IMG/VR virus record: IMGVR_UViG_2913152634_000001
DNA: 32,775 nt
Strand: one strand, 5' to 3'
Source of the DNA: a virus
Lineage: Duplodnaviria > Heunggongvirae > Uroviricota > Caudoviricetes
The translations under genes were made by a program, and so were the position numbers. Below, one piece after another: positions 1 to 32,775 of this stretch. Under the pieces are notes generated by a model. It was not told the origin of the DNA and did not search any database. It saw only the letters and a program-made list of their open reading frames with translations. How positions within the stretch are numbered: the first letter of the stretch is position 1; every line of letters starts with the position of its first letter.

Positions 1-981
1 TTATAACGTCACTCCGCCTTTTAGTGGATTCAGAGCGACGGCATTTTGCAGATAGTCAGGCGCAAGGTGCGCATAGGCCATCGTCTGCTGAATGCTCGCA
101 TGTCCCAGAATCTGTTGCAGTGCGATTATATTGCCCCCATTCATCATGAAATGGCTTGCGAATGTATGCCGCAGGATGTGGGTTGCCTGATTGGGTGGTA
201 TATCAGGTTTCACTCTGCGTAAAATCCCGCAAAATTTCTCATAATCAACTTTGAATAATTTGGCGCTGGCCTCCTCTTTAACTTTTTTCTCCAGTTCCTC
301 AGAAATCGGCACGGTTCGCTTTTTACCGTTTTTGGTTTTCAGGAAGGTAACCCTGCAATTTGTAATCTGTGCTGGTTTTAGCGTGGCAACTTCCGTCCAT
401 CTTCCTCCAGTGCTCAGACATAAAAGCGCGACAAGTAAGTCATCACCAGCCAAAACATTTAACAGTTTTTCGATTTCTGCTTTTTCCAGGAACGTCATTT
501 CAGGGTTGGCCTCCGCCAGTGGCGGCAGTCCGTGAATTGGGTGTTGCCCGGAAAATTCATCCAATTGAATTAATTTTGTGAACATGCCGGATAATCGGTA
601 CATGTCACGGTTTATCGTTGCGGCACTGATACCATCACGTAGTCGCATGGAACGATAATCCATCAAAGCCCTTTTGCTCATCCTGCTCACTGGTATATCA
701 CCTATGCCGCTGATGGTTTTGAGTAGATGATTAAACTCTTTTGTTCCATGCTCGTGGTTTTGCCCGTGATATTTCCACCAGATGTCCAGCAACTCACTCA
801 AAGTCCGGCGGTCTGCTCGCTGGCCTCCCCATTCTTTCTGACTGGCATTGGCGATTGTGTATCGCTCAAATGCTAGTGCTTCAGCTTTTCTTTCGAATTT
901 CCTGCGGATGCGTTTTCCGTCGCGACCGCGAGGTCTAATGTCCACTTCATAGCGACCATCATCGAGCTTCTTAATTGCCAT
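1..981 (-). CDS. int: P2-family tyrosine integrase (site-specific recombinase)
   Basis: ORF 1..1011 on the minus strand; C-terminal HILRHTFASHF...LGHASIQQTMAYAHLAPDY is a tyrosine-recombinase catalytic signature. Preferred start is the ATG at 979-981 (MAIKKLDDGRYEVDIRP, as I recall P2 Int begins), with GGAGGG about 7 nt upstream; the ATG at 1009-1011 has no Shine-Dalgarno. The stop codon is at 1-3, so attL lies outside the window. Confidence 0.9.
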   Translation of the reverse strand: MAIKKLDDGRYEVDIRPRGRDGKRIRRKFERKAEALAFERYTIANASQKEWGGQRADRRTLSELLDIWWKYHGQNHEHGTKEFNHLLKTISGIGDIPVSRMSKRALMDYRSMRLRDGISAATINRDMYRLSGMFTKLIQLDEFSGQHPIHGLPPLAEANPEMTFLEKAEIEKLLNVLAGDDLLVALLCLSTGGRWTEVATLKPAQITNCRVTFLKTKNGKKRTVPISEELEKKVKEEASAKLFKVDYEKFCGILRRVKPDIPPNQATHILRHTFASHFMMNGGNIIALQQILGHASIQQTMAYAHLAPDYLQNAVALNPLKGGVTL

Positions 982-1050
982 AAGAAAGCCCTCCGGCGCT
1001 GTATTCACCATCTTGGTAGCAAATGGTGAAAATGTAATCTTTATATAGAG

Positions 1051-1344
1051 TTAGCCAATCCTTTTCGCGGAGTGGTTGGACTCTGTTGACTCTGGCCCAA
1101 TGTGCGCGAGAGCCGGTGCGATTTGTCCTGCGTCCGGCGCGGTTTTATCTGTCATAAGCCATAGAGCATATTTTTGGAATGTGGGATGCATAGTGATTTT
1201 TAGCAAAGCTGTGCCACCGGGTTCAAAGTTTCCTCCTTCATATTTTTTAAGTGTGCTTAGCGGTAACTCTATGATTTCACAGAATTTTGATTGGCTTAGC
1301 CCTTCAGCCTCACGCAAGGCCTTAATCTTTTCGCTTAATTTCAT
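1051..1344 (-). CDS. C: P2 C-type immunity repressor
   Basis: 97-aa ORF divergent from cox and adjacent to int; C-terminal YALWLMTDKTAPDAGQIAPALAHIGPE resembles the P2 C repressor family as remembered; N-terminal helix-turn-helix-like segment. Confidence 0.8.
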   Translation of the reverse strand: MKLSEKIKALREAEGLSQSKFCEIIELPLSTLKKYEGGNFEPGGTALLKITMHPTFQKYALWLMTDKTAPDAGQIAPALAHIGPESTESNHSAKRIG

Positions 1345-1465
1345 TTGACATGGTGCCTATATAGGGACTAAATTCCCTCAAAACTGGAACCTATATAGGT
1401 TCCATTGATTTGAGAATAAACCAGCGTCTAAACGGTTTTGAGTGGTTTAGAAAGGGCTGGATCCT
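1345..1465. promoter_or_regulatory. C/cox immunity switch region with candidate Pe/Pc promoters and palindromic operator-like sites
   Basis: Intergenic between divergent C and cox. Consensus TTGACA at 1345-1350 on the plus strand. The palindrome CCTATATAGG occurs twice (1356-1365 and 1390-1399), the second embedded in the perfect 18-bp palindrome GGAACCTATATAGGTTCC (1386-1403). Confidence 0.55.
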
Positions 1466-1753
1466 ATGAGGGTACCATATATGGACGCTGAAAATTATGT
1501 GATTCAGTATCCGCTTGATGCGGTTCATGTGGATAAATTTGCTGATTTATTAGGGAAGCCAAAGACAGCTGTCAGTGAAATGGTGAAGGCAAATAAATTA
1601 CCAATTATTGAATTGCGTGATCCTTGCAAACCGAAGGCTCGTGCCGGTGAAAAATGGGTTTTCATTCCTGAGTTTAATCGCGCTGTACGTGAGGCGTTTT
1701 ATAACCGACCGGTTGAACAGCGTGATGCATGGCTTTTGTGGATGGGGTTGTGA
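1466..1753 (+). CDS. cox: Cox-like excisionase/early-promoter regulator
   Basis: 95-aa ORF as first gene of the rightward early operon, divergent from C; size and position match P2 cox/186 apl. Start could instead be the internal Met at 1481. Confidence 0.7.
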   Translation: MRVPYMDAENYVIQYPLDAVHVDKFADLLGKPKTAVSEMVKANKLPIIELRDPCKPKARAGEKWVFIPEFNRAVREAFYNRPVEQRDAWLLWMGL

Positions 1754-1755
1754 TT

Positions 1756-1926
1756 ATGAATGAGCCGCGTTGTATTGCTCAGTTACTGCGTAACGAAAGC
1801 CCCAGGGCGATTGACTTCACAATCACCCACGGGAAGGGACGCAAGGGAATCATTATCCGCACCAAAAAACAGAGTCCGTTAAAAAAGGCTCTGACCTTTC
1901 TGAAAAGCCGGAGGGTATGGAAATGA
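1756..1926 (+). CDS. hypothetical small early protein
   Basis: ATG at 1756 directly after the cox stop (1751-1753); 56 aa, MNEPRCIAQLLRNESPRAIDF...; no recognised motif. Confidence 0.4.
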   Translation: MNEPRCIAQLLRNESPRAIDFTITHGKGRKGIIIRTKKQSPLKKALTFLKSRRVWK

Positions 1927-2423
1927 CAGTGATGACGCTCAATCTCGTTGAAAAACAGCCAGCAGCTATGCGCCGGATAATTGGCAAGCATCTTGCTGTC
2001 CCTCGCTGGCAGGATACATGTGATTATTATAATCAGATGATGGAACGCGAACGGCTAACGGTTTGCTTCCATGCGCAGTTAAAACAGCGTCACGCAACGA
2101 TGCGTTTTGAAGAAATGAACGACGTCGAACGTGAACGGCTGGTTTGTGCAATTGATGAATTGCGTGGGGCATTCTCAAAACGCCGTCAGGTTGGCGCAAG
2201 TGAGTATGCATATATTAGTTTTTTAACAGTCAGTCAGCGTCGTACTTTATTTATGCATGCCGGATTGACTGAAAAAGAATTCAACCAGCCATACTGGCGA
2301 ATTAATGAAGAATCATGTTACTGGCGTGATGCTTTATTCCGTGCATTACGTGAATTATTCAGCCTGTTTGAGTATGCACCGACAATTCTGACGTCGGTAA
2401 AACCAGAGCAATATCTGCATTAA
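1917..2423 (+). CDS. hypothetical phage early-region protein
   Basis: 168-aa ORF in the early operon between cox and A; no motif recognised; may start at the Met at 1923. Confidence 0.55.
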   Translation: MEMTVMTLNLVEKQPAAMRRIIGKHLAVPRWQDTCDYYNQMMERERLTVCFHAQLKQRHATMRFEEMNDVERERLVCAIDELRGAFSKRRQVGASEYAYISFLTVSQRRTLFMHAGLTEKEFNQPYWRINEESCYWRDALFRALRELFSLFEYAPTILTSVKPEQYLH

Positions 2424-2486
2424 ATAATTAACCAGAGTTTTTAACGCACTTAATCGTGCGGGGCTTCTTTTTGCCTGGAGAAAGTC

Positions 2487-2711
2487 ATGCATACAGTTTC
2501 TGAAAACAAGTGCGGTAAATACGCATTACTGCTGCAACAGGCCAGAGCCGAAGCACAGGCCGACGCAGCGACACGCTTTTCTTCTCATCTTGACGCCATG
2601 ATTCGCCATATCACAAAGGCGGAGTTATCCCGCGTGGAGATAGTCGAGCTGCTCAGTCAGGAGTCGGAAAAATTTCACAATATCGGATTGTCTCGCGGGG
2701 AGGTGCTTTGA
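2487..2711 (+). CDS. hypothetical early protein
   Basis: 74-aa ORF; AGGAGA-like Shine-Dalgarno (ctggagaaagtcATG); stop overlaps the next start (ATGA at 2708-2711), indicating translational coupling. Confidence 0.5.
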
Positions 2712-3013
2712 TGTCCTGTTCTCATTCAGTTGTATTACTGAATAACGCCTTAAAAATCGCCGTTATGAAAAATGGTGATTTGTCTCTTATTCAACTTGGT
2801 ATTGATAAAGAGAAGCGCGAAATAACTGAATCTGTTATCGCGATTTATCAGAGTGAATTAAACCTCCTGTCTGATGTGGTCAATTTACTTGTTAAACGCG
2901 CTGTATTCCACAAGCAAATTTCCTCAGTGGATGAACTGACAAAATTAACGACAGAACTCGCCAGTTATTGCGCTGATGAATTTAAGAAGCTGAACGACAA
3001 AAGGAGCTGGTAA
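2708..3013 (+). CDS. hypothetical early protein
   Basis: 101-aa ORF coupled to its neighbours by overlapping start/stop codons; occupies the orf80/orf81-like position of P2. Confidence 0.5.
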
Positions 3014-3237
3014 TGCCGGACAACGTAGATTTTATTCAGGAACAACAGGCTGAATTACTGGAGCGCCAGATTAACGCGGCAAGGGTAAAACATTGCGGTG
3101 CTTCTGCGCTGGTTTGCGAAGAGTGTGACGCGCCAATACCTGCTGCCCGTCGTGCTGCTTATCCGTCAGCCACGCGATGTGTTTCCTGTCAGTCAGTCTT
3201 TGAAGCAAAAAACAAACATTACCGGAGAACGGCATGA
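3013..3237 (+). CDS. TraR/DksA-type C4 zinc-finger protein
   Basis: 74 aa with two CxxC pairs (CEECDAP...CVSCQ) at the spacing typical of TraR/DksA C4 zinc fingers; same position as the P2 zinc-finger ORF upstream of A. Confidence 0.7.
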   Translation: MPDNVDFIQEQQAELLERQINAARVKHCGASALVCEECDAPIPAARRAAYPSATRCVSCQSVFEAKNKHYRRTA

Positions 3238-3509
3238 GTATTCGTATTGAAATTGGCGAACGTTATGTCGTTACCAGTGACAGCTTTCAGTTTATTCTCC
3301 ACGAGAAAAAGAGAGCTGAAAGCGGTAAAAACGCCGGTCAGGAATGGCTGGCGGTGGTTGGTTATTACCCGAAATTAAGCCAGCTCGTTTCCGGCCTGAT
3401 GCATCACGATATTCTGACCGGAAGCGCAAAGTCTTTTGCTGATTTAAACGCGCAGGTTGAGCAACTCAGCAAGCGTTGTTCAGAGGCTTTTGGCTCATAT
3501 GGCCGTTAA
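3234..3509 (+). CDS. hypothetical early protein
   Basis: 91-aa ORF overlapping the start of A; orf83-like position in P2. Confidence 0.5.
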   Translation: MSIRIEIGERYVVTSDSFQFILHEKKRAESGKNAGQEWLAVVGYYPKLSQLVSGLMHHDILTGSAKSFADLNAQVEQLSKRCSEAFGSYGR

Positions 3510-5814
3510 AGCCTCCGGGCGTTTTGTCCCTCCGTCAGCATTTGCCGCAGGCACCGGTAAGACGTTTACCGGTGCTTATGCATGGAACGCGCCACGCGAG
3601 GCTGTCGGGCGCGAAAGACCCCTTACACGTGACGAGATGCGTCAGGTGCAAGGTGTTTTATCCACGATTAACCGCCTGCCTTACTTTTTGCGCTCGCTGT
3701 TTACTTCACGCTATGACTACATCCGGCGCAATAAAAGCCCGGTGCACGGGTTTTATTTCCTCACATCCACTTTTCAGCGTCGTTTATGGCCGCGCATTGA
3801 GCGTGTGAATCAGCGCCATGAAATGAACACCGACGCGTCGTTGCTGTTTCTGGCAGAGCGTGACCACTATGCGCGCCTGCCTGGAATGAATGACAAGGAG
3901 CTGAAAAAGTTTGCCGCCCGTATCTCATCGCAGCTTTTCATAATGTATGAGGAACTCTGCGATGCCTGGGTGGATGCGCATGGCGAGAAAGAATCACTGT
4001 TTACGGATGAGGCGCAGGCTCACCTGTATGGTCATGTTGCTGGCGCTGCACGTGCTTTCAATATTTCCCCGCTCTACTGGAAAAAATACCGTAAAGGGCA
4101 GATGACCACGAGGCAGGCATATTCTTCCATTGCCCGTCTGTTTAACGATGAGTGGTGGACTCATCAGCTTAAAGGCCAGCGTATGCGCTGGCATGAGGCG
4201 TTACTGATTGCTGTCGGGGAGGTGAATAAAGACCGTTCTCCTTATGCCAGCAAACATGCCATTCGTGATGTACGTGCACGCCGCCAGGCAAATCTGGAAT
4301 TTCTTAAATCGTGTGACCTTGAAAACAGGGAAACCGGCGAGCGCATCGACCTTATCAGTAAGGTGATGGGCAGTATTTCTAATCCTGAAATTCGCCGGAT
4401 GGAGCTGATGAACACCATTGCTGGCATTGAGCGTTACGCCGCCGCAGAGGGTGATGTGGGGATGTTTATCACGCTGACCGCGCCGTCAAAGTATCACCCG
4501 ACACGTCAGGTCGGAAAAGGCGAAAGTAAAACCGTCCAGCTAAATCACGGCTGGAACGATGAGGCATTTAATCCAAAGGATGCGCAGCGTTATCTCTGCC
4601 ATATCTGGAGCCTGATGCGCACGGCATTCAAGGATAATGATTTACAGGTCTACGGTTTGCGTGTCGTCGAGCCACACCACGACGGAACGCCGCACTGGCA
4701 TATGATGCTTTTTTGTAATCCACGCCAGCGTAACCAGATTATTGAAATCATGCGTCGCTACGCGCTCAAAGAGGATGGCGACGAAAGAGGAGCTGCGCGA
4801 AACCGTTTTCAGGCAAAACACCTTAACCGGGGCGGTGCTGCGGGGTATATCGCGAAATACATCTCAAAAAACATCGATGGCTATGCACTGGATGGTCAGC
4901 TCGATAACGATACCGGCAGGCCGCTGAAAGACACTGCCGCGGCTGTTACCGCATGGGCGTCAACGTGGCGCATTCCGCAATTTAAAACGGTTGGCCTGCC
5001 GACAATGGGGGCTTACCGTGAACTACGCAAATTGCCGCGCGGCGTCAGCATTGCTGATGAGTTTGACGAGCGCGTCGAGGCTGCACGCGCCGCCGCAGAC
5101 AGTGGTGATTTTGCGTTGTATATCAGCGCGCAGGGTGGGGCAAATGTCCCGCGCGATCGTCAGACTGTCAGGGTCGCCCGTAGCCCGTCGGATGACGTTA
5201 ACGAGTACGAGGAAGAAGTCGAGAGAGTGATCGGCATTTACGCGCCGCATCTCGGCGCGCGTCATATTCATATCACCAGAACGACGGACTGGCGCATTGT
5301 GCCGAAAGTTCCGGTCGTTGAGCCTTTGACTTTAAAAAGCGGCATCGCCGCGCCTCGGAGTCCTGTCAATAACTGTGGAAAGCTCACCGGTGGTGATACT
5401 TCGTTATCGGCTCCCACACCGACTGAGCACGCCGCAGCAGTGCTTAATCTGGTTGATGAGGGTGTCATCGAATGGAGTGACCCGGAGGTCGTGAAGGCGC
5501 TCAGGGGCGCATTAAAACACAACCTGAGAACACCAAATCGTCAGCAAAGAAACGGAAGCCCGTTAAAACCATATGAAATGGCACCATCGGCCAGACTGAC
5601 CAGGTCGGAACGAATGCAAATTACCCGTATCCGTGTTGACCTTGCTCAAAAGGGTATCAGGCCGCAGCGATGGGAGCTCGAAGTGTTGGCACGAGGCGCT
5701 ACTGTTAGTTATGAGGGACAAAATTTTGCATTCACGGATAGCCATGACTGGAGTGGTTTTGCTGAACACTTGTGTAAGTTCACAGAGATATTGCAATTGC
5801 CTCCGGATAAGTAA
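3499..5814 (+). CDS. A: replication initiation protein A (rolling-circle nicking endonuclease)
   Basis: Large early ORF; start placed at the ATG at 3499 (MAVKASGRFVPPSAFAAGTGK, as I recall P2 gpA begins), giving 771 aa. The track ORF extends upstream to 3457. Confidence 0.9.
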   Translation: MAVKASGRFVPPSAFAAGTGKTFTGAYAWNAPREAVGRERPLTRDEMRQVQGVLSTINRLPYFLRSLFTSRYDYIRRNKSPVHGFYFLTSTFQRRLWPRIERVNQRHEMNTDASLLFLAERDHYARLPGMNDKELKKFAARISSQLFIMYEELCDAWVDAHGEKESLFTDEAQAHLYGHVAGAARAFNISPLYWKKYRKGQMTTRQAYSSIARLFNDEWWTHQLKGQRMRWHEALLIAVGEVNKDRSPYASKHAIRDVRARRQANLEFLKSCDLENRETGERIDLISKVMGSISNPEIRRMELMNTIAGIERYAAAEGDVGMFITLTAPSKYHPTRQVGKGESKTVQLNHGWNDEAFNPKDAQRYLCHIWSLMRTAFKDNDLQVYGLRVVEPHHDGTPHWHMMLFCNPRQRNQIIEIMRRYALKEDGDERGAARNRFQAKHLNRGGAAGYIAKYISKNIDGYALDGQLDNDTGRPLKDTAAAVTAWASTWRIPQFKTVGLPTMGAYRELRKLPRGVSIADEFDERVEAARAAADSGDFALYISAQGGANVPRDRQTVRVARSPSDDVNEYEEEVERVIGIYAPHLGARHIHITRTTDWRIVPKVPVVEPLTLKSGIAAPRSPVNNCGKLTGGDTSLSAPTPTEHAAAVLNLVDEGVIEWSDPEVVKALRGALKHNLRTPNRQQRNGSPLKPYEMAPSARLTRSERMQITRIRVDLAQKGIRPQRWELEVLARGATVSYEGQNFAFTDSHDWSGFAEHLCKFTEILQLPPDK

Positions 5815-5828
5815 GGGGAGATTGCACT

Positions 5829-6875
5829 ATGCAAATGCAGCATCTGATGGTTGGCTATCCTAAGTACTACCAAACGGCCGATTATGCGTTGAGGCTTTCA
5901 GTGATGGCTGATATAGCAACAATGAGAATGAAGGCTCTGCACTTCTGGGATAAACACGGTATTTCTGCAGCTTCTGAAGCCTTTGGCGTGTCCTGCCGCA
6001 CGCTTTACTGGTGGCGTCAGTTACTGAACAAGGAAGGACCTGAGGGGCTAATCCCGCACAGTAAGGCACCTCTGGTGCGACGAAAAAAACACTGGCATCC
6101 CGATGTGCTGAAAGAGATTCGACGCCTCAGGACAGAGCTGCCGAACCTCGGTAAAGAGCAGATTTTTGTTCGCCTGAAGCCCTGGTGCGAACAGCGCTAT
6201 CTGGCCTGTCCGAGTGTTTCCACCATCGGCAGAATGATCGCTGCCGCACATGATAAAATGCGGATGATACCTGTGCGTCTGGGATCGCGGGGGAAGGCAC
6301 TGCTTGTCAAAAAGCGGTCTGCCAAACCCCGCAGGCCAAAGCACTACCGCCCGGTAAAGACAGGTGAGCTCATTGGGATGGACGCCATTGAGCTCAGAAT
6401 GGGCGAACTGCGTCGCTATGTCATCACCATGATCGACGAATGCAGCAATTACGCGCTGGCACTGGCTGTGCCGTCACTCAACAGTGATATCGTCAATCAC
6501 TTCTTCAGCCGCGCAGCCCGGTTGTTCCCGGTCGGTATCAGCCAGATAATCACAGATAACGGAAAAGAGTTCCTGGGAAACTTCGACAAAACGCTGCAGG
6601 AAGCCGCTATCAAACACCTCTGGACCTATCCCTACACGCCAAAAATGAACGCTATCTGTGAACGTTTTAACCGGACGTTAAGAGAGCAGTTTATTGAATT
6701 TAATGAGATTTTACTCTTTGAAGATCTGGCGCTATTTAACCAGAAGCTGGCGGAATATCTGGTGCTGTATAACAGCAAAAGACCCCACAAGGCGCTCGCA
6801 CTAATGACGCCCGTGGAATATATTTTAAAAGAGAATAAAAATTGCAATATGTGGTGGACCCATACAACACTTTGA
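5829..6875 (+). CDS. DDE integrase-core (rve) transposase-like protein with N-terminal helix-turn-helix, IS481-like architecture
   Basis: 348-aa single ORF: N-terminal helix-turn-helix-like segment (GVSCRTLYWWRQ) and a DDE triad (GMDAIE ... ITDNGKEF ... NAICERFNRTLREQF). Strong Shine-Dalgarno AAGGGGAG at 5815-5822, immediately after the A stop. Not a gene of canonical P2. Confidence 0.75.
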   Translation: MQMQHLMVGYPKYYQTADYALRLSVMADIATMRMKALHFWDKHGISAASEAFGVSCRTLYWWRQLLNKEGPEGLIPHSKAPLVRRKKHWHPDVLKEIRRLRTELPNLGKEQIFVRLKPWCEQRYLACPSVSTIGRMIAAAHDKMRMIPVRLGSRGKALLVKKRSAKPRRPKHYRPVKTGELIGMDAIELRMGELRRYVITMIDECSNYALALAVPSLNSDIVNHFFSRAARLFPVGISQIITDNGKEFLGNFDKTLQEAAIKHLWTYPYTPKMNAICERFNRTLREQFIEFNEILLFEDLALFNQKLAEYLVLYNSKRPHKALALMTPVEYILKENKNCNMWWTHTTL

Positions 6876-7118
6876 TCTTTTTGAGTAATTACCATAAAAT
6901 GCTCAGGCTACCGCTTGGGATATCCCATGGAATGCTCAGTGTATACGCTTTATGCATAGGGTATAAAGGCTGCAATTGGCAACAATTGTGCTGACATGGA
7001 GATAAACTCATGTTGAAACTAGTGAGAGTACGTCAGTACAACCGCTATCGTTTCGGACGTTGGGAGACGGTGCGTAAACACCGCCGTTCTTACCCAACAC
7101 GATGAGATGATATGCGGC

Positions 7119-8867
7119 CTAAGCGGTAGTGTCTTCTATATTCTTTTTCTCTTCATACATTTTATTAAAATGTGAAATATCTCCCATAAGTCTAAATATC
7201 TCTTTAAATTGTGTGATGTATATGTCGGGTGTTATTTCACCCATATCTGTTATGTTTATCGAATCTGAGTGTGAACCTCTATTTATATATCTATAGAAAG
7301 CCTTGAAATTACTATTGCTTTCATTTTGTGCAAGCCTGTTCAATTCATCTTGTAACTCGTTAGTTTTATGAACAAATGCAAAGTAATATTCTAAGATGTT
7401 TCTCATTGTATTAGGGATAACTACATTGTGAACTTTTCCATCTCTGGCATCCTTGAGTATTTGCCATAAAGATTGATATTCATTTTGCAAACTATCTCTG
7501 CTGATGTTAGAAAAAGAACTATGTAGGTTTTTTGTTATTCTAAAAAGCTGATAGGTGCTATTGAATTTCCTTTCTGAAATTGGAGCTAACTTTATTAGCT
7601 CATGAAAAAAATATAGATTATGAGTGAGGATTATCACTTTATTAGCAGAAGTGAAAATGTCATAGTGAATCATCGATGCTATATCATAGATATAGTTCTG
7701 AGAGAGACTTGAAATAGGATCGTCAATGACGATTAAACTGTCTCGGTTGTCGAATTCATCTGTGTTTGTTTGTCCCTTACAATATTCAATAAAATAGAGA
7801 AATGTAATGAGAGTTTTTTCACCTTCGCTAAGAGATCTATATACATTTTTACTTGGTGTATTATCTGAGCGAACTATAACGAAACTATTTTTTATGGTTG
7901 GATGTTTATCAATGTAGAAACAGGTAATGCCAAGGTTTTTTAATTTTGAGTTTATCGAGGAGATTGTTGTGTCGATATTGGATGTTTTATTTCTTAATTC
8001 CTTTATTTCATCATCAGTGTGTTTGATTTCTTTGTTAATAGAATCAATGCTTTCTTCGAGACTCTTGATAATGATGTCGTTTTCGGCTTGAATTTTCTCT
8101 AAAACCTCAAAGTCTGTATTGCGGTAGTTTCTCAATGCTCCCCAAAACTGATTTTTTATTTTATCTTGAGTAAGGTTAAATTGTTTTACCTTTTCATTAA
8201 GGTCATTAATTCTAGAGTTATATTGTTTTATGTCTTTTAGAAGAGATTCCTCAATATCTTTATCTTTATCAAGAGTTACGCTGAGTGACGGGTTTTGTAT
8301 CTTGTTATTAATTAACTCAATGTTACTTTTTAGCATTTTCTCAAGGGAAGAAATGTGAGCAAGACTAGTTTTTCTTTCTTCAATTGAGATTGCTGTACAG
8401 TCATTTAACTGTGTTTTTAGTAATTGAAGTTGTTCTTGAGTAGTTAATTCATAAATATATTTTAATTTTTCAATTGATGTTATTTTCTGAGCGTAGCTCT
8501 CATCAAAAATTTGCTCGAGCGCCTCTGTGAATTTATCATCAATGGTTTCTTTTTGACAAAAAGGGCAAATGTCGCCAACTAAATAATTTTCTTTACCTTT
8601 TTTAACCCAATCGAGATTCTGAAGCTTTTTGATTGTTTCTGATAGATAGCTATTGCTAGAATCAATGACAGGAGTCTTTAATAAATTTTCATCATCAAAA
8701 GAAATAGGGTAAGGATTATATGGAGATATTGTTTGTATGGTGGTGTTTTTATGATTCAATAACTCTCTGTAGTCAGTTAATAATTGATTTAAATCTATAT
8801 CAGGTAATCTAATAGAAGACTTTACCTTTGTGAAAAGGTTTCTTTTATTCTTAAGGTACCCTGCCAT
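7119..8867 (-). CDS. C-terminal fragment of a frameshift-split RloC/PrrC-like ABC ATPase with putative nuclease domain
   Basis: 582-aa ORF in a strongly AT-rich island. Contains CPFC (CxxC) in a Lys/Glu-rich coiled-coil-like region, ABC signature-like SLSEGEK, Walker B SLIVIDDP, H-loop IILTHN, then a C-terminal domain with RNILE (Arg-x3-Glu) and downstream His. No Walker A in this fragment. The reading frame stays open upstream of the ATG to a stop at 8988-8990. Confidence 0.7.
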   Translation of the reverse strand: MAGYLKNKRNLFTKVKSSIRLPDIDLNQLLTDYRELLNHKNTTIQTISPYNPYPISFDDENLLKTPVIDSSNSYLSETIKKLQNLDWVKKGKENYLVGDICPFCQKETIDDKFTEALEQIFDESYAQKITSIEKLKYIYELTTQEQLQLLKTQLNDCTAISIEERKTSLAHISSLEKMLKSNIELINNKIQNPSLSVTLDKDKDIEESLLKDIKQYNSRINDLNEKVKQFNLTQDKIKNQFWGALRNYRNTDFEVLEKIQAENDIIIKSLEESIDSINKEIKHTDDEIKELRNKTSNIDTTISSINSKLKNLGITCFYIDKHPTIKNSFVIVRSDNTPSKNVYRSLSEGEKTLITFLYFIEYCKGQTNTDEFDNRDSLIVIDDPISSLSQNYIYDIASMIHYDIFTSANKVIILTHNLYFFHELIKLAPISERKFNSTYQLFRITKNLHSSFSNISRDSLQNEYQSLWQILKDARDGKVHNVVIPNTMRNILEYYFAFVHKTNELQDELNRLAQNESNSNFKAFYRYINRGSHSDSINITDMGEITPDIYITQFKEIFRLMGDISHFNKMYEEKKNIEDTTA

Positions 8868-8955
8868 TAATGAGTTGACATCAGAGTTTCTTATGTATTC
8901 GGTATTTAACCATATTGATTCAGTACAACTTGTTTCTGCATCATGATTGCGGTCT

Positions 8956-9327
8956 TTAATTTTTTTGATAATTTGTTTTTGTTGCCTCTAGTTTTATTTT
9001 TAATGTTTTAACTATTTCTCTTTTCTTACTTATCTCTTTTTCGATCTCGGTATTTTCTTTGCTTAATGTAAAAATCCCTTTTTGAACATCTTTATCAAAG
9101 AAGTTGTCTTCAATGAACTTTGTATTATAAACCAATGGACGATAGTTATTAATGTTTGTGCAGCGGCAGTCCCTATAGTCATCGTCTGCTGGATTATAGA
9201 AAAAATTTGATATGGTAGATTTCCCAGCTCCGTTTTGCCCGTAAAGGATATTTATTCTTTTTTCGAGGGATATTTTCGTATATTTATTTTTGTCGTAGCT
9301 TGTTACATTTTTTAGACTAAGTTCCAT
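8956..9327 (-). CDS. N-terminal fragment (Walker A P-loop) of the same split ABC ATPase gene
   Basis: 123-aa ORF with Walker A YGQNGAGKST at residues 29-38; it ends in a homopolymer tract (7 T on the plus strand, 8960-8966) where the downstream 582-aa frame is already open. The two ORFs are in different frames, consistent with one gene split by a 1-nt indel. Confidence 0.7.
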   Translation of the reverse strand: MELSLKNVTSYDKNKYTKISLEKRINILYGQNGAGKSTISNFFYNPADDDYRDCRCTNINNYRPLVYNTKFIEDNFFDKDVQKGIFTLSKENTEIEKEISKKREIVKTLKIKLEATKTNYQKN

Positions 9328-9569
9328 TTTTATTTTTCTCTATTGTTTGTGTGTGTATATATGAAAACTGGTCAAAAATTGCTCTGGAAAAGACATGGCA
9401 ATTACAAAAGATCTACCTTAGATGAGTAACATTTTCAAGCCACAGCTAAGCTTTCAGTTGCATGATTTTGCATTTGATTTTGTGGTCTAAAACCTAAGAT
9501 GAACACTTTGTTGGGTAAGGTGTGTGTATACGAATGCAACTGCATTAAAACCGCCCCGTGAAGCGGGCG

Positions 9570-9588
9570 GGCGAGGCGGGGAAAGCAC
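9570..9588. other. P2-type cos site (19-nt cohesive-end sequence)
   Basis: GGCGAGGCGGGGAAAGCAC at 9570-9588 matches the P2 cohesive-end sequence as I remember it, and lies at the expected map position between the old/tin locus and Q. Confidence 0.7.
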
Positions 9589-9730
9589 TGCGCGCTGGCG
9601 GTGGTGCTGATTTTATTTTTTCAGCGCCTGAGCGCGTCGTGATGGCGTTTAGATTGTTCGCCGGGGCGTTGGTGTGTCTGTGGGATGTTTTGTGCGGTGG
9701 TGAGCGTGTGAGGGCGTGATGGCGGGTTGT

Positions 9731-9752
9731 AAAAAAGCCGCCCGCAGGCGGC
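9731..9752 (-). terminator. rho-independent terminator downstream of Q (end of the P-Q operon)
   Basis: GC hairpin GCCGCC-CGCA-GGCGGC (9737-9752) followed on the minus strand by a run of 6 T (plus-strand AAAAAA at 9731-9736), directly after the Q stop at 9758. Confidence 0.6.
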
Positions 9753-9757
9753 GATGT

Positions 9758-10792
9758 TCAGCCGTTGTCAGTGTCCAGTGAGTAGTTTTTAAAGCGGATG
9801 ACCTCCTGACCGAGCCAGCCGTTTATCTCGCGGATCCTGTCCTGTAGCGGGATAAGCTCATTGCGGACAAAGACCTTTGCCACTTTCTCAATATCACCCA
9901 GCGACCCGACGTTCTCCGGCTTGCCGCCCATCAACTGAAAGGGGATGCGGTGCGCGTCCAGCAGGTCAGCGGCGCTGGCTTTTTTGATATTAAAAAAATC
10001 GTCCTTCGTCGCCACTTCACTGAGCGGGATAATTTTAATGCCGTCGGCTTTCCCCTGCGGGGCATAGAGAAACAGGTTTTTAAAGTTGTTGCGGCCTTTC
10101 GACTTCACCATGTTTTCGCGAAGCATTTCGATATCGTTGCGGTCCTGCACGGCATCGGTGACGTACATGATGTATCCGGCATGTGCGCCGTTTTCGTAAT
10201 ACTTGCGGCGGAACAGCGTGGCTGACTCATTCAGCCAGGCAGAGTTAAGGGCGCTGAGATATTCCGGCAGGCCGTACAGCTCCTGATTAATATCGGGCTC
10301 CAGCAGGTGAAACACGGAACCGGGCGCGAAGGCTGTCGGCTCGTTGAAGGACGGCACCCACCAGTAAACATCCTCCTCCACGCCACGGCGGGTATATTTT
10401 GCCGGTGAGGTTTCCAGTCTGATGACCTTACCGGTGGTGCTGTAACGCTTTTCCAGAAACGCATTACCGAAAACCAGAAAATCCAGCACAAAGCGGCTGA
10501 AATCCTGCTGGGAAAGCCACGGGTGCGGGATAAACGTTGAAGCCAGAATATTACGTTTGACGTAAATCGGTGAGCTGTGATGCACGGCAGCACGCAGACT
10601 TTTTGCCAGACCGGTAAAGCTGACCGGTGGCTCATACCATCTGCCGTTACTGATGCATTCGACGTAATCCAGAATGTCACGGCGGTCGAGTACCGGCACC
10701 GGTTCGCCAAAGGTGAATGCCTCCATTTTCGGGGCGCTGGCGGTCATTTTTTTTGCCGCAGGTTGCAGTGTTTTCCCTTTTTTCTTGCTCAT
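9758..10792 (-). CDS. Q: portal protein
   Basis: 344-aa minus-strand ORF; size and position match P2 gpQ; the ATG at 10790-10792 overlaps the stop of P. Confidence 0.9.
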   Translation of the reverse strand: MSKKKGKTLQPAAKKMTASAPKMEAFTFGEPVPVLDRRDILDYVECISNGRWYEPPVSFTGLAKSLRAAVHHSSPIYVKRNILASTFIPHPWLSQQDFSRFVLDFLVFGNAFLEKRYSTTGKVIRLETSPAKYTRRGVEEDVYWWVPSFNEPTAFAPGSVFHLLEPDINQELYGLPEYLSALNSAWLNESATLFRRKYYENGAHAGYIMYVTDAVQDRNDIEMLRENMVKSKGRNNFKNLFLYAPQGKADGIKIIPLSEVATKDDFFNIKKASAADLLDAHRIPFQLMGGKPENVGSLGDIEKVAKVFVRNELIPLQDRIREINGWLGQEVIRFKNYSLDTDNG

Positions 10793-12564
10793 CAGTAAAA
10801 CTCCAGAATGGTGGATGTCAGCGGGGTGCTGATACCGGCGGTGAGTGGCTCATTTAACAGGGCGTGCATGGTCGCCCAGGCGAGGTCGGCGTGGCTGGCT
10901 TCCTCGCTGCGGCTGGCCTCATAAGTGGCGCTGCGTCCGCTGCTGGTCATGGTCTTGCGGATAGCCATGAACGAGCTGGTGATGTCGGTGGCGCTGACGT
11001 CATATTCCAGACAGCCACGGCGGATAACGTCTTTTGCCTTGAGCACCATTGCGGTTTTCATTTCCGGCGTGTAGCGGATATCGCGCGCGGCGGGATAGAA
11101 CGAGCGCACGAGCTGGAACACGCCGACACCGAGGCCGGTGGCATCAATCCCGATGTATTCAACGTTATATTTTTCGGTGAGTTTGCGGATGGATTCCGCC
11201 TGAGTGGCAAAGTCCATGCCTTTCCACTGGTGACGCTCAAGTATTCTGAATTTGCCACCGGCCACCACCGGCGGTGCCAGCACCACGCATCCGGCACTGT
11301 CGCCACGGTGTGACGGGTCGTAACCAATCCATACCGGGCGGGAGCCGAACGGATTGGCGGCAAAGGGTGCATAGTCTTCCCATTCTTCCAGCGTGTCGAC
11401 CATGCAGCGTTGCAGCTCCTCGAACGGGAACACCGACGCCTTGTCGTCAACAAATTCACACATGAACAGGTTTTTAAAATCGTCGGCGCTGTTTTCGCGT
11501 TTGAGCTGCTCAATGTCGAACAGCGTGCAGCCACCTTTCAGGGCGTCCTCAATGGTGACAATCTGTCGCCACTGGCCGTCCGCACAGAGAAGCCCACCGG
11601 CAAGGGCGTTATGACTGACGTCGATTTCCACGCGTTCGGCGGCGCTGGCGCGTCCCCGGTTATACAGTTCACCCGACCAGAACGGGTAGGCGTCGTGCGC
11701 CAGCGTGGACGGGGTGGAGAAATAGGTCGAACGCAGGTGACTCTGTGAGGCCATACCTGATGCCACCTTACGCAGTACCTGAAAATTCGGGATCCAGAAA
11801 ATCTCGTCGACGTACAGGTCGCCGTTATGGCTCTGCGCGGTGTTGGAGTTGGTGCCGAGAAAAATCAGTTTTGCGCCGTTATTGCCCAGGACAATCGGGT
11901 CACCGGTCAGGTCAACGTCAACCAGACGGGCAAAGGCGATGATGTATTCGCGGAACACATACGCCTGCGTTTTACTGGCCGACAGAAAAATCTGGTTATG
12001 ACCGGTTTTCAGGGCGCGCAGCAGCGCCTCGCGGGAAAAATAAAATGTCGCGCCAATCTGGCGGGATTTCAGGATATCGCGGATGCGGTGCTCAAGCCCG
12101 GCGCGATACCAGTGCAACTGATAGTCGAAAGACTGCTCAAAGAAAATCTGCTCCAGCTTTTCGATGGCTTCGTCACTGAAAAAATTCTTTTTCGGTTTGC
12201 GCCGCCCGCCTTTGTTGCGGTTAGCGACGTTCGGATTAAGGTCTGCCTCGTTGCCGGTCTGGCTGTAGCGATTTACCCGTGCCAGTCGTTCAATCTGGCG
12301 TCCCAGCAGGTCAATTTCCTTGAAGTCACCGCCGGTTTTCTGCGGTTTGATGATGAGCTGGGTCAGCCGCGCTTCCAGGCTCATTTCGACACGGCTGATG
12401 GGGGCAACGCTGTCCCAGCCGTCGCGCTGTTTCCAGCTCTGCACCGTCGGGCGTTTCATCTGCAACATGGCGGCAATCTGCGGCACGGAAAACCCCTGCC
12501 AGTACAGCAGCGCCGCCTGACGACGCGGGTCGTGTAAAAGAGTGGTGTCTGTGGTGATGGTCAT
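10792..12564 (-). CDS. P: terminase large (ATPase) subunit
   Basis: Start taken as the ATG at 12562-12564 (MTITTDTTLL), with GAGGT about 6 nt upstream, giving 590 aa as I recall for P2 gpP. The track start at 12594 is a TTG. Confidence 0.9.
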   Translation of the reverse strand: MTITTDTTLLHDPRRQAALLYWQGFSVPQIAAMLQMKRPTVQSWKQRDGWDSVAPISRVEMSLEARLTQLIIKPQKTGGDFKEIDLLGRQIERLARVNRYSQTGNEADLNPNVANRNKGGRRKPKKNFFSDEAIEKLEQIFFEQSFDYQLHWYRAGLEHRIRDILKSRQIGATFYFSREALLRALKTGHNQIFLSASKTQAYVFREYIIAFARLVDVDLTGDPIVLGNNGAKLIFLGTNSNTAQSHNGDLYVDEIFWIPNFQVLRKVASGMASQSHLRSTYFSTPSTLAHDAYPFWSGELYNRGRASAAERVEIDVSHNALAGGLLCADGQWRQIVTIEDALKGGCTLFDIEQLKRENSADDFKNLFMCEFVDDKASVFPFEELQRCMVDTLEEWEDYAPFAANPFGSRPVWIGYDPSHRGDSAGCVVLAPPVVAGGKFRILERHQWKGMDFATQAESIRKLTEKYNVEYIGIDATGLGVGVFQLVRSFYPAARDIRYTPEMKTAMVLKAKDVIRRGCLEYDVSATDITSSFMAIRKTMTSSGRSATYEASRSEEASHADLAWATMHALLNEPLTAGISTPLTSTILEFY

Positions 12565-12737
12565 GAATACCTCGCCGTGATGAATACACGGCAAGGCTAC
12601 TGAGTCGCGCCCCGCGATTCGCTAAGGTGCTGTTGTGTCAGTGATAAGCCATCCGGGACTGATGGCGGAGGATGCGCATCGTCGGGAAACTGATGCCGAC
12701 ATGTGACTCCTCTAATCACTATTCAGGACTCCTGACA

Positions 12738-13592
12738 ATGGCAAAAAAAGTCTCAAAATTCTTTCGTATCGGCGTTGAGGGTGACACCTGTGACGGGCGT
12801 GTCATCAGTGCGCAGGATATTCAGGAAATGGCCGAAACCTTTGACCCGCGAGTCTATGGTTGCCGCATTAACCTGGAACATCTGCGCGGCATCCTGCCTG
12901 ACGGTATTTTTAAGCGTTATGGCGATGTGGTCGAACTGAAGGCCGAAAAGATTGACGATGATTCGGCGCTGAAAGGCAAATGGGCGCTGTTTGCGAAAAT
13001 CACCCCGACCGATGACCTTATCGCGATGAACAAGGCCGCGCAGAAGGTCTATACCTCAATGGAAATTCAGCCGAACTTTGCCAATACAGGCAAATGTTAT
13101 CTGGTGGGTCTGGCCGTCACCGATGACCCGGCAAGCCTCGGCACGGAATACCTGGAATTCTGCCGCACGGCAAAACACAACCCCCTGAACCGCTTCAAAT
13201 TAAGCCCTGAAAACCTGATTTCAGTGGCAACGCCTGTTGAGCTGGAATTTGAAGACCTGCCTGAAACCGTGTTCACCGCCCTGACCGAAAAGGTGAAATC
13301 CATTTTTGGCCGCAAACAGGCCAGCGATGACGCCCGTCTGAATGACGTGCATGAAGCGGTGACCGCTGTTGCTGAACATGTGCAGGAAAAACTGAGCGCC
13401 ACTGAGCAGCGCCTCGCTGAGGTGGAAACCGCCTTTTCCGCACTTAAGCAGGAGGTGACTGACAGGGCGGATGAAACCAGTCAGGCATTCAGCCGCCTGA
13501 AAAACAGTCTCGACAACACCGAAAGTCTGACCCAGCAGCGCCGCAGCAAGGCCACCGGTGGTGGCGGTGACGCCCTGATGACGAACTGCTGA
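12738..13592 (+). CDS. O: capsid scaffolding protein
   Basis: Divergent from P; start placed at the ATG at 12738 (MAKKVSKFFRIGVEGDTCDGR), giving 284 aa, the size I recall for P2 gpO. The track ORF begins upstream at 12672. Confidence 0.85.
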   Translation: MAKKVSKFFRIGVEGDTCDGRVISAQDIQEMAETFDPRVYGCRINLEHLRGILPDGIFKRYGDVVELKAEKIDDDSALKGKWALFAKITPTDDLIAMNKAAQKVYTSMEIQPNFANTGKCYLVGLAVTDDPASLGTEYLEFCRTAKHNPLNRFKLSPENLISVATPVELEFEDLPETVFTALTEKVKSIFGRKQASDDARLNDVHEAVTAVAEHVQEKLSATEQRLAEVETAFSALKQEVTDRADETSQAFSRLKNSLDNTESLTQQRRSKATGGGGDALMTNC

Positions 13593-13650
13593 CCGGCGTC
13601 AGTCAGTCCGGGAAAACCTTCACGATTAACCCTTAATTTCAGGAAAAACT

Positions 13651-14724
13651 ATGCGCCAGGAAACCCGCTTTAAATTTAATGCCTACCTGTCCCGTGTTGC
13701 CGAACTGAACGGCATTGACGCCGGTGATGTGTCGAAAAAATTCACCGTTGAACCGTCGGTCACCCAGACCCTGATGAACACCATGCAGGAGTCCTCTGAC
13801 TTTCTGACCCGCATCAACATTGTGCCGGTCAGCGAAATGAAAGGGGAAAAAATTGGTATCGGTGTCACCGGCTCCATCGCCAGCACCACCGACACTGCCG
13901 GTGGCACCGAGCGTCAGCCGAAGGACTTCTCGAAGCTGGCGTCAAACAAGTACGAATGCGACCAGATTAACTTCGATTTTTATATCCGCTACAAAACGCT
14001 TGACCTGTGGGCGCGTTATCAGGATTTCCAGCTCCGTGTCCGTAACGCCATTATCAAACGCCAGTCCCTTGATTTAATCATGGCCGGTTTTAACGGCGTG
14101 AAGCGTGCCGAAACCTCTGACCACAGCAGTAACCCGATGCTGCAGGATGTGGCGGTCGGCTGGCTGCAGAAATACCGCAATGAAGCCCCGGCGCGCGTGA
14201 TGAGCAAGGTTACTGACGAGGAAGGTCACACGACCTCTGAGGTCATCCGCGTGGGTAAGGGCGGTGATTATGCCAGCCTCGATGCACTGGTGATGGATGC
14301 GACCAACAACCTGATTGAGCCGTGGTATCAGGAAGACCCTGACCTTGTGGTGATTGTGGGGCGTCAGCTACTGGCGGACAAGTATTTCCCCATCGTCAAC
14401 AAGGAGCAGGACAACAGCGAAATGCTGGCCGCTGACGTCATCATCAGCCAGAAACGCATCGGTAACCTGCCGGCGGTACGTGTCCCGTACTTCCCGGCGG
14501 ATGCGATGCTCATCACGAAGCTGGAAAACCTGTCCATCTACTACATGGATGACAGCCATCGCCGCGTGATTGAGGAAAACCCAAAACTCGACCGCGTGGA
14601 GAACTACGAGTCAATGAACATTGATTACGTGGTGGAGGACTACGCCGCCGGTTGTCTGGTGGAAAAAATTAAGGTCGGTGATTTCTCCACACCGGCTAAG
14701 GCGACCGCAGAGCCGGGAGCGTAA
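13651..14724 (+). CDS. N: major capsid protein
   Basis: 357-aa ORF following O; P2 gpN size and position. Confidence 0.9.
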   Translation: MRQETRFKFNAYLSRVAELNGIDAGDVSKKFTVEPSVTQTLMNTMQESSDFLTRINIVPVSEMKGEKIGIGVTGSIASTTDTAGGTERQPKDFSKLASNKYECDQINFDFYIRYKTLDLWARYQDFQLRVRNAIIKRQSLDLIMAGFNGVKRAETSDHSSNPMLQDVAVGWLQKYRNEAPARVMSKVTDEEGHTTSEVIRVGKGGDYASLDALVMDATNNLIEPWYQEDPDLVVIVGRQLLADKYFPIVNKEQDNSEMLAADVIISQKRIGNLPAVRVPYFPADAMLITKLENLSIYYMDDSHRRVIEENPKLDRVENYESMNIDYVVEDYAAGCLVEKIKVGDFSTPAKATAEPGA

Positions 14725-14727
14725 CCG

Positions 14728-15471
14728 ATGACGAGTCCCGCACAGCGCCACATGATGCGGGTCTCGGCAGCGATGACCGCGCAGCGGGAAGCCGCCCCGC
14801 TGCGACATGCAACTGTCTATGAGCAGATGCTGGTCAAGCTGGCCGCAGACCAGCGCACACTGAAAGCGATTTATTCAAAAGAGCTGAAGGCCGCGAAAAA
14901 ACGCGAACTGCTGCCGTTCTGGTTGCCGTGGGTGAACGGCGTGCTGGAGCAGGGCAAAGGCGCACAGGATGACATTCTGATGACGGTCATGCTGTGGCGT
15001 CTGGATACCGGCGATATTGCCGGTGCGCTGGAGATTGCCCGTTATGCCCTGAAGTACGGTCTGACCATGCCGGGTAAACACCGCCGCACCCCGCCGTACA
15101 TGTTCACCGAGGAGGTAGCGCTTGCGGCCATGCGCGCCCACGCGGCCGGTGAGTCTGTGGATACCCGCCTGCTGACGGAGACCCTTGAACTGACTGCCGC
15201 TGCTGACATGCCTGATGAAGTGCGCGCAAAGCTGCACAAAATCACCGGTCTGTTTCTGCGTGACGGTGGTGATGCCGCCGGTGCGCTGGCTCACCTGCAA
15301 CGTGCGACACAGCTCGACTGTCAGGCAGGCGTCAAAAAAGAGATTGAACGACTGGAGCGGGAGCTGAAACCGAAGCCGGAGCCGCAGCCCAAAGCGGCCC
15401 CCCGCACTCCGCGTAAGACCCGGAGCGTGACACCGGCAAAACGTGGACGCCCGAAAAAGAAAGCCAGTTAA
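14728..15471 (+). CDS. M: terminase small (endonuclease) subunit
   Basis: 247-aa ORF following N; P2 gpM size and position; Lys/Arg-rich C-terminal tail. Confidence 0.85.
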   Translation: MTSPAQRHMMRVSAAMTAQREAAPLRHATVYEQMLVKLAADQRTLKAIYSKELKAAKKRELLPFWLPWVNGVLEQGKGAQDDILMTVMLWRLDTGDIAGALEIARYALKYGLTMPGKHRRTPPYMFTEEVALAAMRAHAAGESVDTRLLTETLELTAAADMPDEVRAKLHKITGLFLRDGGDAAGALAHLQRATQLDCQAGVKKEIERLERELKPKPEPQPKAAPRTPRKTRSVTPAKRGRPKKKAS

Positions 15472-15570
15472 CAACCGAATGCGCCCCGCGCCAGGGCGGC
15501 ACGCCGGTCAGTGAGGGTGAATCACCTGACACTGCACCGGCGTCCACCGCCCGACTTTTCAGAGGTAGTC

Positions 15571-16080
15571 ATGATGACGCTGATTATTCCGCGAAAGGAG
15601 GCTCCCGTGTCCGGTGAGGGTACGGTGGTCATCCCGCAACCGGCAGGCGACGAGCCGGTGATTAAAAACACGTTCTTTTTTCCCGATATCGACCCGAAGC
15701 GCGTCCGGGAACGTATGCGCCTTGAGCAGACCGTCGCCCCCGCCCGTCTGCGTGAGGCTATCAAGTCAGGCATGGCGGAGACAAATGCGGAGCTGTACGA
15801 GTATCGCGAACAGAAAATTGCCGCCGGTTTTACGCGTCTGGCGGACGTCCCGGCGGACGACATCGACGGTGAAAGCATCAAAGTTTTTTACTACGAGCGC
15901 GCCGTGTGTGCGATGGCGACCGCGTCGCTTTATGAGCGTTATCGCGGCGTGGATGCCAGTGCGAAAGGCGACAAGAAGGCTGACAGCATTGACAGCACCA
16001 TTGATGAGCTGTGGCGGGATATGCGCTGGGCGGTGGCGCGCATCCAGGGCAAGCCGCGCTGCATCGTGAGTCAAATCTGA
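15571..16080 (+). CDS. L: head completion/stabilisation protein
   Basis: Start taken at the ATG at 15571 (MMTLIIP), giving 169 aa, the P2 gpL size as recalled; the track ORF starts upstream. Confidence 0.85.
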   Translation: MMTLIIPRKEAPVSGEGTVVIPQPAGDEPVIKNTFFFPDIDPKRVRERMRLEQTVAPARLREAIKSGMAETNAELYEYREQKIAAGFTRLADVPADDIDGESIKVFYYERAVCAMATASLYERYRGVDASAKGDKKADSIDSTIDELWRDMRWAVARIQGKPRCIVSQI

Positions 16081-16283
16081 TGAAGACCTTTGCGCTACAG
16101 GGCGACACGCTCGACGCCATTTGTGTCCGGTATTACGGGCGCACTGAGGGCGTGGTCGAAGCCGTGCTCGCCGCAAATCCGGGACTGGCTGAACTGGGCG
16201 CGGTGCTGCCGCACGGCACCGCCGTCGAGCTGCCCGACGTTCAGACCGCGCCCGTGGCTGAAACTGTCAATCTGTGGGAGTAA
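16080..16283 (+). CDS. X: tail protein X
   Basis: 67 aa from the ATG at 16080 (MKTFALQGDTLDAICVRYYGR), overlapping the L stop; P2 gpX size and position. Confidence 0.85.
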   Translation: MKTFALQGDTLDAICVRYYGRTEGVVEAVLAANPGLAELGAVLPHGTAVELPDVQTAPVAETVNLWE

Positions 16284-16286
16284 CGC

Positions 16287-16568
16287 ATGACAGCAGAAGA
16301 AAAAAGCGTCCTGTCGCTTTTCATGATTGGGGTGCTGATTGTTGTCGGCAAGGTGCTTGCCGGTGGTGAACCCATCACCCCGCGTCTGTTTATCGGGCGC
16401 ATGTTGCTCGGTGGCTTTGTCTCGATGGTTGCCGGTGTTGTTCTGGTGCAGTTTCCTGACCTGTCACTGCCTGCGGTGTGCGGCATTGGCTCCATGCTGG
16501 GTATCGCCGGTTATCAGGTGATTGAGATTGCCATTCAGCGCCGCTTTAAGGGCAGGGGGAAACAGTAA
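16287..16568 (+). CDS. Y: holin
   Basis: 93-aa protein with hydrophobic transmembrane segments and a charged C-terminus, directly upstream of the endolysin; P2 gpY position. Confidence 0.85.
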   Translation: MTAEEKSVLSLFMIGVLIVVGKVLAGGEPITPRLFIGRMLLGGFVSMVAGVVLVQFPDLSLPAVCGIGSMLGIAGYQVIEIAIQRRFKGRGKQ

Positions 16569-17065
16569 TGCCGGTAATGAACACGCATCAGAATATCGCC
16601 GCCTTTCTCGACATGCTGGCCGTGTCCGAAGGGACGGCGAACCATCCGCTGACGAAAAACCGGGGCTATGACGTGATAGTCACCGGACTGGACGGGAAGC
16701 CGGAAATTTTCACCGACTACAGTGACCACCCGTTCGCGCATGGCCGACCGGCGAAGGTGTTTAACCGTCGCGGTGAAAAATCCACGGCCTCCGGTCGCTA
16801 TCAGCAGCTTTACCTGTTCTGGCCGCATTACCGCAAACAGCTTGCCCTGCCGGATTTCAGTCCGTTGTCACAGGACAGACTCGCCATTCAGTTGATCCGC
16901 GAACGCGGTGCGCTGGATGACATCCGGGCGGGACGCATTGAGCGCGCCATTTCACGCTGTCGCAATATCTGGGCGTCCCTGCCGGGTGCCGGTTACGGTC
17001 AGCGTGAGCATTCACTGGAAAAACTGGTCACCGTCTGGCGTACCGCCGGCGGCGTACCGGCTTAA
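16568..17065 (+). CDS. K: endolysin
   Basis: 165-aa ORF at the P2 gpK position and of P2 gpK size as recalled. Confidence 0.85.
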   Translation: MPVMNTHQNIAAFLDMLAVSEGTANHPLTKNRGYDVIVTGLDGKPEIFTDYSDHPFAHGRPAKVFNRRGEKSTASGRYQQLYLFWPHYRKQLALPDFSPLSQDRLAIQLIRERGALDDIRAGRIERAISRCRNIWASLPGAGYGQREHSLEKLVTVWRTAGGVPA

Positions 17066-17079
17066 ACGGAGTAAACACC

Positions 17080-17505
17080 ATGAAGAAATTATCCCTTTCA
17101 CTGATGCTGAACGTGTCGCTGGCGCTGATGCTGGCACTGTCCCTGATTTACCCGCAGAGCGTGGCCGTCAATTTTGTTGTTGCCTGGGCGATTCTGGCGA
17201 CGGTTATCTGTGTGGTTGCCGGTGGTGTCGGCGTGTATGCCACTGAGTATGTGCTGGAACGCTACGGGCGGGAGCTGCCGCCGGAATCGCTGGCCGTGAA
17301 GATTGTCACGTCGCTGTTTTTGCAGCCGGTGCCGTGGCGCAGGCGGGCAGCGGCTCTGGTGGTGATGGTGGCGACGTTTATCTCGCTGGTCGCTGCCGGG
17401 TGGATTTTTACCGCGCTGATTTACCTCGTGGCGTCGGTGTTCTTCCGGTTGATACGCACGGCCTGTCGTCAGCGTTTTGAGGGGCGGGAACCATGTCAAA
17501 GCTGA
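17080..17505 (+). CDS. lysA: lysis regulatory membrane protein LysA
   Basis: 141-aa hydrophobic protein following K; P2 lysA position and size. Confidence 0.8.
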   Translation: MKKLSLSLMLNVSLALMLALSLIYPQSVAVNFVVAWAILATVICVVAGGVGVYATEYVLERYGRELPPESLAVKIVTSLFLQPVPWRRRAAALVVMVATFISLVAAGWIFTALIYLVASVFFRLIRTACRQRFEGREPCQS

Positions 17506-17918
17506 TGATTGTGCTGGTTGTGTTGTTATCACTGGCGGTGGCCGGTCTGTTTCTGGCGAAGCATGAAAACGCCAGCCTGCGCACCTCGCTGGACAGGGCG
17601 AACAATGTCGCCAGCGGGCAGCAGACGATCATCACCATGCTGAAAAATCAGCTTCATGTTGCGCTCACCAGGGCAGAAAAAAACGAGCTGGCGCAGGTGG
17701 CACTGCGTCAGGAACTGGAAAACGCCGCGAAGCGTGAAGCACAGCGCGAGAAAACCATCACGAGGTTACTCAATGAAAACGAAGATTTTCGCCGCTGGTA
17801 CGGTGCTGACCTGCCTGATGCTGTGCGCCGGTTGCACCAGCGTCCGGCCTGCACCGACGCCAGTGATTGTCGCCAACGCCTGCCCGAAAGTGAGTCTTTG
17901 CCCGATGCCGGGCAGTGA
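17493..17918 (+). CDS. lysB: Rz-like inner-membrane spanin LysB
   Basis: 141 aa with an N-terminal transmembrane helix and coiled-coil periplasmic region; P2 lysB position. Confidence 0.8.
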   Translation: MSKLMIVLVVLLSLAVAGLFLAKHENASLRTSLDRANNVASGQQTIITMLKNQLHVALTRAEKNELAQVALRQELENAAKREAQREKTITRLLNENEDFRRWYGADLPDAVRRLHQRPACTDASDCRQRLPESESLPDAGQ

Positions 17919-18063
17919 CCCGCAGACGAACGGCGATTTAAGTGCTGATATCAGGCAGCTTGAGAACGCGCTGGCACGCTGTGCCAGCCAGGTAAAAATG
18001 ATTAAACACTGTCAGGACGAAAACGATGCTCAAACCCGACAGCCTGCGCAGGGCGCTGACTGA
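17773..18063 (+). CDS. lysC: Rz1-like outer-membrane lipoprotein spanin LysC
   Basis: ATG at 17773 in an alternative frame overlapping the 3' part of lysB; MKTKIFAAGTVLTCLMLCAGC carries a lipobox-like LCAGC; 96 aa, Pro-rich. Confidence 0.75.
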   Translation: MKTKIFAAGTVLTCLMLCAGCTSVRPAPTPVIVANACPKVSLCPMPGSDPQTNGDLSADIRQLENALARCASQVKMIKHCQDENDAQTRQPAQGAD

Positions 18064-18493
18064 TGCCGTCACGGTGCTGAAAACCAGTCCCGAGATGCTG
18101 CGGATATTCGTTGATAACGGGAGTATTGCCTCCACGCTGGCGACGTCGTTGTCATTCGAAAAGCGTTACACGCTCAATGTGATTGTGACCGACTTTACCG
18201 GTGATTTTGACCTGCTCATCGTGCCTGTGCTGGCGTGGCTGCGGGAAAATCAGCCCGACATCATGACCACCGACGCAGGCCAGAAAAAGGGCTTCACGTT
18301 TTATGCAGACATCAACAATGACAGCAGCTTTGATATCAGCATCAGCCTGATGCTGACCGAGCGCACGCTGGTCAGTGAGGTGGACGGCGCGCTGCATGTG
18401 AAGAATATCCCGGAACCCACGCCGCCGGAGCCGGTCACCCGCCCGATGGAGCTTTATATCAATGGCGAACTGGTGAGCAAGTGGGATGAATGA
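18026..18493 (+). CDS. R: tail completion protein R
   Basis: 155-aa ORF; P2 gpR position and size. Confidence 0.85.
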   Translation: MLKPDSLRRALTDAVTVLKTSPEMLRIFVDNGSIASTLATSLSFEKRYTLNVIVTDFTGDFDLLIVPVLAWLRENQPDIMTTDAGQKKGFTFYADINNDSSFDISISLMLTERTLVSEVDGALHVKNIPEPTPPEPVTRPMELYINGELVSKWDE

Positions 18494-18938
18494 GTTTAAG
18501 CGTTTTGAAGACCGGCTGACCGGACTGACTGAATCGCTGTCACCGTCAGGGCGTCGGCGACTGAGTGCCGAACTGGCGAAACGTCTGCGGCAGAGTCAGC
18601 AGCGTCGGGTGATGGCACAGAAAGCCCCGGACGGCACACCCTACGCACCACGCCAGCAGCAGAGCGCCAGAAAAAAGACCGGTCGTGTTAAGCGAAAAAT
18701 GTTTGCGAAACTTATCACCAGTCGTTTTTTGCATATCCGCGCCAGCCCGGAACAGGCATCAATGGAATTTTACGGCGGGAAGTCGCCGAAAATCGCCAGT
18801 GTGCATCAGTTCGGTCTGTCGGAAGAAACCCGGAAAGACGGTAAGAAAATTGATTATCCGGCGCGTCCTCTGCTCGGCTTTACCGGTGAGGATGTGCAGA
18901 TGATTGAAGAGATTATCCTGGCTCACCTCGACCGTTAG
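18486..18938 (+). CDS. S: tail completion protein S
   Basis: 150-aa ORF; P2 gpS position and size. Confidence 0.85.
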   Translation: MNEFKRFEDRLTGLTESLSPSGRRRLSAELAKRLRQSQQRRVMAQKAPDGTPYAPRQQQSARKKTGRVKRKMFAKLITSRFLHIRASPEQASMEFYGGKSPKIASVHQFGLSEETRKDGKKIDYPARPLLGFTGEDVQMIEEIILAHLDR

Positions 18939-19004
18939 TTGTGCCATTCCCGACACCTCATCGTCACATTGCCGCCGGTATGACCCGGCGGCATCCTTCC
19001 CGTT

Positions 19005-19639
19005 ATGAACACTCTCGCAAATATCCAGGAACTCGCGCGCGCACTGCGCAACATGATTCGCACCGGCCTTGTCGTCGAAACCAACCTTAAAGCCGGTCGC
19101 TGCCGTGTGCAGACCGGCGGCATGTGCACCGACTGGCTTCAGTGGCTGACCTGTCGTGCCGGGCGTTCGCGCACATGGTGGGCACCTTCCGTGGGGAACA
19201 GGTGCTGATTCTGGCCGTGGGCGGTGAACTCGACACGGCGTTCGTTCTGCCGGGGATTTATTCCGGCGATAACCCCGCACCGTCTGCGTCGGCGGATGCC
19301 CTGCATATCCGTTTCCCTGACGGGGCGGTGATTGAGTATGAACCTGAAACCAGTGCGCTCACGGTAAGCGGAATTAAAACGGCCAGCGTGACGGCTTCTG
19401 ATTCTGTTACTGCCACGGTGCCGGTGGTCATGGTGAAAGCGTCAACCCGCATCACCCTGGACACACCGGAGGTGGTCTGCACCAACAGGCTGATTACCGG
19501 CACGCTGGAAGTACAGAAGGGCGGGACGATGCGCGGCAACATTGAACACACCGGCGGTGAACTCTCATCAAACGGTAAGGTACTGCATACCCATAAACAC
19601 CCCGGCGACAGCGGCGGCACAACCGGGGGACCTCTATGA
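19005..19639 (+). pseudogene. V: baseplate spike protein V, interrupted by a 1-nt frameshift
   Basis: ORF 19005..19208 (MNTLANIQELARALRNMIRTG...TWWAPSVG) and ORF 19124..19639 (...EQVLILAVGGELDTAFVLPGIYSG...) are two frames of one gene. The span is 635 nt, one short of the 636 nt needed for 211 aa plus stop (P2 gpV length as recalled). The frames switch at the GGGG run at 19193-19196. Confidence 0.8.
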
Positions 19640-19983
19640 CTGCGCGTTATCTCGGAATGAATCGCAGTGATGGCCTGACTGTCACTGACCTTGAGCATAT
19701 CAGCCAGAGTATCGGCGATATCCTGCGCACACCGGTCGGCTCGCGGGTGATGCGTCGTGATTACGGCTCGTTGCTGGCGTCAATGATTGACCAGCCGCAG
19801 ACTCCGGCGCTTGAGTTGCAGATTAAGGTCGCCTGTTACATGGCGGTGCTGAAATGGGAACCCCGCGTCACCCTGTCATCCGTCACCACGGCGCGCAGCT
19901 TTGACGGTCGAATGACAGTTACGTTAACCGGCCAGCATAACGACACCGGCCAGCCACTTTCGTTAACCATCCCTGTGAGTTGA
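19636..19983 (+). CDS. W: baseplate wedge protein W
   Basis: 115-aa ORF; P2 gpW size and position. Confidence 0.85.
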   Translation: MTARYLGMNRSDGLTVTDLEHISQSIGDILRTPVGSRVMRRDYGSLLASMIDQPQTPALELQIKVACYMAVLKWEPRVTLSSVTTARSFDGRMTVTLTGQHNDTGQPLSLTIPVS

Positions 19984-19987
19984 AACC

Positions 19988-20896
19988 ATGCCGATTATCG
20001 ACCTGAACCAGCTACCCGCACCGGATGTGGTCGAGGAGCTGGACTTTGAAACCATTCTTGCCGAACGCAAGGCGACACTGATTTCCCTTTACCCGGAAGA
20101 CCAGCAGGAGGCGGTTGCCCGTACCCTGACGCTGGAATCCGAGCCTCTCGTCAAACTGCTGGAGGAAAATGCTTATCGTGAGCTTATCTGGCGTCAGCGT
20201 GTGAATGAGGCCGCACGGGCGGTAATGCTGGCCTGTGCCGCCGGTAATGACCTTGATGTGATTGGTGCCAATTACAACACCACGCGCCTGATTATCACCC
20301 CGGCAGATGATTCGACCATCCCGCCGACACCGGCAGTGATGGAGTCTGACACCGATTATCGTCTGCGTATTCAGCAGGCGTTTGAGGGCTTAAGCGTCGC
20401 CGGGTCGGTGGGAGCCTATCAGTATCATGGTCGCAGTGCCGACGGGCGTGTCGCGGATATTTCTGTCACCAGTCCGTCTCCGGCCTGCGTCACCATCTCT
20501 GTGCTGTCACGTGAAAATAACGGTGTCGCATCCGAAGACCTGCTGGCCGTGGTGCGTAACGCCCTTAATGGTGAGGACGTCAGGCCGGTGGCTGACCGTG
20601 TGACCGTGCAGTCTGCCGCCATTGTTGAATACCAGATAAACGCCACGCTTTACCTTTACCCTGGTCCCGAAAGCGAACCCATCCGCGCGGCCGCCGTGAA
20701 AAAGCTGGAAGCGTACATCACGGCACAGCACCGGCTGGGGCGCGACATCCGTCTGTCTGCCATTTATGCCGCTTTGCATGTGGAAGGCGTGCAGCGTGTC
20801 GAGCTGGCGGCACCACTGGCCGACATCGTGCTCAACAGTACGCAGGCGTCTTTCTGTACCGAATACCGCGTCGTGACCGGAGGCTCAGATGAGTGA
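19988..20896 (+). CDS. J: baseplate protein J
   Basis: 302-aa ORF; P2 gpJ size and position. Confidence 0.85.
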   Translation: MPIIDLNQLPAPDVVEELDFETILAERKATLISLYPEDQQEAVARTLTLESEPLVKLLEENAYRELIWRQRVNEAARAVMLACAAGNDLDVIGANYNTTRLIITPADDSTIPPTPAVMESDTDYRLRIQQAFEGLSVAGSVGAYQYHGRSADGRVADISVTSPSPACVTISVLSRENNGVASEDLLAVVRNALNGEDVRPVADRVTVQSAAIVEYQINATLYLYPGPESEPIRAAAVKKLEAYITAQHRLGRDIRLSAIYAALHVEGVQRVELAAPLADIVLNSTQASFCTEYRVVTGGSDE

Positions 20897-21419
20897 TTCG
20901 CGACTGCTGCCGACCGGCTCATCACCGCTTGAAGTCGCCGCTGCAAAAGCCTGTGCGGAAATTGAAAAAACGCCGGTCAGTATTCGTGAGCTGTGGAACC
21001 CGGACACCTGCCCGGCAAATCTGCTGCCGTGGCTGGCGTGGGCGTTTTCGGTCGACAGATGGGATGAAAAGTGGCCGGAAGCGACCAAACGCGCCGTTAT
21101 CCGCGATGCCTATTTCATCCACTGTCATAAAGGCACTATAGGTGCAATCCGGCGTGTGGTGGAGCCGCTGGGCTATCTCATCAACGTGACGGAGTGGTGG
21201 GAAACCAGTGACCCGCCCGGCACCTTCCGGCTTGATATTGGTGTACTGGAAAGCGGTATCACAGAGGCAATGTATCAGGAAATGGAACGGCTGATTGCTG
21301 ATGCCAAACCTGCAAGCCGTCACCTTATTGGCCTGAACATTTCCCGCGACATTCCCGGCTACCTGTTCGCCGGTGGTGTGGCTTACGACGGCGATGTAAT
21401 TACGGTTTACCCCGGATAA
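20889..21419 (+). CDS. I: baseplate/tail protein I
   Basis: 176-aa ORF overlapping the J stop; P2 gpI size and position. Confidence 0.85.
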   Translation: MSDSRLLPTGSSPLEVAAAKACAEIEKTPVSIRELWNPDTCPANLLPWLAWAFSVDRWDEKWPEATKRAVIRDAYFIHCHKGTIGAIRRVVEPLGYLINVTEWWETSDPPGTFRLDIGVLESGITEAMYQEMERLIADAKPASRHLIGLNISRDIPGYLFAGGVAYDGDVITVYPG

Positions 21420-21429
21420 GTGAGGAATA

Positions 21430-23358
21430 ATGAGCACAAAATTCAAAACCGTTATCACCACTGCCGGTGCAGCAAAGCTGGCAGCGGCAACCGCACCGGG
21501 AGGGCGGAAGGTCAACATTACCACGATGGCCGTCGGGGATGGCGGTGGTAAATTGCCTGTCCCGGATGCCGGACAGACCGGGCTTATCCATGAAGTCTGG
21601 CGACATGCGCTGAACAAAATCAGCCAGGACAAACGAAACAGTAATTATATTATCGCAGAGCTGGTTATTCCGCCGGAGGTGGGCGGTTTCTGGATGCGTG
21701 AGCTTGGCCTGTACGATGATGCGGGAACGTTAATTGCCGTGGCGAACATGGCCGAAAGCTATAAGCCAGCCCTTGCCGAAGGCTCAGGACGTTCGCAGAC
21801 CTGTCGCATGGTCATCATCGTCAGCAGTGTGGCCTCAGTGGAGCTGACCATTGACACCACAACGGTGATGGCGACGCAGGATTACGTTGATGACAAAATT
21901 GCAGAGCACGAACAGTCACGACGTCACCCTGACGCCTCGCTGACCGCAAAAGGTTTTACTCAGTTAAGCAGTGCGACCAACAGTACGTCTGAAACACTGG
22001 CTGCAACGCCGAAAGCGGTTAAGGCCGCATATGACCTGGCTAACGGGAAATATACCGCACAGGACGCTACCACAGCGCGAAAAGGTCTTGTCCAGCTCAG
22101 TAGTGCCACCAACAGCACGTCTGAAACGCTCGCCGCAACACCAAAAGCGGTAAAAGCAGCATATGACCTGGCTAACGGGAAATATACCGCACAGGACGCT
22201 ACCACAGCGCGAAAAGGTCTTGTCCAGCTCAGTAGTGCCACCAACAGCACGTCTGAAACGCTCGCCGCAACACCAAAAGCGGTAAAAGCAGCATATGACC
22301 TGGCTAACGGGAAATATACCGCACAGGACGCCACCACAGCGCGAAAAGGCCTTGTCCAGCTCAGTAGCGCCACCAACAGTGATTCTGAAACGCTGGCCGC
22401 AACACCAAAAGCAGTGAAGTCTGCCTATGACAATGCTGAAAAACGTCTTCAGAAAGATCAGAACGGTGCGGATATTCCGGGAAAGGATACCTTCACGAAA
22501 AATATCGGTGCCTGTCGTGCTTATAGTGGCGCTTTGAGCACTGAAGCCGGAAACTGGACAACCGCGCAGTTTATTGAATGGCTGGATTCCCGTGGTGCAT
22601 TTAATCATCCGTACTGGATGTGCAAATGTTCATGGTCATACGGCAATAATAAAATTATTACCGATACTGGCTGTGGAACTATTCATCTTGCAGGTTGCGT
22701 TATTGAGGTTATGGGTAATAAAGGTGCCATGACCATCCGTGTAACAACACCAAGCACTTCCACCGGAGGCGGCACCACTAACGCTCAATTCACTTATATT
22801 AATCATGGTGATGCTTATGCCCCCGGCTGGCGACGAGACTACAACACGAAAAACCAGCAGCCTGCATTTGCTTTAGGGCAAACAGGAAGCAGGGTTGCAA
22901 ATGATAAAGCTGTTGGCTGGAACTGGAATAGCGGTGTTTATGATGCAGATATCAGCGGTGCATCGACATTAATCCTCCACTTCAATATGAATGCGGGGAG
23001 TTGCCCTGCCGTACAGTTCCGTGTGAATTATAAGAACGGCGGTATTTTTTATCGTTCAGCACGTGATGGTTATGGATTTGAGGCTGACTGGTCAGAGTTT
23101 TACACCACAACCCGCAAACCCTCTGCGGGAGATGTTGGTGCATATACCAAAGCTGAATCGGATTCTCGCTATGTACGAGATATTCGCCTGGGCACACGTG
23201 TTGTTCAGACTATGCAAAAAGGTGTGATGTATGAAAAATCAGGCCATGTAATTACAGGGCTTGGTATTGTCGGTGAAGTCGATGGTGATGACCCCGCAGT
23301 ATTCAGACCAATACAAAAATACATCAATGGCACATGGTATAACGTCGCACAGGTGTAA
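21430..23358 (+). CDS. H: tail fibre protein H with internal tandem fibre repeats
   Basis: 642-aa ORF after I; contains 3.6 tandem copies of a 44-aa unit (QLSSATNSTSETLAATPKAVKAAYDLANGKYTAQDATTARKGLV), a phage tail-fibre repeat; divergent, more AT-rich C-terminal domain. Confidence 0.85.
   Translation: MSTKFKTVITTAGAAKLAAATAPGGRKVNITTMAVGDGGGKLPVPDAGQTGLIHEVWRHALNKISQDKRNSNYIIAELVIPPEVGGFWMRELGLYDDAGTLIAVANMAESYKPALAEGSGRSQTCRMVIIVSSVASVELTIDTTTVMATQDYVDDKIAEHEQSRRHPDASLTAKGFTQLSSATNSTSETLAATPKAVKAAYDLANGKYTAQDATTARKGLVQLSSATNSTSETLAATPKAVKAAYDLANGKYTAQDATTARKGLVQLSSATNSTSETLAATPKAVKAAYDLANGKYTAQDATTARKGLVQLSSATNSDSETLAATPKAVKSAYDNAEKRLQKDQNGADIPGKDTFTKNIGACRAYSGALSTEAGNWTTAQFIEWLDSRGAFNHPYWMCKCSWSYGNNKIITDTGCGTIHLAGCVIEVMGNKGAMTIRVTTPSTSTGGGTTNAQFTYINHGDAYAPGWRRDYNTKNQQPAFALGQTGSRVANDKAVGWNWNSGVYDADISGASTLILHFNMNAGSCPAVQFRVNYKNGGIFYRSARDGYGFEADWSEFYTTTRKPSAGDVGAYTKAESDSRYVRDIRLGTRVVQTMQKGVMYEKSGHVITGLGIVGEVDGDDPAVFRPIQKYINGTWYNVAQV
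21961..22440 (+). repeat. 132-bp tandem repeat (about 3.6 copies) inside H
   Basis: Unit starts at 21961, 22093, 22225 and 22357; copies 2 and 3 differ at only about 2 positions; copy 1 differs mainly at synonymous sites; copy 4 diverges after about 80 bp. Confidence 0.9.
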
Positions 23359-23361
23359 TTT

Positions 23362-23889
23362 ATGCAGCATTTAAAAAATATTACTGCGGGTAATCCCAAA
23401 ACTGTTGCTCAATATCAACTGACAAAAAATTTTGATGTTATTTGGTTATGGTCTGAAGACGGAAAAAACTGGTATGAGGAAGTAAGTAATTTTCAGGAAG
23501 ACACGATAAAGATTGTTTACGACGCGAATAATATAATTGTCGGCATCACCAGAGATGCTTCAACGCTTAACCCTGAAGGTTTTAGCGTTGTCGAGGTTCC
23601 TGATATTACCGCCAACCGACGTGCTGATGACTCAGGTAAATGGATGTTTAAGGATGGTGCCGTGATTAAGCGGATTTATACGGCAGACGAACAGCAGCAA
23701 CTGGCAGAATCACAAAAGGCAACTTTGCTTTCCGAAGCCGAATCCGTGATTGTGCCGCTGGAGCGCGCTGTCAGGCTGAATATGGCAACAGATGAGGAGC
23801 GTAGCCGACTGGATGCATGGGAGCGTTACAGCGTTCTGGTCAGTCGTGTGGATCCTGCAAATCCTGAATGGCCGGAAATGCCGCAATAA
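23362..23889 (+). CDS. G: tail fibre assembly chaperone
   Basis: 175-aa ORF immediately after H; P2 gpG size and position. Confidence 0.85.
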
Positions 23890-24110
23890 GTTGTATGAGC
23901 TCTGGTGTGAGCTTACATATCTATGGCACAGAGTAAAGCCTAATCTGACAGGCCGCTCTGTGTCTGGAGTAGATTTTAGTAAAGCATTATTTTATTAGTG
24001 CAAATTCTAATCAATACATTTTATGTATATGATATCCTGCGGACTTTAATGACTTGGTTTAGGCTAACCAGATAACACTGAAGGAATATTTTTGATAATT
24101 AAGGTGCGGT

Positions 24111-24704
24111 ATGTTTACTAAGCGACGATTAAAAAATATTAATTGGGAGGCAAGTTCAGTGATTCTTGCTATGGTTCTCTTTATTGGAAATATATTTTAT
24201 ACGAATCATCGTGATGATATAAGCATGGAGGCTGAGAGAGACAGTATCAGAACAATGTTTGCATATGAAATCGCTAATAACCATCGCGCTCTCACTTTTC
24301 TTGATAAAACGAGAAATATTGGCTTTGACGAAAATTCGGAGCATTTTGTTGGCGAGCCTTTTGCCATTAATGTCAAATCATTAGGAGGGCCTCGCTTACA
24401 GATTGCATTAAACCAGACTGATAAAGTTTTTAAAGCCTACTTCAGTGAATTAAGTAAACTTGATAAAGAGGATGTTACTCTTCTTATGGACTATTACCAT
24501 GAGCAAAGCATCCTGCTGGAGTGTGTAAAATCTACGTTACAGAAGATGAAAAGTAGTAATGATATTAAAGTTGATATTGATGGTTACTTATTAGAAGAAC
24601 ACTTCATGAATGAGTTTAATCTTTCTAATATTTTGCTTAAACGCTATAGCCATTTGTTGTCACAACACCCAAAAAAACCTGAAACAAAAGATTTACATAA
24701 TTGA
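24111..24704 (+). CDS. orphan membrane-anchored protein in the Z/fun-position moron island
   Basis: 197-aa ORF with Shine-Dalgarno AAGGTG; one N-terminal hydrophobic helix (SSVILAMVLFIGNIFY) then a soluble domain; AT-rich relative to the flanking G and FI genes; no motif recognised. Confidence 0.7.
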   Translation: MFTKRRLKNINWEASSVILAMVLFIGNIFYTNHRDDISMEAERDSIRTMFAYEIANNHRALTFLDKTRNIGFDENSEHFVGEPFAINVKSLGGPRLQIALNQTDKVFKAYFSELSKLDKEDVTLLMDYYHEQSILLECVKSTLQKMKSSNDIKVDIDGYLLEEHFMNEFNLSNILLKRYSHLLSQHPKKPETKDLHN

Positions 24705-24914
24705 TGATCTGCTCATGGTTATTCATGGGGTAACTATGTTTTATATGTAATCCAACTCAGATGAATTATTGATTCTGGATAATAACCGCAGAGCGGCATA
24801 TACCCTGACAGGCAAATGTCCGCTTCTTGCTCAAAGCAGACTGTCAGATTTGATAACTTTTGGGTTATGTAAATTGTCAGTCGGAAAATGAGTGTGTACA
24901 AATCATGACAGGCG

Positions 24915-24934
24915 GGCGGATTGTCCGCCTTTTC
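24915..24934 (+). terminator. candidate intrinsic terminator after the moron gene
   Basis: GGCGGA-TTG-TCCGCC hairpin followed by TTTTCTTT. Confidence 0.4.
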
Positions 24935-25034
24935 TTTATCTGTTGTTTCATCCACTGACCAGCCAGGTCAAATAGCGTCTCATGCTCTGCACAACAGAAA
25001 ATACCACTCACCCATTAACCACGGAGTTAAACGG

Positions 25035-26225
25035 ATGAGTGACTATCATCACGGCGTGCAGGTGCTGGAGATTAACGACGGCACCCGCGTCATTTCCACC
25101 GTATCCACTGCCATTGTCGGCATGGTCTGCACGGCCAGCGATGCGGATGCGGAAACCTTTCCCCTCAATAAACCGGTGCTGATTACCAATGTGCAGAGCG
25201 CGATTGCAAAGGCCGGTAAAAAAGGCACGCTGGCGGCATCGTTGCAGGCTATCGCCGACCAGTCAAAACCGGTCACCGTTGTCGTGCGTGTGGAAGACGG
25301 CACCGGCGACGACGAGGAAACGAAACTCGCGCAGACCGTTTCCAATATCATCGGCACCACCGACGAAAACGGTCAGTACACCGGACTGAAAGCCCTGCTG
25401 GCGGCAGAGTCGGTAACCGGTGTTAAACCGCGTATTCTCGGTGTGCCGGGACTGGACACCAAAGAGGTGGCTGTTGCACTGGCATCAGTCTGTCAGAAGC
25501 TGCGCGCTTTCGGGTATATCAGCGCATGGGGCTGTAAAACCATTTCCGAGGTGAAAGCCTACCGTCAGAATTTCAGCCAGCGTGAGCTGATGGTCATCTG
25601 GCCGGATTTCCTCGCATGGGATACGGTTGCCAGTACCACCGCCACCGCGTATGCCACCGCCCGTGCGCTGGGTCTGCGTGCCAGAATCGACCAGGAGCAG
25701 GGCTGGCATAAAACGCTGTCCAACGTCGGGGTGAACGGTGTTACCGGCATCAGCGCATCTGTATTCTGGGATTTGCAGGAGTCCGGCACCGATGCTGACC
25801 TGCTGAATGAGTCAGGCGTCACAACGCTGATTCGCCGTGACGGTTTCCGCTTCTGGGGTAACCGTACCTGCTCTGATGACCCGCTGTTCCTCTTTGAAAA
25901 CTACACCCGCACCGCGCAGGTGCTGGCCGACACGATGGCTGAGGCGCACATGTGGGCGGTGGACAAGCCCATCACCGCAACGCTGATTCGCGACATCGTT
26001 GACGGCATCAATGCCAAATTCCGTGAGCTGAAAACAAACGGCTATATCGTGGATGCGACCTGCTGGTTCAGCGAAGAATCCAACGATGCGGAAACCCTCA
26101 AGGCCGGAAAACTGTATATCGACTACGACTATACCCCGGTGCCTCCTCTCGAAAACCTGACCCTGCGCCAGCGTATTACCGATAAATACCTGGCAAATCT
26201 GGTCACCTCGGTTAACAGCAATTAA
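25035..26225 (+). CDS. FI: contractile tail sheath protein
   Basis: Start taken at the ATG at 25035 (MSDYHHGVQVLEINDG), giving 396 aa, the P2 gpFI size as recalled; the track ORF extends upstream. Confidence 0.9.
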   Translation: MSDYHHGVQVLEINDGTRVISTVSTAIVGMVCTASDADAETFPLNKPVLITNVQSAIAKAGKKGTLAASLQAIADQSKPVTVVVRVEDGTGDDEETKLAQTVSNIIGTTDENGQYTGLKALLAAESVTGVKPRILGVPGLDTKEVAVALASVCQKLRAFGYISAWGCKTISEVKAYRQNFSQRELMVIWPDFLAWDTVASTTATAYATARALGLRARIDQEQGWHKTLSNVGVNGVTGISASVFWDLQESGTDADLLNESGVTTLIRRDGFRFWGNRTCSDDPLFLFENYTRTAQVLADTMAEAHMWAVDKPITATLIRDIVDGINAKFRELKTNGYIVDATCWFSEESNDAETLKAGKLYIDYDYTPVPPLENLTLRQRITDKYLANLVTSVNSN

Positions 26226-26237
26226 GGAGCCTGACTG

Positions 26238-26756
26238 ATGGCAATGCCGCGCAAACTCAAGTTAATGAACGTCTTTCTGAACGGCTACAGCTATCAGGGC
26301 GTTGCAAAGTCCGTCACGCTGCCAAAACTGACCCGTAAGCTCGAAAACTATCGCGGTGCGGGAATGAACGGCAGCGCACCGGTAGACCTCGGCCTTGATG
26401 ACGATGCGCTGTCAATGGAGTGGTCGCTCGGGGGCTTCCCGGATTCGGTTATCTGGGAGCTTTACGCCGCAACCGGTGTGGATGCTGTGCCGATTCGTTT
26501 TGCAGGCTCTTACCAGCGTGACGATACCGGCGAAACGGTGGCCGTCGAGGTGGTCATGCGTGGACGTCAGAAAGAAATCGACACCGGCGAGGGTAAACAG
26601 GGAGAAGACACCGAGTCGAAAATCTCCGTGGTCTGCACCTATTTCCGGCTGACGATGGACGGTAAGGAGCTGGTCGAAATCGACACCATCAACATGATTG
26701 AGAAGGTGAACGGCGTCGACCGGCTGGAGCAACACCGCCGCAATATCGGCCTGTGA
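26238..26756 (+). CDS. FII: tail tube protein
   Basis: 172-aa ORF; P2 gpFII size and position. Confidence 0.9.
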   Translation: MAMPRKLKLMNVFLNGYSYQGVAKSVTLPKLTRKLENYRGAGMNGSAPVDLGLDDDALSMEWSLGGFPDSVIWELYAATGVDAVPIRFAGSYQRDDTGETVAVEVVMRGRQKEIDTGEGKQGEDTESKISVVCTYFRLTMDGKELVEIDTINMIEKVNGVDRLEQHRRNIGL

Positions 26757-26812
26757 TTTTCATCCGGTCAGCCTGGCTGACCGGTTAACCCCGATTCATA
26801 AGTGAGAAAACC

Positions 26813-27088
26813 ATGAACAAAGAAAATGTGATTACCCTGGACAATCCGGTCAAACGTGGTGAGCAGGTTATCGAACAGGTCACGCTGATGAAACCCAGTG
26901 CCGGGACGCTGCGCGGTGTCAGTCTGGCTGCGGTCGCGAACTCCGAAGTCGATGCACTGATTAAGGTGCTGCCGCGCATGACGGCACCGATGCTGACCGA
27001 GCAGGAAGTCGCCGCACTGGAACTGCCTGACCTTGTGGCGCTGGCCGGTAAGGTGGTCGGTTTTTTGTCGCCGAACTCGGTGCAGTGA
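26813..27088 (+). CDS. E: tail assembly chaperone E
   Basis: 91-aa ORF between FII and T; ends just after a slippery T6 run. Confidence 0.85.
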   Translation: MNKENVITLDNPVKRGEQVIEQVTLMKPSAGTLRGVSLAAVANSEVDALIKVLPRMTAPMLTEQEVAALELPDLVALAGKVVGFLSPNSVQ

Positions 27089-27240
27089 CGTTTCCGAAAA
27101 ATCTGTCGGTCGATGACCTGATGGCGGATGTGGCAGTGATATTTCACTGGCCGCCATCAGAACTGTATCCCATGAGCCTGACCGAACTCATCACATGGCG
27201 CGAAAAGGCGCTCCGGCGAAGCGGAAACACGAATGAGTAA
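26813..27240 (+). CDS. E+E' tail assembly chaperone made by programmed -1 ribosomal frameshift
   Basis: The slippery site GGTTTTTTG (27059-27067) lies 7 codons before the E stop; the -1 frame is open from there (FFVAELGAVTFPKNLSVDDLMADVAVIFHWPPSELYPMSLTELITWREKALRRSGNTNE) to a stop at 27238-27240, overlapping the start of T. This arrangement is conserved in P2 and other tail chaperone pairs. Confidence 0.65.
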
Positions 27241-29680
27241 CAATGTAAAATTACAGGTATTGCTCAGGGCTGTTGACCAGGCATCCCGCCCGTTTAAATC
27301 CATCCGCACAGCGAGCAAATCGCTGTCGGGGGATATCCGGGAAACACAAAAATCACTGCGCGAGCTGAACGGTCAGGCATCCCGTATTGAGGGATTCCGC
27401 AAGACCAGTGCACAGCTCGCCGTGACTGGTCATGCACTTGAAAAGGCTCGGCAGGAGGCCGAAGCCCTTGCCACACAGTTTAAAAATACCGAACGTCCGA
27501 CACGTGCTCAGGCGAAAGTGCTGGAATCCGCAAAGCGTGCGGCGGAGGACTTACAGGCGAAATATAACCGCCTGACGGATTCCGTTAAACGCCAGCAGCG
27601 GGAACTGGCCGCTGTGGGAATTAATACCCGCAATCTTGCACATGATGAGCAGGGACTGAAAAACCGTATCAGTGAAACCACCGCACAGCTTAACCGTCAG
27701 CGTGACGCACTGGCGCGTGTCAGTGCACAACAGGCAAAACTTAACGCAGTCAAACAGCGTTATCAGGCAGGCAAGGAACTGGCCGGAAATATGGCCTCAG
27801 TGGGCGCTGCCGGTGTGGGGATTGCGGCGGCGGGAACGATGGCCGGAGTTAAGCTGCTGATACCCGGTTATGAGTTTGCGCAGAAAAACTCAGAATTACA
27901 GGCTGTGCTCGGAGTGGCAAAAGACTCCGCCGAAATGGCCGCGCTCCGCAAACAGGCGCGCCAGCTCGGCGACAACACCGCCGCCTCGGCGGATGATGCG
28001 GCCGGTGCGCAGATTATCATTGCGAAAGCGGGTGGAGATGCTGCGGCTATTCAGGCGGCAACGCCGGTCACACTGAATATGGCACTGGCGAATCAGCGGT
28101 CGATGGAAGAAAACGCGCAACTGTTGCTGGGGACTAAGGCATCCTTTCAACTGTCAAATGATGATGTCAGCCATGTGGGCGACGTGTTGTCGGCAACGAT
28201 GAATAAGTCGGCGGCTGATTTTCAGGGACTCAGTGATGCACTGACTTACCTCGGTCCGGTTGCTAGGACGGCAGGTGTAAGTCTTGAACAGGCAGCGGCC
28301 ATGACAGGTGTGCTGCATGACAATAACATCAGGGGGTCAATGGCGGGGACGGGGAGCAGTGCCGTTGTCACCCGATTACAGGCACCGACTGGAAAAGCAT
28401 GGGATGCACTCAAAGAGCTTGGCGTTAAAACCTCGGACAAAAAGGGAAATATGCGTCCGTTGTTCACCATTCTGAAAGAGATTCAGGCCAGCTTTGATAA
28501 ACACAAGCTGGGAACGTCTCAGAAGGGGGAATACCTTAAAACCATTTTTGGTGAGGAAGCCCTGAAATCAGCGAACGTTTTACTGGCAGCGGCAGCAAGC
28601 GGAAAACTGGATAAGCTGACCGCCACGCTGAAAGCCTCGGACGGTAAAACGGAAGAGCTGGTTAAAATCATGCAGGATAACCTCGGCGGTGACTTTAAGG
28701 AGTTTCAGTCTGCTTATGAGGCGGTGGGGACTGACCTGTTTGACCAGCAGGAAGGCGCACTGCGTAATCTCACACAGACGGCCACAAAGTATGTGTTAAA
28801 ACTCGATGGCTGGATCCAGAAAAACAAATCACTGGCGTCAACCATCGGCCTCATTGCCGGTGGCGCACTGGCGCTTACTGGCATCATCGGTGCAATTGGT
28901 CTTGTCGCCTGGCCGGTTATCACCGGCATCAATGCCATCATCGCGGCAGCAGGCGCAATGGGTGCAATCTTCACGACGGTTGGCAGTGCCGTTATGACGG
29001 CCATCGGGGCGATTAGCTGGCCGGTAGTGGCCGTGGTGGCCGCCATTGTCGCCGGGGCGTTGCTTATCCGTAAATACTGGGAGCCTGTCAGCGCATTCTT
29101 TGGCGGTGTGATGGAAGGGCTGAAAGCGGCATTTGCGCCGGTGGGGGAACTGTTCACGCCACTTAAGCCGGTGTTTGACTGGCTGGGCGAAAAGTTACAG
29201 GCCGCGTGGCAGTGGTTTAAAAACCTGATTGCCCCGGTCAAAGCCACCCAGGACACCCTGAACCGTTGCCGTGATACTGGCGTCATGTTCGGGCAGGCAC
29301 TGGCTGACGCGCTGATGCTGCCGCTTAATGCGTTCAACAAATTACGCAGCGGCATTGACTGGGTACTGGAAAAACTCGGTGTTATCAACAAAGAGTCAGA
29401 CACACTTGACCAGACCGCCGCCAGAACTCAAGCCGCCACGTATGGCAGCGGTGGTTATATTCCGGCGACCAGCTCTTATGCAGGCTATCAGGCTTATCAG
29501 CCGGTCACGGCACCGGCTGGCCGCTCTTATGTGGACCAGAGTAAAAACGAATATCACATCAGCCTGACCGGTGGTACTGCGCCGGGGACACAGCTTGACC
29601 GCCAGTTACAGGATGCGCTCGAAAAATACGAGCGGGATAAACGTGCGCGCGCCCGTGCCAGCATGATGCATGACGGTTAA
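27233..29680 (+). CDS. T: tail tape measure protein
   Basis: 815-aa ORF with coiled-coil N-terminal half and Gly/Ala-rich hydrophobic segments; P2 gpT size and position. Confidence 0.9.
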   Translation: MSNNVKLQVLLRAVDQASRPFKSIRTASKSLSGDIRETQKSLRELNGQASRIEGFRKTSAQLAVTGHALEKARQEAEALATQFKNTERPTRAQAKVLESAKRAAEDLQAKYNRLTDSVKRQQRELAAVGINTRNLAHDEQGLKNRISETTAQLNRQRDALARVSAQQAKLNAVKQRYQAGKELAGNMASVGAAGVGIAAAGTMAGVKLLIPGYEFAQKNSELQAVLGVAKDSAEMAALRKQARQLGDNTAASADDAAGAQIIIAKAGGDAAAIQAATPVTLNMALANQRSMEENAQLLLGTKASFQLSNDDVSHVGDVLSATMNKSAADFQGLSDALTYLGPVARTAGVSLEQAAAMTGVLHDNNIRGSMAGTGSSAVVTRLQAPTGKAWDALKELGVKTSDKKGNMRPLFTILKEIQASFDKHKLGTSQKGEYLKTIFGEEALKSANVLLAAAASGKLDKLTATLKASDGKTEELVKIMQDNLGGDFKEFQSAYEAVGTDLFDQQEGALRNLTQTATKYVLKLDGWIQKNKSLASTIGLIAGGALALTGIIGAIGLVAWPVITGINAIIAAAGAMGAIFTTVGSAVMTAIGAISWPVVAVVAAIVAGALLIRKYWEPVSAFFGGVMEGLKAAFAPVGELFTPLKPVFDWLGEKLQAAWQWFKNLIAPVKATQDTLNRCRDTGVMFGQALADALMLPLNAFNKLRSGIDWVLEKLGVINKESDTLDQTAARTQAATYGSGGYIPATSSYAGYQAYQPVTAPAGRSYVDQSKNEYHISLTGGTAPGTQLDRQLQDALEKYERDKRARARASMMHDG

Positions 29681-29694
29681 GGAGGTGACGAAAA

Positions 29695-30174
29695 ATGATG
29701 CTCGCGTTAGGTATGTTTGTTTTTATGCGCCAGACGCTGCCACACCAGACCATGCAGCGTGAATCAGATTATCGCTGGCCGTCAAATTCCCGTATCGGTA
29801 AACGGGATGCCTATCAGTTTCTCGGTGTGGGTGAGGAAAACATGACGCTTGCCGGTGTGCTTTATCCCGAACTGACCGGCGGAAAGCTGACGATGACCAC
29901 GCTCAGGCTGATGGCAGATGAAGGCCGGGCGTGGCCGTTGCTGGATGGCACCGGCATGATTTACGGCATGTATGTCATCAGCAGGGTGAGTGAAACAGGG
30001 AGTATTTTCTTTGCAGACGGCACACCCCGAAAAATTGATTTTACGCTGTCGCTCACCCGCGTTGATGAATCACTGGCCGCGCTTTATGGCGATATCGGTA
30101 AACAGGCGGAATCGCTCATCGGTAAGGCTGGCAGTATGGCGACTAAATTCACGGGTATGACGGGGGCGGGATAA
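29695..30174 (+). CDS. U: tail protein U
   Basis: 159-aa ORF; P2 gpU size and position. Confidence 0.85.
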   Translation: MMLALGMFVFMRQTLPHQTMQRESDYRWPSNSRIGKRDAYQFLGVGEENMTLAGVLYPELTGGKLTMTTLRLMADEGRAWPLLDGTGMIYGMYVISRVSETGSIFFADGTPRKIDFTLSLTRVDESLAALYGDIGKQAESLIGKAGSMATKFTGMTGAG

Positions 30175-31337
30175 TGCTGGATGCACTGACATTTGATGCA
30201 GGCAGTACGCTGACGCCGGATTACATGCTGATGCTCGACAGCAGGGATATTACCGGCAATATCAGCGACCGTCTGATGAGCATGACCCTGACGGATAACC
30301 GGGGCTTTGAGGCTGACCAGCTTGATATTGAACTGAACGATGCCGACGGGCAGGTCGGGCTGCCGGTTCGTGGCGCTGTCCTGACGGTGTATATCGGCTG
30401 GAAAGGTTTTGCCCTGGTATGCAAAGGGAAATTTACCGTTGATGAGGTTGAACACCGGGGCGCGCCGGATGTGGTCACCATCCGCGCCCGGAGTGCAGAT
30501 TTTCGCGGGACGCTCAATTCCCGCCGTGAAGGCTCCTGGCATGACACCACGCTCGGTGCGATTGTTGAGGCGATAGCCTCCCGTAACAGGCTGGAAGCCA
30601 GTGTCGCTCCGTCACTGGCCGGAATTAAAATCCCGCACATCGACCAGTCGCAGGAGTCTGATGCAAAATTCCTGACCCGCCTTGCTGAACGCAACGGCGG
30701 TGAGGTGTCGGTAAAAATGGGAAAACTGTTGTTTCTCAAAGCGGGGCAGGGGGTGACGGCCAGCGGTAAAAAAGTCCCGCAGGTCACCATAACCCGCAGC
30801 GACGGCGACCGCCATCATTTTGCGATTGCTGACCGTGGAGCCTATACCGGCGTAACGGCAAAGTGGTTACACACCAAAGACCCGAAGCCGCAAAAGCAGA
30901 AGGTAAAACTGAAACGCAAAAAGAAAGAGAAACACCTGCGCGCACTGGAGCACCCGAAAGCGAAACCAGTCACGCAGAAGAAAGCGCCAAAAGTACCGGA
31001 AGCGCGCGAAGGTGAATACATGGCCGGTGAGGCTGACAACGTTTTTGCACTGACCACGGTATATGCCACGAAAGCACAGGCCATGCGCGCCGCTCAGGCG
31101 AAGTGGGATAAACTGCAACGGGGTGTAGCGGAGTTCTCCATCAGTCTGGCTACTGGTCGGGCAGATATTTACACGGAAACGCCGGTCAAAGTGTCAGGTT
31201 TTAAGCGCGTCATAGACGAGCAGGACTGGACAATCACTAAGGTGACACATTTTCTGAATAATAGCGGCTTCACGACGTCCTTGGAGCTTGAGGTCAGGCT
31301 TTCTGATGTGGAGTACGAAACAGAAGATGATGAGTGA
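30174..31337 (+). CDS. D: tail protein D (late control gene D)
   Basis: 387-aa ORF overlapping the U stop; P2 gpD size and position. Confidence 0.85.
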   Translation: MLDALTFDAGSTLTPDYMLMLDSRDITGNISDRLMSMTLTDNRGFEADQLDIELNDADGQVGLPVRGAVLTVYIGWKGFALVCKGKFTVDEVEHRGAPDVVTIRARSADFRGTLNSRREGSWHDTTLGAIVEAIASRNRLEASVAPSLAGIKIPHIDQSQESDAKFLTRLAERNGGEVSVKMGKLLFLKAGQGVTASGKKVPQVTITRSDGDRHHFAIADRGAYTGVTAKWLHTKDPKPQKQKVKLKRKKKEKHLRALEHPKAKPVTQKKAPKVPEAREGEYMAGEADNVFALTTVYATKAQAMRAAQAKWDKLQRGVAEFSISLATGRADIYTETPVKVSGFKRVIDEQDWTITKVTHFLNNSGFTTSLELEVRLSDVEYETEDDE

Positions 31338-31418
31338 TGTTTTTATTTTATCTGTTTGTTTTATAAGGATAAATTAACTAAAATGGCACCATCAACAAAA
31401 CCGGAAGAGGTGCTCGCG

Positions 31419-31637
31419 ATGTTTCATTGTCCTTTATGCCAGCATGCCGCACATGCGCGTACAAGCCGCTATATCACTGACACGACAAAAGAGCGTTATC
31501 ACCAGTGTCAGAACGTGAATTGCAGCGCCACGTTCATCACTTATGAGTCGGTACAGCGATACATCGTGAAGCCGGGAGAAGTCCACGCCGTAAGGCCGCA
31601 CCCGTTACCATCAGGACAGCAAATTATGTGGATGTGA
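31419..31637 (+). CDS. ogr: Ogr zinc-finger late-gene transcription activator
   Basis: 72 aa from the ATG at 31419 (MFHCPLCQHAAHARTSRYITDTTKERYHQCQNVNCSATF) with a four-Cys zinc-finger arrangement; last phage gene before the host junction, as in P2. Confidence 0.85.
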   Translation: MFHCPLCQHAAHARTSRYITDTTKERYHQCQNVNCSATFITYESVQRYIVKPGEVHAVRPHPLPSGQQIMWM

Positions 31638-31647
31638 TCACAAAAAT

Positions 31648-31672
31648 AGCCCCTCAGTTGAGGGCTTTATTT
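31648..31672 (+). terminator. candidate intrinsic terminator after ogr
   Basis: Hairpin CCCTCA-GT-TGAGGG followed by CTTTATTT, 11 nt after the ogr stop. Confidence 0.45.
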
Positions 31673-31764
31673 ATGGTCGATGTGGACGCTATGTGGACAG
31701 TGTTTGATATAAATCCATTTATATCATCAGGTTAGGTGCTTTTTTGTGACACCATCCCTGTCTT

Positions 31765-31792
31765 CCCCCACATGATGTGGGGGTTTTTTTTA
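31765..31792 (+). terminator. strong rho-independent terminator in the prophage-host junction region
   Basis: Perfect 8-bp stem CCCCCACA/TGTGGGGG with a 3-nt loop, followed by 9 T; about 80 bp upstream of fieF. May be host-derived (end of the upstream host gene before integration). Confidence 0.6.
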
Positions 31793-31872
31793 TCCTCAAT
31801 TTGCCTGCTGCTTAATGCATTGCAGATGATTTGCTTCCGTTATACTACCGTCAGTTGATAGCGGGAGTATTT

Positions 31873-32775
31873 ATGAATCAATCTTATGGACGGCTGGTCA
31901 GTCGGGCGGCGATTGCTGCGACGGCGATGGCTTCGCTGCTATTGCTGATTAAAATTTTTGCATGGTGGTATACCGGGTCGGTGAGTATTCTCGCCGCGCT
32001 GGTGGATTCGCTGGTGGATATCGGCGCGTCGTTGACGAATTTACTGGTGGTGCGATATTCCCTGCAACCTGCCGACGATAATCACTCGTTTGGTCACGGT
32101 AAAGCTGAGTCCCTCGCGGCGCTGGCGCAAAGTATGTTTATCTCCGGTTCGGCACTATTCCTGTTTTTGACGGGTATTCAACATCTGGTATCTCCAACAC
32201 CGATGACAGATCCAGGCGTCGGGGTTATCGTGACAATTGTGGCGCTAATTTGTACGATTATCCTTGTCTCGTTTCAGCGTTGGGTGGTGCGCCGGACGCA
32301 AAGCCAGGCGGTGCGGGCTGATATGCTACATTACCAGTCTGATGTTATGATGAACGGCGCAATTCTGCTGGCGCTGGGGTTGTCCTGGTACGGCTGGCAT
32401 CGCGCCGATGCTCTGTTTGCATTGGGGATCGGCATCTATATTTTATATAGCGCGTTACGCATGGGATATGAGGCGGTACAGTCATTACTGGATCGCGCAT
32501 TGCCTGATGAGGAACGGCAAGAAATTATTGATATCGTGACTTCCTGGCCGGGTGTTAGCGGCGCTCACGATCTTCGCACGCGGCAGTCAGGGCCGACCCG
32601 CTTTATTCAGATTCATTTGGAAATGGAAGACTCTCTGCCTTTGGTTCAGGCACATATGGTGGCGGATCAGGTAGAGCAGGCTATTTTACGGCGTTTTCCG
32701 GGATCGGATGTGATTATCCATCAGGACCCCTGTTCCGTCGTACCCAGGGAGGGTAAACGGTCTATGCTTTCATAA
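31873..32775 (+). CDS. fieF: cation-diffusion-facilitator ferrous-iron/zinc efflux transporter FieF (YiiP), host gene
   Basis: 300 aa from the ATG at 31873 ([54 protein letters not shown]), recognised as E. coli FieF/YiiP; the track ORF extends 14 codons upstream. The stop is at the last base of the window. Confidence 0.9.

Follow-up and report, generated by a model that had tools for sequence, protein, structure and literature searches.

We conclude, with a probability of about 0.93, that positions 5771 to 6866 of the window (the whole stretch of 32,775 nucleotides that was analyzed) are an intact, transposition-competent insertion sequence (IS) of the IS481 family. A sister of ISKpn28, it recently entered a P2-like prophage of one Escherichia coli lineage by simple insertion into the 3′ end of gene A. 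The element is an ordinary, active, multicopy IS, and it brought no cargo with it.

Ends of the element and target duplication

The IS is 1096 bp long and lies on the plus strand, TGTGTAAG...CCCATACA. To set its ends, 13 further E. coli copies, all of them in different and unrelated flanks, were aligned with it, as was an empty site; chance similarity of short repeats played no part. End-to-end alignment revealed imperfect terminal inverted repeats of about 27 and 26 bp. The left repeat (5771 to 5797, plus strand) starts with TGT and contains the 10-mer ATATTGCAAT at 5788 to 5797. The right repeat (6841 to 6866, plus strand) ends in ACA, which is TGT on the other strand, and contains ATTGCAATAT at 6841 to 6850. 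The 10-mer is the perfect inner block of the two repeats. It had been noticed in the original prediction, which placed the right copy correctly and the left copy at 5791 to 5800, 3 nt off. The predicted span of 5775 to 6900 likewise does hold an element, with bounds that were slightly wrong.

The IS is flanked by a 5-bp target-site duplication, ACACT. Both the left copy (5766 to 5770) and the right copy (6867 to 6871) were defined by the empty site of E. coli PMV-1, in which this sequence occurs once, together with the alignment of copies. The exact ends and the target duplication, both of which the original prediction had left to be found, are thereby defined. The length and the TGT at both ends are as in IS481-family elements, which measure about 1 to 1.3 kb, and a 5-bp duplication was also found at 13 further site clusters. 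Duplications in this family range from 4 to 15 bp in ISfinder. The base after the duplication is T in every case, and the junctions could therefore also be read as a 6-bp duplication around an IS that starts with GTGT. However, a TGT terminus is the rule in this family and gives two symmetric ends, and we therefore prefer the 5-bp duplication with TGT ends.

Transposase

The transposase gene (5829 to 6875, plus strand) was identified from the open reading frame (ORF) list, Pfam, and an IS481 profile. As predicted, it encodes a 348-aa protein with a helix-turn-helix and an rve/DDE domain: Pfam places HTH_28/HTH_32 at the N terminus, followed by an rve/rve_3 integrase core. The DDE residues are D185, D243, and E278, with a 35-residue spacing from the second D to the E. 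The protein is encoded by one ORF with no programmed frameshift, a feature that separates IS481 from IS3. It matched the NCBIfam profile NF033577 (transpos_IS481) over 282 of 284 profile positions with 221.6 bits (E = 1.5e-65), 2.4 bits below the curated cutoff of 224. The runner-up profile was IS3, with 98 bits against a cutoff of 160. Identical proteins are named IS481 family transposase in RefSeq, a generic name that is not the ISKpn28 name, and the names of the protein cluster members are all generic.

The ORF has no stop codon inside the IS. Its stop, TGA at 6873 to 6875, is target DNA, and the annotated coding sequences of other copies accordingly vary in length with the flank (1047, 1080, 1089, and 1110 nt). 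The gene has the same orientation as gene A and begins 14 nt past the new A stop codon (TAA, 5812 to 5814), behind a Shine-Dalgarno sequence, GGGGAG, at 5815 to 5820; both the spacing and the ribosome site were as originally described. In a simple scan, neither a promoter for the transposase within the left end of the IS nor a terminator-like site between gene A and the transposase gene came to light. The shared orientation with A and the missing terminator make it plausible that the transposase gene is cotranscribed with the early operon, by read-through from the early promoter. The minimum-energy fold of the left end pairs CCUCC with the GGGG of the Shine-Dalgarno sequence. We considered whether such a hairpin masks the ribosome site in read-through transcripts and so guards against activation from outside, and dropped the idea because the fold energy was no better than that of shuffled sequence (z = −0.5). 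An Rfam search of 5600 to 7300 returned only subthreshold chance matches.

Copies and empty sites

Near-identical copies occupy 2,372 places (about 2,400), on chromosomes and plasmids, in 1,723 of 5,426 complete E. coli genomes, with up to 39 copies per genome. At least 99% identity to the IS was found in 129 records. Hundreds of unrelated loci carry copies with 99.9% identity to the one in the window, which departs from a consensus built on 23 close copies in a single synonymous base (6461). The transposase ORF is uninterrupted in all 23. Among species-representative genomes, the IS occurs in Escherichia only, in E. coli and E. albertii; the E. albertii copies lie on fragmented contigs and have no usable flanks. 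A Klebsiella phage holds a relative with 75% identity; otherwise, the element was found in no deposited phage.

Sixteen complete E. coli genomes (PMV-1 and 15 others) hold the same P2-like prophage with an empty site, in which the flanks are joined and ACACT occurs once. Because the flanks are contiguous there, the event was a simple insertion. The IS was found at the gene A junction in none of the 5,426 complete E. coli genomes. The insertion at this junction is present only in one draft assembly (GCA_000193975.2, which matches the window at 7047 of 7047 nt) and in a small number of read-set assemblies. Proteins that match the 348 aa exactly were rejected as a sign of the same insertion: some of them come from a different site, ACCCT/TTGACA upstream of tRNA-Asn, which happens to encode the same two terminal transposase residues.

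These data bear on the proposal that the gene is a domesticated transposase, that is, an IS-derived phage gene retained at the end of the early operon to serve P2 replication or lysogeny. The shared orientation with A, the tight 14-nt spacing, the good Shine-Dalgarno sequence, and the lack of a terminator-like site in between would all suit such a gene, and the arrangement is common to a few assemblies. However, those assemblies are identical over the stretches compared (3,000 to 7,047 nt) and share the same frameshift in a neighboring gene, so they represent one lineage and not independent retention. Moreover, the inverted repeats are complete and the target duplication is present, the element is absent from reference P2-like phages, and its sequence has hardly departed from that of copies at unrelated loci. 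The original prediction had looked to the same gene at the same position in other P2-like prophages as the sign of domestication. What we found instead was the prophage without the element in 16 complete genomes and the junction in none, and we regard domestication as refuted and give it almost no weight. The near-identical copies at about 2,400 places, scattered over other genomes, and the empty sites therefore identify an active resident IS. This was the other possibility originally put forward, and the intact ends and the ACACT duplication support it as well.

Effect of the insertion on gene A

The P2-type replication gene A (3499 to 5814, plus strand; Pfam Phage_GPA, 413 bits) is now chimeric, as comparison with the intact 762-aa PMV-1 protein revealed. 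From 5770 onward its codons read across the junction into the left end of the IS and specify 14 residues, LCKFTEILQLPPDK, and a stop. The native C terminus, ...AEHFDLFE followed by the stop, has thus become ...AEHLCKFTEILQLPPDK and stop. The net change is the loss of the last five residues and the gain of 14 that are IS encoded. The displaced native 3′ end of A, with the last codons for F, D, L, F, and E and the stop, was located by comparison with the empty site at 6872 to 6888 (plus strand), where the IS has split it off. The original suggestion of a compact IS481-like element that supplies the last codons of A was thus borne out by the profile match, the exact ends, the duplication, and the chimeric gene.

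The gpA tail varies among P2-like phages. Because the C-terminal 25 or so residues already differ between these phages, the chimeric gpA probably still works. We see in this a routine IS insertion whose effect is an altered tail on a replication protein of the prophage, and annotation should label the segment a mobile element rather than phage cargo.

Neighboring genes

Downstream of the IS, on the minus strand, lies a gene for an AAA_13 ATPase (7119 to 9327; Pfam AAA_13) of the defense-candidate family PDC-S06 (PADLOC). The intact PMV-1 copy scored 828 bits for PDC-S06. In the window, the gene is frameshifted by one extra T in a T-run at 8960 to 8966, and three other public assemblies carry the gene split in the same way. 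The original prediction had raised the possibility that the IS brought or disrupted hotspot cargo. In such a scenario, the IS would be one end of a composite transposon, or it would have delivered or rearranged the neighboring AAA_13/PDC-S06 gene. The IS does border the variable region known to lie between A and Q, and the adjacent defense-candidate gene is inactivated. However, there is a single IS copy in the 32.8-kb window, and the flanks are contiguous in the empty-site prophage, from which the DNA between the right end of the IS and 9760 differs by the one extra T alone. The frameshift, a change in a homopolymer run some 2.1 kb from the IS, is therefore unrelated to the insertion. A role of the IS in the cargo is therefore unsupported and, in our judgment, highly unlikely. 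The AAA_13 gene is hotspot cargo independent of the IS. Because the defense-candidate gene is frameshifted as well, the IS insertion marks this prophage copy as a lineage-specific derivative.

A small ORF of 31 aa (7010 to 7105, plus strand), rich in arginine and preceded by a GGAG Shine-Dalgarno sequence, lies outside the IS and downstream of a promoter-like motif. It matched phrog_21154 (E = 1.6e-9). Its region shows 98% conservation in a variant of the prophage that, over window positions 6870 to 7400 as a whole, matches at 93.8%. The ORF has been called as a gene in a public assembly.

Target choice

The right copy of the duplication abuts a promoter-like motif, TTGATC-N17-TAAAAT (6872 to 6900, plus strand), which was found by a promoter scan and recurs at other sites of the IS. 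The IS has a fixed orientation at these sites, and the duplication abuts TTGNNN-N16-18-TAnnnT, which resembles a sigma70 promoter. Both the TTG and the −10-like hexamer were present at 13 of the 14 duplication-confirmed sites of the IS group and at all 10 such sites of the E. coli IS alone. TTG stands at +6 to +8 past the right end in 32 of 61 site clusters, where the background is 1.5% (P = 7e-42). In 27 of these 32 TTG clusters (84%, against 16.5%; P = 7e-17), a −10-like hexamer follows at a spacing of 16 to 18 nt, and G is found at −14 in 19 of the 32. No left-end flank of 31 carries the motif. The sites include positions 16 to 78 nt upstream of co-oriented tRNA-Asn, tRNA-Met, cvi, yhjE, pbpG, and mepK. 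The full motif is also present at two sites within coding sequence, gene A here and a Rha gene. The target preference is strong without being absolute: TTG is missing from about half of the right-flank clusters. Most of these have no confirmed duplication, and such clusters may be rearrangements or assembly joins.

We suggest that this IS and its sister ISKpn28 are promoter-targeting elements of the IS481 family, a proposal that we hold with little more than even confidence. The transposase, either directly or through sigma70 or RNA polymerase at the −35 element, would impose a single orientation and a 5-bp duplication that abuts the −35 hexamer, and its open frame would enter the promoter and often end on the TGA of TTGA. 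At gene A, the transposase presumably binds the inner block of both inverted repeats and would cleave at the TGT tips. Joining of the IS ends to staggered cuts 5 bp apart would then yield the ACACT duplication. The IS appears to have chosen the site for the −35/−10-like motif within the last codons of A. It lies there in its fixed orientation, with the right end 5 bp upstream of the −35 hexamer, and the transposase borrows its stop codon from TTGA.

The pattern could also be the outcome of selection. In that case the transposase would recognize a short TTG-containing sequence, or nothing, and insertions would survive where they are harmless or where a TGA ends the frame. At its right end the ORF is open, TGA is supplied directly at 16 of the 32 TTG sites, promoter-like motifs are enriched in intergenic regions, and ISKpn28 is able to enter genes under selection, for example mgrB at +91 (PMC6101004). 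However, the T at +6 is invariant although a stop does not need it, and 13 of the 32 sites are TTGC, which gives no stop; for these reasons the need for a stop codon was rejected as the cause of TTGA. The distance is constant to the base, as is the orientation, and the left side is devoid of the motif. If TTG alone mattered, the −10 enrichment, the spread of spacings over 16, 17, and 18 nt, and the G at −14 would not be expected. In addition, the two sites within coding sequence still carry the full motif. We therefore consider selection an unlikely, though not a negligible, source of the pattern.

Base-precise, oriented insertion next to −35/−10 motifs is seen in a very common enterobacterial IS group (ISKpn28 and its E. 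coli relative), and the promoters concerned include those of tRNA genes and of hok/sok-type loci. If the pattern is mechanistic, it accounts for the landing sites of these elements on resistance and virulence plasmids, and effects on upstream promoter elements, as well as read-through into genes downstream, are to be expected. It would also offer a tractable gammaproteobacterial system for how a transposase reads a promoter. The IS insertions would then be natural promoter markers, and among the promoters so marked would be an unannotated one, located where P2-type gene A ends, that drives the small hotspot ORF.

Comparison with known elements

The closest named relative is ISKpn28, an IS481-family element of Klebsiella pneumoniae plasmids, chromosomes, and prophages. 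The IS here shares 75% nucleotide identity over the full 1096 bp with elements annotated "IS481-like element ISKpn28 family transposase," with the same 26-nt right end and a nearly identical left end. ISKpn28 is a 1,096-bp element (PMC12816380), the same length as the IS here, and the inner repeat block ATATTGCAATT is the block reported for ISKpn28 (PMC6101004). ISKpn28-type copies also have an open-ended ORF and insert by TTGNNN-N17-TAnnnT, for example beside hok-family loci. They differ from the IS here by 25% nucleotide divergence, and the IS here is confined to Escherichia among species representatives.

The family type members from Bordetella, IS481 and IS1002, share with the IS a single-ORF helix-turn-helix and DDE protein, a length of about 1 kb, TGT ends, a short duplication, and a family-level profile match; the sequence relation is distant only. 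IS481 duplicates 6 bp at NCTAGN, unlike the element here, with its 5-bp duplication next to TTGNNN. TGT ends are stated for both the IS3 and IS481 families (bioRxiv 10.1101/2022.12.17.520857).

In the literature searched, we found no description of promoter targeting by IS481-family elements or ISKpn28, an absence that is no proof that it is unreported. The only class of bacterial transposons that we found described with promoter targeting is that of TnGBS, ISLre2, and ISKra4, which occur mainly in Firmicutes and are in some cases conjugative. The IS here resembles this class in target choice and is not a member of it. Its transposase is of the rve/IS481 type, whereas those elements have a Mutator-like (p-MULT) transposase with a signature motif (PMC3942029), of an unrelated superfamily. 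They also enter 15 to 17 bp upstream of the −35 element, in contrast to the abutting 5-bp duplication here. Promoter targeting by the IS481-type elements, if true, would be a second independent origin of this behavior in bacterial DDE transposons, besides the Mutator-like TnGBS/ISLre2.

The insertion geometry itself has a parallel in the ISAba32 subgroup of the IS1202 family, whose transposase is a distant relative of the IS481 and IS3 transposases. These elements have TGT ends and insert in one orientation, 5 to 6 bp (the duplication length) from a protein-bound DNA site (bioRxiv 10.1101/2022.12.17.520857). However, their target is the XerCD recombination site and not a promoter, and it is their left end that faces the site (bioRxiv 10.1101/2022.12.17.520857), whereas here it is the right end.

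Identity and boundaries of the inserted element

The window is a P2-like prophage. Its early region carries the integrase (1-1011, minus strand), the repressor, the early genes, and replication gene A (Pfam Phage_GPA, 413 bits). A variable region lies between gene A and portal gene Q (9758-10792), and the usual late genes extend 3′ of Q to a host cation-efflux gene at the window's right edge. The transposase-like ORF originally predicted at the 3′ end of gene A was confirmed: it lies at 5829-6875, and its 348-aa product combines a helix-turn-helix at the N terminus with an rve/rve_3 integrase core. It starts 14 nt beyond the TAA of the gene A frame (5812-5814) and is preceded by GGGGAG. D185, D243, and E278 are catalytic, and the second D and the E are 35 residues apart, as is usual. 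The NCBI IS481-family transposase profile matched the protein over its full length (221.6 bits; E = 1.5e-65), a score 2.4 bits below the curated cut-off yet far over all other IS families.

To define the ends of the element, we lined up 13 copies with differing flanks. The part common to all of them is exactly 1096 bp, TGTGTAAG...CCCATACA (5771-6866). The termini form inverted repeats (imperfect, about 27/26 bp) beginning with TGT, and their perfect inner block is the 10-mer noted in the original prediction. Its right copy is at 6841-6850 as described, but the left copy is at 5788-5797, 3 bases off the place first given. ACACT is found on both sides of the IS (5766-5770 and 6867-6871).

ISKpn28 is an IS481-family element of 1,096 bp (PMC12816380). 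Elements annotated as ISKpn28 are 75% identical in nucleotide sequence to the window IS across the full 1096 bp, and the 26-nt right end is identical between them. The repeat block reported for ISKpn28, ATATTGCAATT, is also the same (PMC6101004). A complete ISKpn28-type element, again 75% identical to that of the window, sits at 37195-38290 in Klebsiella phage KpF5 (OR327748.1), at the very end of the deposited 38-kb genome, and this record also contains another, partial match.

Distribution and integrity of the IS

By megablast, the ~1.1-kb central part of the IS occurs at 2,372 places in 1,723 of 5,426 complete E. coli genomes, with up to 39 places per genome, on both chromosomes and plasmids. 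Many of these copies are 99.5 to 99.8% identical to the window IS. Among one-genome-per-species representatives, the element was found outside E. coli only in E. albertii. In E. coli IAL7255 and IAL7252, it lies directly upstream of tRNA-Met and tRNA-Asn -35 boxes (loci L021, 1397-1447, and L022, 1401-1454). These strains hold 15 to 38 copies; therefore, the IS is expanding in some lineages. E. coli plasmids commonly carry a variant that is 92 to 93% identical and about 10 to 20 bp shorter (e.g., NZ_CP101212.1, 32845-33929; plasmid matches H74 to H79), and the 90 to 95% identity band comprises 565 plasmid records. The plasmids sampled list no gene under this variant, which may represent a decayed sub-lineage.

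A single synonymous base distinguishes the window IS from the consensus of 23 close copies, in all of which the transposase ORF is uninterrupted. The window copy is an active-looking IS, neither a relic nor a domesticated gene. Domestication was rejected because near-identical copies are widespread and the same prophage occurs without the IS. The profile match, exact ends, and 5-bp duplication together support the proposed IS481 assignment. The element is an ordinary mobile element of an already annotated kind.

The insertion is simple and lineage specific

We searched the left and right flanks of the IS separately. Both mapped to overlapping positions in 16 complete genomes with the same prophage. 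In E. coli PMV-1, the empty site reads ...GCTGAACACTTTGATC..., with a single ACACT and no IS. Between the right end of the IS and position 9760, the sole difference between the window and PMV-1 is a single additional T within a run of T. Therefore, this was a simple insertion with a 5-bp duplication and without cargo; the suggestion that the IS had delivered the hotspot cargo is not borne out. At this junction, the IS is absent from all 5,426 complete E. coli genomes. The junction occurs in draft assembly GCA_000193975.2, which matches the window at 7047/7047 nt, and in a few assemblies of read sets; the insertion is specific to one lineage.

The insertion changes the gpA C terminus from the native ...AEHFDLFE to ...AEHLCKFTEILQLPPDK, exchanging the last 5 residues for 14 read from the IS left end. 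Nucleotide homology to the reference P2-like phages Wphi and L-413C ends about 45 nt before the insertion point, or about 60 nt before the gene A stop codon (locus L001, 2957-3019; window ~5726-5770 and 6872-6888). The boundary of the variable hotspot therefore falls within gene A, and the exchangeable region includes the last ~25 residues of gpA. Because these residues already differ between Wphi and the window-type prophage, we infer that the altered tail is tolerated. The transposase gene is now in the same orientation as the early operon, and a simple scan found no terminator-like site between it and gene A. Read-through from the early promoter is plausible. A putative hairpin masking the ribosome site is no more stable in folding predictions than shuffled sequence.

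Downstream, the hotspot cargo gene encodes an AAA_13 ATPase of the phage-defence candidate family PDC-S06 (7119-9327, minus strand). An additional T (7 T instead of 6 at 8960-8966) breaks it into ORFs of 123 and 582 aa. The intact PMV-1 copy scores 828 bits for this family. Three further public assemblies share the identical split, so it is a genuine pseudogene or slippage variant rather than a sequencing error in the window. Convergent with this gene is a 31-aa arginine-rich ORF (MLKLVRVRQYNRYRFGRWETVRKHRRSYPTR; 7010-7105, plus strand) with a GGAG Shine-Dalgarno, located downstream of the promoter-like motif apparently targeted by the IS. It matches phrog_21154 (unknown function; E = 1.6e-9) and is without annotation in RefSeq prophages. 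In one prophage variant, conservation across the region of this ORF is 98%, against 93.8% for the overall match to window 6870-7400. The ORF may be a partner or regulator of PDC-S06. Tail-fibre assembly gene G and sheath gene FI flank the second P2 variable region, which contains a 197-aa ORF (24111-24704, plus strand). This ORF has no match in Pfam or PADLOC, but its entire length is covered by a match to phrog_3829 (unknown function).

The IS group inserts upstream of promoter-like sequences

In the 11 distinct sites first sampled, TTG directly followed the right duplication in every case. We then used the shared 26-nt right end, which captures both the window IS and ISKpn28, to scan viral and metagenome collections and obtained 87 distinct right flanks in 61 site clusters. 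TTG was present at +6 to +8 beyond the right end in 32 of the 61 clusters (background, 1.5%; p = 7e-42). Among these TTG sites, 27 of 32 had an A2/T6 -10-like hexamer 16 to 18 nt past TTGNNN (background, 16.5%; p = 7e-17). The hexamer spacing was 17 nt (n = 22), 18 nt (n = 6), or 16 nt (n = 4), and the extended -10 position was G in 19 of 32. The full motif was found in 13 of the 14 clusters with both ends and a 5-bp duplication; the left flank of the sole exception is common to a motif-bearing site. For the E. coli-type IS alone, all 10 duplication-confirmed sites had it. At the equivalent place outward from the left end, TTG occurred in 0 of 31 flank clusters. The orientation of the arrangement is strict.

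No stop codon closes the transposase ORF within the IS. The window copy stops at a TGA in the target DNA (6873-6875), and annotated CDS lengths of other copies change with the flank (1047, 1080, 1089, and 1110 nt). A need for this TGA as the cause of the pattern was rejected: position +6 is always T, and 13 of the 32 sites read TTGC. The fixed distance and orientation, together with the complete -35/-10 signature, favour selection of the target by the transposition machinery over survival bias. The reader of the target could be the transposase acting on DNA or on bound sigma70/RNA polymerase.

Promoter-upstream targeting, 15 to 17 bp from the -35, is known for the Mutator-like TnGBS/ISLre2/ISKra4 elements and was called atypical for prokaryotic elements (PMC3942029); these are unrelated to the window IS. 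The ISAba32 subgroup of IS1202, whose transposases are distantly related to IS481 and IS3, inserts in an oriented manner at a distance from XerCD sites equal to the duplication length (bioRxiv 10.1101/2022.12.17.520857), the same geometry as that of the window IS. In the literature searched, we found no description of promoter targeting by IS481-family elements or ISKpn28. The target specificity of this IS group might repay follow-up; the insertion itself is of low interest.

Several target sites are evidently genuine promoters, judged by their positions: the predicted -10 is 16 nt upstream of a tRNA-Met gene, 19 nt upstream of a tRNA-Asn gene, and 32 to 78 nt upstream of the co-oriented cvi, yhjE, pbpG, and mepK. 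The window motif, TTGATC-N17-TAAAAT (6872-6900), was flagged independently by a promoter scan. It overlaps the displaced last codons of gene A and points toward the conserved 31-aa ORF. Numerous other sites adjoin hok-family toxin genes. A large share of the insertions of this IS group are immediately beside hok/Gef-family type I toxin genes (loci L004, L019, L020, and L190 and many metagenome loci), with flanks such as TCTCC/TTGCCT and AGCAC/TTGCTC (the slash marks the end of the duplication). There, the IS right end abuts TTGCNN-N17-TAACCT, plausibly the promoter of an antisense (Sok-type) RNA. Insertion at such a site might disconnect the expression of toxin RNA from that of antitoxin RNA.

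Follow-up and report, generated by a model that had tools for sequence, protein, structure and literature searches.

A frameshifted RloC-family gene, a candidate anticodon nuclease, in the A-to-cos hotspot of a P2-like prophage

An RloC-family pseudogene

In the A-to-cos hotspot of a P2-like prophage, the window (the whole stretch of DNA analysed, 32,775 nucleotides) carries an RloC-family gene whose copy here is a pseudogene: an A6 to A7 slip has inactivated it by parting the Walker A lobe from the remainder of the protein. We judge it quite probable that the locus is an RloC-family hotspot gene, by analogy a suicide anticodon nuclease, silenced in this strain by the A7 run. The gene is laid out as follows.

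7119..9327, minus strand: whole RloC-family gene, pseudogene in this strain; repaired reading of 735 aa
8956..9327, minus strand: ORF1 (123 aa and a stop codon), which encodes Walker A and the N-terminal lobe of the ABC head; it ends ...YQKN-stop
7119..8867, minus strand: ORF2, 582 aa plus stop, start at Met154, phrog_2801 positions 154-735
8960..8966, minus strand: A7 homopolymer at which the frame shifts; A6 in intact alleles (CAA AAA ATT = Q-K-I)

The two reading frames are split by a +1 frameshift in the A7 run, the slip falling at codon 122, and it is because of the extra A that ORF1 ends as it does. ORF2, whose frame is open already from the A-run at ~8959, covers what remains of the coiled-coil insert with its CxxC, then the C-terminal half of the head and the putative nuclease domain. 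With one A deleted in silico, the reading is a protein of exactly 735 aa that equals the intact WP_021038201.1 of E. coli PMV-1 at every residue and agrees with the length of about 735 aa that the initial annotation had read across the frameshift. Moreover phrog_2801 (735 positions; E 3e-287) was collinear over both frames, with ORF1 matching positions 1-122 and ORF2 the remainder from 154; thus ORF1 and ORF2 are the two halves of a single gene. E. coli RM14723 (NZ_CP027103.1) contains the window with 100% identity, and PGAP labels the gene there 'AAA family ATPase, frameshifted'. The intact open reading frame of an RloC gene is therefore absent from the window, A7 splitting the gene and PGAP annotating a pseudogene, and this copy could yield a trace of full-length protein at most. 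A promoter scan of the AT-rich DNA returned 13 promoter-like matches versus 11.7 expected, none of them convincingly upstream of the start.

Sole cargo of the hotspot cassette

Three properties mark the gene as hotspot cargo: i) it lies between gene A (3499-5814) and cos (9570-9588), followed by the portal gene Q (9758-10792), on the strand opposite the early operon; ii) its G+C content is 30.5%, versus 56% in the neighbouring Q and P; iii) backbone homology to the P2-like prophage of APEC O1 stops at ~5725 and restarts at ~9534. The placement, orientation and AT-richness described in the initial annotation were thus recovered. The landmarks of the locus are these.

6866..9533, strand not applicable: single-gene variable cassette of the A-to-cos hotspot, insertion sequence left out; G+C ~30%
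5772..6865, plus strand: IS481-family insertion sequence that adjoins the cassette and sits within the gene A 3' end; transposase ORF at 5829-6875
9570..9588, plus strand: 19-mer GGCGAGGCGGGGAAAGCAC, which we take to be P2 cos; right-hand hotspot landmark, exact match with 0 expected by chance

The RloC-family gene is the only cargo of the cassette, which contains no second gene, no Rfam family and no meaningful repeats. The prophage has no hsd genes, the neighbours being P2 gene A, the insertion sequence, cos and portal gene Q. The IS481-family element, which has no counterpart in PMV-1, lies outside the RloC gene, yet belongs to the decay of the locus. Among 5426 complete E. coli genomes, 61-62 carry the cassette in P2-like prophages, in two allele groups, and a sister allele occupies the same slot in APEC O1.

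The initial annotation had proposed an uncharacterised anti-phage module, and this claim to novelty was overstated, as the exact protein was already on record: WP_021038201 itself is given as P2-hotspot cargo in Table S5A of Rousset et al. 2022, system #5 of their Table S5B is 'AAA_13, 420 occurrences, RloC-like', and PADLOC holds the family as candidate PDC-S06. RloC was defined and biochemically characterised in 2008-2013, and this group was tabulated in 2022 as the fifth most common A-to-cos cargo. Family and hotspot location being catalogued, the assignment is a correct reading and not a new discovery.

Sequence features of RloC in the repaired protein

The initial annotation had suggested repairing the frameshift in silico and searching profiles. 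The repaired protein matched Pfam AAA_13 over residues 10-711 (E 2.2e-110), its C-terminal 125 aa matched positions 587-712 of the same model when searched alone (E 1e-18), and the PADLOC PDC-S06 model (PDLC04886) matched with E 1.5e-249. By its Pfam description, AAA_13 includes PrrC. An NCBIfam search of the protein gave no specific family, and a nucleotide search of a phage collection gave no match. For conservation we aligned 38 homologs, with identities down to 18% and lengths of 714-811 aa. The motifs of the ATPase head and its insert, and their conservation in this alignment, are listed below.

9214..9240, minus strand: Walker A / P-loop GQNGAGKST, residues 30-38; G30, N32, G35 and K36 invariant in 38
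8556..8567, minus strand: CPFC, residues 254-257, zinc-hook-like CxxC; C254 and C257 invariant, P255 and F256 in 37/38
7815..7835, minus strand: ABC signature SLSEGEK, residues 498-504; S500, G502 and E503 invariant
7716..7739, minus strand: Walker B / D-loop SLIVIDDP, residues 530-537; D535, D536 and P537 invariant
7617..7631, minus strand: H-loop ILTHN, residues 566-570; H569 invariant

RloC is defined as a protein of 658-897 aa with a C-terminal Arg-X3-Glu-X36-52-His in which Ser often precedes the His (Davidov & Kaufmann 2008, PMC2610378). After repair, the length of 735 aa falls within this range. The ABC motifs of RloC (here GQNGAGKST at 30-38, LSEGE at 499-503, VIDDP at 533-537, and H569) are invariant across the 38 homologs. 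Between Walker A and the signature, the head is split by a helical insert of ~375 aa that bears the invariant CPFC. In the AlphaFold2 (AF2) model of homolog P0002 (69% identical to the window protein; pLDDT 83), helices at 90-247 (90-141 long, then short) and at 264-448 surround a non-helical loop at 248-263, and CPFC sits in this loop, flanked by long helices. The insert is thus of the RloC kind, i.e., helical, splitting the head and carrying in a central loop a CX2C that is predicted to bind zinc.

Foldseek searches with the P0002 model returned Rad50, SMC and LmuB as top matches, the best being Rad50 7zr1 (E 2e-6). The fold of the ATPase head is, as modelled, Rad50-like. Structure prediction, which the initial annotation had put forward as a check for a Rad50-like hook, accordingly gave a model whose closest structural counterparts are Rad50 and SMC heads bearing coiled coils. 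In PDB sequence and profile searches the matches were to Rad50, SMC and the AriA P-loop, along with coiled-coil noise, and no solved relative of the C-domain was among them.

The C-terminal domain carries the remaining elements of the RloC definition.

7149..7499, minus strand: all-alpha C-terminal domain, ~residues 610-726, putative anticodon nuclease (PrrC/RloC-type, HEPN-like)
7389..7403, minus strand: R642-N-I-L-E646, Arg-x3-Glu of the predicted catalytic triad; R642 and E646 in 38/38
7269..7274, minus strand: S685-H686, predicted catalytic His; H686 in 36/38, S685 in 35/38

The motif R642-x3-E646-x39-S685-H686, whose last residues lie in RGSHS (683-687 of the repaired protein), has the RloC C-terminal form, and the Glu-to-His spacing is 35-45 across the family. 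The window's own C-domain, modelled separately, is predicted to be all-helical. A HEPN Rx4-6H motif has a possible counterpart in R679-x6-H686, where R679 is kept in just 25/38 homologs; a Pfam search of the C-domain gave no HEPN match, and Foldseek gave no significant fold match, nuclease or other. Therefore, of the putative C-terminal nuclease domain proposed in the initial annotation, the Arg/Glu/His motif stands, while the HEPN-like fold was overstated, its basis being motifs and literature.

All the other motifs named there (Walker A, CPFC, SLSEGEK, SLIVIDDP, the H-loop, RNILE and the downstream His) were found at the positions given for them. With their key residues unchanged in all 38 homologs, some sharing as little as 18% identity, and H686 kept in 36 of these, they are not chance matches. 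Judged from sequence, every feature that defines RloC is present and conserved across the 38 homologs, and the RloC-type architecture read at first (ABC motifs, CX2C insert, Arg-x3-Glu...Ser-His) agrees in its spacing with the published definition.

Relatives and known systems

Homology to named rloC genes comes through two relatives, and the link to the biochemically characterised proteins, those of Geobacillus kaustophilus (GkaRloC) and E. coli (PrrC), is indirect. One is a homolog (28% identity, E 1.5e-53) named 'wobble nucleotide-excising tRNase' by JGI, a label also borne by further homologs. The other is the C. jejuni homolog P0143, whose gene is flanked by hsdS and hsdR, the kind of setting that gave rloC its name; identity over the full length is 35% (E 4e-116), and CPFCQK.TI, LSEGEKT, VIDDPISSLS, MRNILE and YRYINRxSHSD all align. 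P0143 differs in lying inside a type I R-M operon, whereas the window gene is in a phage hotspot without an R-M neighbour. A protein search seeded with a JGI-labelled RloC (P0085) did not have the Geobacillus or Acinetobacter RloC among its matches.

By published description, the window protein resembles the RloC of G. kaustophilus and A. baylyi in size class, in ABC motifs, in the helical insert with a central CX2C, in Arg-x3-Glu-x36-52-(Ser)His, and in being encoded by one gene to which no silencer is linked. The predicted catalytic Arg follows the CxxC at a distance of 385 aa, versus 401 in GkaRloC (C291, R692; PMC2610378). The two differ in that the window clade is P2-like prophage cargo in Enterobacteriaceae and that the window copy is frameshifted. 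Anantharaman 2013 kept a prophage-borne 'APECO1_4465' ABC-HEPN group apart from RloC-like proper; because APEC O1 has the sister allele in the same slot, we suspect that the window protein may belong to this sister group rather than to RloC proper. The closest entries of all are system #5 of the P2 hotspot ('AAA_13 / RloC-like'), PDC-S06 and PHROG 2801, the same family at the same locus, from which the window copy differs by its A7.

PrrC of E. coli, an abortive-infection tRNase, shares the ABC ATPase N-domain and the C-terminal anticodon nuclease with Arg-x3-Glu...His (triad R320, E324, H356; PMC2610378). However, PrrC has ~400 aa and no coiled-coil or zinc-hook insert, and a type Ic R-M system always accompanies and silences it (PMC2610378, PMC3458546); the window protein has the ~375-aa insert with CPFC and its gene no hsd linkage, and membership in PrrC was rejected on these two grounds.

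Old of phage P2 occupies the same A-to-cos slot and likewise fuses an ABC ATPase sensor to a nuclease effector (predicted in the window protein), but its effector is TOPRIM, whereas the window head is of the Rad50/SMC type with a long coiled coil. The repaired protein had no Pfam match to a TOPRIM / DxD domain. PADLOC matches to AriA and PtuA were partial and weak, those to AriA covering the surroundings of the P-loop and signature alone (E 3e-5 in PADLOC, 0.05 in PDB). Membership in OLD, Gabija (GajA) or PARIS (AriA-AriB) was rejected: there is no TOPRIM, AriA is matched at P-loop level, and the cassette has no second gene. This confirms the initial argument against an Old-family protein from the lack of a TOPRIM motif. 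In Rad50 and SbcC, too, the ABC head is interrupted by an antiparallel coiled coil that carries a CxxC hook at its apex; these proteins lack a C-terminal nuclease domain and rely on a partner, Mre11 or SbcD, and the window insert is much shorter than theirs.

Proposed function of the intact allele

The intact gene would be a 'moron' of P2-like prophages, placed where phage P2 has tin and old, and its product would have three parts: a Rad50-like ABC ATPase head, the ~375-aa insert as a CxxC zinc hook, and a C-terminal anticodon nuclease of the PrrC/RloC type (HEPN-like) with R642/E646/H686 as its candidate triad. By analogy with the Geobacillus and Acinetobacter RloC (Davidov & Kaufmann 2008, Klaiman 2012, 2013), the switch that keeps the protein silent would be built into it, formed by its ATPase and zinc hook. 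The nuclease of GkaRloC is activated by the ATPase, which requires DNA, and zinc-hook mutations short-circuit the switch (PMC3458546, PMC2610378); A. baylyi RloC is reported to be activated by an inducer of DNA breaks (PMC3874168). DNA ends or breaks arising during infection by a competing phage may thus be the trigger here, upon which the activated protein would cut tRNA anticodon loops (RloC excises the wobble nucleotide), translation would stop and the infection would be aborted. Zinc binding, DNA sensing, tRNA cleavage and phage exclusion are all predicted for the intact protein from these relatives. We found no experiment on the P2-borne clade in the literature; in the searchable text of Rousset 2022 the clade is absent among the systems tested, and RloC is given as 'not tested' in a recent screen.

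A 2026 preprint reports Old as a DNA-activated abortive tRNase (10.64898/2026.07.10.737580). In light of this, the hotspot may repeatedly recruit suicide modules of the type 'ABC sensor + tRNase', with differing nuclease folds.

Spread of the A7 allele and alternative readings

At least 24 contigs (39 index blocks), drawn from NCBI, Logan and ENA, encode the exact 123-aa product of A7, and every contig examined had A7. For comparison, one exact intact sequence is on 158 contigs. There are two haplotypes with A7: that of the E. coli type shows 0 differences from the window, while that of the Salmonella type departs from it at 10 nt, located to either side of the A-run. Each has closely related A6 relatives.

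Such a distribution, with an allele so common and standing next to close A6 relatives in both haplotypes, might point to a low-expression or switchable form in which polymerase slippage, a +1 slip of tRNA-Lys or A6/A7 toggling restores the full-length protein. We regard this as unlikely. It is consistent with the facts that ORF2 is otherwise intact in 6/7 loci examined and that a +1 slip at CAA-AAA-A would read Q-K-I-K-D, the sequence of the intact protein. For transcriptional slippage to be efficient in enterobacteria, however, 7 nt is a short run, the runs at which it usually takes place having at least 9; a search of the locus for a stimulatory structure found none. Further points count against this reading: one A7 copy (L010) has a second frameshift, as decay would predict, the window's own prophage carries another gene annotated as frameshifted plus an IS insertion, and a 93.6% allele is entirely without the A-run. 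Selection against a costly suicide gene is the simpler account of recurrent null alleles. There is, in our estimate, a correspondingly slim chance that slips at the A6/A7 tract recur because they tune or toggle a toxic tRNase of the prophage, with reversion to A6 possible under phage pressure; if true, such toggling would be control of the contingency-locus type, undescribed for anticodon nucleases.

An SMC/Rad50-like ATPase with another role (in binding or repairing DNA, in maintaining the prophage, or as the sensor of an effector encoded elsewhere), whose C-domain is not a tRNA nuclease, seems to us quite improbable. The fold searches of the C-domain, with their lack of a significant nuclease match, would agree with it, as would the resemblance of the ATPase to Rad50, SMC, LmuB and PtuA, which pair with separate nucleases, and the non-defence cargo, e.g., partition systems, in ~1/4 of P2 hotspots (PMC9122126). 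Against it, R642, E646 and H686 stand at the spacing of the mutationally proven RloC/PrrC triads and are conserved to 18% identity, the C-domain lies within the same AAA_13 model end to end, the cassette offers no further gene as a partner, and homologs occur within type I R-M loci, like rloC.

Finally, that the gene is really intact and the frameshift a sequencing or assembly error in RM14723 is very improbable: a single-base homopolymer difference is typical of long reads, A7 is in 1/17 full-length copies from complete E. coli genomes (that of the window's strain) and a second gene of the prophage, baseplate gene V, is likewise annotated frameshifted, but the occurrence of A7 on at least 24 independent contigs, from NCBI, Logan (short-read) and ENA assemblies and in some cases matching the window without a mismatch, the IS included, and on two haplotypes rules out an assembly error and makes the A7 real.

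The preferred reading, an RloC-family gene inactivated by A7, has company in the family, as copies are often broken: the A7 is recurrent, copies with a second frameshift occur, the sister allele has split or truncated copies, and insertion sequences are present on either side. Frequent breakage fits a costly, self-toxic function, and might make the locus usable for studying how prophages lose such cargo.

Gene structure and hotspot context

The window's copy of the RloC-family gene is a pseudogene, and it is the sole cargo between replication gene A and cos (the P2 hotspot). The features of the region are:

3499-5814 (+), replication gene A
5772-6865, IS481-family element (1094 bp), inserted in the 3' end of gene A in E. 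coli RM14723
7119-8867 (-), ORF2, 582 aa
8956-9327 (-), ORF1, 123 aa, containing GQNGAGKST
8960-8966 (-), A7 run, the frameshift site; removal of one A gives a single 735-aa ORF
9758-10792 (-), portal gene Q

ORF1 terminates as ...TNYQKN* inside TATCAAAAAAATTAAAGACC, where the ORF2 frame is already open and reads ...IKDRNHDAETS. The repaired 735-aa ORF was identical at every residue to WP_021038201.1, and E. coli PMV-1 carries an intact copy at the same position, annotated 'AAA family ATPase'. Moreover phrog_2801 (a PHROG family of 735 positions, function unknown) matched ORF1 over positions 1-122 and ORF2 over 154-735; thus the two ORFs are halves of one gene. The RM14723 chromosome was 100% identical to the window (17.5 kb compared), and its gene is annotated by PGAP as a frameshifted pseudogene. 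The initial annotation had correctly given the coordinates, the predicted length (~735 aa) and all the motifs it listed, whose positions here are those in the repaired protein.

The P2 cos 19-mer matched exactly at 9570-9588 (zero matches expected by chance). G+C content was 30.5% in the gene versus 56% in Q and P. Backbone homology to the P2-like prophage of APEC O1, which carries a sister allele in the same A-to-cos slot, ended at ~5725 and restarted at ~9534; between these points DNA identity between the two gene versions was only 66-72%. Two G+C-rich hairpins with T-runs (9551-9570 and 9737-9752, both -), one directly after the Q stop and the other adjoining the cos 19-mer, would together shield the cargo gene against read-through from the late operon. 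The region upstream of this gene yielded no convincing sigma-70 promoter.

Membership in the RloC family

RloC was defined (Davidov and Kaufmann 2008, PMC2610378) by five features: i) PrrC-like ABC ATPase motifs; ii) a coiled-coil insert with a central, Rad50-like CX2C 'zinc hook'; iii) a C-terminal Arg-X3-Glu-X36-52-His, often with Ser before the His; iv) a length of 658-897 aa; and v) only rare linkage to R-M loci. The repaired protein carries every sequence-level feature of this definition. In an alignment of 38 homologs (identity ranging from 69% to 18%), no variation was seen at G30, N32, G35 and K36 (Walker A), C254 and C257 (CPFC), S500, G502 and E503 (signature), D535, D536 and P537 (Walker B), H569 (H-loop), and R642, E646 and H719 at the C-terminus, while S685 was kept in 35 and H686 in 36 of them. 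The C-terminal pattern is R642-x3-E646-x39-S685-H686, with a Glu-to-His spacing of 35-45 residues across the family. Together with homology to named relatives, this conservation supports the RloC-type architecture proposed initially.

In Geobacillus kaustophilus RloC (GkaRloC; residues C291, R692, E696 and H737), mutation of the triad abolished tRNA cleavage and mutation of the hook activated it (PMC2610378); the distance from CxxC to the catalytic Arg is 385 residues in the repaired protein versus 401 in GkaRloC, from published positions. Six family members bear the JGI label 'wobble nucleotide-excising tRNase'; one of these shares 28% identity with the repaired protein across 95% of its length (E 1.5e-53). 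A Campylobacter jejuni homolog (729 aa) showed 35% identity over the full length (E 4e-116), with every motif aligned; the gene encoding it is flanked by hsdS and hsdR in a type I R-M locus, the 'restriction-linked orf' setting from which rloC was named (PMC2610378).

At the profile level, residues 10-711 matched positions 4-712 of 713 in Pfam AAA_13 (E 2.2e-110), and the PADLOC 'phage defence candidate' PDC-S06 matched the full length (E 1.5e-249). Taken alone, the last 126-161 residues still matched the C-terminal portion of AAA_13 (E 1e-18 to 5e-17), so that the C-terminal domain is part of the Pfam family. The Pfam search gave no TOPRIM match, and matches to the AriA, PtuA and LmuB models were weak or partial only.

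The AF2 model of P0002, a full-length homolog 69% identical to the repaired protein (mean pLDDT 82.9), comprised a beta/P-loop lobe (1-77), helices across 90-247 (one long, 90-141, then shorter ones) and 264-448, a non-helical loop between them bearing CPFC (248-263), the second half of the ABC head (471-570) and an all-helical C-terminal domain (618-726). Its best PDB matches were Rad50 (7zr1, E 2e-6), SMC heads with coiled coils, Lamassu LmuB, and retron or Septu PtuA. The fold matches of this predicted structure support a 'Rad50-like' head, as first suspected, and speak against an OLD-type one, in line with the earlier argument from the missing TOPRIM. The evidence thus supports membership in the RloC family, not PrrC and not an OLD-type family.

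For the window's own C-domain model (residues 575-735, pLDDT 76), Foldseek returned nothing significant, and no solved structure related by sequence or profile was found in PDB. Anantharaman et al. 2013 (PMC3710099) assigned PrrC's and RloC's nuclease domains to HEPN; on this basis and that of the conserved residues, not of a fold search, the C-domain is putatively HEPN-type. Separately, Walker B ends in Asp-Asp-Pro (VIDDP; residues 535-537, window 7716-7724) in 38/38 homologs and not in the Asp-Glu usual in ABC ATPases, because of which the family's catalytic base may be unusual.

Spread and meaning of the A7 allele

Across 5426 complete E. coli genomes, A7 occurred in one of 17 full-length copies of the allele group (RM14723 only). 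On the other hand, at least 24 contigs (39 index blocks) in NCBI, Logan and ENA assemblies, among them complete Salmonella genomes and one metagenome, encode exactly the 123-aa product, which has an A7-specific C-terminus, and all seven loci examined carried A7. The A7 allele therefore either arose by slippage on more than one occasion or is old and widely distributed. The frameshift also occurs in Salmonella enterica P2-like prophages (L007, L009, L010 and L012; e.g., serovar Mbandaka complete genomes), where the haplotype differs from the window's gene by 10 nt; L010 has a second frameshift.

By analogy, the nuclease should stay off once the Walker A lobe is lost, because activation of the GkaRloC nuclease needs the ATPase. 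A less likely, indeed improbable, reading takes A7 alleles as leaky or switchable; a +1 slip at CAA-AAA-A would restore the wild-type sequence exactly. Assembly error as the source of the frameshift was rejected, since the A7-specific product recurs across the NCBI, Logan and ENA assemblies.

Proposed mechanism of the intact protein

In GkaRloC the ATPase activates the nuclease, activation needs DNA, and zinc-hook mutations short-circuit the switch (PMC3458546); Acinetobacter RloC is activated by a DNA-break inducer (PMC3874168). By analogy with this literature, the intact P2-borne protein would be silent in the lysogen, would detect, by way of its Rad50-like head and hook, the DNA ends or damage that a superinfecting phage makes, and would then cut tRNA anticodon loops, so that the infection aborts. 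The slot's classic gene, old, is reported to encode a DNA-activated abortive tRNase that combines an ABC ATPase with a TOPRIM nuclease (preprint 10.64898/2026.07.10.737580); Old and the RloC-family protein would be functional analogues with different effector folds.

Prior records, prophage decay and gene disruption

Rousset et al. 2022 (PMC9122126) analysed 18,150 P2 A-to-Q loci, entered WP_021038201 as 'AAA_13' cargo (Table S5A) and recorded 'System 5, AAA_13, 420 occurrences, RloC-like', represented by a 93%-identical allele (Table S5B); the searched part of the supplementary text does not name System 5 among the systems that were evaluated. One preprint considers a PDC-S06 ATPase from E. 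coli likely to be a true defence protein, and Anantharaman 2013 (PMC3710099) described ABC-HEPN proteins carried by prophages of avian pathogenic E. coli; the sister allele in the A-to-cos slot of APEC O1 may encode the protein named there. The 'uncharacterised anti-phage module' of the initial annotation was thus already catalogued by Rousset et al. and PADLOC, and is a pseudogene here; 'uncharacterised' holds in that no experimental test of this clade was found in the literature. The finding is a sound annotation and not a discovery, and leaves a modest experimental question on the P2-borne RloC clade.

RM14723 also has a frameshift annotated in the baseplate assembly protein V gene (19005-19639, +) of this prophage; taken with the gene A insertion sequence, it suggests that the prophage is decaying and probably defective, or that homopolymer errors are left in the RM14723 assembly. 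Between the tail-fibre assembly and tail-sheath genes, at the P2 Z/fun hotspot, is a second AT-rich island (35-37% G+C), which contains an uncharacterised candidate cargo gene with no match in Pfam or PADLOC:

24111-24704 (+), hypothetical protein WP_032301962.1, 197 aa

Salmonella draft assemblies held dozens of 'partial' fragments of the RloC-family gene of many different lengths (cluster members P0102-P0126); contigs evidently often break within this 30% G+C gene, and such breaks may make defence-gene surveys that use draft genomes undercount it. Disruption is common in the gene family: the sister allele (~51% identical; WP_074568416 / WP_000423308) occupies the same P2 slot in 44 copies, four of them split into two CDSs and two truncated at the 3' end, including that of the E. 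coli type strain ATCC 11775 (ecoli_genomes matches H40, H64, H65, H67, H68 and H69).

Follow-up and report, generated by a model that had tools for sequence, protein, structure and literature searches.

How should a phage-borne gene be read when its opening codons and the rest of its coding sequence lie in two different frames that meet at a short run of identical bases? This question is raised by an ATPase gene in a P2-like prophage, which was analyzed as a single 32,775-nucleotide stretch of DNA (IMG/VR record IMGVR_UViG_2913152634_000001; here called the window) and is integrated between cpxP and fieF. An earlier note on this DNA offered three accounts of the division: a defense gene that has been genuinely inactivated, an error in the sequencing of a homopolymer, or low-level production of the full-length protein by transcriptional slippage or +1 ribosomal frameshifting. 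The last account was the one that the note favored. As described below, the comparison of related prophages supports inactivation and speaks against both sequencing error and programmed recoding.

The frameshifted gene as a whole spans positions 7119..9327 on the minus strand, and would encode an RloC-like AAA_13 ATPase/nuclease of 735 amino acids when intact. The frameshift site is a homopolymer at 8960..8966, where a T7 run on the plus strand is an A7 run in the mRNA of this minus-strand gene; the intact allele is one base shorter. Reading from the start of the gene yields an open reading frame (ORF) of 123 amino acids (8956..9327, minus strand) that contains the Walker A motif GQNGAGKS (9217-9240, minus strand) and the first ~30 residues of a long coiled-coil helix. 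The premature TAA stop codon that results from the frameshift is read from the sequence at 8956..8958 on the minus strand. The A7 run falls in codons 121-123, and the truncated product consists of native residues to position 121 followed by two out-of-frame residues. The downstream +1 frame (7119..8987, minus strand) is open from 8987, is preceded by a TAG at 8988-8990, and has its first canonical start at ATG 8867, from which 582 amino acids could be encoded (8867..7119, minus strand). Within this frame, also on the minus strand, are the sequences CPFC (8556-8567), LSEGE (7818-7832), and DDP (7716-7724), as well as the motif R-x3-E-x39-SH (7269-7403). The two frames overlap at the T7 run, where the mRNA reads CAA AAA AAU UAA.

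The positions that the earlier note had assigned to the stop codon, to the T7 run, and to the opening of the +1 frame are all accurate. Its assignment of the remainder of the ATPase and the C-terminal domain to the +1 frame is likewise borne out, since LSEGE, DDP, and the C-terminal domain were all located there. Removal of one T produces a continuous 735-residue protein of ~85 kDa, and thus the description of a prophage defense ATPase with a full-length product of about this mass was sound. The repaired protein matches the Pfam family AAA_13 over the whole model (E 2e-110). Because a one-T deletion is enough to give a full AAA_13 protein that is identical to one already on record, the two ORFs do not represent a chance juxtaposition.

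[quoted passage not shown] This places it in the gpA-gpQ defense hotspot, which in P2 is occupied by old and tin (PMC9122126). The gene is flanked by gpA, together with an insertion sequence (IS), and by the portal gene, and its GC content is 30.5% versus ~53% in the flanks. With the old and tin cargo of P2 (PMC9122126, PMC13586616) it shares the position between replication and portal genes near cos, the low GC content, and the variation between prophages. It differs from such cargo in that it appears to be one of the uncommon defense-gene pseudogenes. In a 2026 survey of P2-like prophages, only ~2% of the pseudogenes detected resembled defense genes (PMC13586616). The hotspot in strain Z1322HEC0001 holds two stacked defense systems, where retron Ec48 (a reverse transcriptase and a membrane effector; L007 5316-7204) lies beside an ATPase gene that is 93% identical to that of the window.

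The IS adjoining gpA belongs to the IS481 family. It is 1096 bp long (5771-6866), encodes a 348-aa transposase (NCBIfam transpos_IS481, E 1.5e-65), and is bordered by 5-bp target-site duplications, ACACT, at 5766-5770 and 6867-6871. The element lies 16 nt before the gpA stop codon, such that the last five residues of gpA (FDLFE) are exchanged for 14 IS-encoded residues. An identical IS is present in Z1323HEC0355, where it is inverted and located on the other side of the ATPase gene (window equivalent 9438-9443, duplication GCCAC). The element is absent from PMV-1, N56, and the KIMC21-1 scaffold. Elsewhere in the window, the tail-fiber gene (21430-23358) carries imperfect internal repeats of ~132 nt at 21945-22431, which were seen as offset alignments of the window with its relative.

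What would the intact gene encode? The repaired protein scores 370.9 bits against AAA_13 (PF13166), for which the cut-off is 36, and aligns with model positions 4-712 of 713. Each of the two fragments also matches this family separately. PADLOC files the protein under the candidate system PDC-S06 (E 1.5e-249), with weak matches to LmuB, AriA, and PtuA. No PADLOC model named RloC or PrrC matched at E <= 0.01, and the library may hold none. No specific NCBIfam model was found for the ATPase protein, and sequence searches of the PDB returned weak P-loop and coiled-coil matches only.

Further clues come from an alignment of 16 homologs, which extends down to 25% identity. The Walker A motif (G30-K36), LSEGE (499-503), D535-D-P537, and T568-H569 are invariant in this alignment, and the repaired protein therefore has the complete ABC-ATPase motif set of Walker A, signature, Walker B/D-loop, and histidine switch. 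A putative zinc hook of the CxxC type, C254-P-F-C257, is also invariant and corresponds to the coiled-coil/CxxC feature of RloC. Near the C terminus is R642-x3-E646-x39-S685-H686, in which the arginine, glutamate, and histidine are invariant and the serine is nearly so. The catalytic triad of RloC and PrrC follows the rule Arg-X3-Glu-X36-52-His, often with a serine before the histidine (PMC2610378), and R642, E646, and H686 with S685 conform to this rule. One distant homolog had been named a "wobble nucleotide-excising tRNase" by its source.

In a structure model of a homolog that is 69% identical to the repaired protein (mean pLDDT 82), an N-terminal P-loop lobe is accompanied by long helices flanking the CxxC, by an ATPase lobe on the C-terminal side, and by a C-terminal domain that is entirely helical. 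Residues 90-141 of this model form a single helix. Its best PDB matches are the heads of Rad50 and SMC proteins, followed by the retron ATPase PtuA, AriA, and the Lamassu complex (LmuACB). Judged by these motifs and by the homolog model, the intact gene is RloC-like, with a predicted Rad50/SMC-type ABC ATPase, a helical insert bearing a CxxC hook, and a domain with the putative PrrC/RloC triad. By analogy with these nucleases, the intact protein would respond to infection or DNA damage by cutting tRNA anticodon loops, thereby aborting phage growth. The gene probably represents an anticodon nuclease that has gone unstudied in the P2 hotspot setting.

RloC is a wobble-nucleotide-excising anticodon nuclease with a Rad50-like zinc-hook ATPase, and the gene described here, as known from its sequence and fold, resembles it in the ABC motifs, in the CPFC (254-257) within a helical insert, in R-x3-E-x39-S-H, and in the Rad50/SMC fold (PMC2610378, PMC3458546). 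It differs from RloC in being filed by PADLOC as PDC-S06, in being phage cargo of the P2 hotspot, and in being frameshifted. E. coli PrrC has in common with it the AAA_13 family and the triad pattern, and both count as effectors of the abortive-infection type, toxic once released from control. However, PrrC has no coiled-coil/hook insert and is kept silent by the type I restriction-modification locus in which it resides (PMC2610378), whereas the window gene has a long helical insert and no adjoining restriction-modification gene. The window gene is thus not of the PrrC type.

Among 5,426 complete E. coli genomes, megablast found 16 full-length matches to the gene, each of which spans 2240 nt for a query of 2241 nt. 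Nine close relatives were fetched, in which the gene is annotated as one 2208-nt coding sequence for an "AAA family ATPase." Aligned with these nine, the extra T of the window is the sole indel over 2241 nt. When this base is set aside, the gene sequences of PMV-1, N56, and Z1323HEC0355 show no differences from that of the window. The earlier note had proposed that the homopolymer length be compared across related prophages, and this comparison gave a consistent picture. A 96-nt probe reads T6 in all 11 of the close complete RefSeq E. coli genomes, and four more matches from IMG/VR and metagenome contigs also have T6. In five 93%-identical relatives, the site reads ATTTTC and there is no homopolymer.

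Among protein records, the repaired protein in its E. coli form is identical to one recorded on 158 contigs, as against 20 contigs for the 123-aa fragment. Only length 6 (the majority) and length 7 are represented in the collection, which has none of the products that runs of 4, 5, 8, 9, or 10 would give. Thus, T7 makes up a few percent and is the minority allele, and T6 is the common form, which is apparently also the ancestral state. The run site falls in a variable part of the long helix in the alignment of 16 homologs. Nearly all of the 99 homologs found are single proteins of ~720-760 aa, and shorter entries are few and for the most part fragmentary. When the species-representative genomes of GTDB were scanned with a variable-run pattern, there was no match; these representatives presumably do not carry the prophage.

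A single extra base in a homopolymer is an obvious candidate for a sequencing or assembly artefact, in which case the true run would be T6 and the gene would be intact in the source genome. There were grounds for this suspicion. Relative to five relatives, the window has three single-base homopolymer indels: the T7 run, G4 rather than G5 at 19189-19192, and G3 rather than G4 at 31659-31661. The latter two are absent from all relatives compared. The window is separated from its nearest relative, Z1323HEC0355, by two substitutions, one of which is found in the window alone, and the excess of homopolymer indels over substitutions suggests some miscalling in the assembly.

Both of these other indels may indeed be sequencing errors. 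The one at 19189-19192 frameshifts the gpV baseplate gene (expected at 19005-19639), which has G5 in all relatives, and a sequence look-up found no record of the resulting 67-aa gpV fragment. The gpV G4 run could be either a private mutation or a homopolymer error of the assembly. The indel at 31659-31661 lies in a terminator-like hairpin after ogr, whose 3' arm reads AGCCCCTCAGTTGAGGGGCTTTATTT in relatives; among the six sequences compared, the window alone has G3. Single-base indels are found in other members of this group as well, each near-identical prophage having its own. For instance, gpD of Z1323HEC0355 (L010 26676-27838; window ~30201) has a one-base deletion and is labeled "frameshifted" in RefSeq, and the gpD gene of the window is intact.

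For the T7 run itself, the presence of the 123-aa fragment in independent assemblies removes the suspicion of error. The exact fragment occurs in 39 index blocks and in at least 10 other assemblies from NCBI, Logan, and ENA, and the DNA has T7 wherever it was read. Five of these assemblies, SRR22877746 (Logan), GCA_012881955.2 and GCA_902505105.1 (both NCBI), and YOKO23-1 and KIMC21-1 (both ENA metagenome scaffolds), have the haplotype of the window, to which they are 100% identical over 8 to 19.3 kb, and all carry T7. Several T7 assemblies that are 100% identical to the window also share its IS insertion. KIMC21-1 carries T7 and lacks the IS, which implies that the frameshift is older than the IS insertion. 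None of the other T7 assemblies has the gpV indel, and those of the same haplotype that reach gpV have G5. Because the gpV indel is private and T7 is shared, the T7 run must be considered a real, inherited marker of this lineage. It is therefore barely credible that the source genome has T6, and the earlier note's option of a homopolymer sequencing error can be rejected here.

The 123-aa fragment is also encoded by a second T7 haplotype, which has 10 nucleotide differences from the window within the gene. The chromosomal flank of this haplotype, cpxP-cpxR-cpxA, matches no E. coli genome at more than 88% identity, and its proteins are named Salmonella enterica by their sources, including serovar Mbandaka. 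When repaired, its protein is identical to an intact protein recorded on 983 contigs. Upon repair, each T7 haplotype encodes an abundant intact protein. Two independent insertions of an A are the simplest account, and the T7 insertion most likely arose twice, in E. coli and in a second species. A single T7 event followed by recombination is less simple than two slips, but a small conversion patch is conceivable given a 419-nt stretch without differences. One member of the second haplotype, CP117850.2 (L019), combines T7 with a 2-nt deletion at the window equivalent of 8539-8540, which points either to a decaying gene that has been hit twice or to a noisy assembly. The portal gene call of CP117850.2 is also shorter by one residue.

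A third haplotype (Logan SRR30896223, L032 2435-4641) has kept T6 and has lost G485, which is an independent inactivation. This deletion converts AAAAGAAA into an A7 run, and the protein is truncated at 167 aa. Thus, the gene has been lost independently at least three times. It holds 11 A/T runs of six or more bases, and the coincidence of striking the same run twice is ~1 in 10. That the same run was struck on two haplotypes could hint at more than chance. Of the accounts offered in the earlier note, genuine inactivation is the one upheld by these observations: T7 is a heritable minority allele that marks lineages, and other lineages disrupt the gene in other ways.

Could the A7 run nevertheless have been kept because it permits trace synthesis of the full-length nuclease, such that a toxic effector is held nearly silent and yet remains available? 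The downstream frame can be entered only if one A is lost from the mRNA or two are added to it, or if the ribosome shifts by +1. As read from the sequence, a +1 slip at CAA AAA AAU would restore the wild-type residues Y-Q-K-I-K-D. Such a slip could plausibly occur, as background error only, when tRNA-Lys moves from one AAA onto the AAA that overlaps it, and unprogrammed read-through may occur at well under 1%. Background frameshift suppression is documented in E. coli (PMC10861913), the downstream frame is undamaged in the window, and T7 persists in several samples and on two haplotypes. However, most copies have T6, the 93%-identical relatives have no run at all, and other lineages break the gene differently, as with the loss of G485 and the 2-nt deletion in CP117850.2. 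No Shine-Dalgarno-like stimulator was found within 3-14 nt of the run, the nearest GAGG being ~20 nt upstream, and the 126 nt extending downstream from the run fold no better than shuffled sequences (z = 0.19). A -1 slip on A_AAA_AAU would enter the third frame, which stops after ~20 codons. In reporters of slippage by E. coli RNA polymerase, no rescue was detectable until a run reached 7 T or 8 A, and the A7 run is below this threshold; no deletion slippage occurred on poly(A), and insertion at A7 amounted to 0.39% by sequencing (PMC6260861). Selection against slippage-prone runs becomes evident at ~9 nt in many bacteria (PMC1088944). Programmed transcriptional slippage involves a conserved A/T run of ~9 (sometimes 8) bases, and the run here has 7 and is not conserved.

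The site may also be compared with prfB, which encodes RF2 and which resembles the present gene in that a full-length product would need a +1 shift near a stop codon. In prfB, the shift site is conserved, a stop codon occupies the A site, and a Shine-Dalgarno element lies 3 nt upstream. Here, the stop is one codon beyond the slippery AAA, the shift site is not conserved, and neither a Shine-Dalgarno element nor any other stimulatory element was found. Functional leakiness is therefore unlikely, and the option that the earlier note had favored finds no support. The gain of one A at the same tract in prophages of two species might instead reflect a contingency switch, in which A6 and A7 toggle the defense gene at high frequency. 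Six bases make a short tract by the standards of contingency loci. No lengths other than 6 and 7 are recorded, T7 is not scattered as a polymorphism but restricted to two clonal groups of haplotypes, at a few percent, and the near-identical prophages of the E. coli group are related in a way that fits one T6-to-T7 event, all of which make such a switch very unlikely. A combined proposal would make A6 a preferred off-switch, with which lysogens of two species repeatedly shut down a costly anticodon nuclease through one and the same +1A slip, and would have A7 provide a reversible, near-silent reserve of toxin through trace full-length enzyme made by +1 slippage of tRNA-Lys; this is distinctly improbable. 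Finally, an active head might be reassembled from two polypeptides, namely the 123-aa P-loop fragment and a C-terminal fragment with its own translation start. The break lies within the coiled-coil arm just past the N-terminal lobe, separately expressed Rad50 half-heads can reassemble, and PDB entries 1f2t and 1ii8 contain separate Rad50 N-terminal head fragments. However, ATG 8867 is located 89 nt past the stop and has no purine-rich Shine-Dalgarno sequence, ~30 helix residues would be lost, and none of the 99 homologs has a two-gene organization. This makes a functional split gene highly implausible.

We therefore favor the view, with a probability of roughly 85%, that the T7 form is a young, heritable loss-of-function allele and that the gene is an ordinary pseudogene of an RloC-like defense gene. 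Replication slippage would have added one A to the A6 run in codons 121-123. Translation would then stop after 123 residues, giving a product limited to the P-loop lobe and the first part of the coiled coil, and the signature, Walker B, histidine switch, CxxC hook, and nuclease-type domain would be left untranslated in the +1 frame. A product comprising the P-loop lobe and 30 helix residues is expected to be nonfunctional. The C-terminal part is probably essentially untranslated because the first start in the +1 frame has no recognizable ribosome-binding site. Any full-length protein would arise from background slippage by polymerase or ribosome rather than from an evolved signal. The downstream frame has acquired no further damage in the window and is identical to that of the intact allele. 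It is possible that selection preserves this frame, but such identity is also expected of a very recent mutation.

This is not a new phenomenon, in that homopolymer-slippage pseudogenes are already known (PMC1088944, PMC4256274), and, as in those cases, a gene that is intact in all other respects is split by a one-base length change in an A/T run. Some of the known cases are partly rescued by transcriptional slippage, and such rescue is conceivable in principle here. Pseudogenes that are rescued by slippage differ from the present one: their runs are generally 8-9 bases or longer and are conserved when utilized, whereas the run here is 7 bases long, is not conserved, and defines a minority allele.

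These findings have immediate consequences for annotation. The two ORFs should be merged as one frameshifted RloC-like ATPase pseudogene, and should not be recorded as two proteins or as a recoding site. The locus thereby provides a documented example of a defense-gene pseudogene in the P2 hotspot, a class that was found to be uncommon by survey (PMC13586616). If the T7 allele were active, it would exemplify in nature a toxin whose expression is throttled by a frameshift, although no finding here points in this direction. For the lysogen, the defense conferred by the RloC-like gene would be lost or almost lost, and the lineage that carries the allele has probably been deprived of this protection. 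The repeated loss of the gene fits the idea that such effectors are costly.

Follow-up and report, generated by a model that had tools for sequence, protein, structure and literature searches.

The question raised by this locus was whether the baseplate spike gene V of a P2-type prophage, which is interrupted by a change of reading frame, had been broken in the cell or only in the sequence record. The stretch of DNA analysed (32,775 nt, hereafter referred to as the window) was placed with the help of annotated relatives and represents a P2-type prophage of E. coli that lies between cpxP and fieF. Its layout was as follows.

1-1011, minus strand: integrase
following the integrase: repressor-like and Cox genes, replication gene A, portal and terminase genes, capsid and lysis genes
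7119-9327, minus strand: candidate defence gene PDC-S06, between gene A and the portal gene
thereafter: genes R-S-V-W-J-I-H-G, followed by the sheath, tube, tape-measure and gpD genes and by ogr
19636-19983, plus strand: gene W, a gp25-like baseplate wedge, annotated as GPW/gp25 in relatives
from 31831, following ogr: the host gene fieF

Gene V is situated between S and W in the late operon, and the order R, S, V, W, J, I, H, G matches that of annotated relatives. The ATG start codon of W overlaps the stop codon of V (ATGA). The V gene extends over positions 19005-19639, i.e. 635 nt, which is one base short of 211 codons plus stop, whereas the V span was 636 nt in every close relative. The missing base could be assigned to a G run at 19193-19196, which reads GGGG in the window and GGGGG in the relatives. 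In the latter, the run spans the codons GTG GGG GAA (Val63-Gly64-Glu65) and comprises the last G of GTG, all of GGG and the first G of GAA. The window reads ...TGG TGG GCA CCT TCC GTG GGG AAC AGG TGC TGA at this site, and the gene is thereby divided into the following parts.

19005-19208, plus strand: 5' part of V; Met1-Gly64 as in the native protein, then Asn-Arg-Cys and the stop codon TGA at 19206-19208; 67 aa, ending in ...WWAPSVGNRC
19193-19196, plus strand: site of the one-base loss, window compared with relatives
19197-19639, plus strand: 3' part of V, codons 65-211, in the -1 frame; the mechanical ORF extends over 19124-19639

The -1-frame ORF reads ...GEQVLILAVGG...HTHKHPGDSGGTTGGPL and ends at 19639. 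The 3' part comprises the remainder of the OB domain, the beta-helical trimer domain of the spike and the Apex tip with its iron-binding His-x-His motif (VLHTHKHPGD). An uninterrupted ORF of about 211 codons was thus absent from the window, the gene being distributed over two frames within 635 nt, and as written this V homologue is predicted to encode no functional gpV.

The identity of the gene was investigated with Pfam profiles and by alignment to the structure of the P2 spike. PF04717 (Phage_base_V OB domain) matched the N-terminal ORF over profile positions 1-56 of 75, the rest lying in the -1 frame, and PF18715 (Phage_spike) matched the downstream ORF (E = 1e-29). PF18946 (GpV Apex) scored 20.4 bits on the downstream ORF, just below the 20.8-bit cut-off, and exceeded this cut-off with 21.9 bits when the restored protein was used. 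The restored protein aligned with the P2 gpV crystal-structure chain 3QR8 over 211 of 211 residues (E = 2e-133), a resemblance to gpV that is not due to chance. It differs by a handful of substitutions from the central spike gpV of P2 (PDB 3QR8, 3QR7 and 3AQJ; PF04717, PF18715 and PF18946), with which it shares the three-domain layout, the HTHKHP apex motif and the gene order R-S-V-W-J-I-H-G. Unlike P2 and all close relatives, in which the gene is unbroken, the frame in the window is broken at codon 65 through the loss of one G, i.e. inside the OB domain (residues 19-86). This domain anchors the spike to the tube and baseplate (10.1101/2023.02.25.529910). V is essential in P2, as the amber mutant P2 vir1 Vam1 (codon 9) fails to grow on a non-suppressor host (10.1101/2023.02.25.529910), in agreement with an earlier statement that the prophage, if the lesion is real, cannot build a spike.

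The complete genome nearest to the window was that of E. coli Z1323HEC0355 (NZ_CP148363.1), which differed from it by two substitutions, four 1-nt indels and the position of an IS element. Inside V, one extra G at the G run was the sole difference. The first-pass annotation had described a P2-type V gene with its two halves in different frames, one base short, with the switch at GGGG, and had proposed an alignment to gpV of P2-like phages. All of this was borne out by the comparisons described above, including the single missing base.

Two further lesions, which that annotation had missed, could be observed. An IS481-like element occupies positions 5772-6865, with the target duplication of 7 bp (AACACTT) lying at 5765-5771 and 6866-6872. 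The insertion point is 17 nt upstream of the gene A stop codon, so that the last five residues of gpA, FDLFE, are replaced by LCKFTEILQLPPDK (14 others). The transposase ORF of the element (5829-6875) encodes 348 aa with rve and scored 221.6 bits with the NCBIfam IS481 profile, just below the cut-off of 224. The protein resulting from the fusion of A with the IS was found in identical form in 15 contigs, indicating that the insertion is real. In Z1323HEC0355, this IS is found at a distance of 2.6 kb, inverted and beyond the defence gene, and the two insertions are therefore independent.

The second lesion affects the candidate defence gene, the product of which is a 735-aa AAA_13 ATPase of the PADLOC candidate family PDC-S06 (E = 1.5e-249). 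Its position between A and the portal gene is presumably the tin/old cargo position of P2. A run of seven T at 8960-8966, as compared with six in other relatives (A7 and A6, respectively, on the coding strand), splits the protein into 123 and 582 aa. The differences from Z1323HEC0355 had first led to the suspicion that this T7 run was a private error. The suspicion was rejected, as the 123-aa fragment is listed for 39 blocks of the collection, among them seven with a contig of more than 1 Mb; the intact T6 form was present in eleven RefSeq relatives. Both the IS in gene A and the T7 frameshift are thus real, inherited features of the lineage.

These two lesions also served to recognise other assemblies of the same lineage, which were retrieved by looking up exact matches to three products, namely the A-IS fusion protein, the fragment of 123 aa and an ORF of 53 aa. 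Three such clone-mates were obtained. AERT01000012.1 (NCBI GCA_000193975.2) corresponded to window positions 1-19718 with 0 mismatches and one gap, the G of the V run. The scaffold YOKO23-1_320 from an ENA metagenome (ERZ28666827) corresponded to positions 1-19326, likewise with 0 mismatches and with the same G as the sole gap, and the same was true of CABWIN010000027.1 (GCA_902505105.1) over positions 6812-19326. The IS in gene A was common to AERT01000012.1 and YOKO23-1_320, and the T7 frameshift in the PDC-S06 gene was present in all three, indicating that these assemblies represent the lineage of the window. In all three, V had the GGGGG run and encoded 211 aa. The four-G run is therefore private to the window record and was never seen inherited. 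The accessions of the clone-mates and Logan runs gave no result in literature searches. The comparison thus separates the real lesions of the lineage, in gene A and PDC-S06, from the one that is private to this record. That the prophage is cryptic, as had been considered in the first-pass annotation, does not follow from the V site, since the clone-mates encode an intact V protein.

To determine how often the four-G allele occurs elsewhere, several collections were searched. The four-G pattern gave 0 matches in IMG/VR, in the GTDB species representatives and in JGI metagenomes, while the five-G pattern was found in at least 120 contigs of IMG/VR. The pattern of the site was recognised in 78 of 80 fetched gene V loci, all 78 with the in-frame 7-nt segment. 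A 91-nt query across the V site matched 1,752 places in 1,541 RefSeq complete E. coli genomes, none of them without a gap. With 50-nt queries that were able to seed on four-G subjects only, a four-G V was detected in five of the approximately 1,540 V-carrying RefSeq complete E. coli genomes, namely strains 1442, 720632, E308, RM12522-C8 and G3. PGAP labels V as frameshifted in all five. Exact-product look-ups with the 67-aa and 171-aa V fragments found no match, and for the 154-aa fragment the matches were confined to two Logan contigs, both noisy and of another haplotype. Among 236 pattern-recognised V copies in 263 fetched loci, 229 had five G and seven had four G; the seven were those of the five RefSeq genomes and the two Logan contigs.

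The five RefSeq pseudogenes (1442, 720632, E308, RM12522-C8 and G3) share with the window both the G5 to G4 change and the codon at which it occurs, so that their V genes likewise measure 635 nt, but they are found on other V haplotypes, in other prophages and at other integration sites. They are therefore independent events or errors and do not represent one allele by descent. All five were singletons on separate haplotypes, 15-27 mismatches away from the window and from one another. For four of the five, a five-G relative was found within 0-1 mismatch; for strain 1442, the nearest fetched relative was 12 mismatches away. This combination of separate haplotypes and near relatives with five G indicates that the change arose many times independently and was inherited by no clade seen.

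The quality of the assemblies with four G was variable. In strain 1442 (NZ_CP184048.1, 1-32587), 13 frameshifted CDS were present in the stretch shown, i.e. 12 phage genes and an IS21 transposase, and in strain 720632 (NZ_CP025842.1) several frameshifted CDS were present in the P2-like prophage, which indicates that these two 'complete' assemblies hold uncorrected indel errors. The two Logan read-assemblies with four G also carried further indels. In E308, RM12522-C8 and G3, V was the sole frameshift among the structural genes of the late operon and the prophages were otherwise clean; in E308, a tail-fibre-assembly gene on the opposite strand was frameshifted too.

Three other G5 runs of these prophages were used as controls in RefSeq. 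One genome with G4 was found for the run in gene T, where the local context is likewise GTGGGGGAAC (approximately 94% detectable), and one for the run in FII (approximately 48% detectable). The run at the 3' end of V gave 0 genomes, which is uninformative as only about 7% of relatives are detectable there. One-base alleles of the G5-to-G4 type are thus sporadic all over these prophages. Corrected for detectability, the V site is perhaps enriched about three- to fivefold over the control runs, with very small numbers.

Apart from V, one homopolymer anomaly was observed in the window, and it likewise concerns a G run. The change is located in the terminator of ogr, as listed below.

31662-31664, plus strand: second rare shortening of a G run, GGGG to GGG, compared with Z1323HEC0355 and PMV-1

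The terminator (31646-31673) has the stem AGCCCCTC-AGTT-GAGGGGCT, and in the window its right arm reads GAGGGCT. The intact CCCC of the left arm now faces only three G, which breaks an otherwise perfect 8-bp stem. GGGG was present in 17 of the 17 other fetched loci that contained the ogr terminator; the clone-mates were compared over the part of the prophage upstream of it. Look-ups towards the right-hand part of the clone-mate contigs with the tail fibre, the 197-aa protein, the tape measure and gpD led to other lineages only, these proteins being too widespread. The three-G terminator had no exact match in RefSeq complete E. coli. The loss of this G might be a second undercall of a G run, confined to this record, or else a lineage marker.

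Whether the V defect was real or an artefact had been left open in the first-pass annotation. The three clone-mates with five G and the second G-run shortening favour an artefact, and the four-G run of V is probably (roughly 0.6) a homopolymer-length miscall. The base is missing in the record and present in the clone-mates, and on the strength of the sequence comparisons we infer that it was lost in sequencing or assembly and not in the cell; in the true prophage, the run would then have its normal length of five G and the 211 codons of V would be unbroken. A miscall is favoured by the clone-mates, which carry the G and show zero substitutions, by the four-G allele never being inherited and occurring in singletons only, and by several of its other occurrences lying in visibly error-rich assemblies. 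It is also favoured by the second rare contraction of a G run in the same record, by the sporadic G5-to-G4 alleles at the control runs in genes T and FII, and by the nature of the site, a five-base G run. Among the deletion errors of nanopore (MinION) assemblies, those in homopolymers of 4-5 nt are the most frequent (PMC12007338). The window resembles known cases of homopolymer indel error (nanopore and PacBio; 454 and Ion Torrent) in that a deletion in a run of 4-5 nt, confined to a single assembly, breaks up a gene. Unlike assemblies typical of such errors, it holds only two candidate errors in 32.8 kb, and the diagnosis derives from the comparison with clone-mates and not from reads. It also speaks against a miscall that AERT01000012.1 is otherwise identical over 19.7 kb, so that the record is not grossly noisy.

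A very recent slipped-strand deletion of one G in the isolate itself, after which the V product would stop inside the OB domain, is the main rival explanation and is less likely than a miscall. It takes the sequence as given, with an OB domain split at codon 65 in a gene that is essential in P2. In the otherwise clean prophages of E308, RM12522-C8 and G3, this change is the one frameshift among the late genes, and four G was somewhat more frequent at V than at the control runs (five matches as compared with 0-1), which might reflect a genuine slippage hotspot. The lineage already bears real lesions, so that real decay would not be surprising. However, the deletion was present in one record only, the clone-mate assemblies all had five G and no clade inherits the four-G form. 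Zero substitutions over 19.7 kb between clone-mates make a mutation in the window unlikely a priori, and the presence of another rare G-run shortening in this record is better accounted for by a technical bias. If the deletion were real, no central spike trimer would be formed and assembly of the baseplate and tail would fail, while the prophage would still excise and lyse; infective particles would not be produced unless a co-resident P2-like phage supplied V. Termination of V 430 nt upstream of W could, in addition, uncouple the translation of W and thus be polar on this gene. The result would be a spike-less, non-infective P2-type prophage in one isolate, i.e. everyday prophage decay with no wider consequence. 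The missing G is of use chiefly as a quality flag. If the run is a miscall, the annotation should show gene V and the tail module as intact, and errors should be suspected in further G/C runs of the source assembly, e.g. that of the ogr terminator at 31662. Both readings are ordinary, the one being an artefact and the other a routine prophage pseudogene of the kind already labelled 'frameshifted' by PGAP in five RefSeq genomes.

The recurrence of the four-G allele might also suggest that the five-G tract of V is a mutational hotspot or an on/off switch by which P2-like prophages are disarmed independently, possibly under selection. The identical change on at least six or seven independent haplotypes and the RefSeq counts (five at V as compared with 1, 1 and 0 at the three control runs) are consistent with such a role, which nevertheless appears very improbable. 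The numbers are small, the excess is just three- to fivefold after correction for detectability, two of the five RefSeq cases are in error-rich assemblies, and no benefit for the host is evident, as the lysis genes stay intact. Phase-variable tracts typically comprise seven or more bases, and a tract of five is far shorter. A long tract that varies in length among close relatives, as would characterise a phase-variable locus, was not what was found: the tract measures 5 nt, all occurrences were singletons (five in about 1,540 genomes) and the clone-mates were uniformly five-G.

Programmed or leaky -1 frameshifting at G_GGG, in which the tRNA-Gly of the P site would shift back by one base, pair anew and leave GAA as the next codon, is the most remote of the explanations considered. 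A -1 slip on GTG_GGG_A would re-pair perfectly with GGG and restore the wild-type ...V-G-E-Q..., and a small leak might matter, as three gpV chains would suffice per virion. The in-frame five-G form was, however, present in 229 of the 236 recognised copies in fetched loci, in the IMG/VR contigs mentioned above and in roughly 1,750 E. coli copies, and with the relatives in frame no lineage depends on recoding. The site, G_GGG_AAC, does not contain an X_XXY_YYZ heptamer, and re-pairing is limited to the P-site codon. The 74 nt that follow fold no better than shuffled sequences (z = -0.44), and PGAP annotates the four-G alleles as frameshifted pseudogenes. A programmed frameshift at V was therefore rejected on the grounds of conservation, heptamer and downstream fold. 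A trace leak from the four-G allele through a -1 slip in the P site is possible. That the five-G tract is a true slippage hotspot (at least six haplotypes) and that the four-G allele is at the same time slightly leaky, with three gpV copies needed per virion, is a combination to which hardly any weight can be given.

A genuine frameshift signal was observed at a different, conserved site of the same prophage. Gene E (tail chaperone, 26813-27240) carries an intact T_TTT_TTG heptamer at 27061-27067, which we take to be the known -1 frameshift signal of P2 E/E+E', and a second product of the GpE family was called at this slippery position in most of the fetched loci. The programmed frameshift of E/E+E' resembles the V site in that the frame changes within a tail gene, but it has the conserved heptamer, whereas the V site is without a conserved signal and is in frame in the relatives.

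Some further observations were made in the window and its relatives. Z1323HEC0355 has a private one-base loss of its own, GCAGGCAG to GCAGCAG, which frameshifts gene D (26676-27838 of NZ_CP148363.1, corresponding to window positions 30174-31337). Gene D is intact at this site in the window and in PMV-1, and the loss is thus another singleton indel, in a near-identical prophage. The tail fibre gene H (21430-23358, 642 aa) contains three to four tandem units of 44 residues (approximately 132 nt each) within 21945-22431, and the repeat unit includes ...KGLVQLSSATNSTSETLAATPKAVKAAYDLANGKYTAQDATTAR... In related prophages, fibres of 598, 669, 676, 720, 740 and 764 aa were found, and changes in the copy number of this repeat may explain part of the length variation. 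An ORF of 197 aa at 24111-24704 separates the tail-fibre assembly gene from the sheath gene. Its product had no match in Pfam, NCBIfam or PADLOC, and 242 blocks of the collection list the identical protein. The ORF, which lies at what is presumably the Z/fun cargo position of P2, may represent a cargo or defence gene not yet characterised.

What the first reader, a model, noticed from the sequence alone, without database searches (positions are those of the whole stretch)
21961..22440. Near-identical 132-bp tandem repeats inside tail fibre gene H
About 3.6 in-frame copies of a 44-aa fibre repeat; copies 2 and 3 are almost identical at the nucleotide level, while copy 1 differs mainly at synonymous sites. 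This suggests recent unit duplication. Such repeats can expand or contract by recombination and change fibre shaft length, and they can collapse in short-read assemblies. They also generate long spurious antisense ORFs.
Basis: seen in the sequence. Interest (0 to 1): 0.45.

Follow-up and report, generated by a model that had tools for sequence, protein, structure and literature searches.

The report
Recently duplicated tail-fibre shaft repeat
A P2-type prophage tail-fibre gene carries four tandem copies of a known 44-amino-acid fibre repeat, two of them nearly identical because one unit was gained recently; related phages carry two to six copies, so this is a real but ordinary example of a known kind of variation.

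Summary
Gene H (21430-23358, +) of a P2-like prophage holds a 132-bp, in-frame tandem array: three full 44-aa units (21949-22344) and about 30 codons of a fourth. Each unit is a Pfam PF03406 "phage tail fibre repeat". Units 2 and 3 differ by 1 nt. Unit 1 differs from unit 2 by 17 nt, but only in codons 1-26 (12 synonymous codons, 2 replacements); codons 27-44 are identical. This gives a 305-bp perfectly periodic span (22027-22331).

E. coli N56 is identical to the window over about 1.3 kb except for one clean 132-nt gap. That fits a single unequal crossover or slippage in the shared 54-nt segment of a three-unit ancestor. Relatives carry 2-6 units, the same Mu S'-like tip sits on 3-, 4-, 5- and 6-unit arrays, and another lineage has three nucleotide-identical units. 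The junction between the N56-like 5' part and the Mu S'-like tip module lies inside unit 4 (22381-22390).

The array is identical in an independent complete genome and in draft assemblies, so one-off misassembly is unlikely. The antisense ORFs show no coding constraint. An effect on shaft length is inferred, not shown. Verdict: real, known kind, low interest.

The parts
21430..23358 (+). Gene H, P2-type tail fibre protein (642 aa)
   Evidence: ORF. Pfam PF12571 at 1.1e-58, PF03406 at 6.8e-81 with 4 stretches, weak gp37_C. Annotated 'tail fiber protein' WP_001357045.1 in the near-identical RefSeq relative. The 5' part is 93.8% identical to P2 gene H.
21430..21882 (+). N-terminal baseplate-attachment domain (aa 1-151)
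   Evidence: PF12571 Phage_tail_fib, profile positions 1-150 of 150.
21949..22080 (+). Repeat unit 1 (R1 type, KGFTQL...)
   Evidence: In-frame 44-aa unit. 17 nt differences from unit 2, all in codons 1-26. Identical to unit 1 of N56.
22081..22212 (+). Repeat unit 2 (R2 type, KGLVQL..T13)
   Evidence: This is the unit, or its equivalent, that is absent from N56 (132-nt gap).
22213..22344 (+). Repeat unit 3, a near-exact copy of unit 2
   Evidence: 1 nt difference from unit 2, at 22332. Identical to unit 2 of N56. In relative L017 units 2 and 3 are 100% identical.
22345..22434 (+). Repeat unit 4 (R4 type, terminal and partial, about 30 codons)
   Evidence: The fourth PF03406 stretch. Diverges from the repeat consensus after codon ~29.
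22027..22331 (.). 305-bp perfectly periodic span (period 132): the footprint of the unit gain
   Evidence: Longest perfect lag-132 run is 173 nt. No single-piece match above 94.4% in any other of 5,426 complete E. coli genomes.
22381..22390 (.). Mosaic junction between the N56-like 5' part and the Mu S'-like tip module, inside unit 4
   Evidence: The window equals N56 at all informative sites up to 22380, except the private change at 22350. It equals VE-V10-F and 95-3192 from 22391 on.
22429..23349 (+). Receptor-binding tip related to phage Mu S' (aa 334-640)
   Evidence: phmmer against PDB chain 8ju3_A: E 2.9e-168, chain residues 177-486. About 99.5% nucleotide identity to the tips of 95-3192, VE-V10-F and 20A24.
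23362..23889 (+). Gene G, tail fibre assembly protein
   Evidence: PF02413 Caudo_TAP at 6.3e-35. RefSeq annotation of the close relative.
21964..22608 (-). Antisense ORF (214 aa), judged non-coding
   Evidence: The reverse frame is stop-free across the repeated units. 13 amino-acid changes in 14 differing codons between units 1 and 2 in this frame, against 2 in 14 in the sense frame. Not annotated.
21960..22376 (-). Antisense ORF (138 aa, TTG start), judged non-coding
   Evidence: Its translation is simply the repeat read backwards. Not annotated.

Best explanation
The array is the repeat-bearing middle section of a P2-type tail fibre (gpH). It consists of tandem 44-aa PF03406 units lying between the conserved baseplate-binding N-terminal domain and an exchangeable receptor-binding tip.

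The units are ancient duplicates. Purifying selection keeps them alike at the protein level, while their synonymous sites have diverged to saturation.

In this lineage one internal unit (R2) was gained recently. The ancestor had three units, arranged a1-b / a2-b' / a4. The 54-nt segment 'b' is shared by units 1 and 2. Misaligned homologous pairing or replication slippage within 'b', upstream of the T/C site at unit position 120, gives a1-b / a2-b / a2-b' / a4. That is exactly the observed sequence, with no substitution since the event.

The product is an in-frame insertion of 44 residues per chain, 132 residues per trimer. This presumably lengthens the fibre without touching either the attachment domain or the tip.

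The same repeat homology also served as the crossover point that joined this 5' part to a Mu S'-like tip (junction 22381-22390 in unit 4).

What is shown: the sequence anatomy, the one-unit difference from N56, copy-number variation among relatives, and the junction. What is inferred: the molecular mechanism (unequal crossover versus slippage), the direction of the event relative to N56, and any effect on fibre length or adsorption.
For: Anatomy and identity of the units.

The window differs from N56 by 0 mismatches over about 21000-22349 apart from one 132-nt gap. N56 unit 1 equals window c1 and N56 unit 2 equals window c3. PMV-1 matches an in-silico collapsed three-unit version at 99.8%.

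Position 120 reads T, T, C in c1, c2, c3. That is what a crossover within 'b' before position 120 predicts.

Synonymous divergence: c1 vs c2 over codons 1-26 has pS 0.66 and dN/dS about 0.05. Over codons 27-44 there are 0 differences in 14 synonymous sites. c2 vs c3 has pS 0.03.

Ordinary four-unit relatives carry a distinct third unit 14-20 nt from unit 2.

Copy number is 2-6 among 121 cluster representatives, and 22 of them have at least one adjacent identical unit pair. A separate lineage (P0110) has units 2, 3 and 4 100% identical in nucleotide sequence, in both a complete genome and a draft.

The same Mu S'-like tip occurs on 3-, 4-, 5- and 6-unit arrays.

The array is identical in an independent complete genome and in drafts.
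Against: Direction cannot be polarised. N56 and PMV-1 could equally be one-unit deletions of a window-like array, and both haplotypes are rare among complete genomes.

Gene conversion of a pre-existing third unit would give the same end product.

No reads were available, so copy number rests on agreement between assemblies. Short-read assemblers tend to return the minimal copy number consistent with the k-mers.

No structure of the repeat could be obtained (monomer AF2 mean pLDDT 36.6), so 'longer shaft' is untested.
Confidence: 0.8

Rival explanations
1. Gene conversion rather than unit gain. A four-unit ancestor (R1-R2-R3-R4, the commonest architecture) had its third unit overwritten by unit 2 through non-reciprocal recombination. 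Units 2 and 3 were homogenised without any change in copy number.
For: The four-unit architecture with the same 642-aa length and the same tip is common (VE-V10-F, 12474III, 20A24, 95-3192). Homogenisation tracts exist in the array: codons 27-44 of unit 1 are identical to unit 2 here but not in 20A24, 95-3192 or EC77. L017 has T->C at 22200, making units 2 and 3 fully identical, which could be a further conversion.
Against: The conversion tract would have to replace exactly one whole unit. The window's flanks and units 1-2 are 100% identical to a three-unit genome (N56). They are 2-5% diverged from every four-unit R1-R2-R3-R4 relative found; the best is 96.6% over 1 kb.
Confidence: 0.13
2. Assembly artefact: the true copy number differs and the array was mis-resolved because of its 305-bp perfectly periodic span.
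For: The perfect span exceeds typical short-read length. Many database homologues are 'partial', ending at contig ends in or just after the gene. The repeat occurs at a median of 2 and up to 17 places per E. coli genome.
Against: The array is 100% identical in an independent complete chromosome. Z1323HEC0355 differs from the window elsewhere by an IS-like element position and three 1-nt gaps. The exact 642-aa protein is encoded on about 10 contigs from NCBI and ENA, two of them over 1 Mb. L018 has 0 nt differences across H, L019 has 1, and L017 has the array in a different phage background. The T/C site at unit position 120 and the b-to-a2 junction require at least four units.
Confidence: 0.04
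3. The antisense ORFs (138 and 214 aa) are real overlapping genes, and the repeat is maintained for their sake.
For: Two long ORFs run antisense across the array.
Against: Substitutions between units 1 and 2 are almost all silent in the sense frame (2 amino-acid changes in 14 codons) but change 13 of 14 codons in the frame of the 214-aa ORF. The 138-aa ORF is only the repeat read backwards from a TTG. Neither is annotated in the close RefSeq relative. The sense product matches curated fibre families over its full length.
Confidence: 0.02

Closest known systems
Bacteriophage P2 gpH tail fibre (AF063097 gene H; Peduoviridae)
   Same: Same J-I-H-G synteny. Same N-terminal PF12571 domain. Same PF03406 units. 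93.8% nucleotide identity over the shared 5' part. Downstream Caudo_TAP chaperone gene G.
   Different: P2 has two units and a different tip (669 aa). The window has four units, two of them near-identical, and a Mu S'-like tip (642 aa).
Pfam PF03406 Phage_fiber_2 ('phage tail fibre repeat')
   Same: Each 44-aa unit matches the 42-position profile nearly end to end: 266 bits summed against a cut-off of 22, in four stretches.
   Different: None in kind. This is one copy-number allele. PF03406 was listed in 2021 among repeat families without a solved structure (PMC8078820).
Phage Mu tail fibre S / S' (PDB 5yvq, 9ki1, 8ju3)
   Same: The tip (aa 334-640) matches the Mu S' part of 8ju3 at E 2.9e-168. 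Mu S carries one copy of the same repeat immediately before its variable part, aligning to unit 4 plus the linker.
   Different: Mu has a single unit and switches tips by Gin-mediated inversion. The window has four units, and I did not look for or see an invertase next to H. The N-terminal domain is P2-type, not Mu-type.
E. coli N56 / PMV-1 and Yersinia phage P37 gpH (three-unit R1-R2-R4 form)
   Same: N56 is identical to the window over about 1.3 kb of gene I, the 5' part of H and the array, apart from one unit. It is identical again from about 23600.
   Different: One unit fewer and a different, longer tip (720 aa).
Adenovirus fibre shaft repeats (analogy only, from general knowledge)
   Same: Trimeric viral fibre whose shaft is built from a variable number of short tandem repeats, with the receptor-binding knob unchanged.
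   Different: Unrelated sequence and fold. For adenovirus the effect of shaft length on tropism has been tested. For P2-type fibres I found no such test.

Membership tests
Pfam PF03406 Phage_fiber_2 repeat | Match to the curated profile above the gathering score | tested here: met
   E 6.8e-81, 266.1 bits against a cut-off of 22. Four stretches; the best covers aa 170-210 and profile positions 1-41 of 42.
Pfam PF03406 Phage_fiber_2 repeat | Tandem arrangement with a fixed period in fibre proteins | tested here: met
   Units spaced exactly 44 aa apart in the window and in 120 homologues with 2-6 units.
P2-type tail fibre gpH (Peduoviridae) | N-terminal tail-collar fibre domain PF12571 | tested here: met
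   E 1.1e-58, aa 1-151, profile positions 1-150 of 150.
P2-type tail fibre gpH (Peduoviridae) | Gene order J - I - H - G (tail fibre assembly) within a P2-type tail module | tested here: met
   Baseplate_J, Tail_P2_I, H, Caudo_TAP, then the sheath. RefSeq annotation of the near-identical prophage lists the full P2 gene set.
P2-type tail fibre gpH (Peduoviridae) | Sequence homology to P2 gene H itself | tested here: met
   93.8% nucleotide identity over query positions 1-720 to AF063097 gene H, with two units fewer.
P2-type tail fibre gpH (Peduoviridae) | Forms a trimeric fibre incorporated in virions | not testable with these tools
   Only a single-chain model could be made, and it failed (mean pLDDT 36.6).
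Mu S'-type receptor-binding tip | Sequence homology to the solved Mu S' tip | tested here: met
   8ju3_A at E 2.9e-168, query aa 334-640 against chain residues 177-486.
Mu S'-type receptor-binding tip | Same receptor specificity as Mu G(-) | not testable with these tools
   Needs adsorption or host-range assays.
Tandem-repeat copy-number polymorphism by unequal homologous exchange or slippage | A relative differing by exactly one unit, with otherwise identical flanks and no novel junction sequence | tested here: met
   N56: one 132-nt gap and 0 mismatches over about 21000-22349. Unit-by-unit identity.
Tandem-repeat copy-number polymorphism by unequal homologous exchange or slippage | Recurrent independent gains and losses in the family | tested here: met
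   Forms seen: R1-R2-R4, R1-R3-R4, R1-R2-R3-R4, R1-R2-R2-R4, five- and six-unit arrays, and a lineage with three identical units.
Tandem-repeat copy-number polymorphism by unequal homologous exchange or slippage | Measurable gain/loss rate and dependence on recA or replication | not testable with these tools
   Needs amplicon sequencing of lysogen or lysate populations.

The most novel reading that the evidence does not exclude
The PF03406 array may be more than a passive spacer. It could be a fast-evolving length-tuning module. On this reading, unit gain and loss happen often enough to produce fibres of different reach on the same receptor-binding tip, and selection sorts them according to the depth of the host's O-antigen or capsule layer. 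The same repeats would double as the homology 'linker' through which tips are swapped.

The evidence allows this. The same tip occurs on 3-6 units, fresh duplications recur in separate lineages, and the tip junction lies inside unit 4. The evidence does not demonstrate any phenotypic effect.
Probability: 0.15. Interest if true: 0.45.

Novelty: already known. Interest (0 to 1): 0.15.

Why it matters
Practically, it matters in three ways:
- It flags a spot where gene length can differ between otherwise identical prophages.
- Short-read assemblies can mis-size or break at this spot.
- ORF finders will call false antisense genes here.

Biologically, it is a clean small example of how tail-fibre genes evolve. 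Ancient repeat units are held constant at the protein level. There is an occasional fresh unit gain. The repeats also serve as the crossover point for swapping receptor-binding tips. For people engineering P2 or P4 particles with new tips, natural fibres show that 3-6 units are tolerated on one tip, and that a junction inside the last unit occurs naturally. None of this changes current understanding.

Tried and rejected
1. **AlphaFold2 of the full H protein** with a 31-sequence alignment of four-unit homologues. Mean pLDDT 36.6, and below 50 from residue 133 on. One chain of a trimeric fibre does not fold alone, so I ran no fold search and drew no structural claim.

2. **PDB sequence searches** with the whole protein and with the array alone. 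Only Mu S and S' chains contain the repeat. I could not tell whether those residues are ordered. The Mu fibre papers (Virology 2024; Nat Microbiol 2019) are not held.

3. **Exact 200-nt pattern spanning units 2-3.** No hits in IMG/VR or in the GTDB species representatives. The fresh duplicate is therefore rare, and this did not help polarise the event.

4. **Allele-frequency polarisation in 5,426 complete E. coli genomes.** Both the four-unit haplotype and the collapsed three-unit haplotype occur in only one or two genomes, so this was uninformative.

5. **Literature searches** for repeat copy number in P2-type fibres. Nothing specific found. Papers on P2 fibre engineering and on P88/pro147 deal with the C-terminal region only.

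6. **Assumption that the window was the RefSeq record NZ_CP148363.1.** Rejected. The two differ by the position and orientation of a 1,096-bp element and by three single-base gaps.

7. **Idea that unit 1 diverged from unit 2 after a recent duplication.** Rejected. Synonymous sites are saturated in codons 1-26 and identical in codons 27-44, so the pattern is ancient divergence plus a homogenised tract.

Full report
**What is there**

Tandem Repeats Finder reports one long-period array in the window: 21970-22412, period 132, 3.4 copies, 94% matches, no indels, score 760. It lies inside ORF 21430-23358 on the + strand (642 aa). In that frame the units are:
- c1, 21949-22080
- c2, 22081-22212
- c3, 22213-22344
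- c4, 22345 to about 22434, of which only the first 29-30 codons are repeat-like

c2 and c3 differ by a single synonymous nucleotide (22200 T versus 22332 C). c1 differs from c2 at 17 nucleotides in 14 codons, 12 synonymous and 2 replacements.

One refinement: every c1/c2 difference lies in codons 1-26, and codons 27-44 are identical. The perfectly periodic stretch therefore runs 22027-22331 (305 bp), out of register with the unit boundaries.

The signal is far beyond chance. The longest perfect run at lag 132 is 173 nt. In 200 codon shuffles the mean was 9.8 and the maximum 13.

**What the gene is**

The product has the P2-type N-terminal fibre domain (PF12571, aa 1-151), four hits to PF03406 'phage tail fibre repeat', and a weak gp37_C hit. 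Its neighbours are Baseplate_J, Tail_P2_I, a Caudo_TAP tail fibre assembly protein and the tail sheath. This is gene H of a P2-like prophage.

The C-terminal 307 residues match the solved phage Mu S' fibre tip (8ju3) at E 2.9e-168. Mu S carries one copy of the same repeat just before its variable part.

The closest complete genome is E. coli Z1323HEC0355. It is 100% identical over the array and 99.98% over 23 kb. It is an independent assembly, not the source of the window: a 1,096-bp element sits elsewhere in the opposite orientation, and there are three single-base gaps.

**Comparison with relatives**

In a panel of 15 related H genes, the unit count is:
- two units: P2 and Wphi
- three units: N56, fiAA91-ss, Yersinia phage P37 and P88
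- four units: the other nine relatives, as in the window

At the nucleotide level the units fall into positional types: R1, R2, R3 (with Asp at position 13) and the terminal R4.
- The common four-unit form is R1-R2-R3-R4, with R3 14-20 nt away from R2.
- N56 and P37 are R1-R2-R4.
- fiAA91-ss is R1-R3-R4. Its second unit is identical to the third unit of EC77.
- Only the window is R1-R2-R2-R4.

A protein search with residues 1-349 returned 120 cluster representatives. With the window's own protein that makes 121, carrying 2, 3, 4, 5 or 6 units (3, 32, 60, 22 and 4 proteins). This is a score-biased sample. 22 of the 121 have at least one adjacent identical unit pair.

In a separate lineage (P0110), units 2, 3 and 4 are 100% identical in nucleotide sequence, in both a complete genome and a draft. 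Other five- and six-unit arrays have well-diverged units.

The same Mu S'-like tip is found on three units (598 aa), four units (642 aa), five and six units.

**How the extra unit arose**

Compared with N56, the window has no mismatch from about 21000 to 22349 apart from one clean 132-nt gap. N56 unit 1 equals window c1, and N56 unit 2 equals window c3.

Write the 5' 78 nt of a unit as 'a' and the 3' 54 nt as 'b'. N56 is then a1-b(T) / a2-b(C) / a4, and the window is a1-b(T) / a2-b(T) / a2-b(C) / a4. A single misaligned exchange or slippage within 'b', upstream of the T/C site at unit position 120, converts the first into the second. It needs no further change. A relative (L017) has C at both positions, which means either a different crossover point or a later conversion.

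Synonymous divergence supports two layers of history:
- c1 versus c2 over codons 1-26: pS 0.66, dN/dS about 0.05. This is ancient divergence under strong purifying selection.
- Codons 27-44: 0 of 14 synonymous sites differ. This is a homogenised tract.
- c2 versus c3: pS 0.03.

The direction relative to N56 cannot be proved. Both haplotypes are rare among 5,426 complete genomes. Whichever came first, the near-identity of c2 and c3 requires a recent duplication or a whole-unit conversion. I put unit gain at about 0.8 and conversion at about 0.13.

**The repeats as a recombination joint**

Site by site, the window follows N56 up to 22380, with one private change at 22350. From 22391 on it follows the VE-V10-F/95-3192 type, then returns to the N56 type at about 23600 in gene G.

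The left junction of the exchanged tip-plus-chaperone module therefore lies inside unit 4. From my own recollection, Haggard-Ljungquist and colleagues (1992) described horizontal exchange of tail-fibre segments among P2, Mu, P1 and lambda. That paper is not held in the library, so this is not a checked citation.

**Assembly question**

I could not see reads. The exact 642-aa protein is encoded on about 10 contigs from independent NCBI and ENA assemblies, two of them over 1 Mb. L018 has 0 nt differences across H, L019 has 1, and L017 carries the array in a different phage background with different cargo. The T/C marker and the b-to-a2 junction force at least four units.

Short-read assemblers return the minimal solution, so a higher true number cannot be formally excluded for the drafts. 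Two finished chromosomes agree on four.

**Antisense ORFs**

Two of the three reverse frames are stop-free across the array. This yields ORFs of 138 and 214 aa.

Between units 1 and 2, 14 codons differ in the sense frame with only 2 amino-acid changes. In the frame of the 214-aa ORF, 13 of 14 differing codons change the amino acid. Nothing is annotated there in the close RefSeq relative. They are by-products of the repeat.

**Function**

Shown:
- an in-frame gain of 44 residues per chain, between the attachment domain and the tip
- natural fibres that tolerate 2-6 units
- tips that are exchanged independently of unit number

Inferred: the extra unit lengthens the fibre. The monomer AlphaFold model was unusable (mean pLDDT 36.6). 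PF03406 was listed in 2021 as a repeat family without a known structure (PMC8078820). Host-range determinants of P2-like fibres have been mapped to the C-terminal region (PMC5285337), so an effect of unit number on host range is not expected but is untested.

**Verdict**

The repeat family, the gene and this exact protein are already in public databases, and copy-number change by recombination between tandem repeats is textbook. Interest is low (0.15). The most novel reading not excluded, adaptive length tuning, gets about 0.15 probability.

Noticed in passing
window 24111-24704 (+): A 197-aa ORF sits between G and the sheath gene, the slot that is variable in P2-type phages. It has no Pfam or PADLOC hit and only PHROG 3829 'unknown function'. 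In the same slot relatives carry a SMEK-domain protein, a Shedu nuclease, or a Cap15-like protein plus an AAA ATPase. It could be an uncharacterised defence or exclusion gene.
   Followed up: partly
window 5771-6866: A 1,096-bp element lies here. Its counterpart in the near-identical prophage of Z1323HEC0355 overlaps a gene annotated 'integrase core domain-containing protein', i.e. IS-like. There it is inverted and on the other side of an AAA-family ATPase gene (record 4844-5939). This suggests recent transposition or inversion.
   Followed up: partly
window 30174-31337 (+): Tail gene D is intact in the window (387 aa, PF05954). In the RefSeq relative it is annotated 'frameshifted'. The two sequences differ by three single-base gaps over 23 kb, which look like sequencing errors in one of the assemblies rather than biology.
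   Followed up: partly
window 22429-23349 (+): The receptor-binding tip of this P2-type fibre closely matches the phage Mu G(-) fibre S' (PDB 8ju3, E 2.9e-168; alignment). This implies a Mu(-)-like receptor preference.
   Followed up: partly
window 22027-22080 versus 22159-22212: The 3' 54 nt of unit 1 are identical to those of unit 2 in the window, N56, P37, VE-V10-F and 12474III. They differ at 4-7 sites in 20A24, 95-3192 and EC77. This is an older homogenisation tract, separate from the unit gain.
   Followed up: yes
L020 3443-3815 versus L021 3443-3815: In the P0110 lineage, a different P2-like prophage, the segment downstream of H is reverse-complemented between a draft and a complete genome, and the tail fibre assembly gene is on opposite strands. 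This looks like a Mu G / P1 C-type invertible fibre segment caught in both orientations.
   Followed up: partly
database homologues P0002-P0121; E. coli genomes: Many H homologues are 'partial', ending at contig ends. One cluster with 358 members stops about 25 residues after the array. The repeat region matches a median of 2 and up to 17 places per E. coli genome. Repeats shared between prophages probably break short-read assemblies at this gene.
   Followed up: no
window 22350, 22527, 22566, 22761: Four substitutions are private to the window's lineage relative to both parental types (N56-like and VE-V10-F/95-3192-like). These are the only changes that may post-date the mosaic's formation.
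   Followed up: no

Follow-up and report, generated by a model that had tools for sequence, protein, structure and literature searches.

The DNA that we analyzed is a stretch of 32,775 nucleotides, referred to here as the window. It is a P2-like prophage, with a P2-type phage integrase at positions 1-1011, the only integrase that it carries, and the host gene fieF at 31831-32775. A first-pass annotation had placed a gene for a 197-aa protein between the P2 genes G and FI, in the position that P2 uses for Z/fun. The end of G at 23889 and the ATG of FI at 25036 confirmed this placement. The features of the region are as follows.

23362-23889, + strand: P2 gene G (tail fiber assembly protein), which borders the slot upstream, from its ORF and the RefSeq annotation of 100%- and 97%-identical regions
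23890-23950: conserved P2 backbone, part of the "left inverted repeat," from alignment with the P2-EC46 and P2-EC58 Z regions
23951-23974: left boundary element GGCCGCTCTGTGTCTGGAGTAGAT, the eroded remnant of a 24-bp palindrome, GTCCGCT-N10-AGCGGAC
23975-24110, + strand: 5' region of the cargo, with promoter-like sites and a Shine-Dalgarno sequence
24111-24704, + strand: the 197-aa cargo gene, with an ATG start, the single ORF between G and FI
24714-24738, + strand: weak terminator-like hairpin (3 GC pairs) and T run just past the stop codon
24818-24841: right boundary element GTCCGCTTCTTGCTCAAAGCAGAC, matching at 13 of 14 arm positions
24842-24909: conserved backbone, "right inverted repeat" region, from alignment with P2, P2-EC46, and P2-EC58
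24910-24940, + strand: intrinsic-terminator-like hairpin AGGCGGGCGGATTGTCCGCCT, then TTTTCTTTAT, backbone in P2-like phages
24938-25035, + strand: PF late promoter region and then the FI leader, from the P2 annotation transferred via alignment
25036-26225, + strand: P2 gene FI (tail sheath), which borders the slot downstream, with its true ATG at 25036

The slot and its backbone

The 197-aa ORF is separated by 221 bp from the end of G at 23889 and by 331 bp from FI. These lengths agree with the first-pass annotation, which had described both gaps as noncoding flanks of the gene. However, most of this DNA is conserved P2 backbone and not the gene's own. We aligned the flanks with P2 and with the Z regions of P2-EC46 and P2-EC58 (AJ512680 and AJ512683). 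A survey of the slot had been proposed earlier, and all three of these phages proved to carry different cargo in it (Fun(Z) in P2). The backbone shared with the differently loaded phages runs from 23890 to approximately 23963-23974 and from approximately 24818 to 25035, and it includes the PF promoter. Therefore, the insert proper is approximately 860 bp long (approximately 23964-24822), with approximately 135 bp 5' and approximately 115 bp 3' of the ORF. Within 23890-23950, AATCTGACAG is the inverted partner of CTGTCAGATT at 24841-24850 (inverted repeat I3), and this pair is the core of the "left" and "right inverted repeat" named in AJ512680 and AJ512683.

The terminator-like hairpin noted earlier in the downstream flank is present (24910-24930; 9 pairs, 6 of them GC, with a T run after them), but it belongs to the backbone and not to the cargo. 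This strong hairpin is kept in P2-like phages regardless of what they carry. Therefore, it is a backbone feature, which probably ends rightward transcription before PF. Terminator-like sites in the region numbered 4, against 0.8 expected. Placed from the features of the P2 record, the PF activator binding site would be at approximately 24938-24966 and the transcription start at approximately 25009-25011. An Rfam scan of the region gave subthreshold matches only, including one to STnc630 that covers 24849-24965.

In P2 itself, Fun(Z) occupies the same slot with the same boundaries, the right one being common to the base, and it is likewise a nonessential lysogenic-conversion gene. However, Fun(Z) is a 529-aa protein encoded on the opposite strand, and the 197-aa gene is unrelated to it. 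We rejected a Fun(Z) homologue because P2-type records aligned to the flanks only (query positions 916-1145) and never to the cargo.

The cargo gene, its signals, and its selection

As the first-pass annotation had stated, the gene is AT-rich and has its own Shine-Dalgarno sequence (AAGGTG, 24101-24106). The GC content of the ORF is 0.34 and its GC3 is 0.31, compared with 0.57 and 0.58 for FI and a backbone GC content of approximately 0.57. The gene is a moron, an extra gene of deviant base composition between conserved neighbors. Upstream of it are a promoter-like ATAACA-16-GATAAT (24072-24099) and an alternative, conserved TATGAT (24028-24033). Promoter-like sites in the region were not above chance (2 observed versus 4.3 expected from shuffles), and a terminator scan of the region found no convincing terminator between G and the ORF. 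The candidate sources of a transcript are ATAACA-16-GATAAT, TATGAT, and read-through from the late V-W-J-I-H-G operon.

Pairwise dN/dS values among homologues were 0.06 to 0.20, and close E. coli copies gave 0.20 at a dS of 0.06. These low values across homologues argue that the gene is real. The reading frame is uninterrupted in 27 of 29 IMG/VR copies, and the protein cluster also includes truncated forms, such as 99-aa products on 34 + 6 contigs. Residues 11-24 (NWEAxSV..AM.LF) are invariant among homologues, which favors the upstream ATG over the internal start in the P2_AC1 annotation.

A family of mobile-element cargo

The gene had been called an orphan at first, and this did not survive comparison with other genomes. 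The 197-aa protein matched phrog_3829 of PHROGs v4 with an E value of 7.1e-134, residues 1-197 aligning to positions 1-197 of the 197-position profile. All 20 diverse members of our alignment (20/20) also matched phrog_3829. We found no difference between the protein and this family: the length is the same, the match is full length, and the slot is the same in 13 isolated P2-like phages. The records of these 13 phages contain the 1145-bp interval at 96 to 97% identity and include P2_AC1, PhiR44_1, P24E6b, P24B2, P22H1, D8, and 12W, as well as "Peduovirus P2" (OU784746/NC_070906). They were also the only phage records matched in a tblastn search with a family member.

Among 5426 complete E. coli genomes, 1615 had the slot flanks and 203 (approximately 4% of the total) had the cargo DNA; approximately 87% of the slot-bearing genomes were without it. 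Homologues were also present in six further genera, at 53 to 98% identity in Pantoea, Salmonella, Kosakonia, Pluralibacter, and Enterobacter and additionally in Proteus (Proteus mirabilis). We searched 1.84 billion representative proteins exhaustively with a profile and obtained only approximately 30 matches at E values up to 1e-3, with no informative fusion among them.

The earlier statement that the soluble domain has no recognizable motif agrees with our scans. The 197-aa protein matched nothing in Pfam or NCBIfam, its sole Pfam line being a subthreshold one to NCH2 (E value, 0.031), and 0 families of the PADLOC-DB 2.0.0 defense HMMs matched at E values up to 10. A Pfam scan of 20 diverse family members found no recurrent family, even a weak one.

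RefSeq labels these proteins "hypothetical protein" or "lysogenic conversion protein" (e.g., WP_032301962.1 and WP_087904160.1). In RefSeq, the latter is a label without traceable experimental content, and GenBank AJ512680 applies "putative lysogenic conversion protein" to unrelated cargo ORFs in the G-FI slot. Our search of the experimental literature found no paper on the 197-aa gene. What was known already is a textbook hotspot and a catalogued family, with a phenotype reported for no member. The phrog_3829 proteins form a small Enterobacterales family carried as mobile-element cargo, and the 197-aa gene is a stand-alone accessory ("moron") member of it. Cargo this common in complete E. coli genomes, with family members in the P4-like satellites of other Enterobacterales, is nevertheless without a Pfam family or a structure.

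Genomic context of the homologues

In P4-like satellites (of Kosakonia oryzendophytica and Pantoea ananatis and the IMG/VR locus L046), the homologue lies directly 3' of the alpha primase gene, at the satellite end (the primase-att slot). This post-primase position is a minor P4 defense hotspot (PMC13586616). In a P2-like phage (L047; 48% and 46% identical to P2 in Q and P, respectively), the homologue is in the portal-side old/tin hotspot, adjoining the PADLOC candidate PDC-S49. The Proteus mirabilis homologue adjoins a putAbiC-domain protein and a P2 portal remnant, and the one at the right end of a Salmonella lambdoid prophage adjoins a type II methylase and an endonuclease. Other copies are in an integrase islet (L013), after a 1524-aa protein with a weak LmuA-like PADLOC match; within a Pantoea AlpA islet; and on an Enterobacter IncFII plasmid, near IS91 and VapC. 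Across all contexts examined there was no conserved partner gene, and the homologue stands alone. All copies are AT-rich (GC content, 0.27 to 0.37), while GC contents of their loci range from 0.33 to 0.57. The gene is accessory and mobile, a single-gene cargo in accessory and defense hotspots of several element types.

Cargo of the P2/P4 defense hotspots (PMC9122126 and PMC13586616; for example, PDC-S49 and PDC-S06) is found in the same hotspots with the same pattern of presence and absence. However, the 197-aa protein matches no PADLOC model, and it is absent from the systems tested in those two studies.

We also considered linkage of the cargo to a tail fiber allele, as in receptor masking of the T5 llp/oad kind. 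Among E. coli phages, the H/G allele of the window is 98.4% identical in the cargo-free vB_EcoM-12474II-V phages, and cargo carriers have H/G alleles just 79 to 90% identical to that of the window. We rejected linkage because this H/G allele is also found in phages that lack the cargo, and different alleles are found in phages that carry it.

Predicted architecture of the protein

The single N-terminal transmembrane (TM) helix of the first-pass annotation was borne out. There is one hydrophobic segment, at approximately residues 14-31 (Kyte-Doolittle 17-residue mean, 1.99), and it is helical in both of our AlphaFold models. The first model had a pLDDT of 66. For the second, distant homologues were added to the alignment; its pLDDT was 82.6 and its pTM was 0.72, and five of five models agreed. 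AlphaFold predicts a single helix at residues 12-66, with the TM segment running on into the soluble domain. A loop at 67-91 bears a conserved GEPFA, and helices are predicted after it at 92-99, 105-116, 119-148, and 153-178. The overall predicted fold is a TM helix leading into a generic four-helix bundle. Structure prediction had been suggested as a check; it supplied this fold, but a profile search against PDB sequences found no relative.

The motif IRTxxAYEIxxN occupies residues 46-57, right after the TM helix, and there is a second conserved patch around L117 and Y129. Family-wide conservation is limited to R47, A51, E53, I54, N57, L117, and Y129. Distant members (20 to 39% identity, 165 to 218 aa) retain the basic N terminus, the one TM helix, IRTxxAYEIxxN, and the L117/Y129 patch, and the architecture persists down to 20 to 30% identity. 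No enzymatic or nucleotide-binding motif was found across the family alignment.

In 19 of 20 family members, the N-terminal flank of the TM helix has a net positive charge, which is strong in the distant members. In most of the 20, the net charge of the 15 residues that follow the helix is neutral or negative. This charge bias favors an N-in/C-out topology and therefore suggests that the bundle is in the periplasm. As a topology check, K+R counts alone were not discriminating, because they fail to separate the two flanks across the family. We have moderate confidence in a periplasmic bundle, judged from the charge bias. The protein has no signal-peptidase or lipobox motif, and so the TM helix would act as a signal anchor.

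Palindromic elements at the boundaries of the cassette

Homology with other cargo types stops at the left boundary element (23951-23974), and backbone homology with P2, P2-EC46, and P2-EC58 restarts at the right one (24818-24841). All 29 IMG/VR copies share the eroded form of the left element, 6 of them with single-base variants. The right element also terminates the homologous cassette in Pantoea and on the IncFII plasmid. Compared with those Pantoea and plasmid copies, the E. coli cassette has approximately 73% nucleotide identity over the ORF and both untranslated regions, and this homology ends on both sides at a 24-bp palindrome. The upstream form is GTCCGCT-cTGTGCCAnG-AGCGGAC, and the downstream form is GTCCGCT-yCTyGCTCAa-AGCrGAC. 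An intact copy is predicted to fold as a DNA hairpin (-8.2 kcal/mol; z, -4.65), the right element of the window is predicted to fold weakly, and no folding is predicted for the left one. Breakpoints between different P2 cargo types coincide with the same 24-bp elements, and P2-EC46 has a third element between its two cargo genes.

We scanned IMG/VR for exact matches to the upstream form. This found 109 stretches, and 80 of them were analyzed as loci. These 80 loci contained 182 elements in 826 kb, compared with 3 in shuffled sequence, and 53 of the loci had at least two. Most elements (163 of 182) were outside long stop-free stretches, although such stretches make up 73% of the bases. Sixteen of the 182 were 66-bp junctions, consisting of a downstream-type element, an 18-bp spacer, and an upstream-type element. 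Arrays of 0.8- to 1.9-kb units were present among the 80 loci, and 43 of the 80 had no P2 protein. In one lambdoid E. coli prophage, an element lies between the replication region and hokD.

We propose that the gene entered the G-FI slot of P2 as an 860-bp cassette composed of the gene and its own 5' and 3' regions. The cassette ends would correspond to the 24-bp palindromic elements that bracket other cargo genes too, with both elements having eroded in E. coli. Integron cassettes are similar in being single promoter-plus-gene units between short imperfect palindromes and in forming arrays of element-separated genes. However, the units described here end on each side in a 24-bp 7-10-7 palindrome, where an integron cassette has a single attC, and the palindrome arms are GTCCGCT/AGCGGAC rather than the attC core. 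There is no IntI nearby, and the units are carried by prophages, islets, and a plasmid. An integron cassette was rejected on these grounds: a palindrome at each end, no IntI, and a P2-type integrase as the only one in the window. A literature search on palindrome-flanked prophage cassettes found nothing relevant. For the other P2 hotspot, cos-proximal recombination has been speculated (Rousset 2022, PMC9122126). The palindromic elements provide a concrete handle on the precise swapping of cargo at prophage hotspots, a question raised by recent surveys.

Candidate functions of the 197-aa protein

Superinfection-exclusion (Sie) factors are usually small, prophage-encoded membrane proteins with an N-terminal anchor, such as HK97 gp15, lactococcal Sie2009, and T4 Imm and Sp. 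These proteins and P22 SieA are small, phage- or prophage-encoded, membrane-anchored products of single-gene morons. Several of them are anchored at the N terminus and have an extracytoplasmic domain, and HK97 gp15 is also encoded among tail genes. The 197-aa protein is likewise the small, membrane-anchored product of a single-gene moron. It has one TM helix, it is encoded by mobile elements, and its presence or absence in the slot indicates that it is nonessential. For exclusion and for topology, the likeness would be one of analogy. Searches by sequence, PDB profile, and fold detected no similarity to characterized Sie families.

The most likely function, which we put forward tentatively and by analogy, is that of a narrow-range superinfection-exclusion protein facing the periplasm. 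The product, made from a prophage or a P4-like satellite, would be a bitopic inner-membrane protein with its basic N-terminal tail most likely in the cytoplasm. Its TM helix would extend as a rigid stalk into the four-helix bundle of approximately 150 aa, which would face the periplasm. There, the bundle would bind a component of the incoming phage or the inner-membrane entry route that the phage uses. By analogy, genome entry would be blocked, most plausibly at the inner membrane, and the cell would not be killed. The most informative evidence is the neighbor context of the homologues, and it strengthens the plausible guess, made in the first-pass annotation, of a superinfection-exclusion or abortive-infection factor.

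Some observations count against exclusion. P2_AC1 carries a 97% identical copy of the cargo. In E. coli C, a P2_AC1 lysogen was protected only against lambda and LF82_P8, from a panel of lambda, T4, P1, 186cIts, CLB_P2, LF82_P8, AL505_P2, and T7 that was without T5 and most phage groups (Rousset 2022, PMC9122126). The cloned TIR system of the other hotspot of AC1 reproduced the protection against lambda and LF82_P8 (PMC9122126). Therefore, there is no sign that the 197-aa gene acts against that eight-phage panel. For comparison, the Fun(Z) traits are a block to T5 growth and FUdR sensitivity; cloned Fun(Z) blocks T5 (P2 record), and T5 was not in the AC1 panel. We also counted against exclusion the derivation of the topology from charge bias and the chance-level promoter matches. 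Furthermore, these hotspots house nondefense cargo, including virulence and maintenance genes in P2 (PMC9122126).

At this point, it is reasonable to regard the 197-aa gene as an ordinary but testable exclusion candidate, with nothing yet that would surprise a specialist. If the protein does exclude phages, the few envelope-level exclusion factors would be joined by a new protein family, and this would help to account for differences in phage susceptibility among otherwise similar strains. A bolder proposal, which we regard as somewhat doubtful, is that phrog_3829 is a new and structurally unprecedented family of single-gene, periplasm-facing exclusion or defense proteins that moves as a cassette between little-noticed 24-bp palindromes (66 bp and bipartite in arrays). 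The family would then be common to P2-like phages (at both hotspots), P4-like satellites, lambdoid prophages, and plasmids, and the palindromes would mark cargo boundaries in several kinds of enterobacterial prophages.

Lysogenic conversion unrelated to phages is an unlikely alternative, but the strongest of those that we considered. On this reading, the envelope protein would alter the host itself, for example, in its handling of surface polysaccharide, tolerance of envelope stress, bacteriocin sensitivity, or colonization. A membrane anchor with a probably periplasmic domain fits an envelope role, the AC1 lysogen had no extra antiphage phenotype, and the virulence and maintenance cargo of P2 hotspots (PMC9122126) is a precedent. 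The RefSeq name "lysogenic conversion protein" is functionless and compatible with any reading. However, homologues are found repeatedly in the small cargo slots of P4-like satellites and next to restriction-modification genes, putAbiC, and PDC-S49, which suggests a part in conflict between viruses more than a host trait. Also, the Pfam and NCBIfam scans revealed no similarity to known envelope-modifying families.

An abortive-infection effector is somewhat less probable again. The predicted helical domain would sense a phage product, and the protein would oligomerize through its TM helix, depolarize or permeabilize the inner membrane, and kill the infected cell before the phage cycle is complete.

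We think it improbable that the gene serves the life cycle of its own carrier, by blocking readsorption or reinjection of progeny into lysing cells or by tuning lysis, with expression by read-through of the late PV operon (V-W-J-I-H-G). The gene does have the orientation of that late tail operon, with no convincing terminator between G and the ORF, and its architecture is like that of i-spanins, whose topology is N-in/C-out and whose periplasmic domain is helical. However, approximately 87% of the genomes with the slot manage without the gene, it is not linked to the tail fiber allele, and its homologues are in P4-like satellites, a plasmid, and islets that have no tail or lysis genes. An i-spanin (Rz/LysB-like) was rejected specifically, because the lysis cassette of the prophage already contains LysB and LysC, no ORF overlapping 24111-24704 or adjacent to it has a lipobox, and homologues occur in elements without lysis genes.

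Compared with these alternatives and with the exclusion protein that we favor, a functionless passenger, silenced or decaying in the prophage, is very improbable: both boundary elements are eroded, there are truncated 99-aa forms in the protein cluster, and AT-rich DNA like that of the gene is a typical target of H-NS silencing, but purifying selection is apparent even among close E. coli copies, the ORF is intact in nearly all copies, and the architecture is conserved to 20 to 30% identity.

Palindromic elements at the cargo boundaries

The cargo genes are bracketed by 24-bp palindromic elements with the form GTCCGCT-N10-AGCGGAC, which we found at the following positions:

window, 23951-23974 and 24818-24841
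L002, 92-115 and 1611-1634
L007 (Pantoea AlpA islet), 5785-5808 and 6709-6732
L012 (Enterobacter IncFII plasmid), 5784-5807 and 6606-6629
L048 to L127, 80 IMG/VR loci

Where cassettes form arrays, they are set apart by 66-bp bipartite junctions. The IMG/VR loci contained 182 elements in 826 kb, compared with 3 in shuffled sequence, and the elements there were strongly intergenic. No P2 protein was seen in 43 of the 80 loci. Their occurrence therefore extends beyond P2. The P2 instance had probably been described by Nilsson in 2004.

In one lambdoid E. coli prophage, which is Qin/Rac-like (L157; NZ_CP029369.1), hypothetical genes are likewise flanked by the same elements, at about 3963, 5139/5181, and 9351. 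These genes have a DUF977 replication-region gene on one side and hokD on the other.

The cargo family in P2-like phages as well as P4-like satellites

The cargo family is common to P2-like phages as well as P4-like satellites, with about 64% protein identity. The satellite homologues are as follows:

L005 (Kosakonia oryzendophytica), 5989-6591
L008 (Pantoea ananatis), 5402-6001
L046 (IMG/VR), about 4001-4591

By contrast, defence genes are reported to be almost never common to P2 and P4 (PMC13586616). Direct exchange of the family between P2 and P4 is not required, because the carriers belong to different host genera.

In a Proteus-type P2-like lineage, a 30%-identical homologue is constant in the portal-side hotspot, but the gene next to it changes. 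P. mirabilis ATCC 29906 has a putAbiC protein there, and IMG/VR contig 641736172_000003 has PDC-S49. A portal remnant is all that the Proteus locus retains. The hotspot features are as follows:

L006 (Proteus mirabilis P2 remnant), 3385-3812, 4046-5461, and 5992-6591
L047 (IMG/VR P2-like phage), 590-4585

Three distant homologues (P0059, P0064, and P0068) have a CxxxxC pair at the C-terminal end (CNNLTC, CESLSC, and CEYPGC), which the E. coli cargo protein lacks. Such a pair is consistent with either a metal site or a disulfide in the periplasm.

Surroundings of the cargo gene in the window

At 21970-22412, within tail fibre gene H, a unit of 132 bp (44 aa) is repeated in tandem (3.4 copies, 94% identity). 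H length varies among related prophages (window, 642 aa; MS1494, 681 aa; PMV-1, 720 aa). The H C terminus and G (22500-23889) have a GC content of about 0.45. Comparison of this segment with phage records indicated that it and the adjacent cargo assort independently, and vB_EcoM-12474II-V have an H/G allele 98.4% identical to that of the window but lack the 197-aa gene.

On the 3' side of the cargo, the enterobacterial sRNA STnc630 gave a sub-threshold Rfam match at 24849-24965 (+), scoring 24.2 bits against a gathering score of 55 (E = 0.067). The match spans the terminator hairpin in conserved backbone, with the right boundary element on one side and the PF promoter on the other.

The second hotspot of the prophage (old/tin position, flanked by A and portal Q) contains two features:

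5829-6875 (+), IS transposase (rve/HTH)
7119-9327 (-), PDC-S06-type AAA_13 ATPase

The ATPase frame is disrupted, with 123 codons from 9327 followed by a 582-aa ORF (8867-7119) in a different frame. The gene is intact in E. coli PMV-1 (735 aa). The break could be a sequencing error or a real pseudogene.

Finally, the chromosomal site fieF-pfkA (window 31831-32775, where fieF lies; L009 9502-11551) is abutted by both the window prophage and a Salmonella lambdoid prophage (L009), the latter with a 64%-identical cargo homologue.
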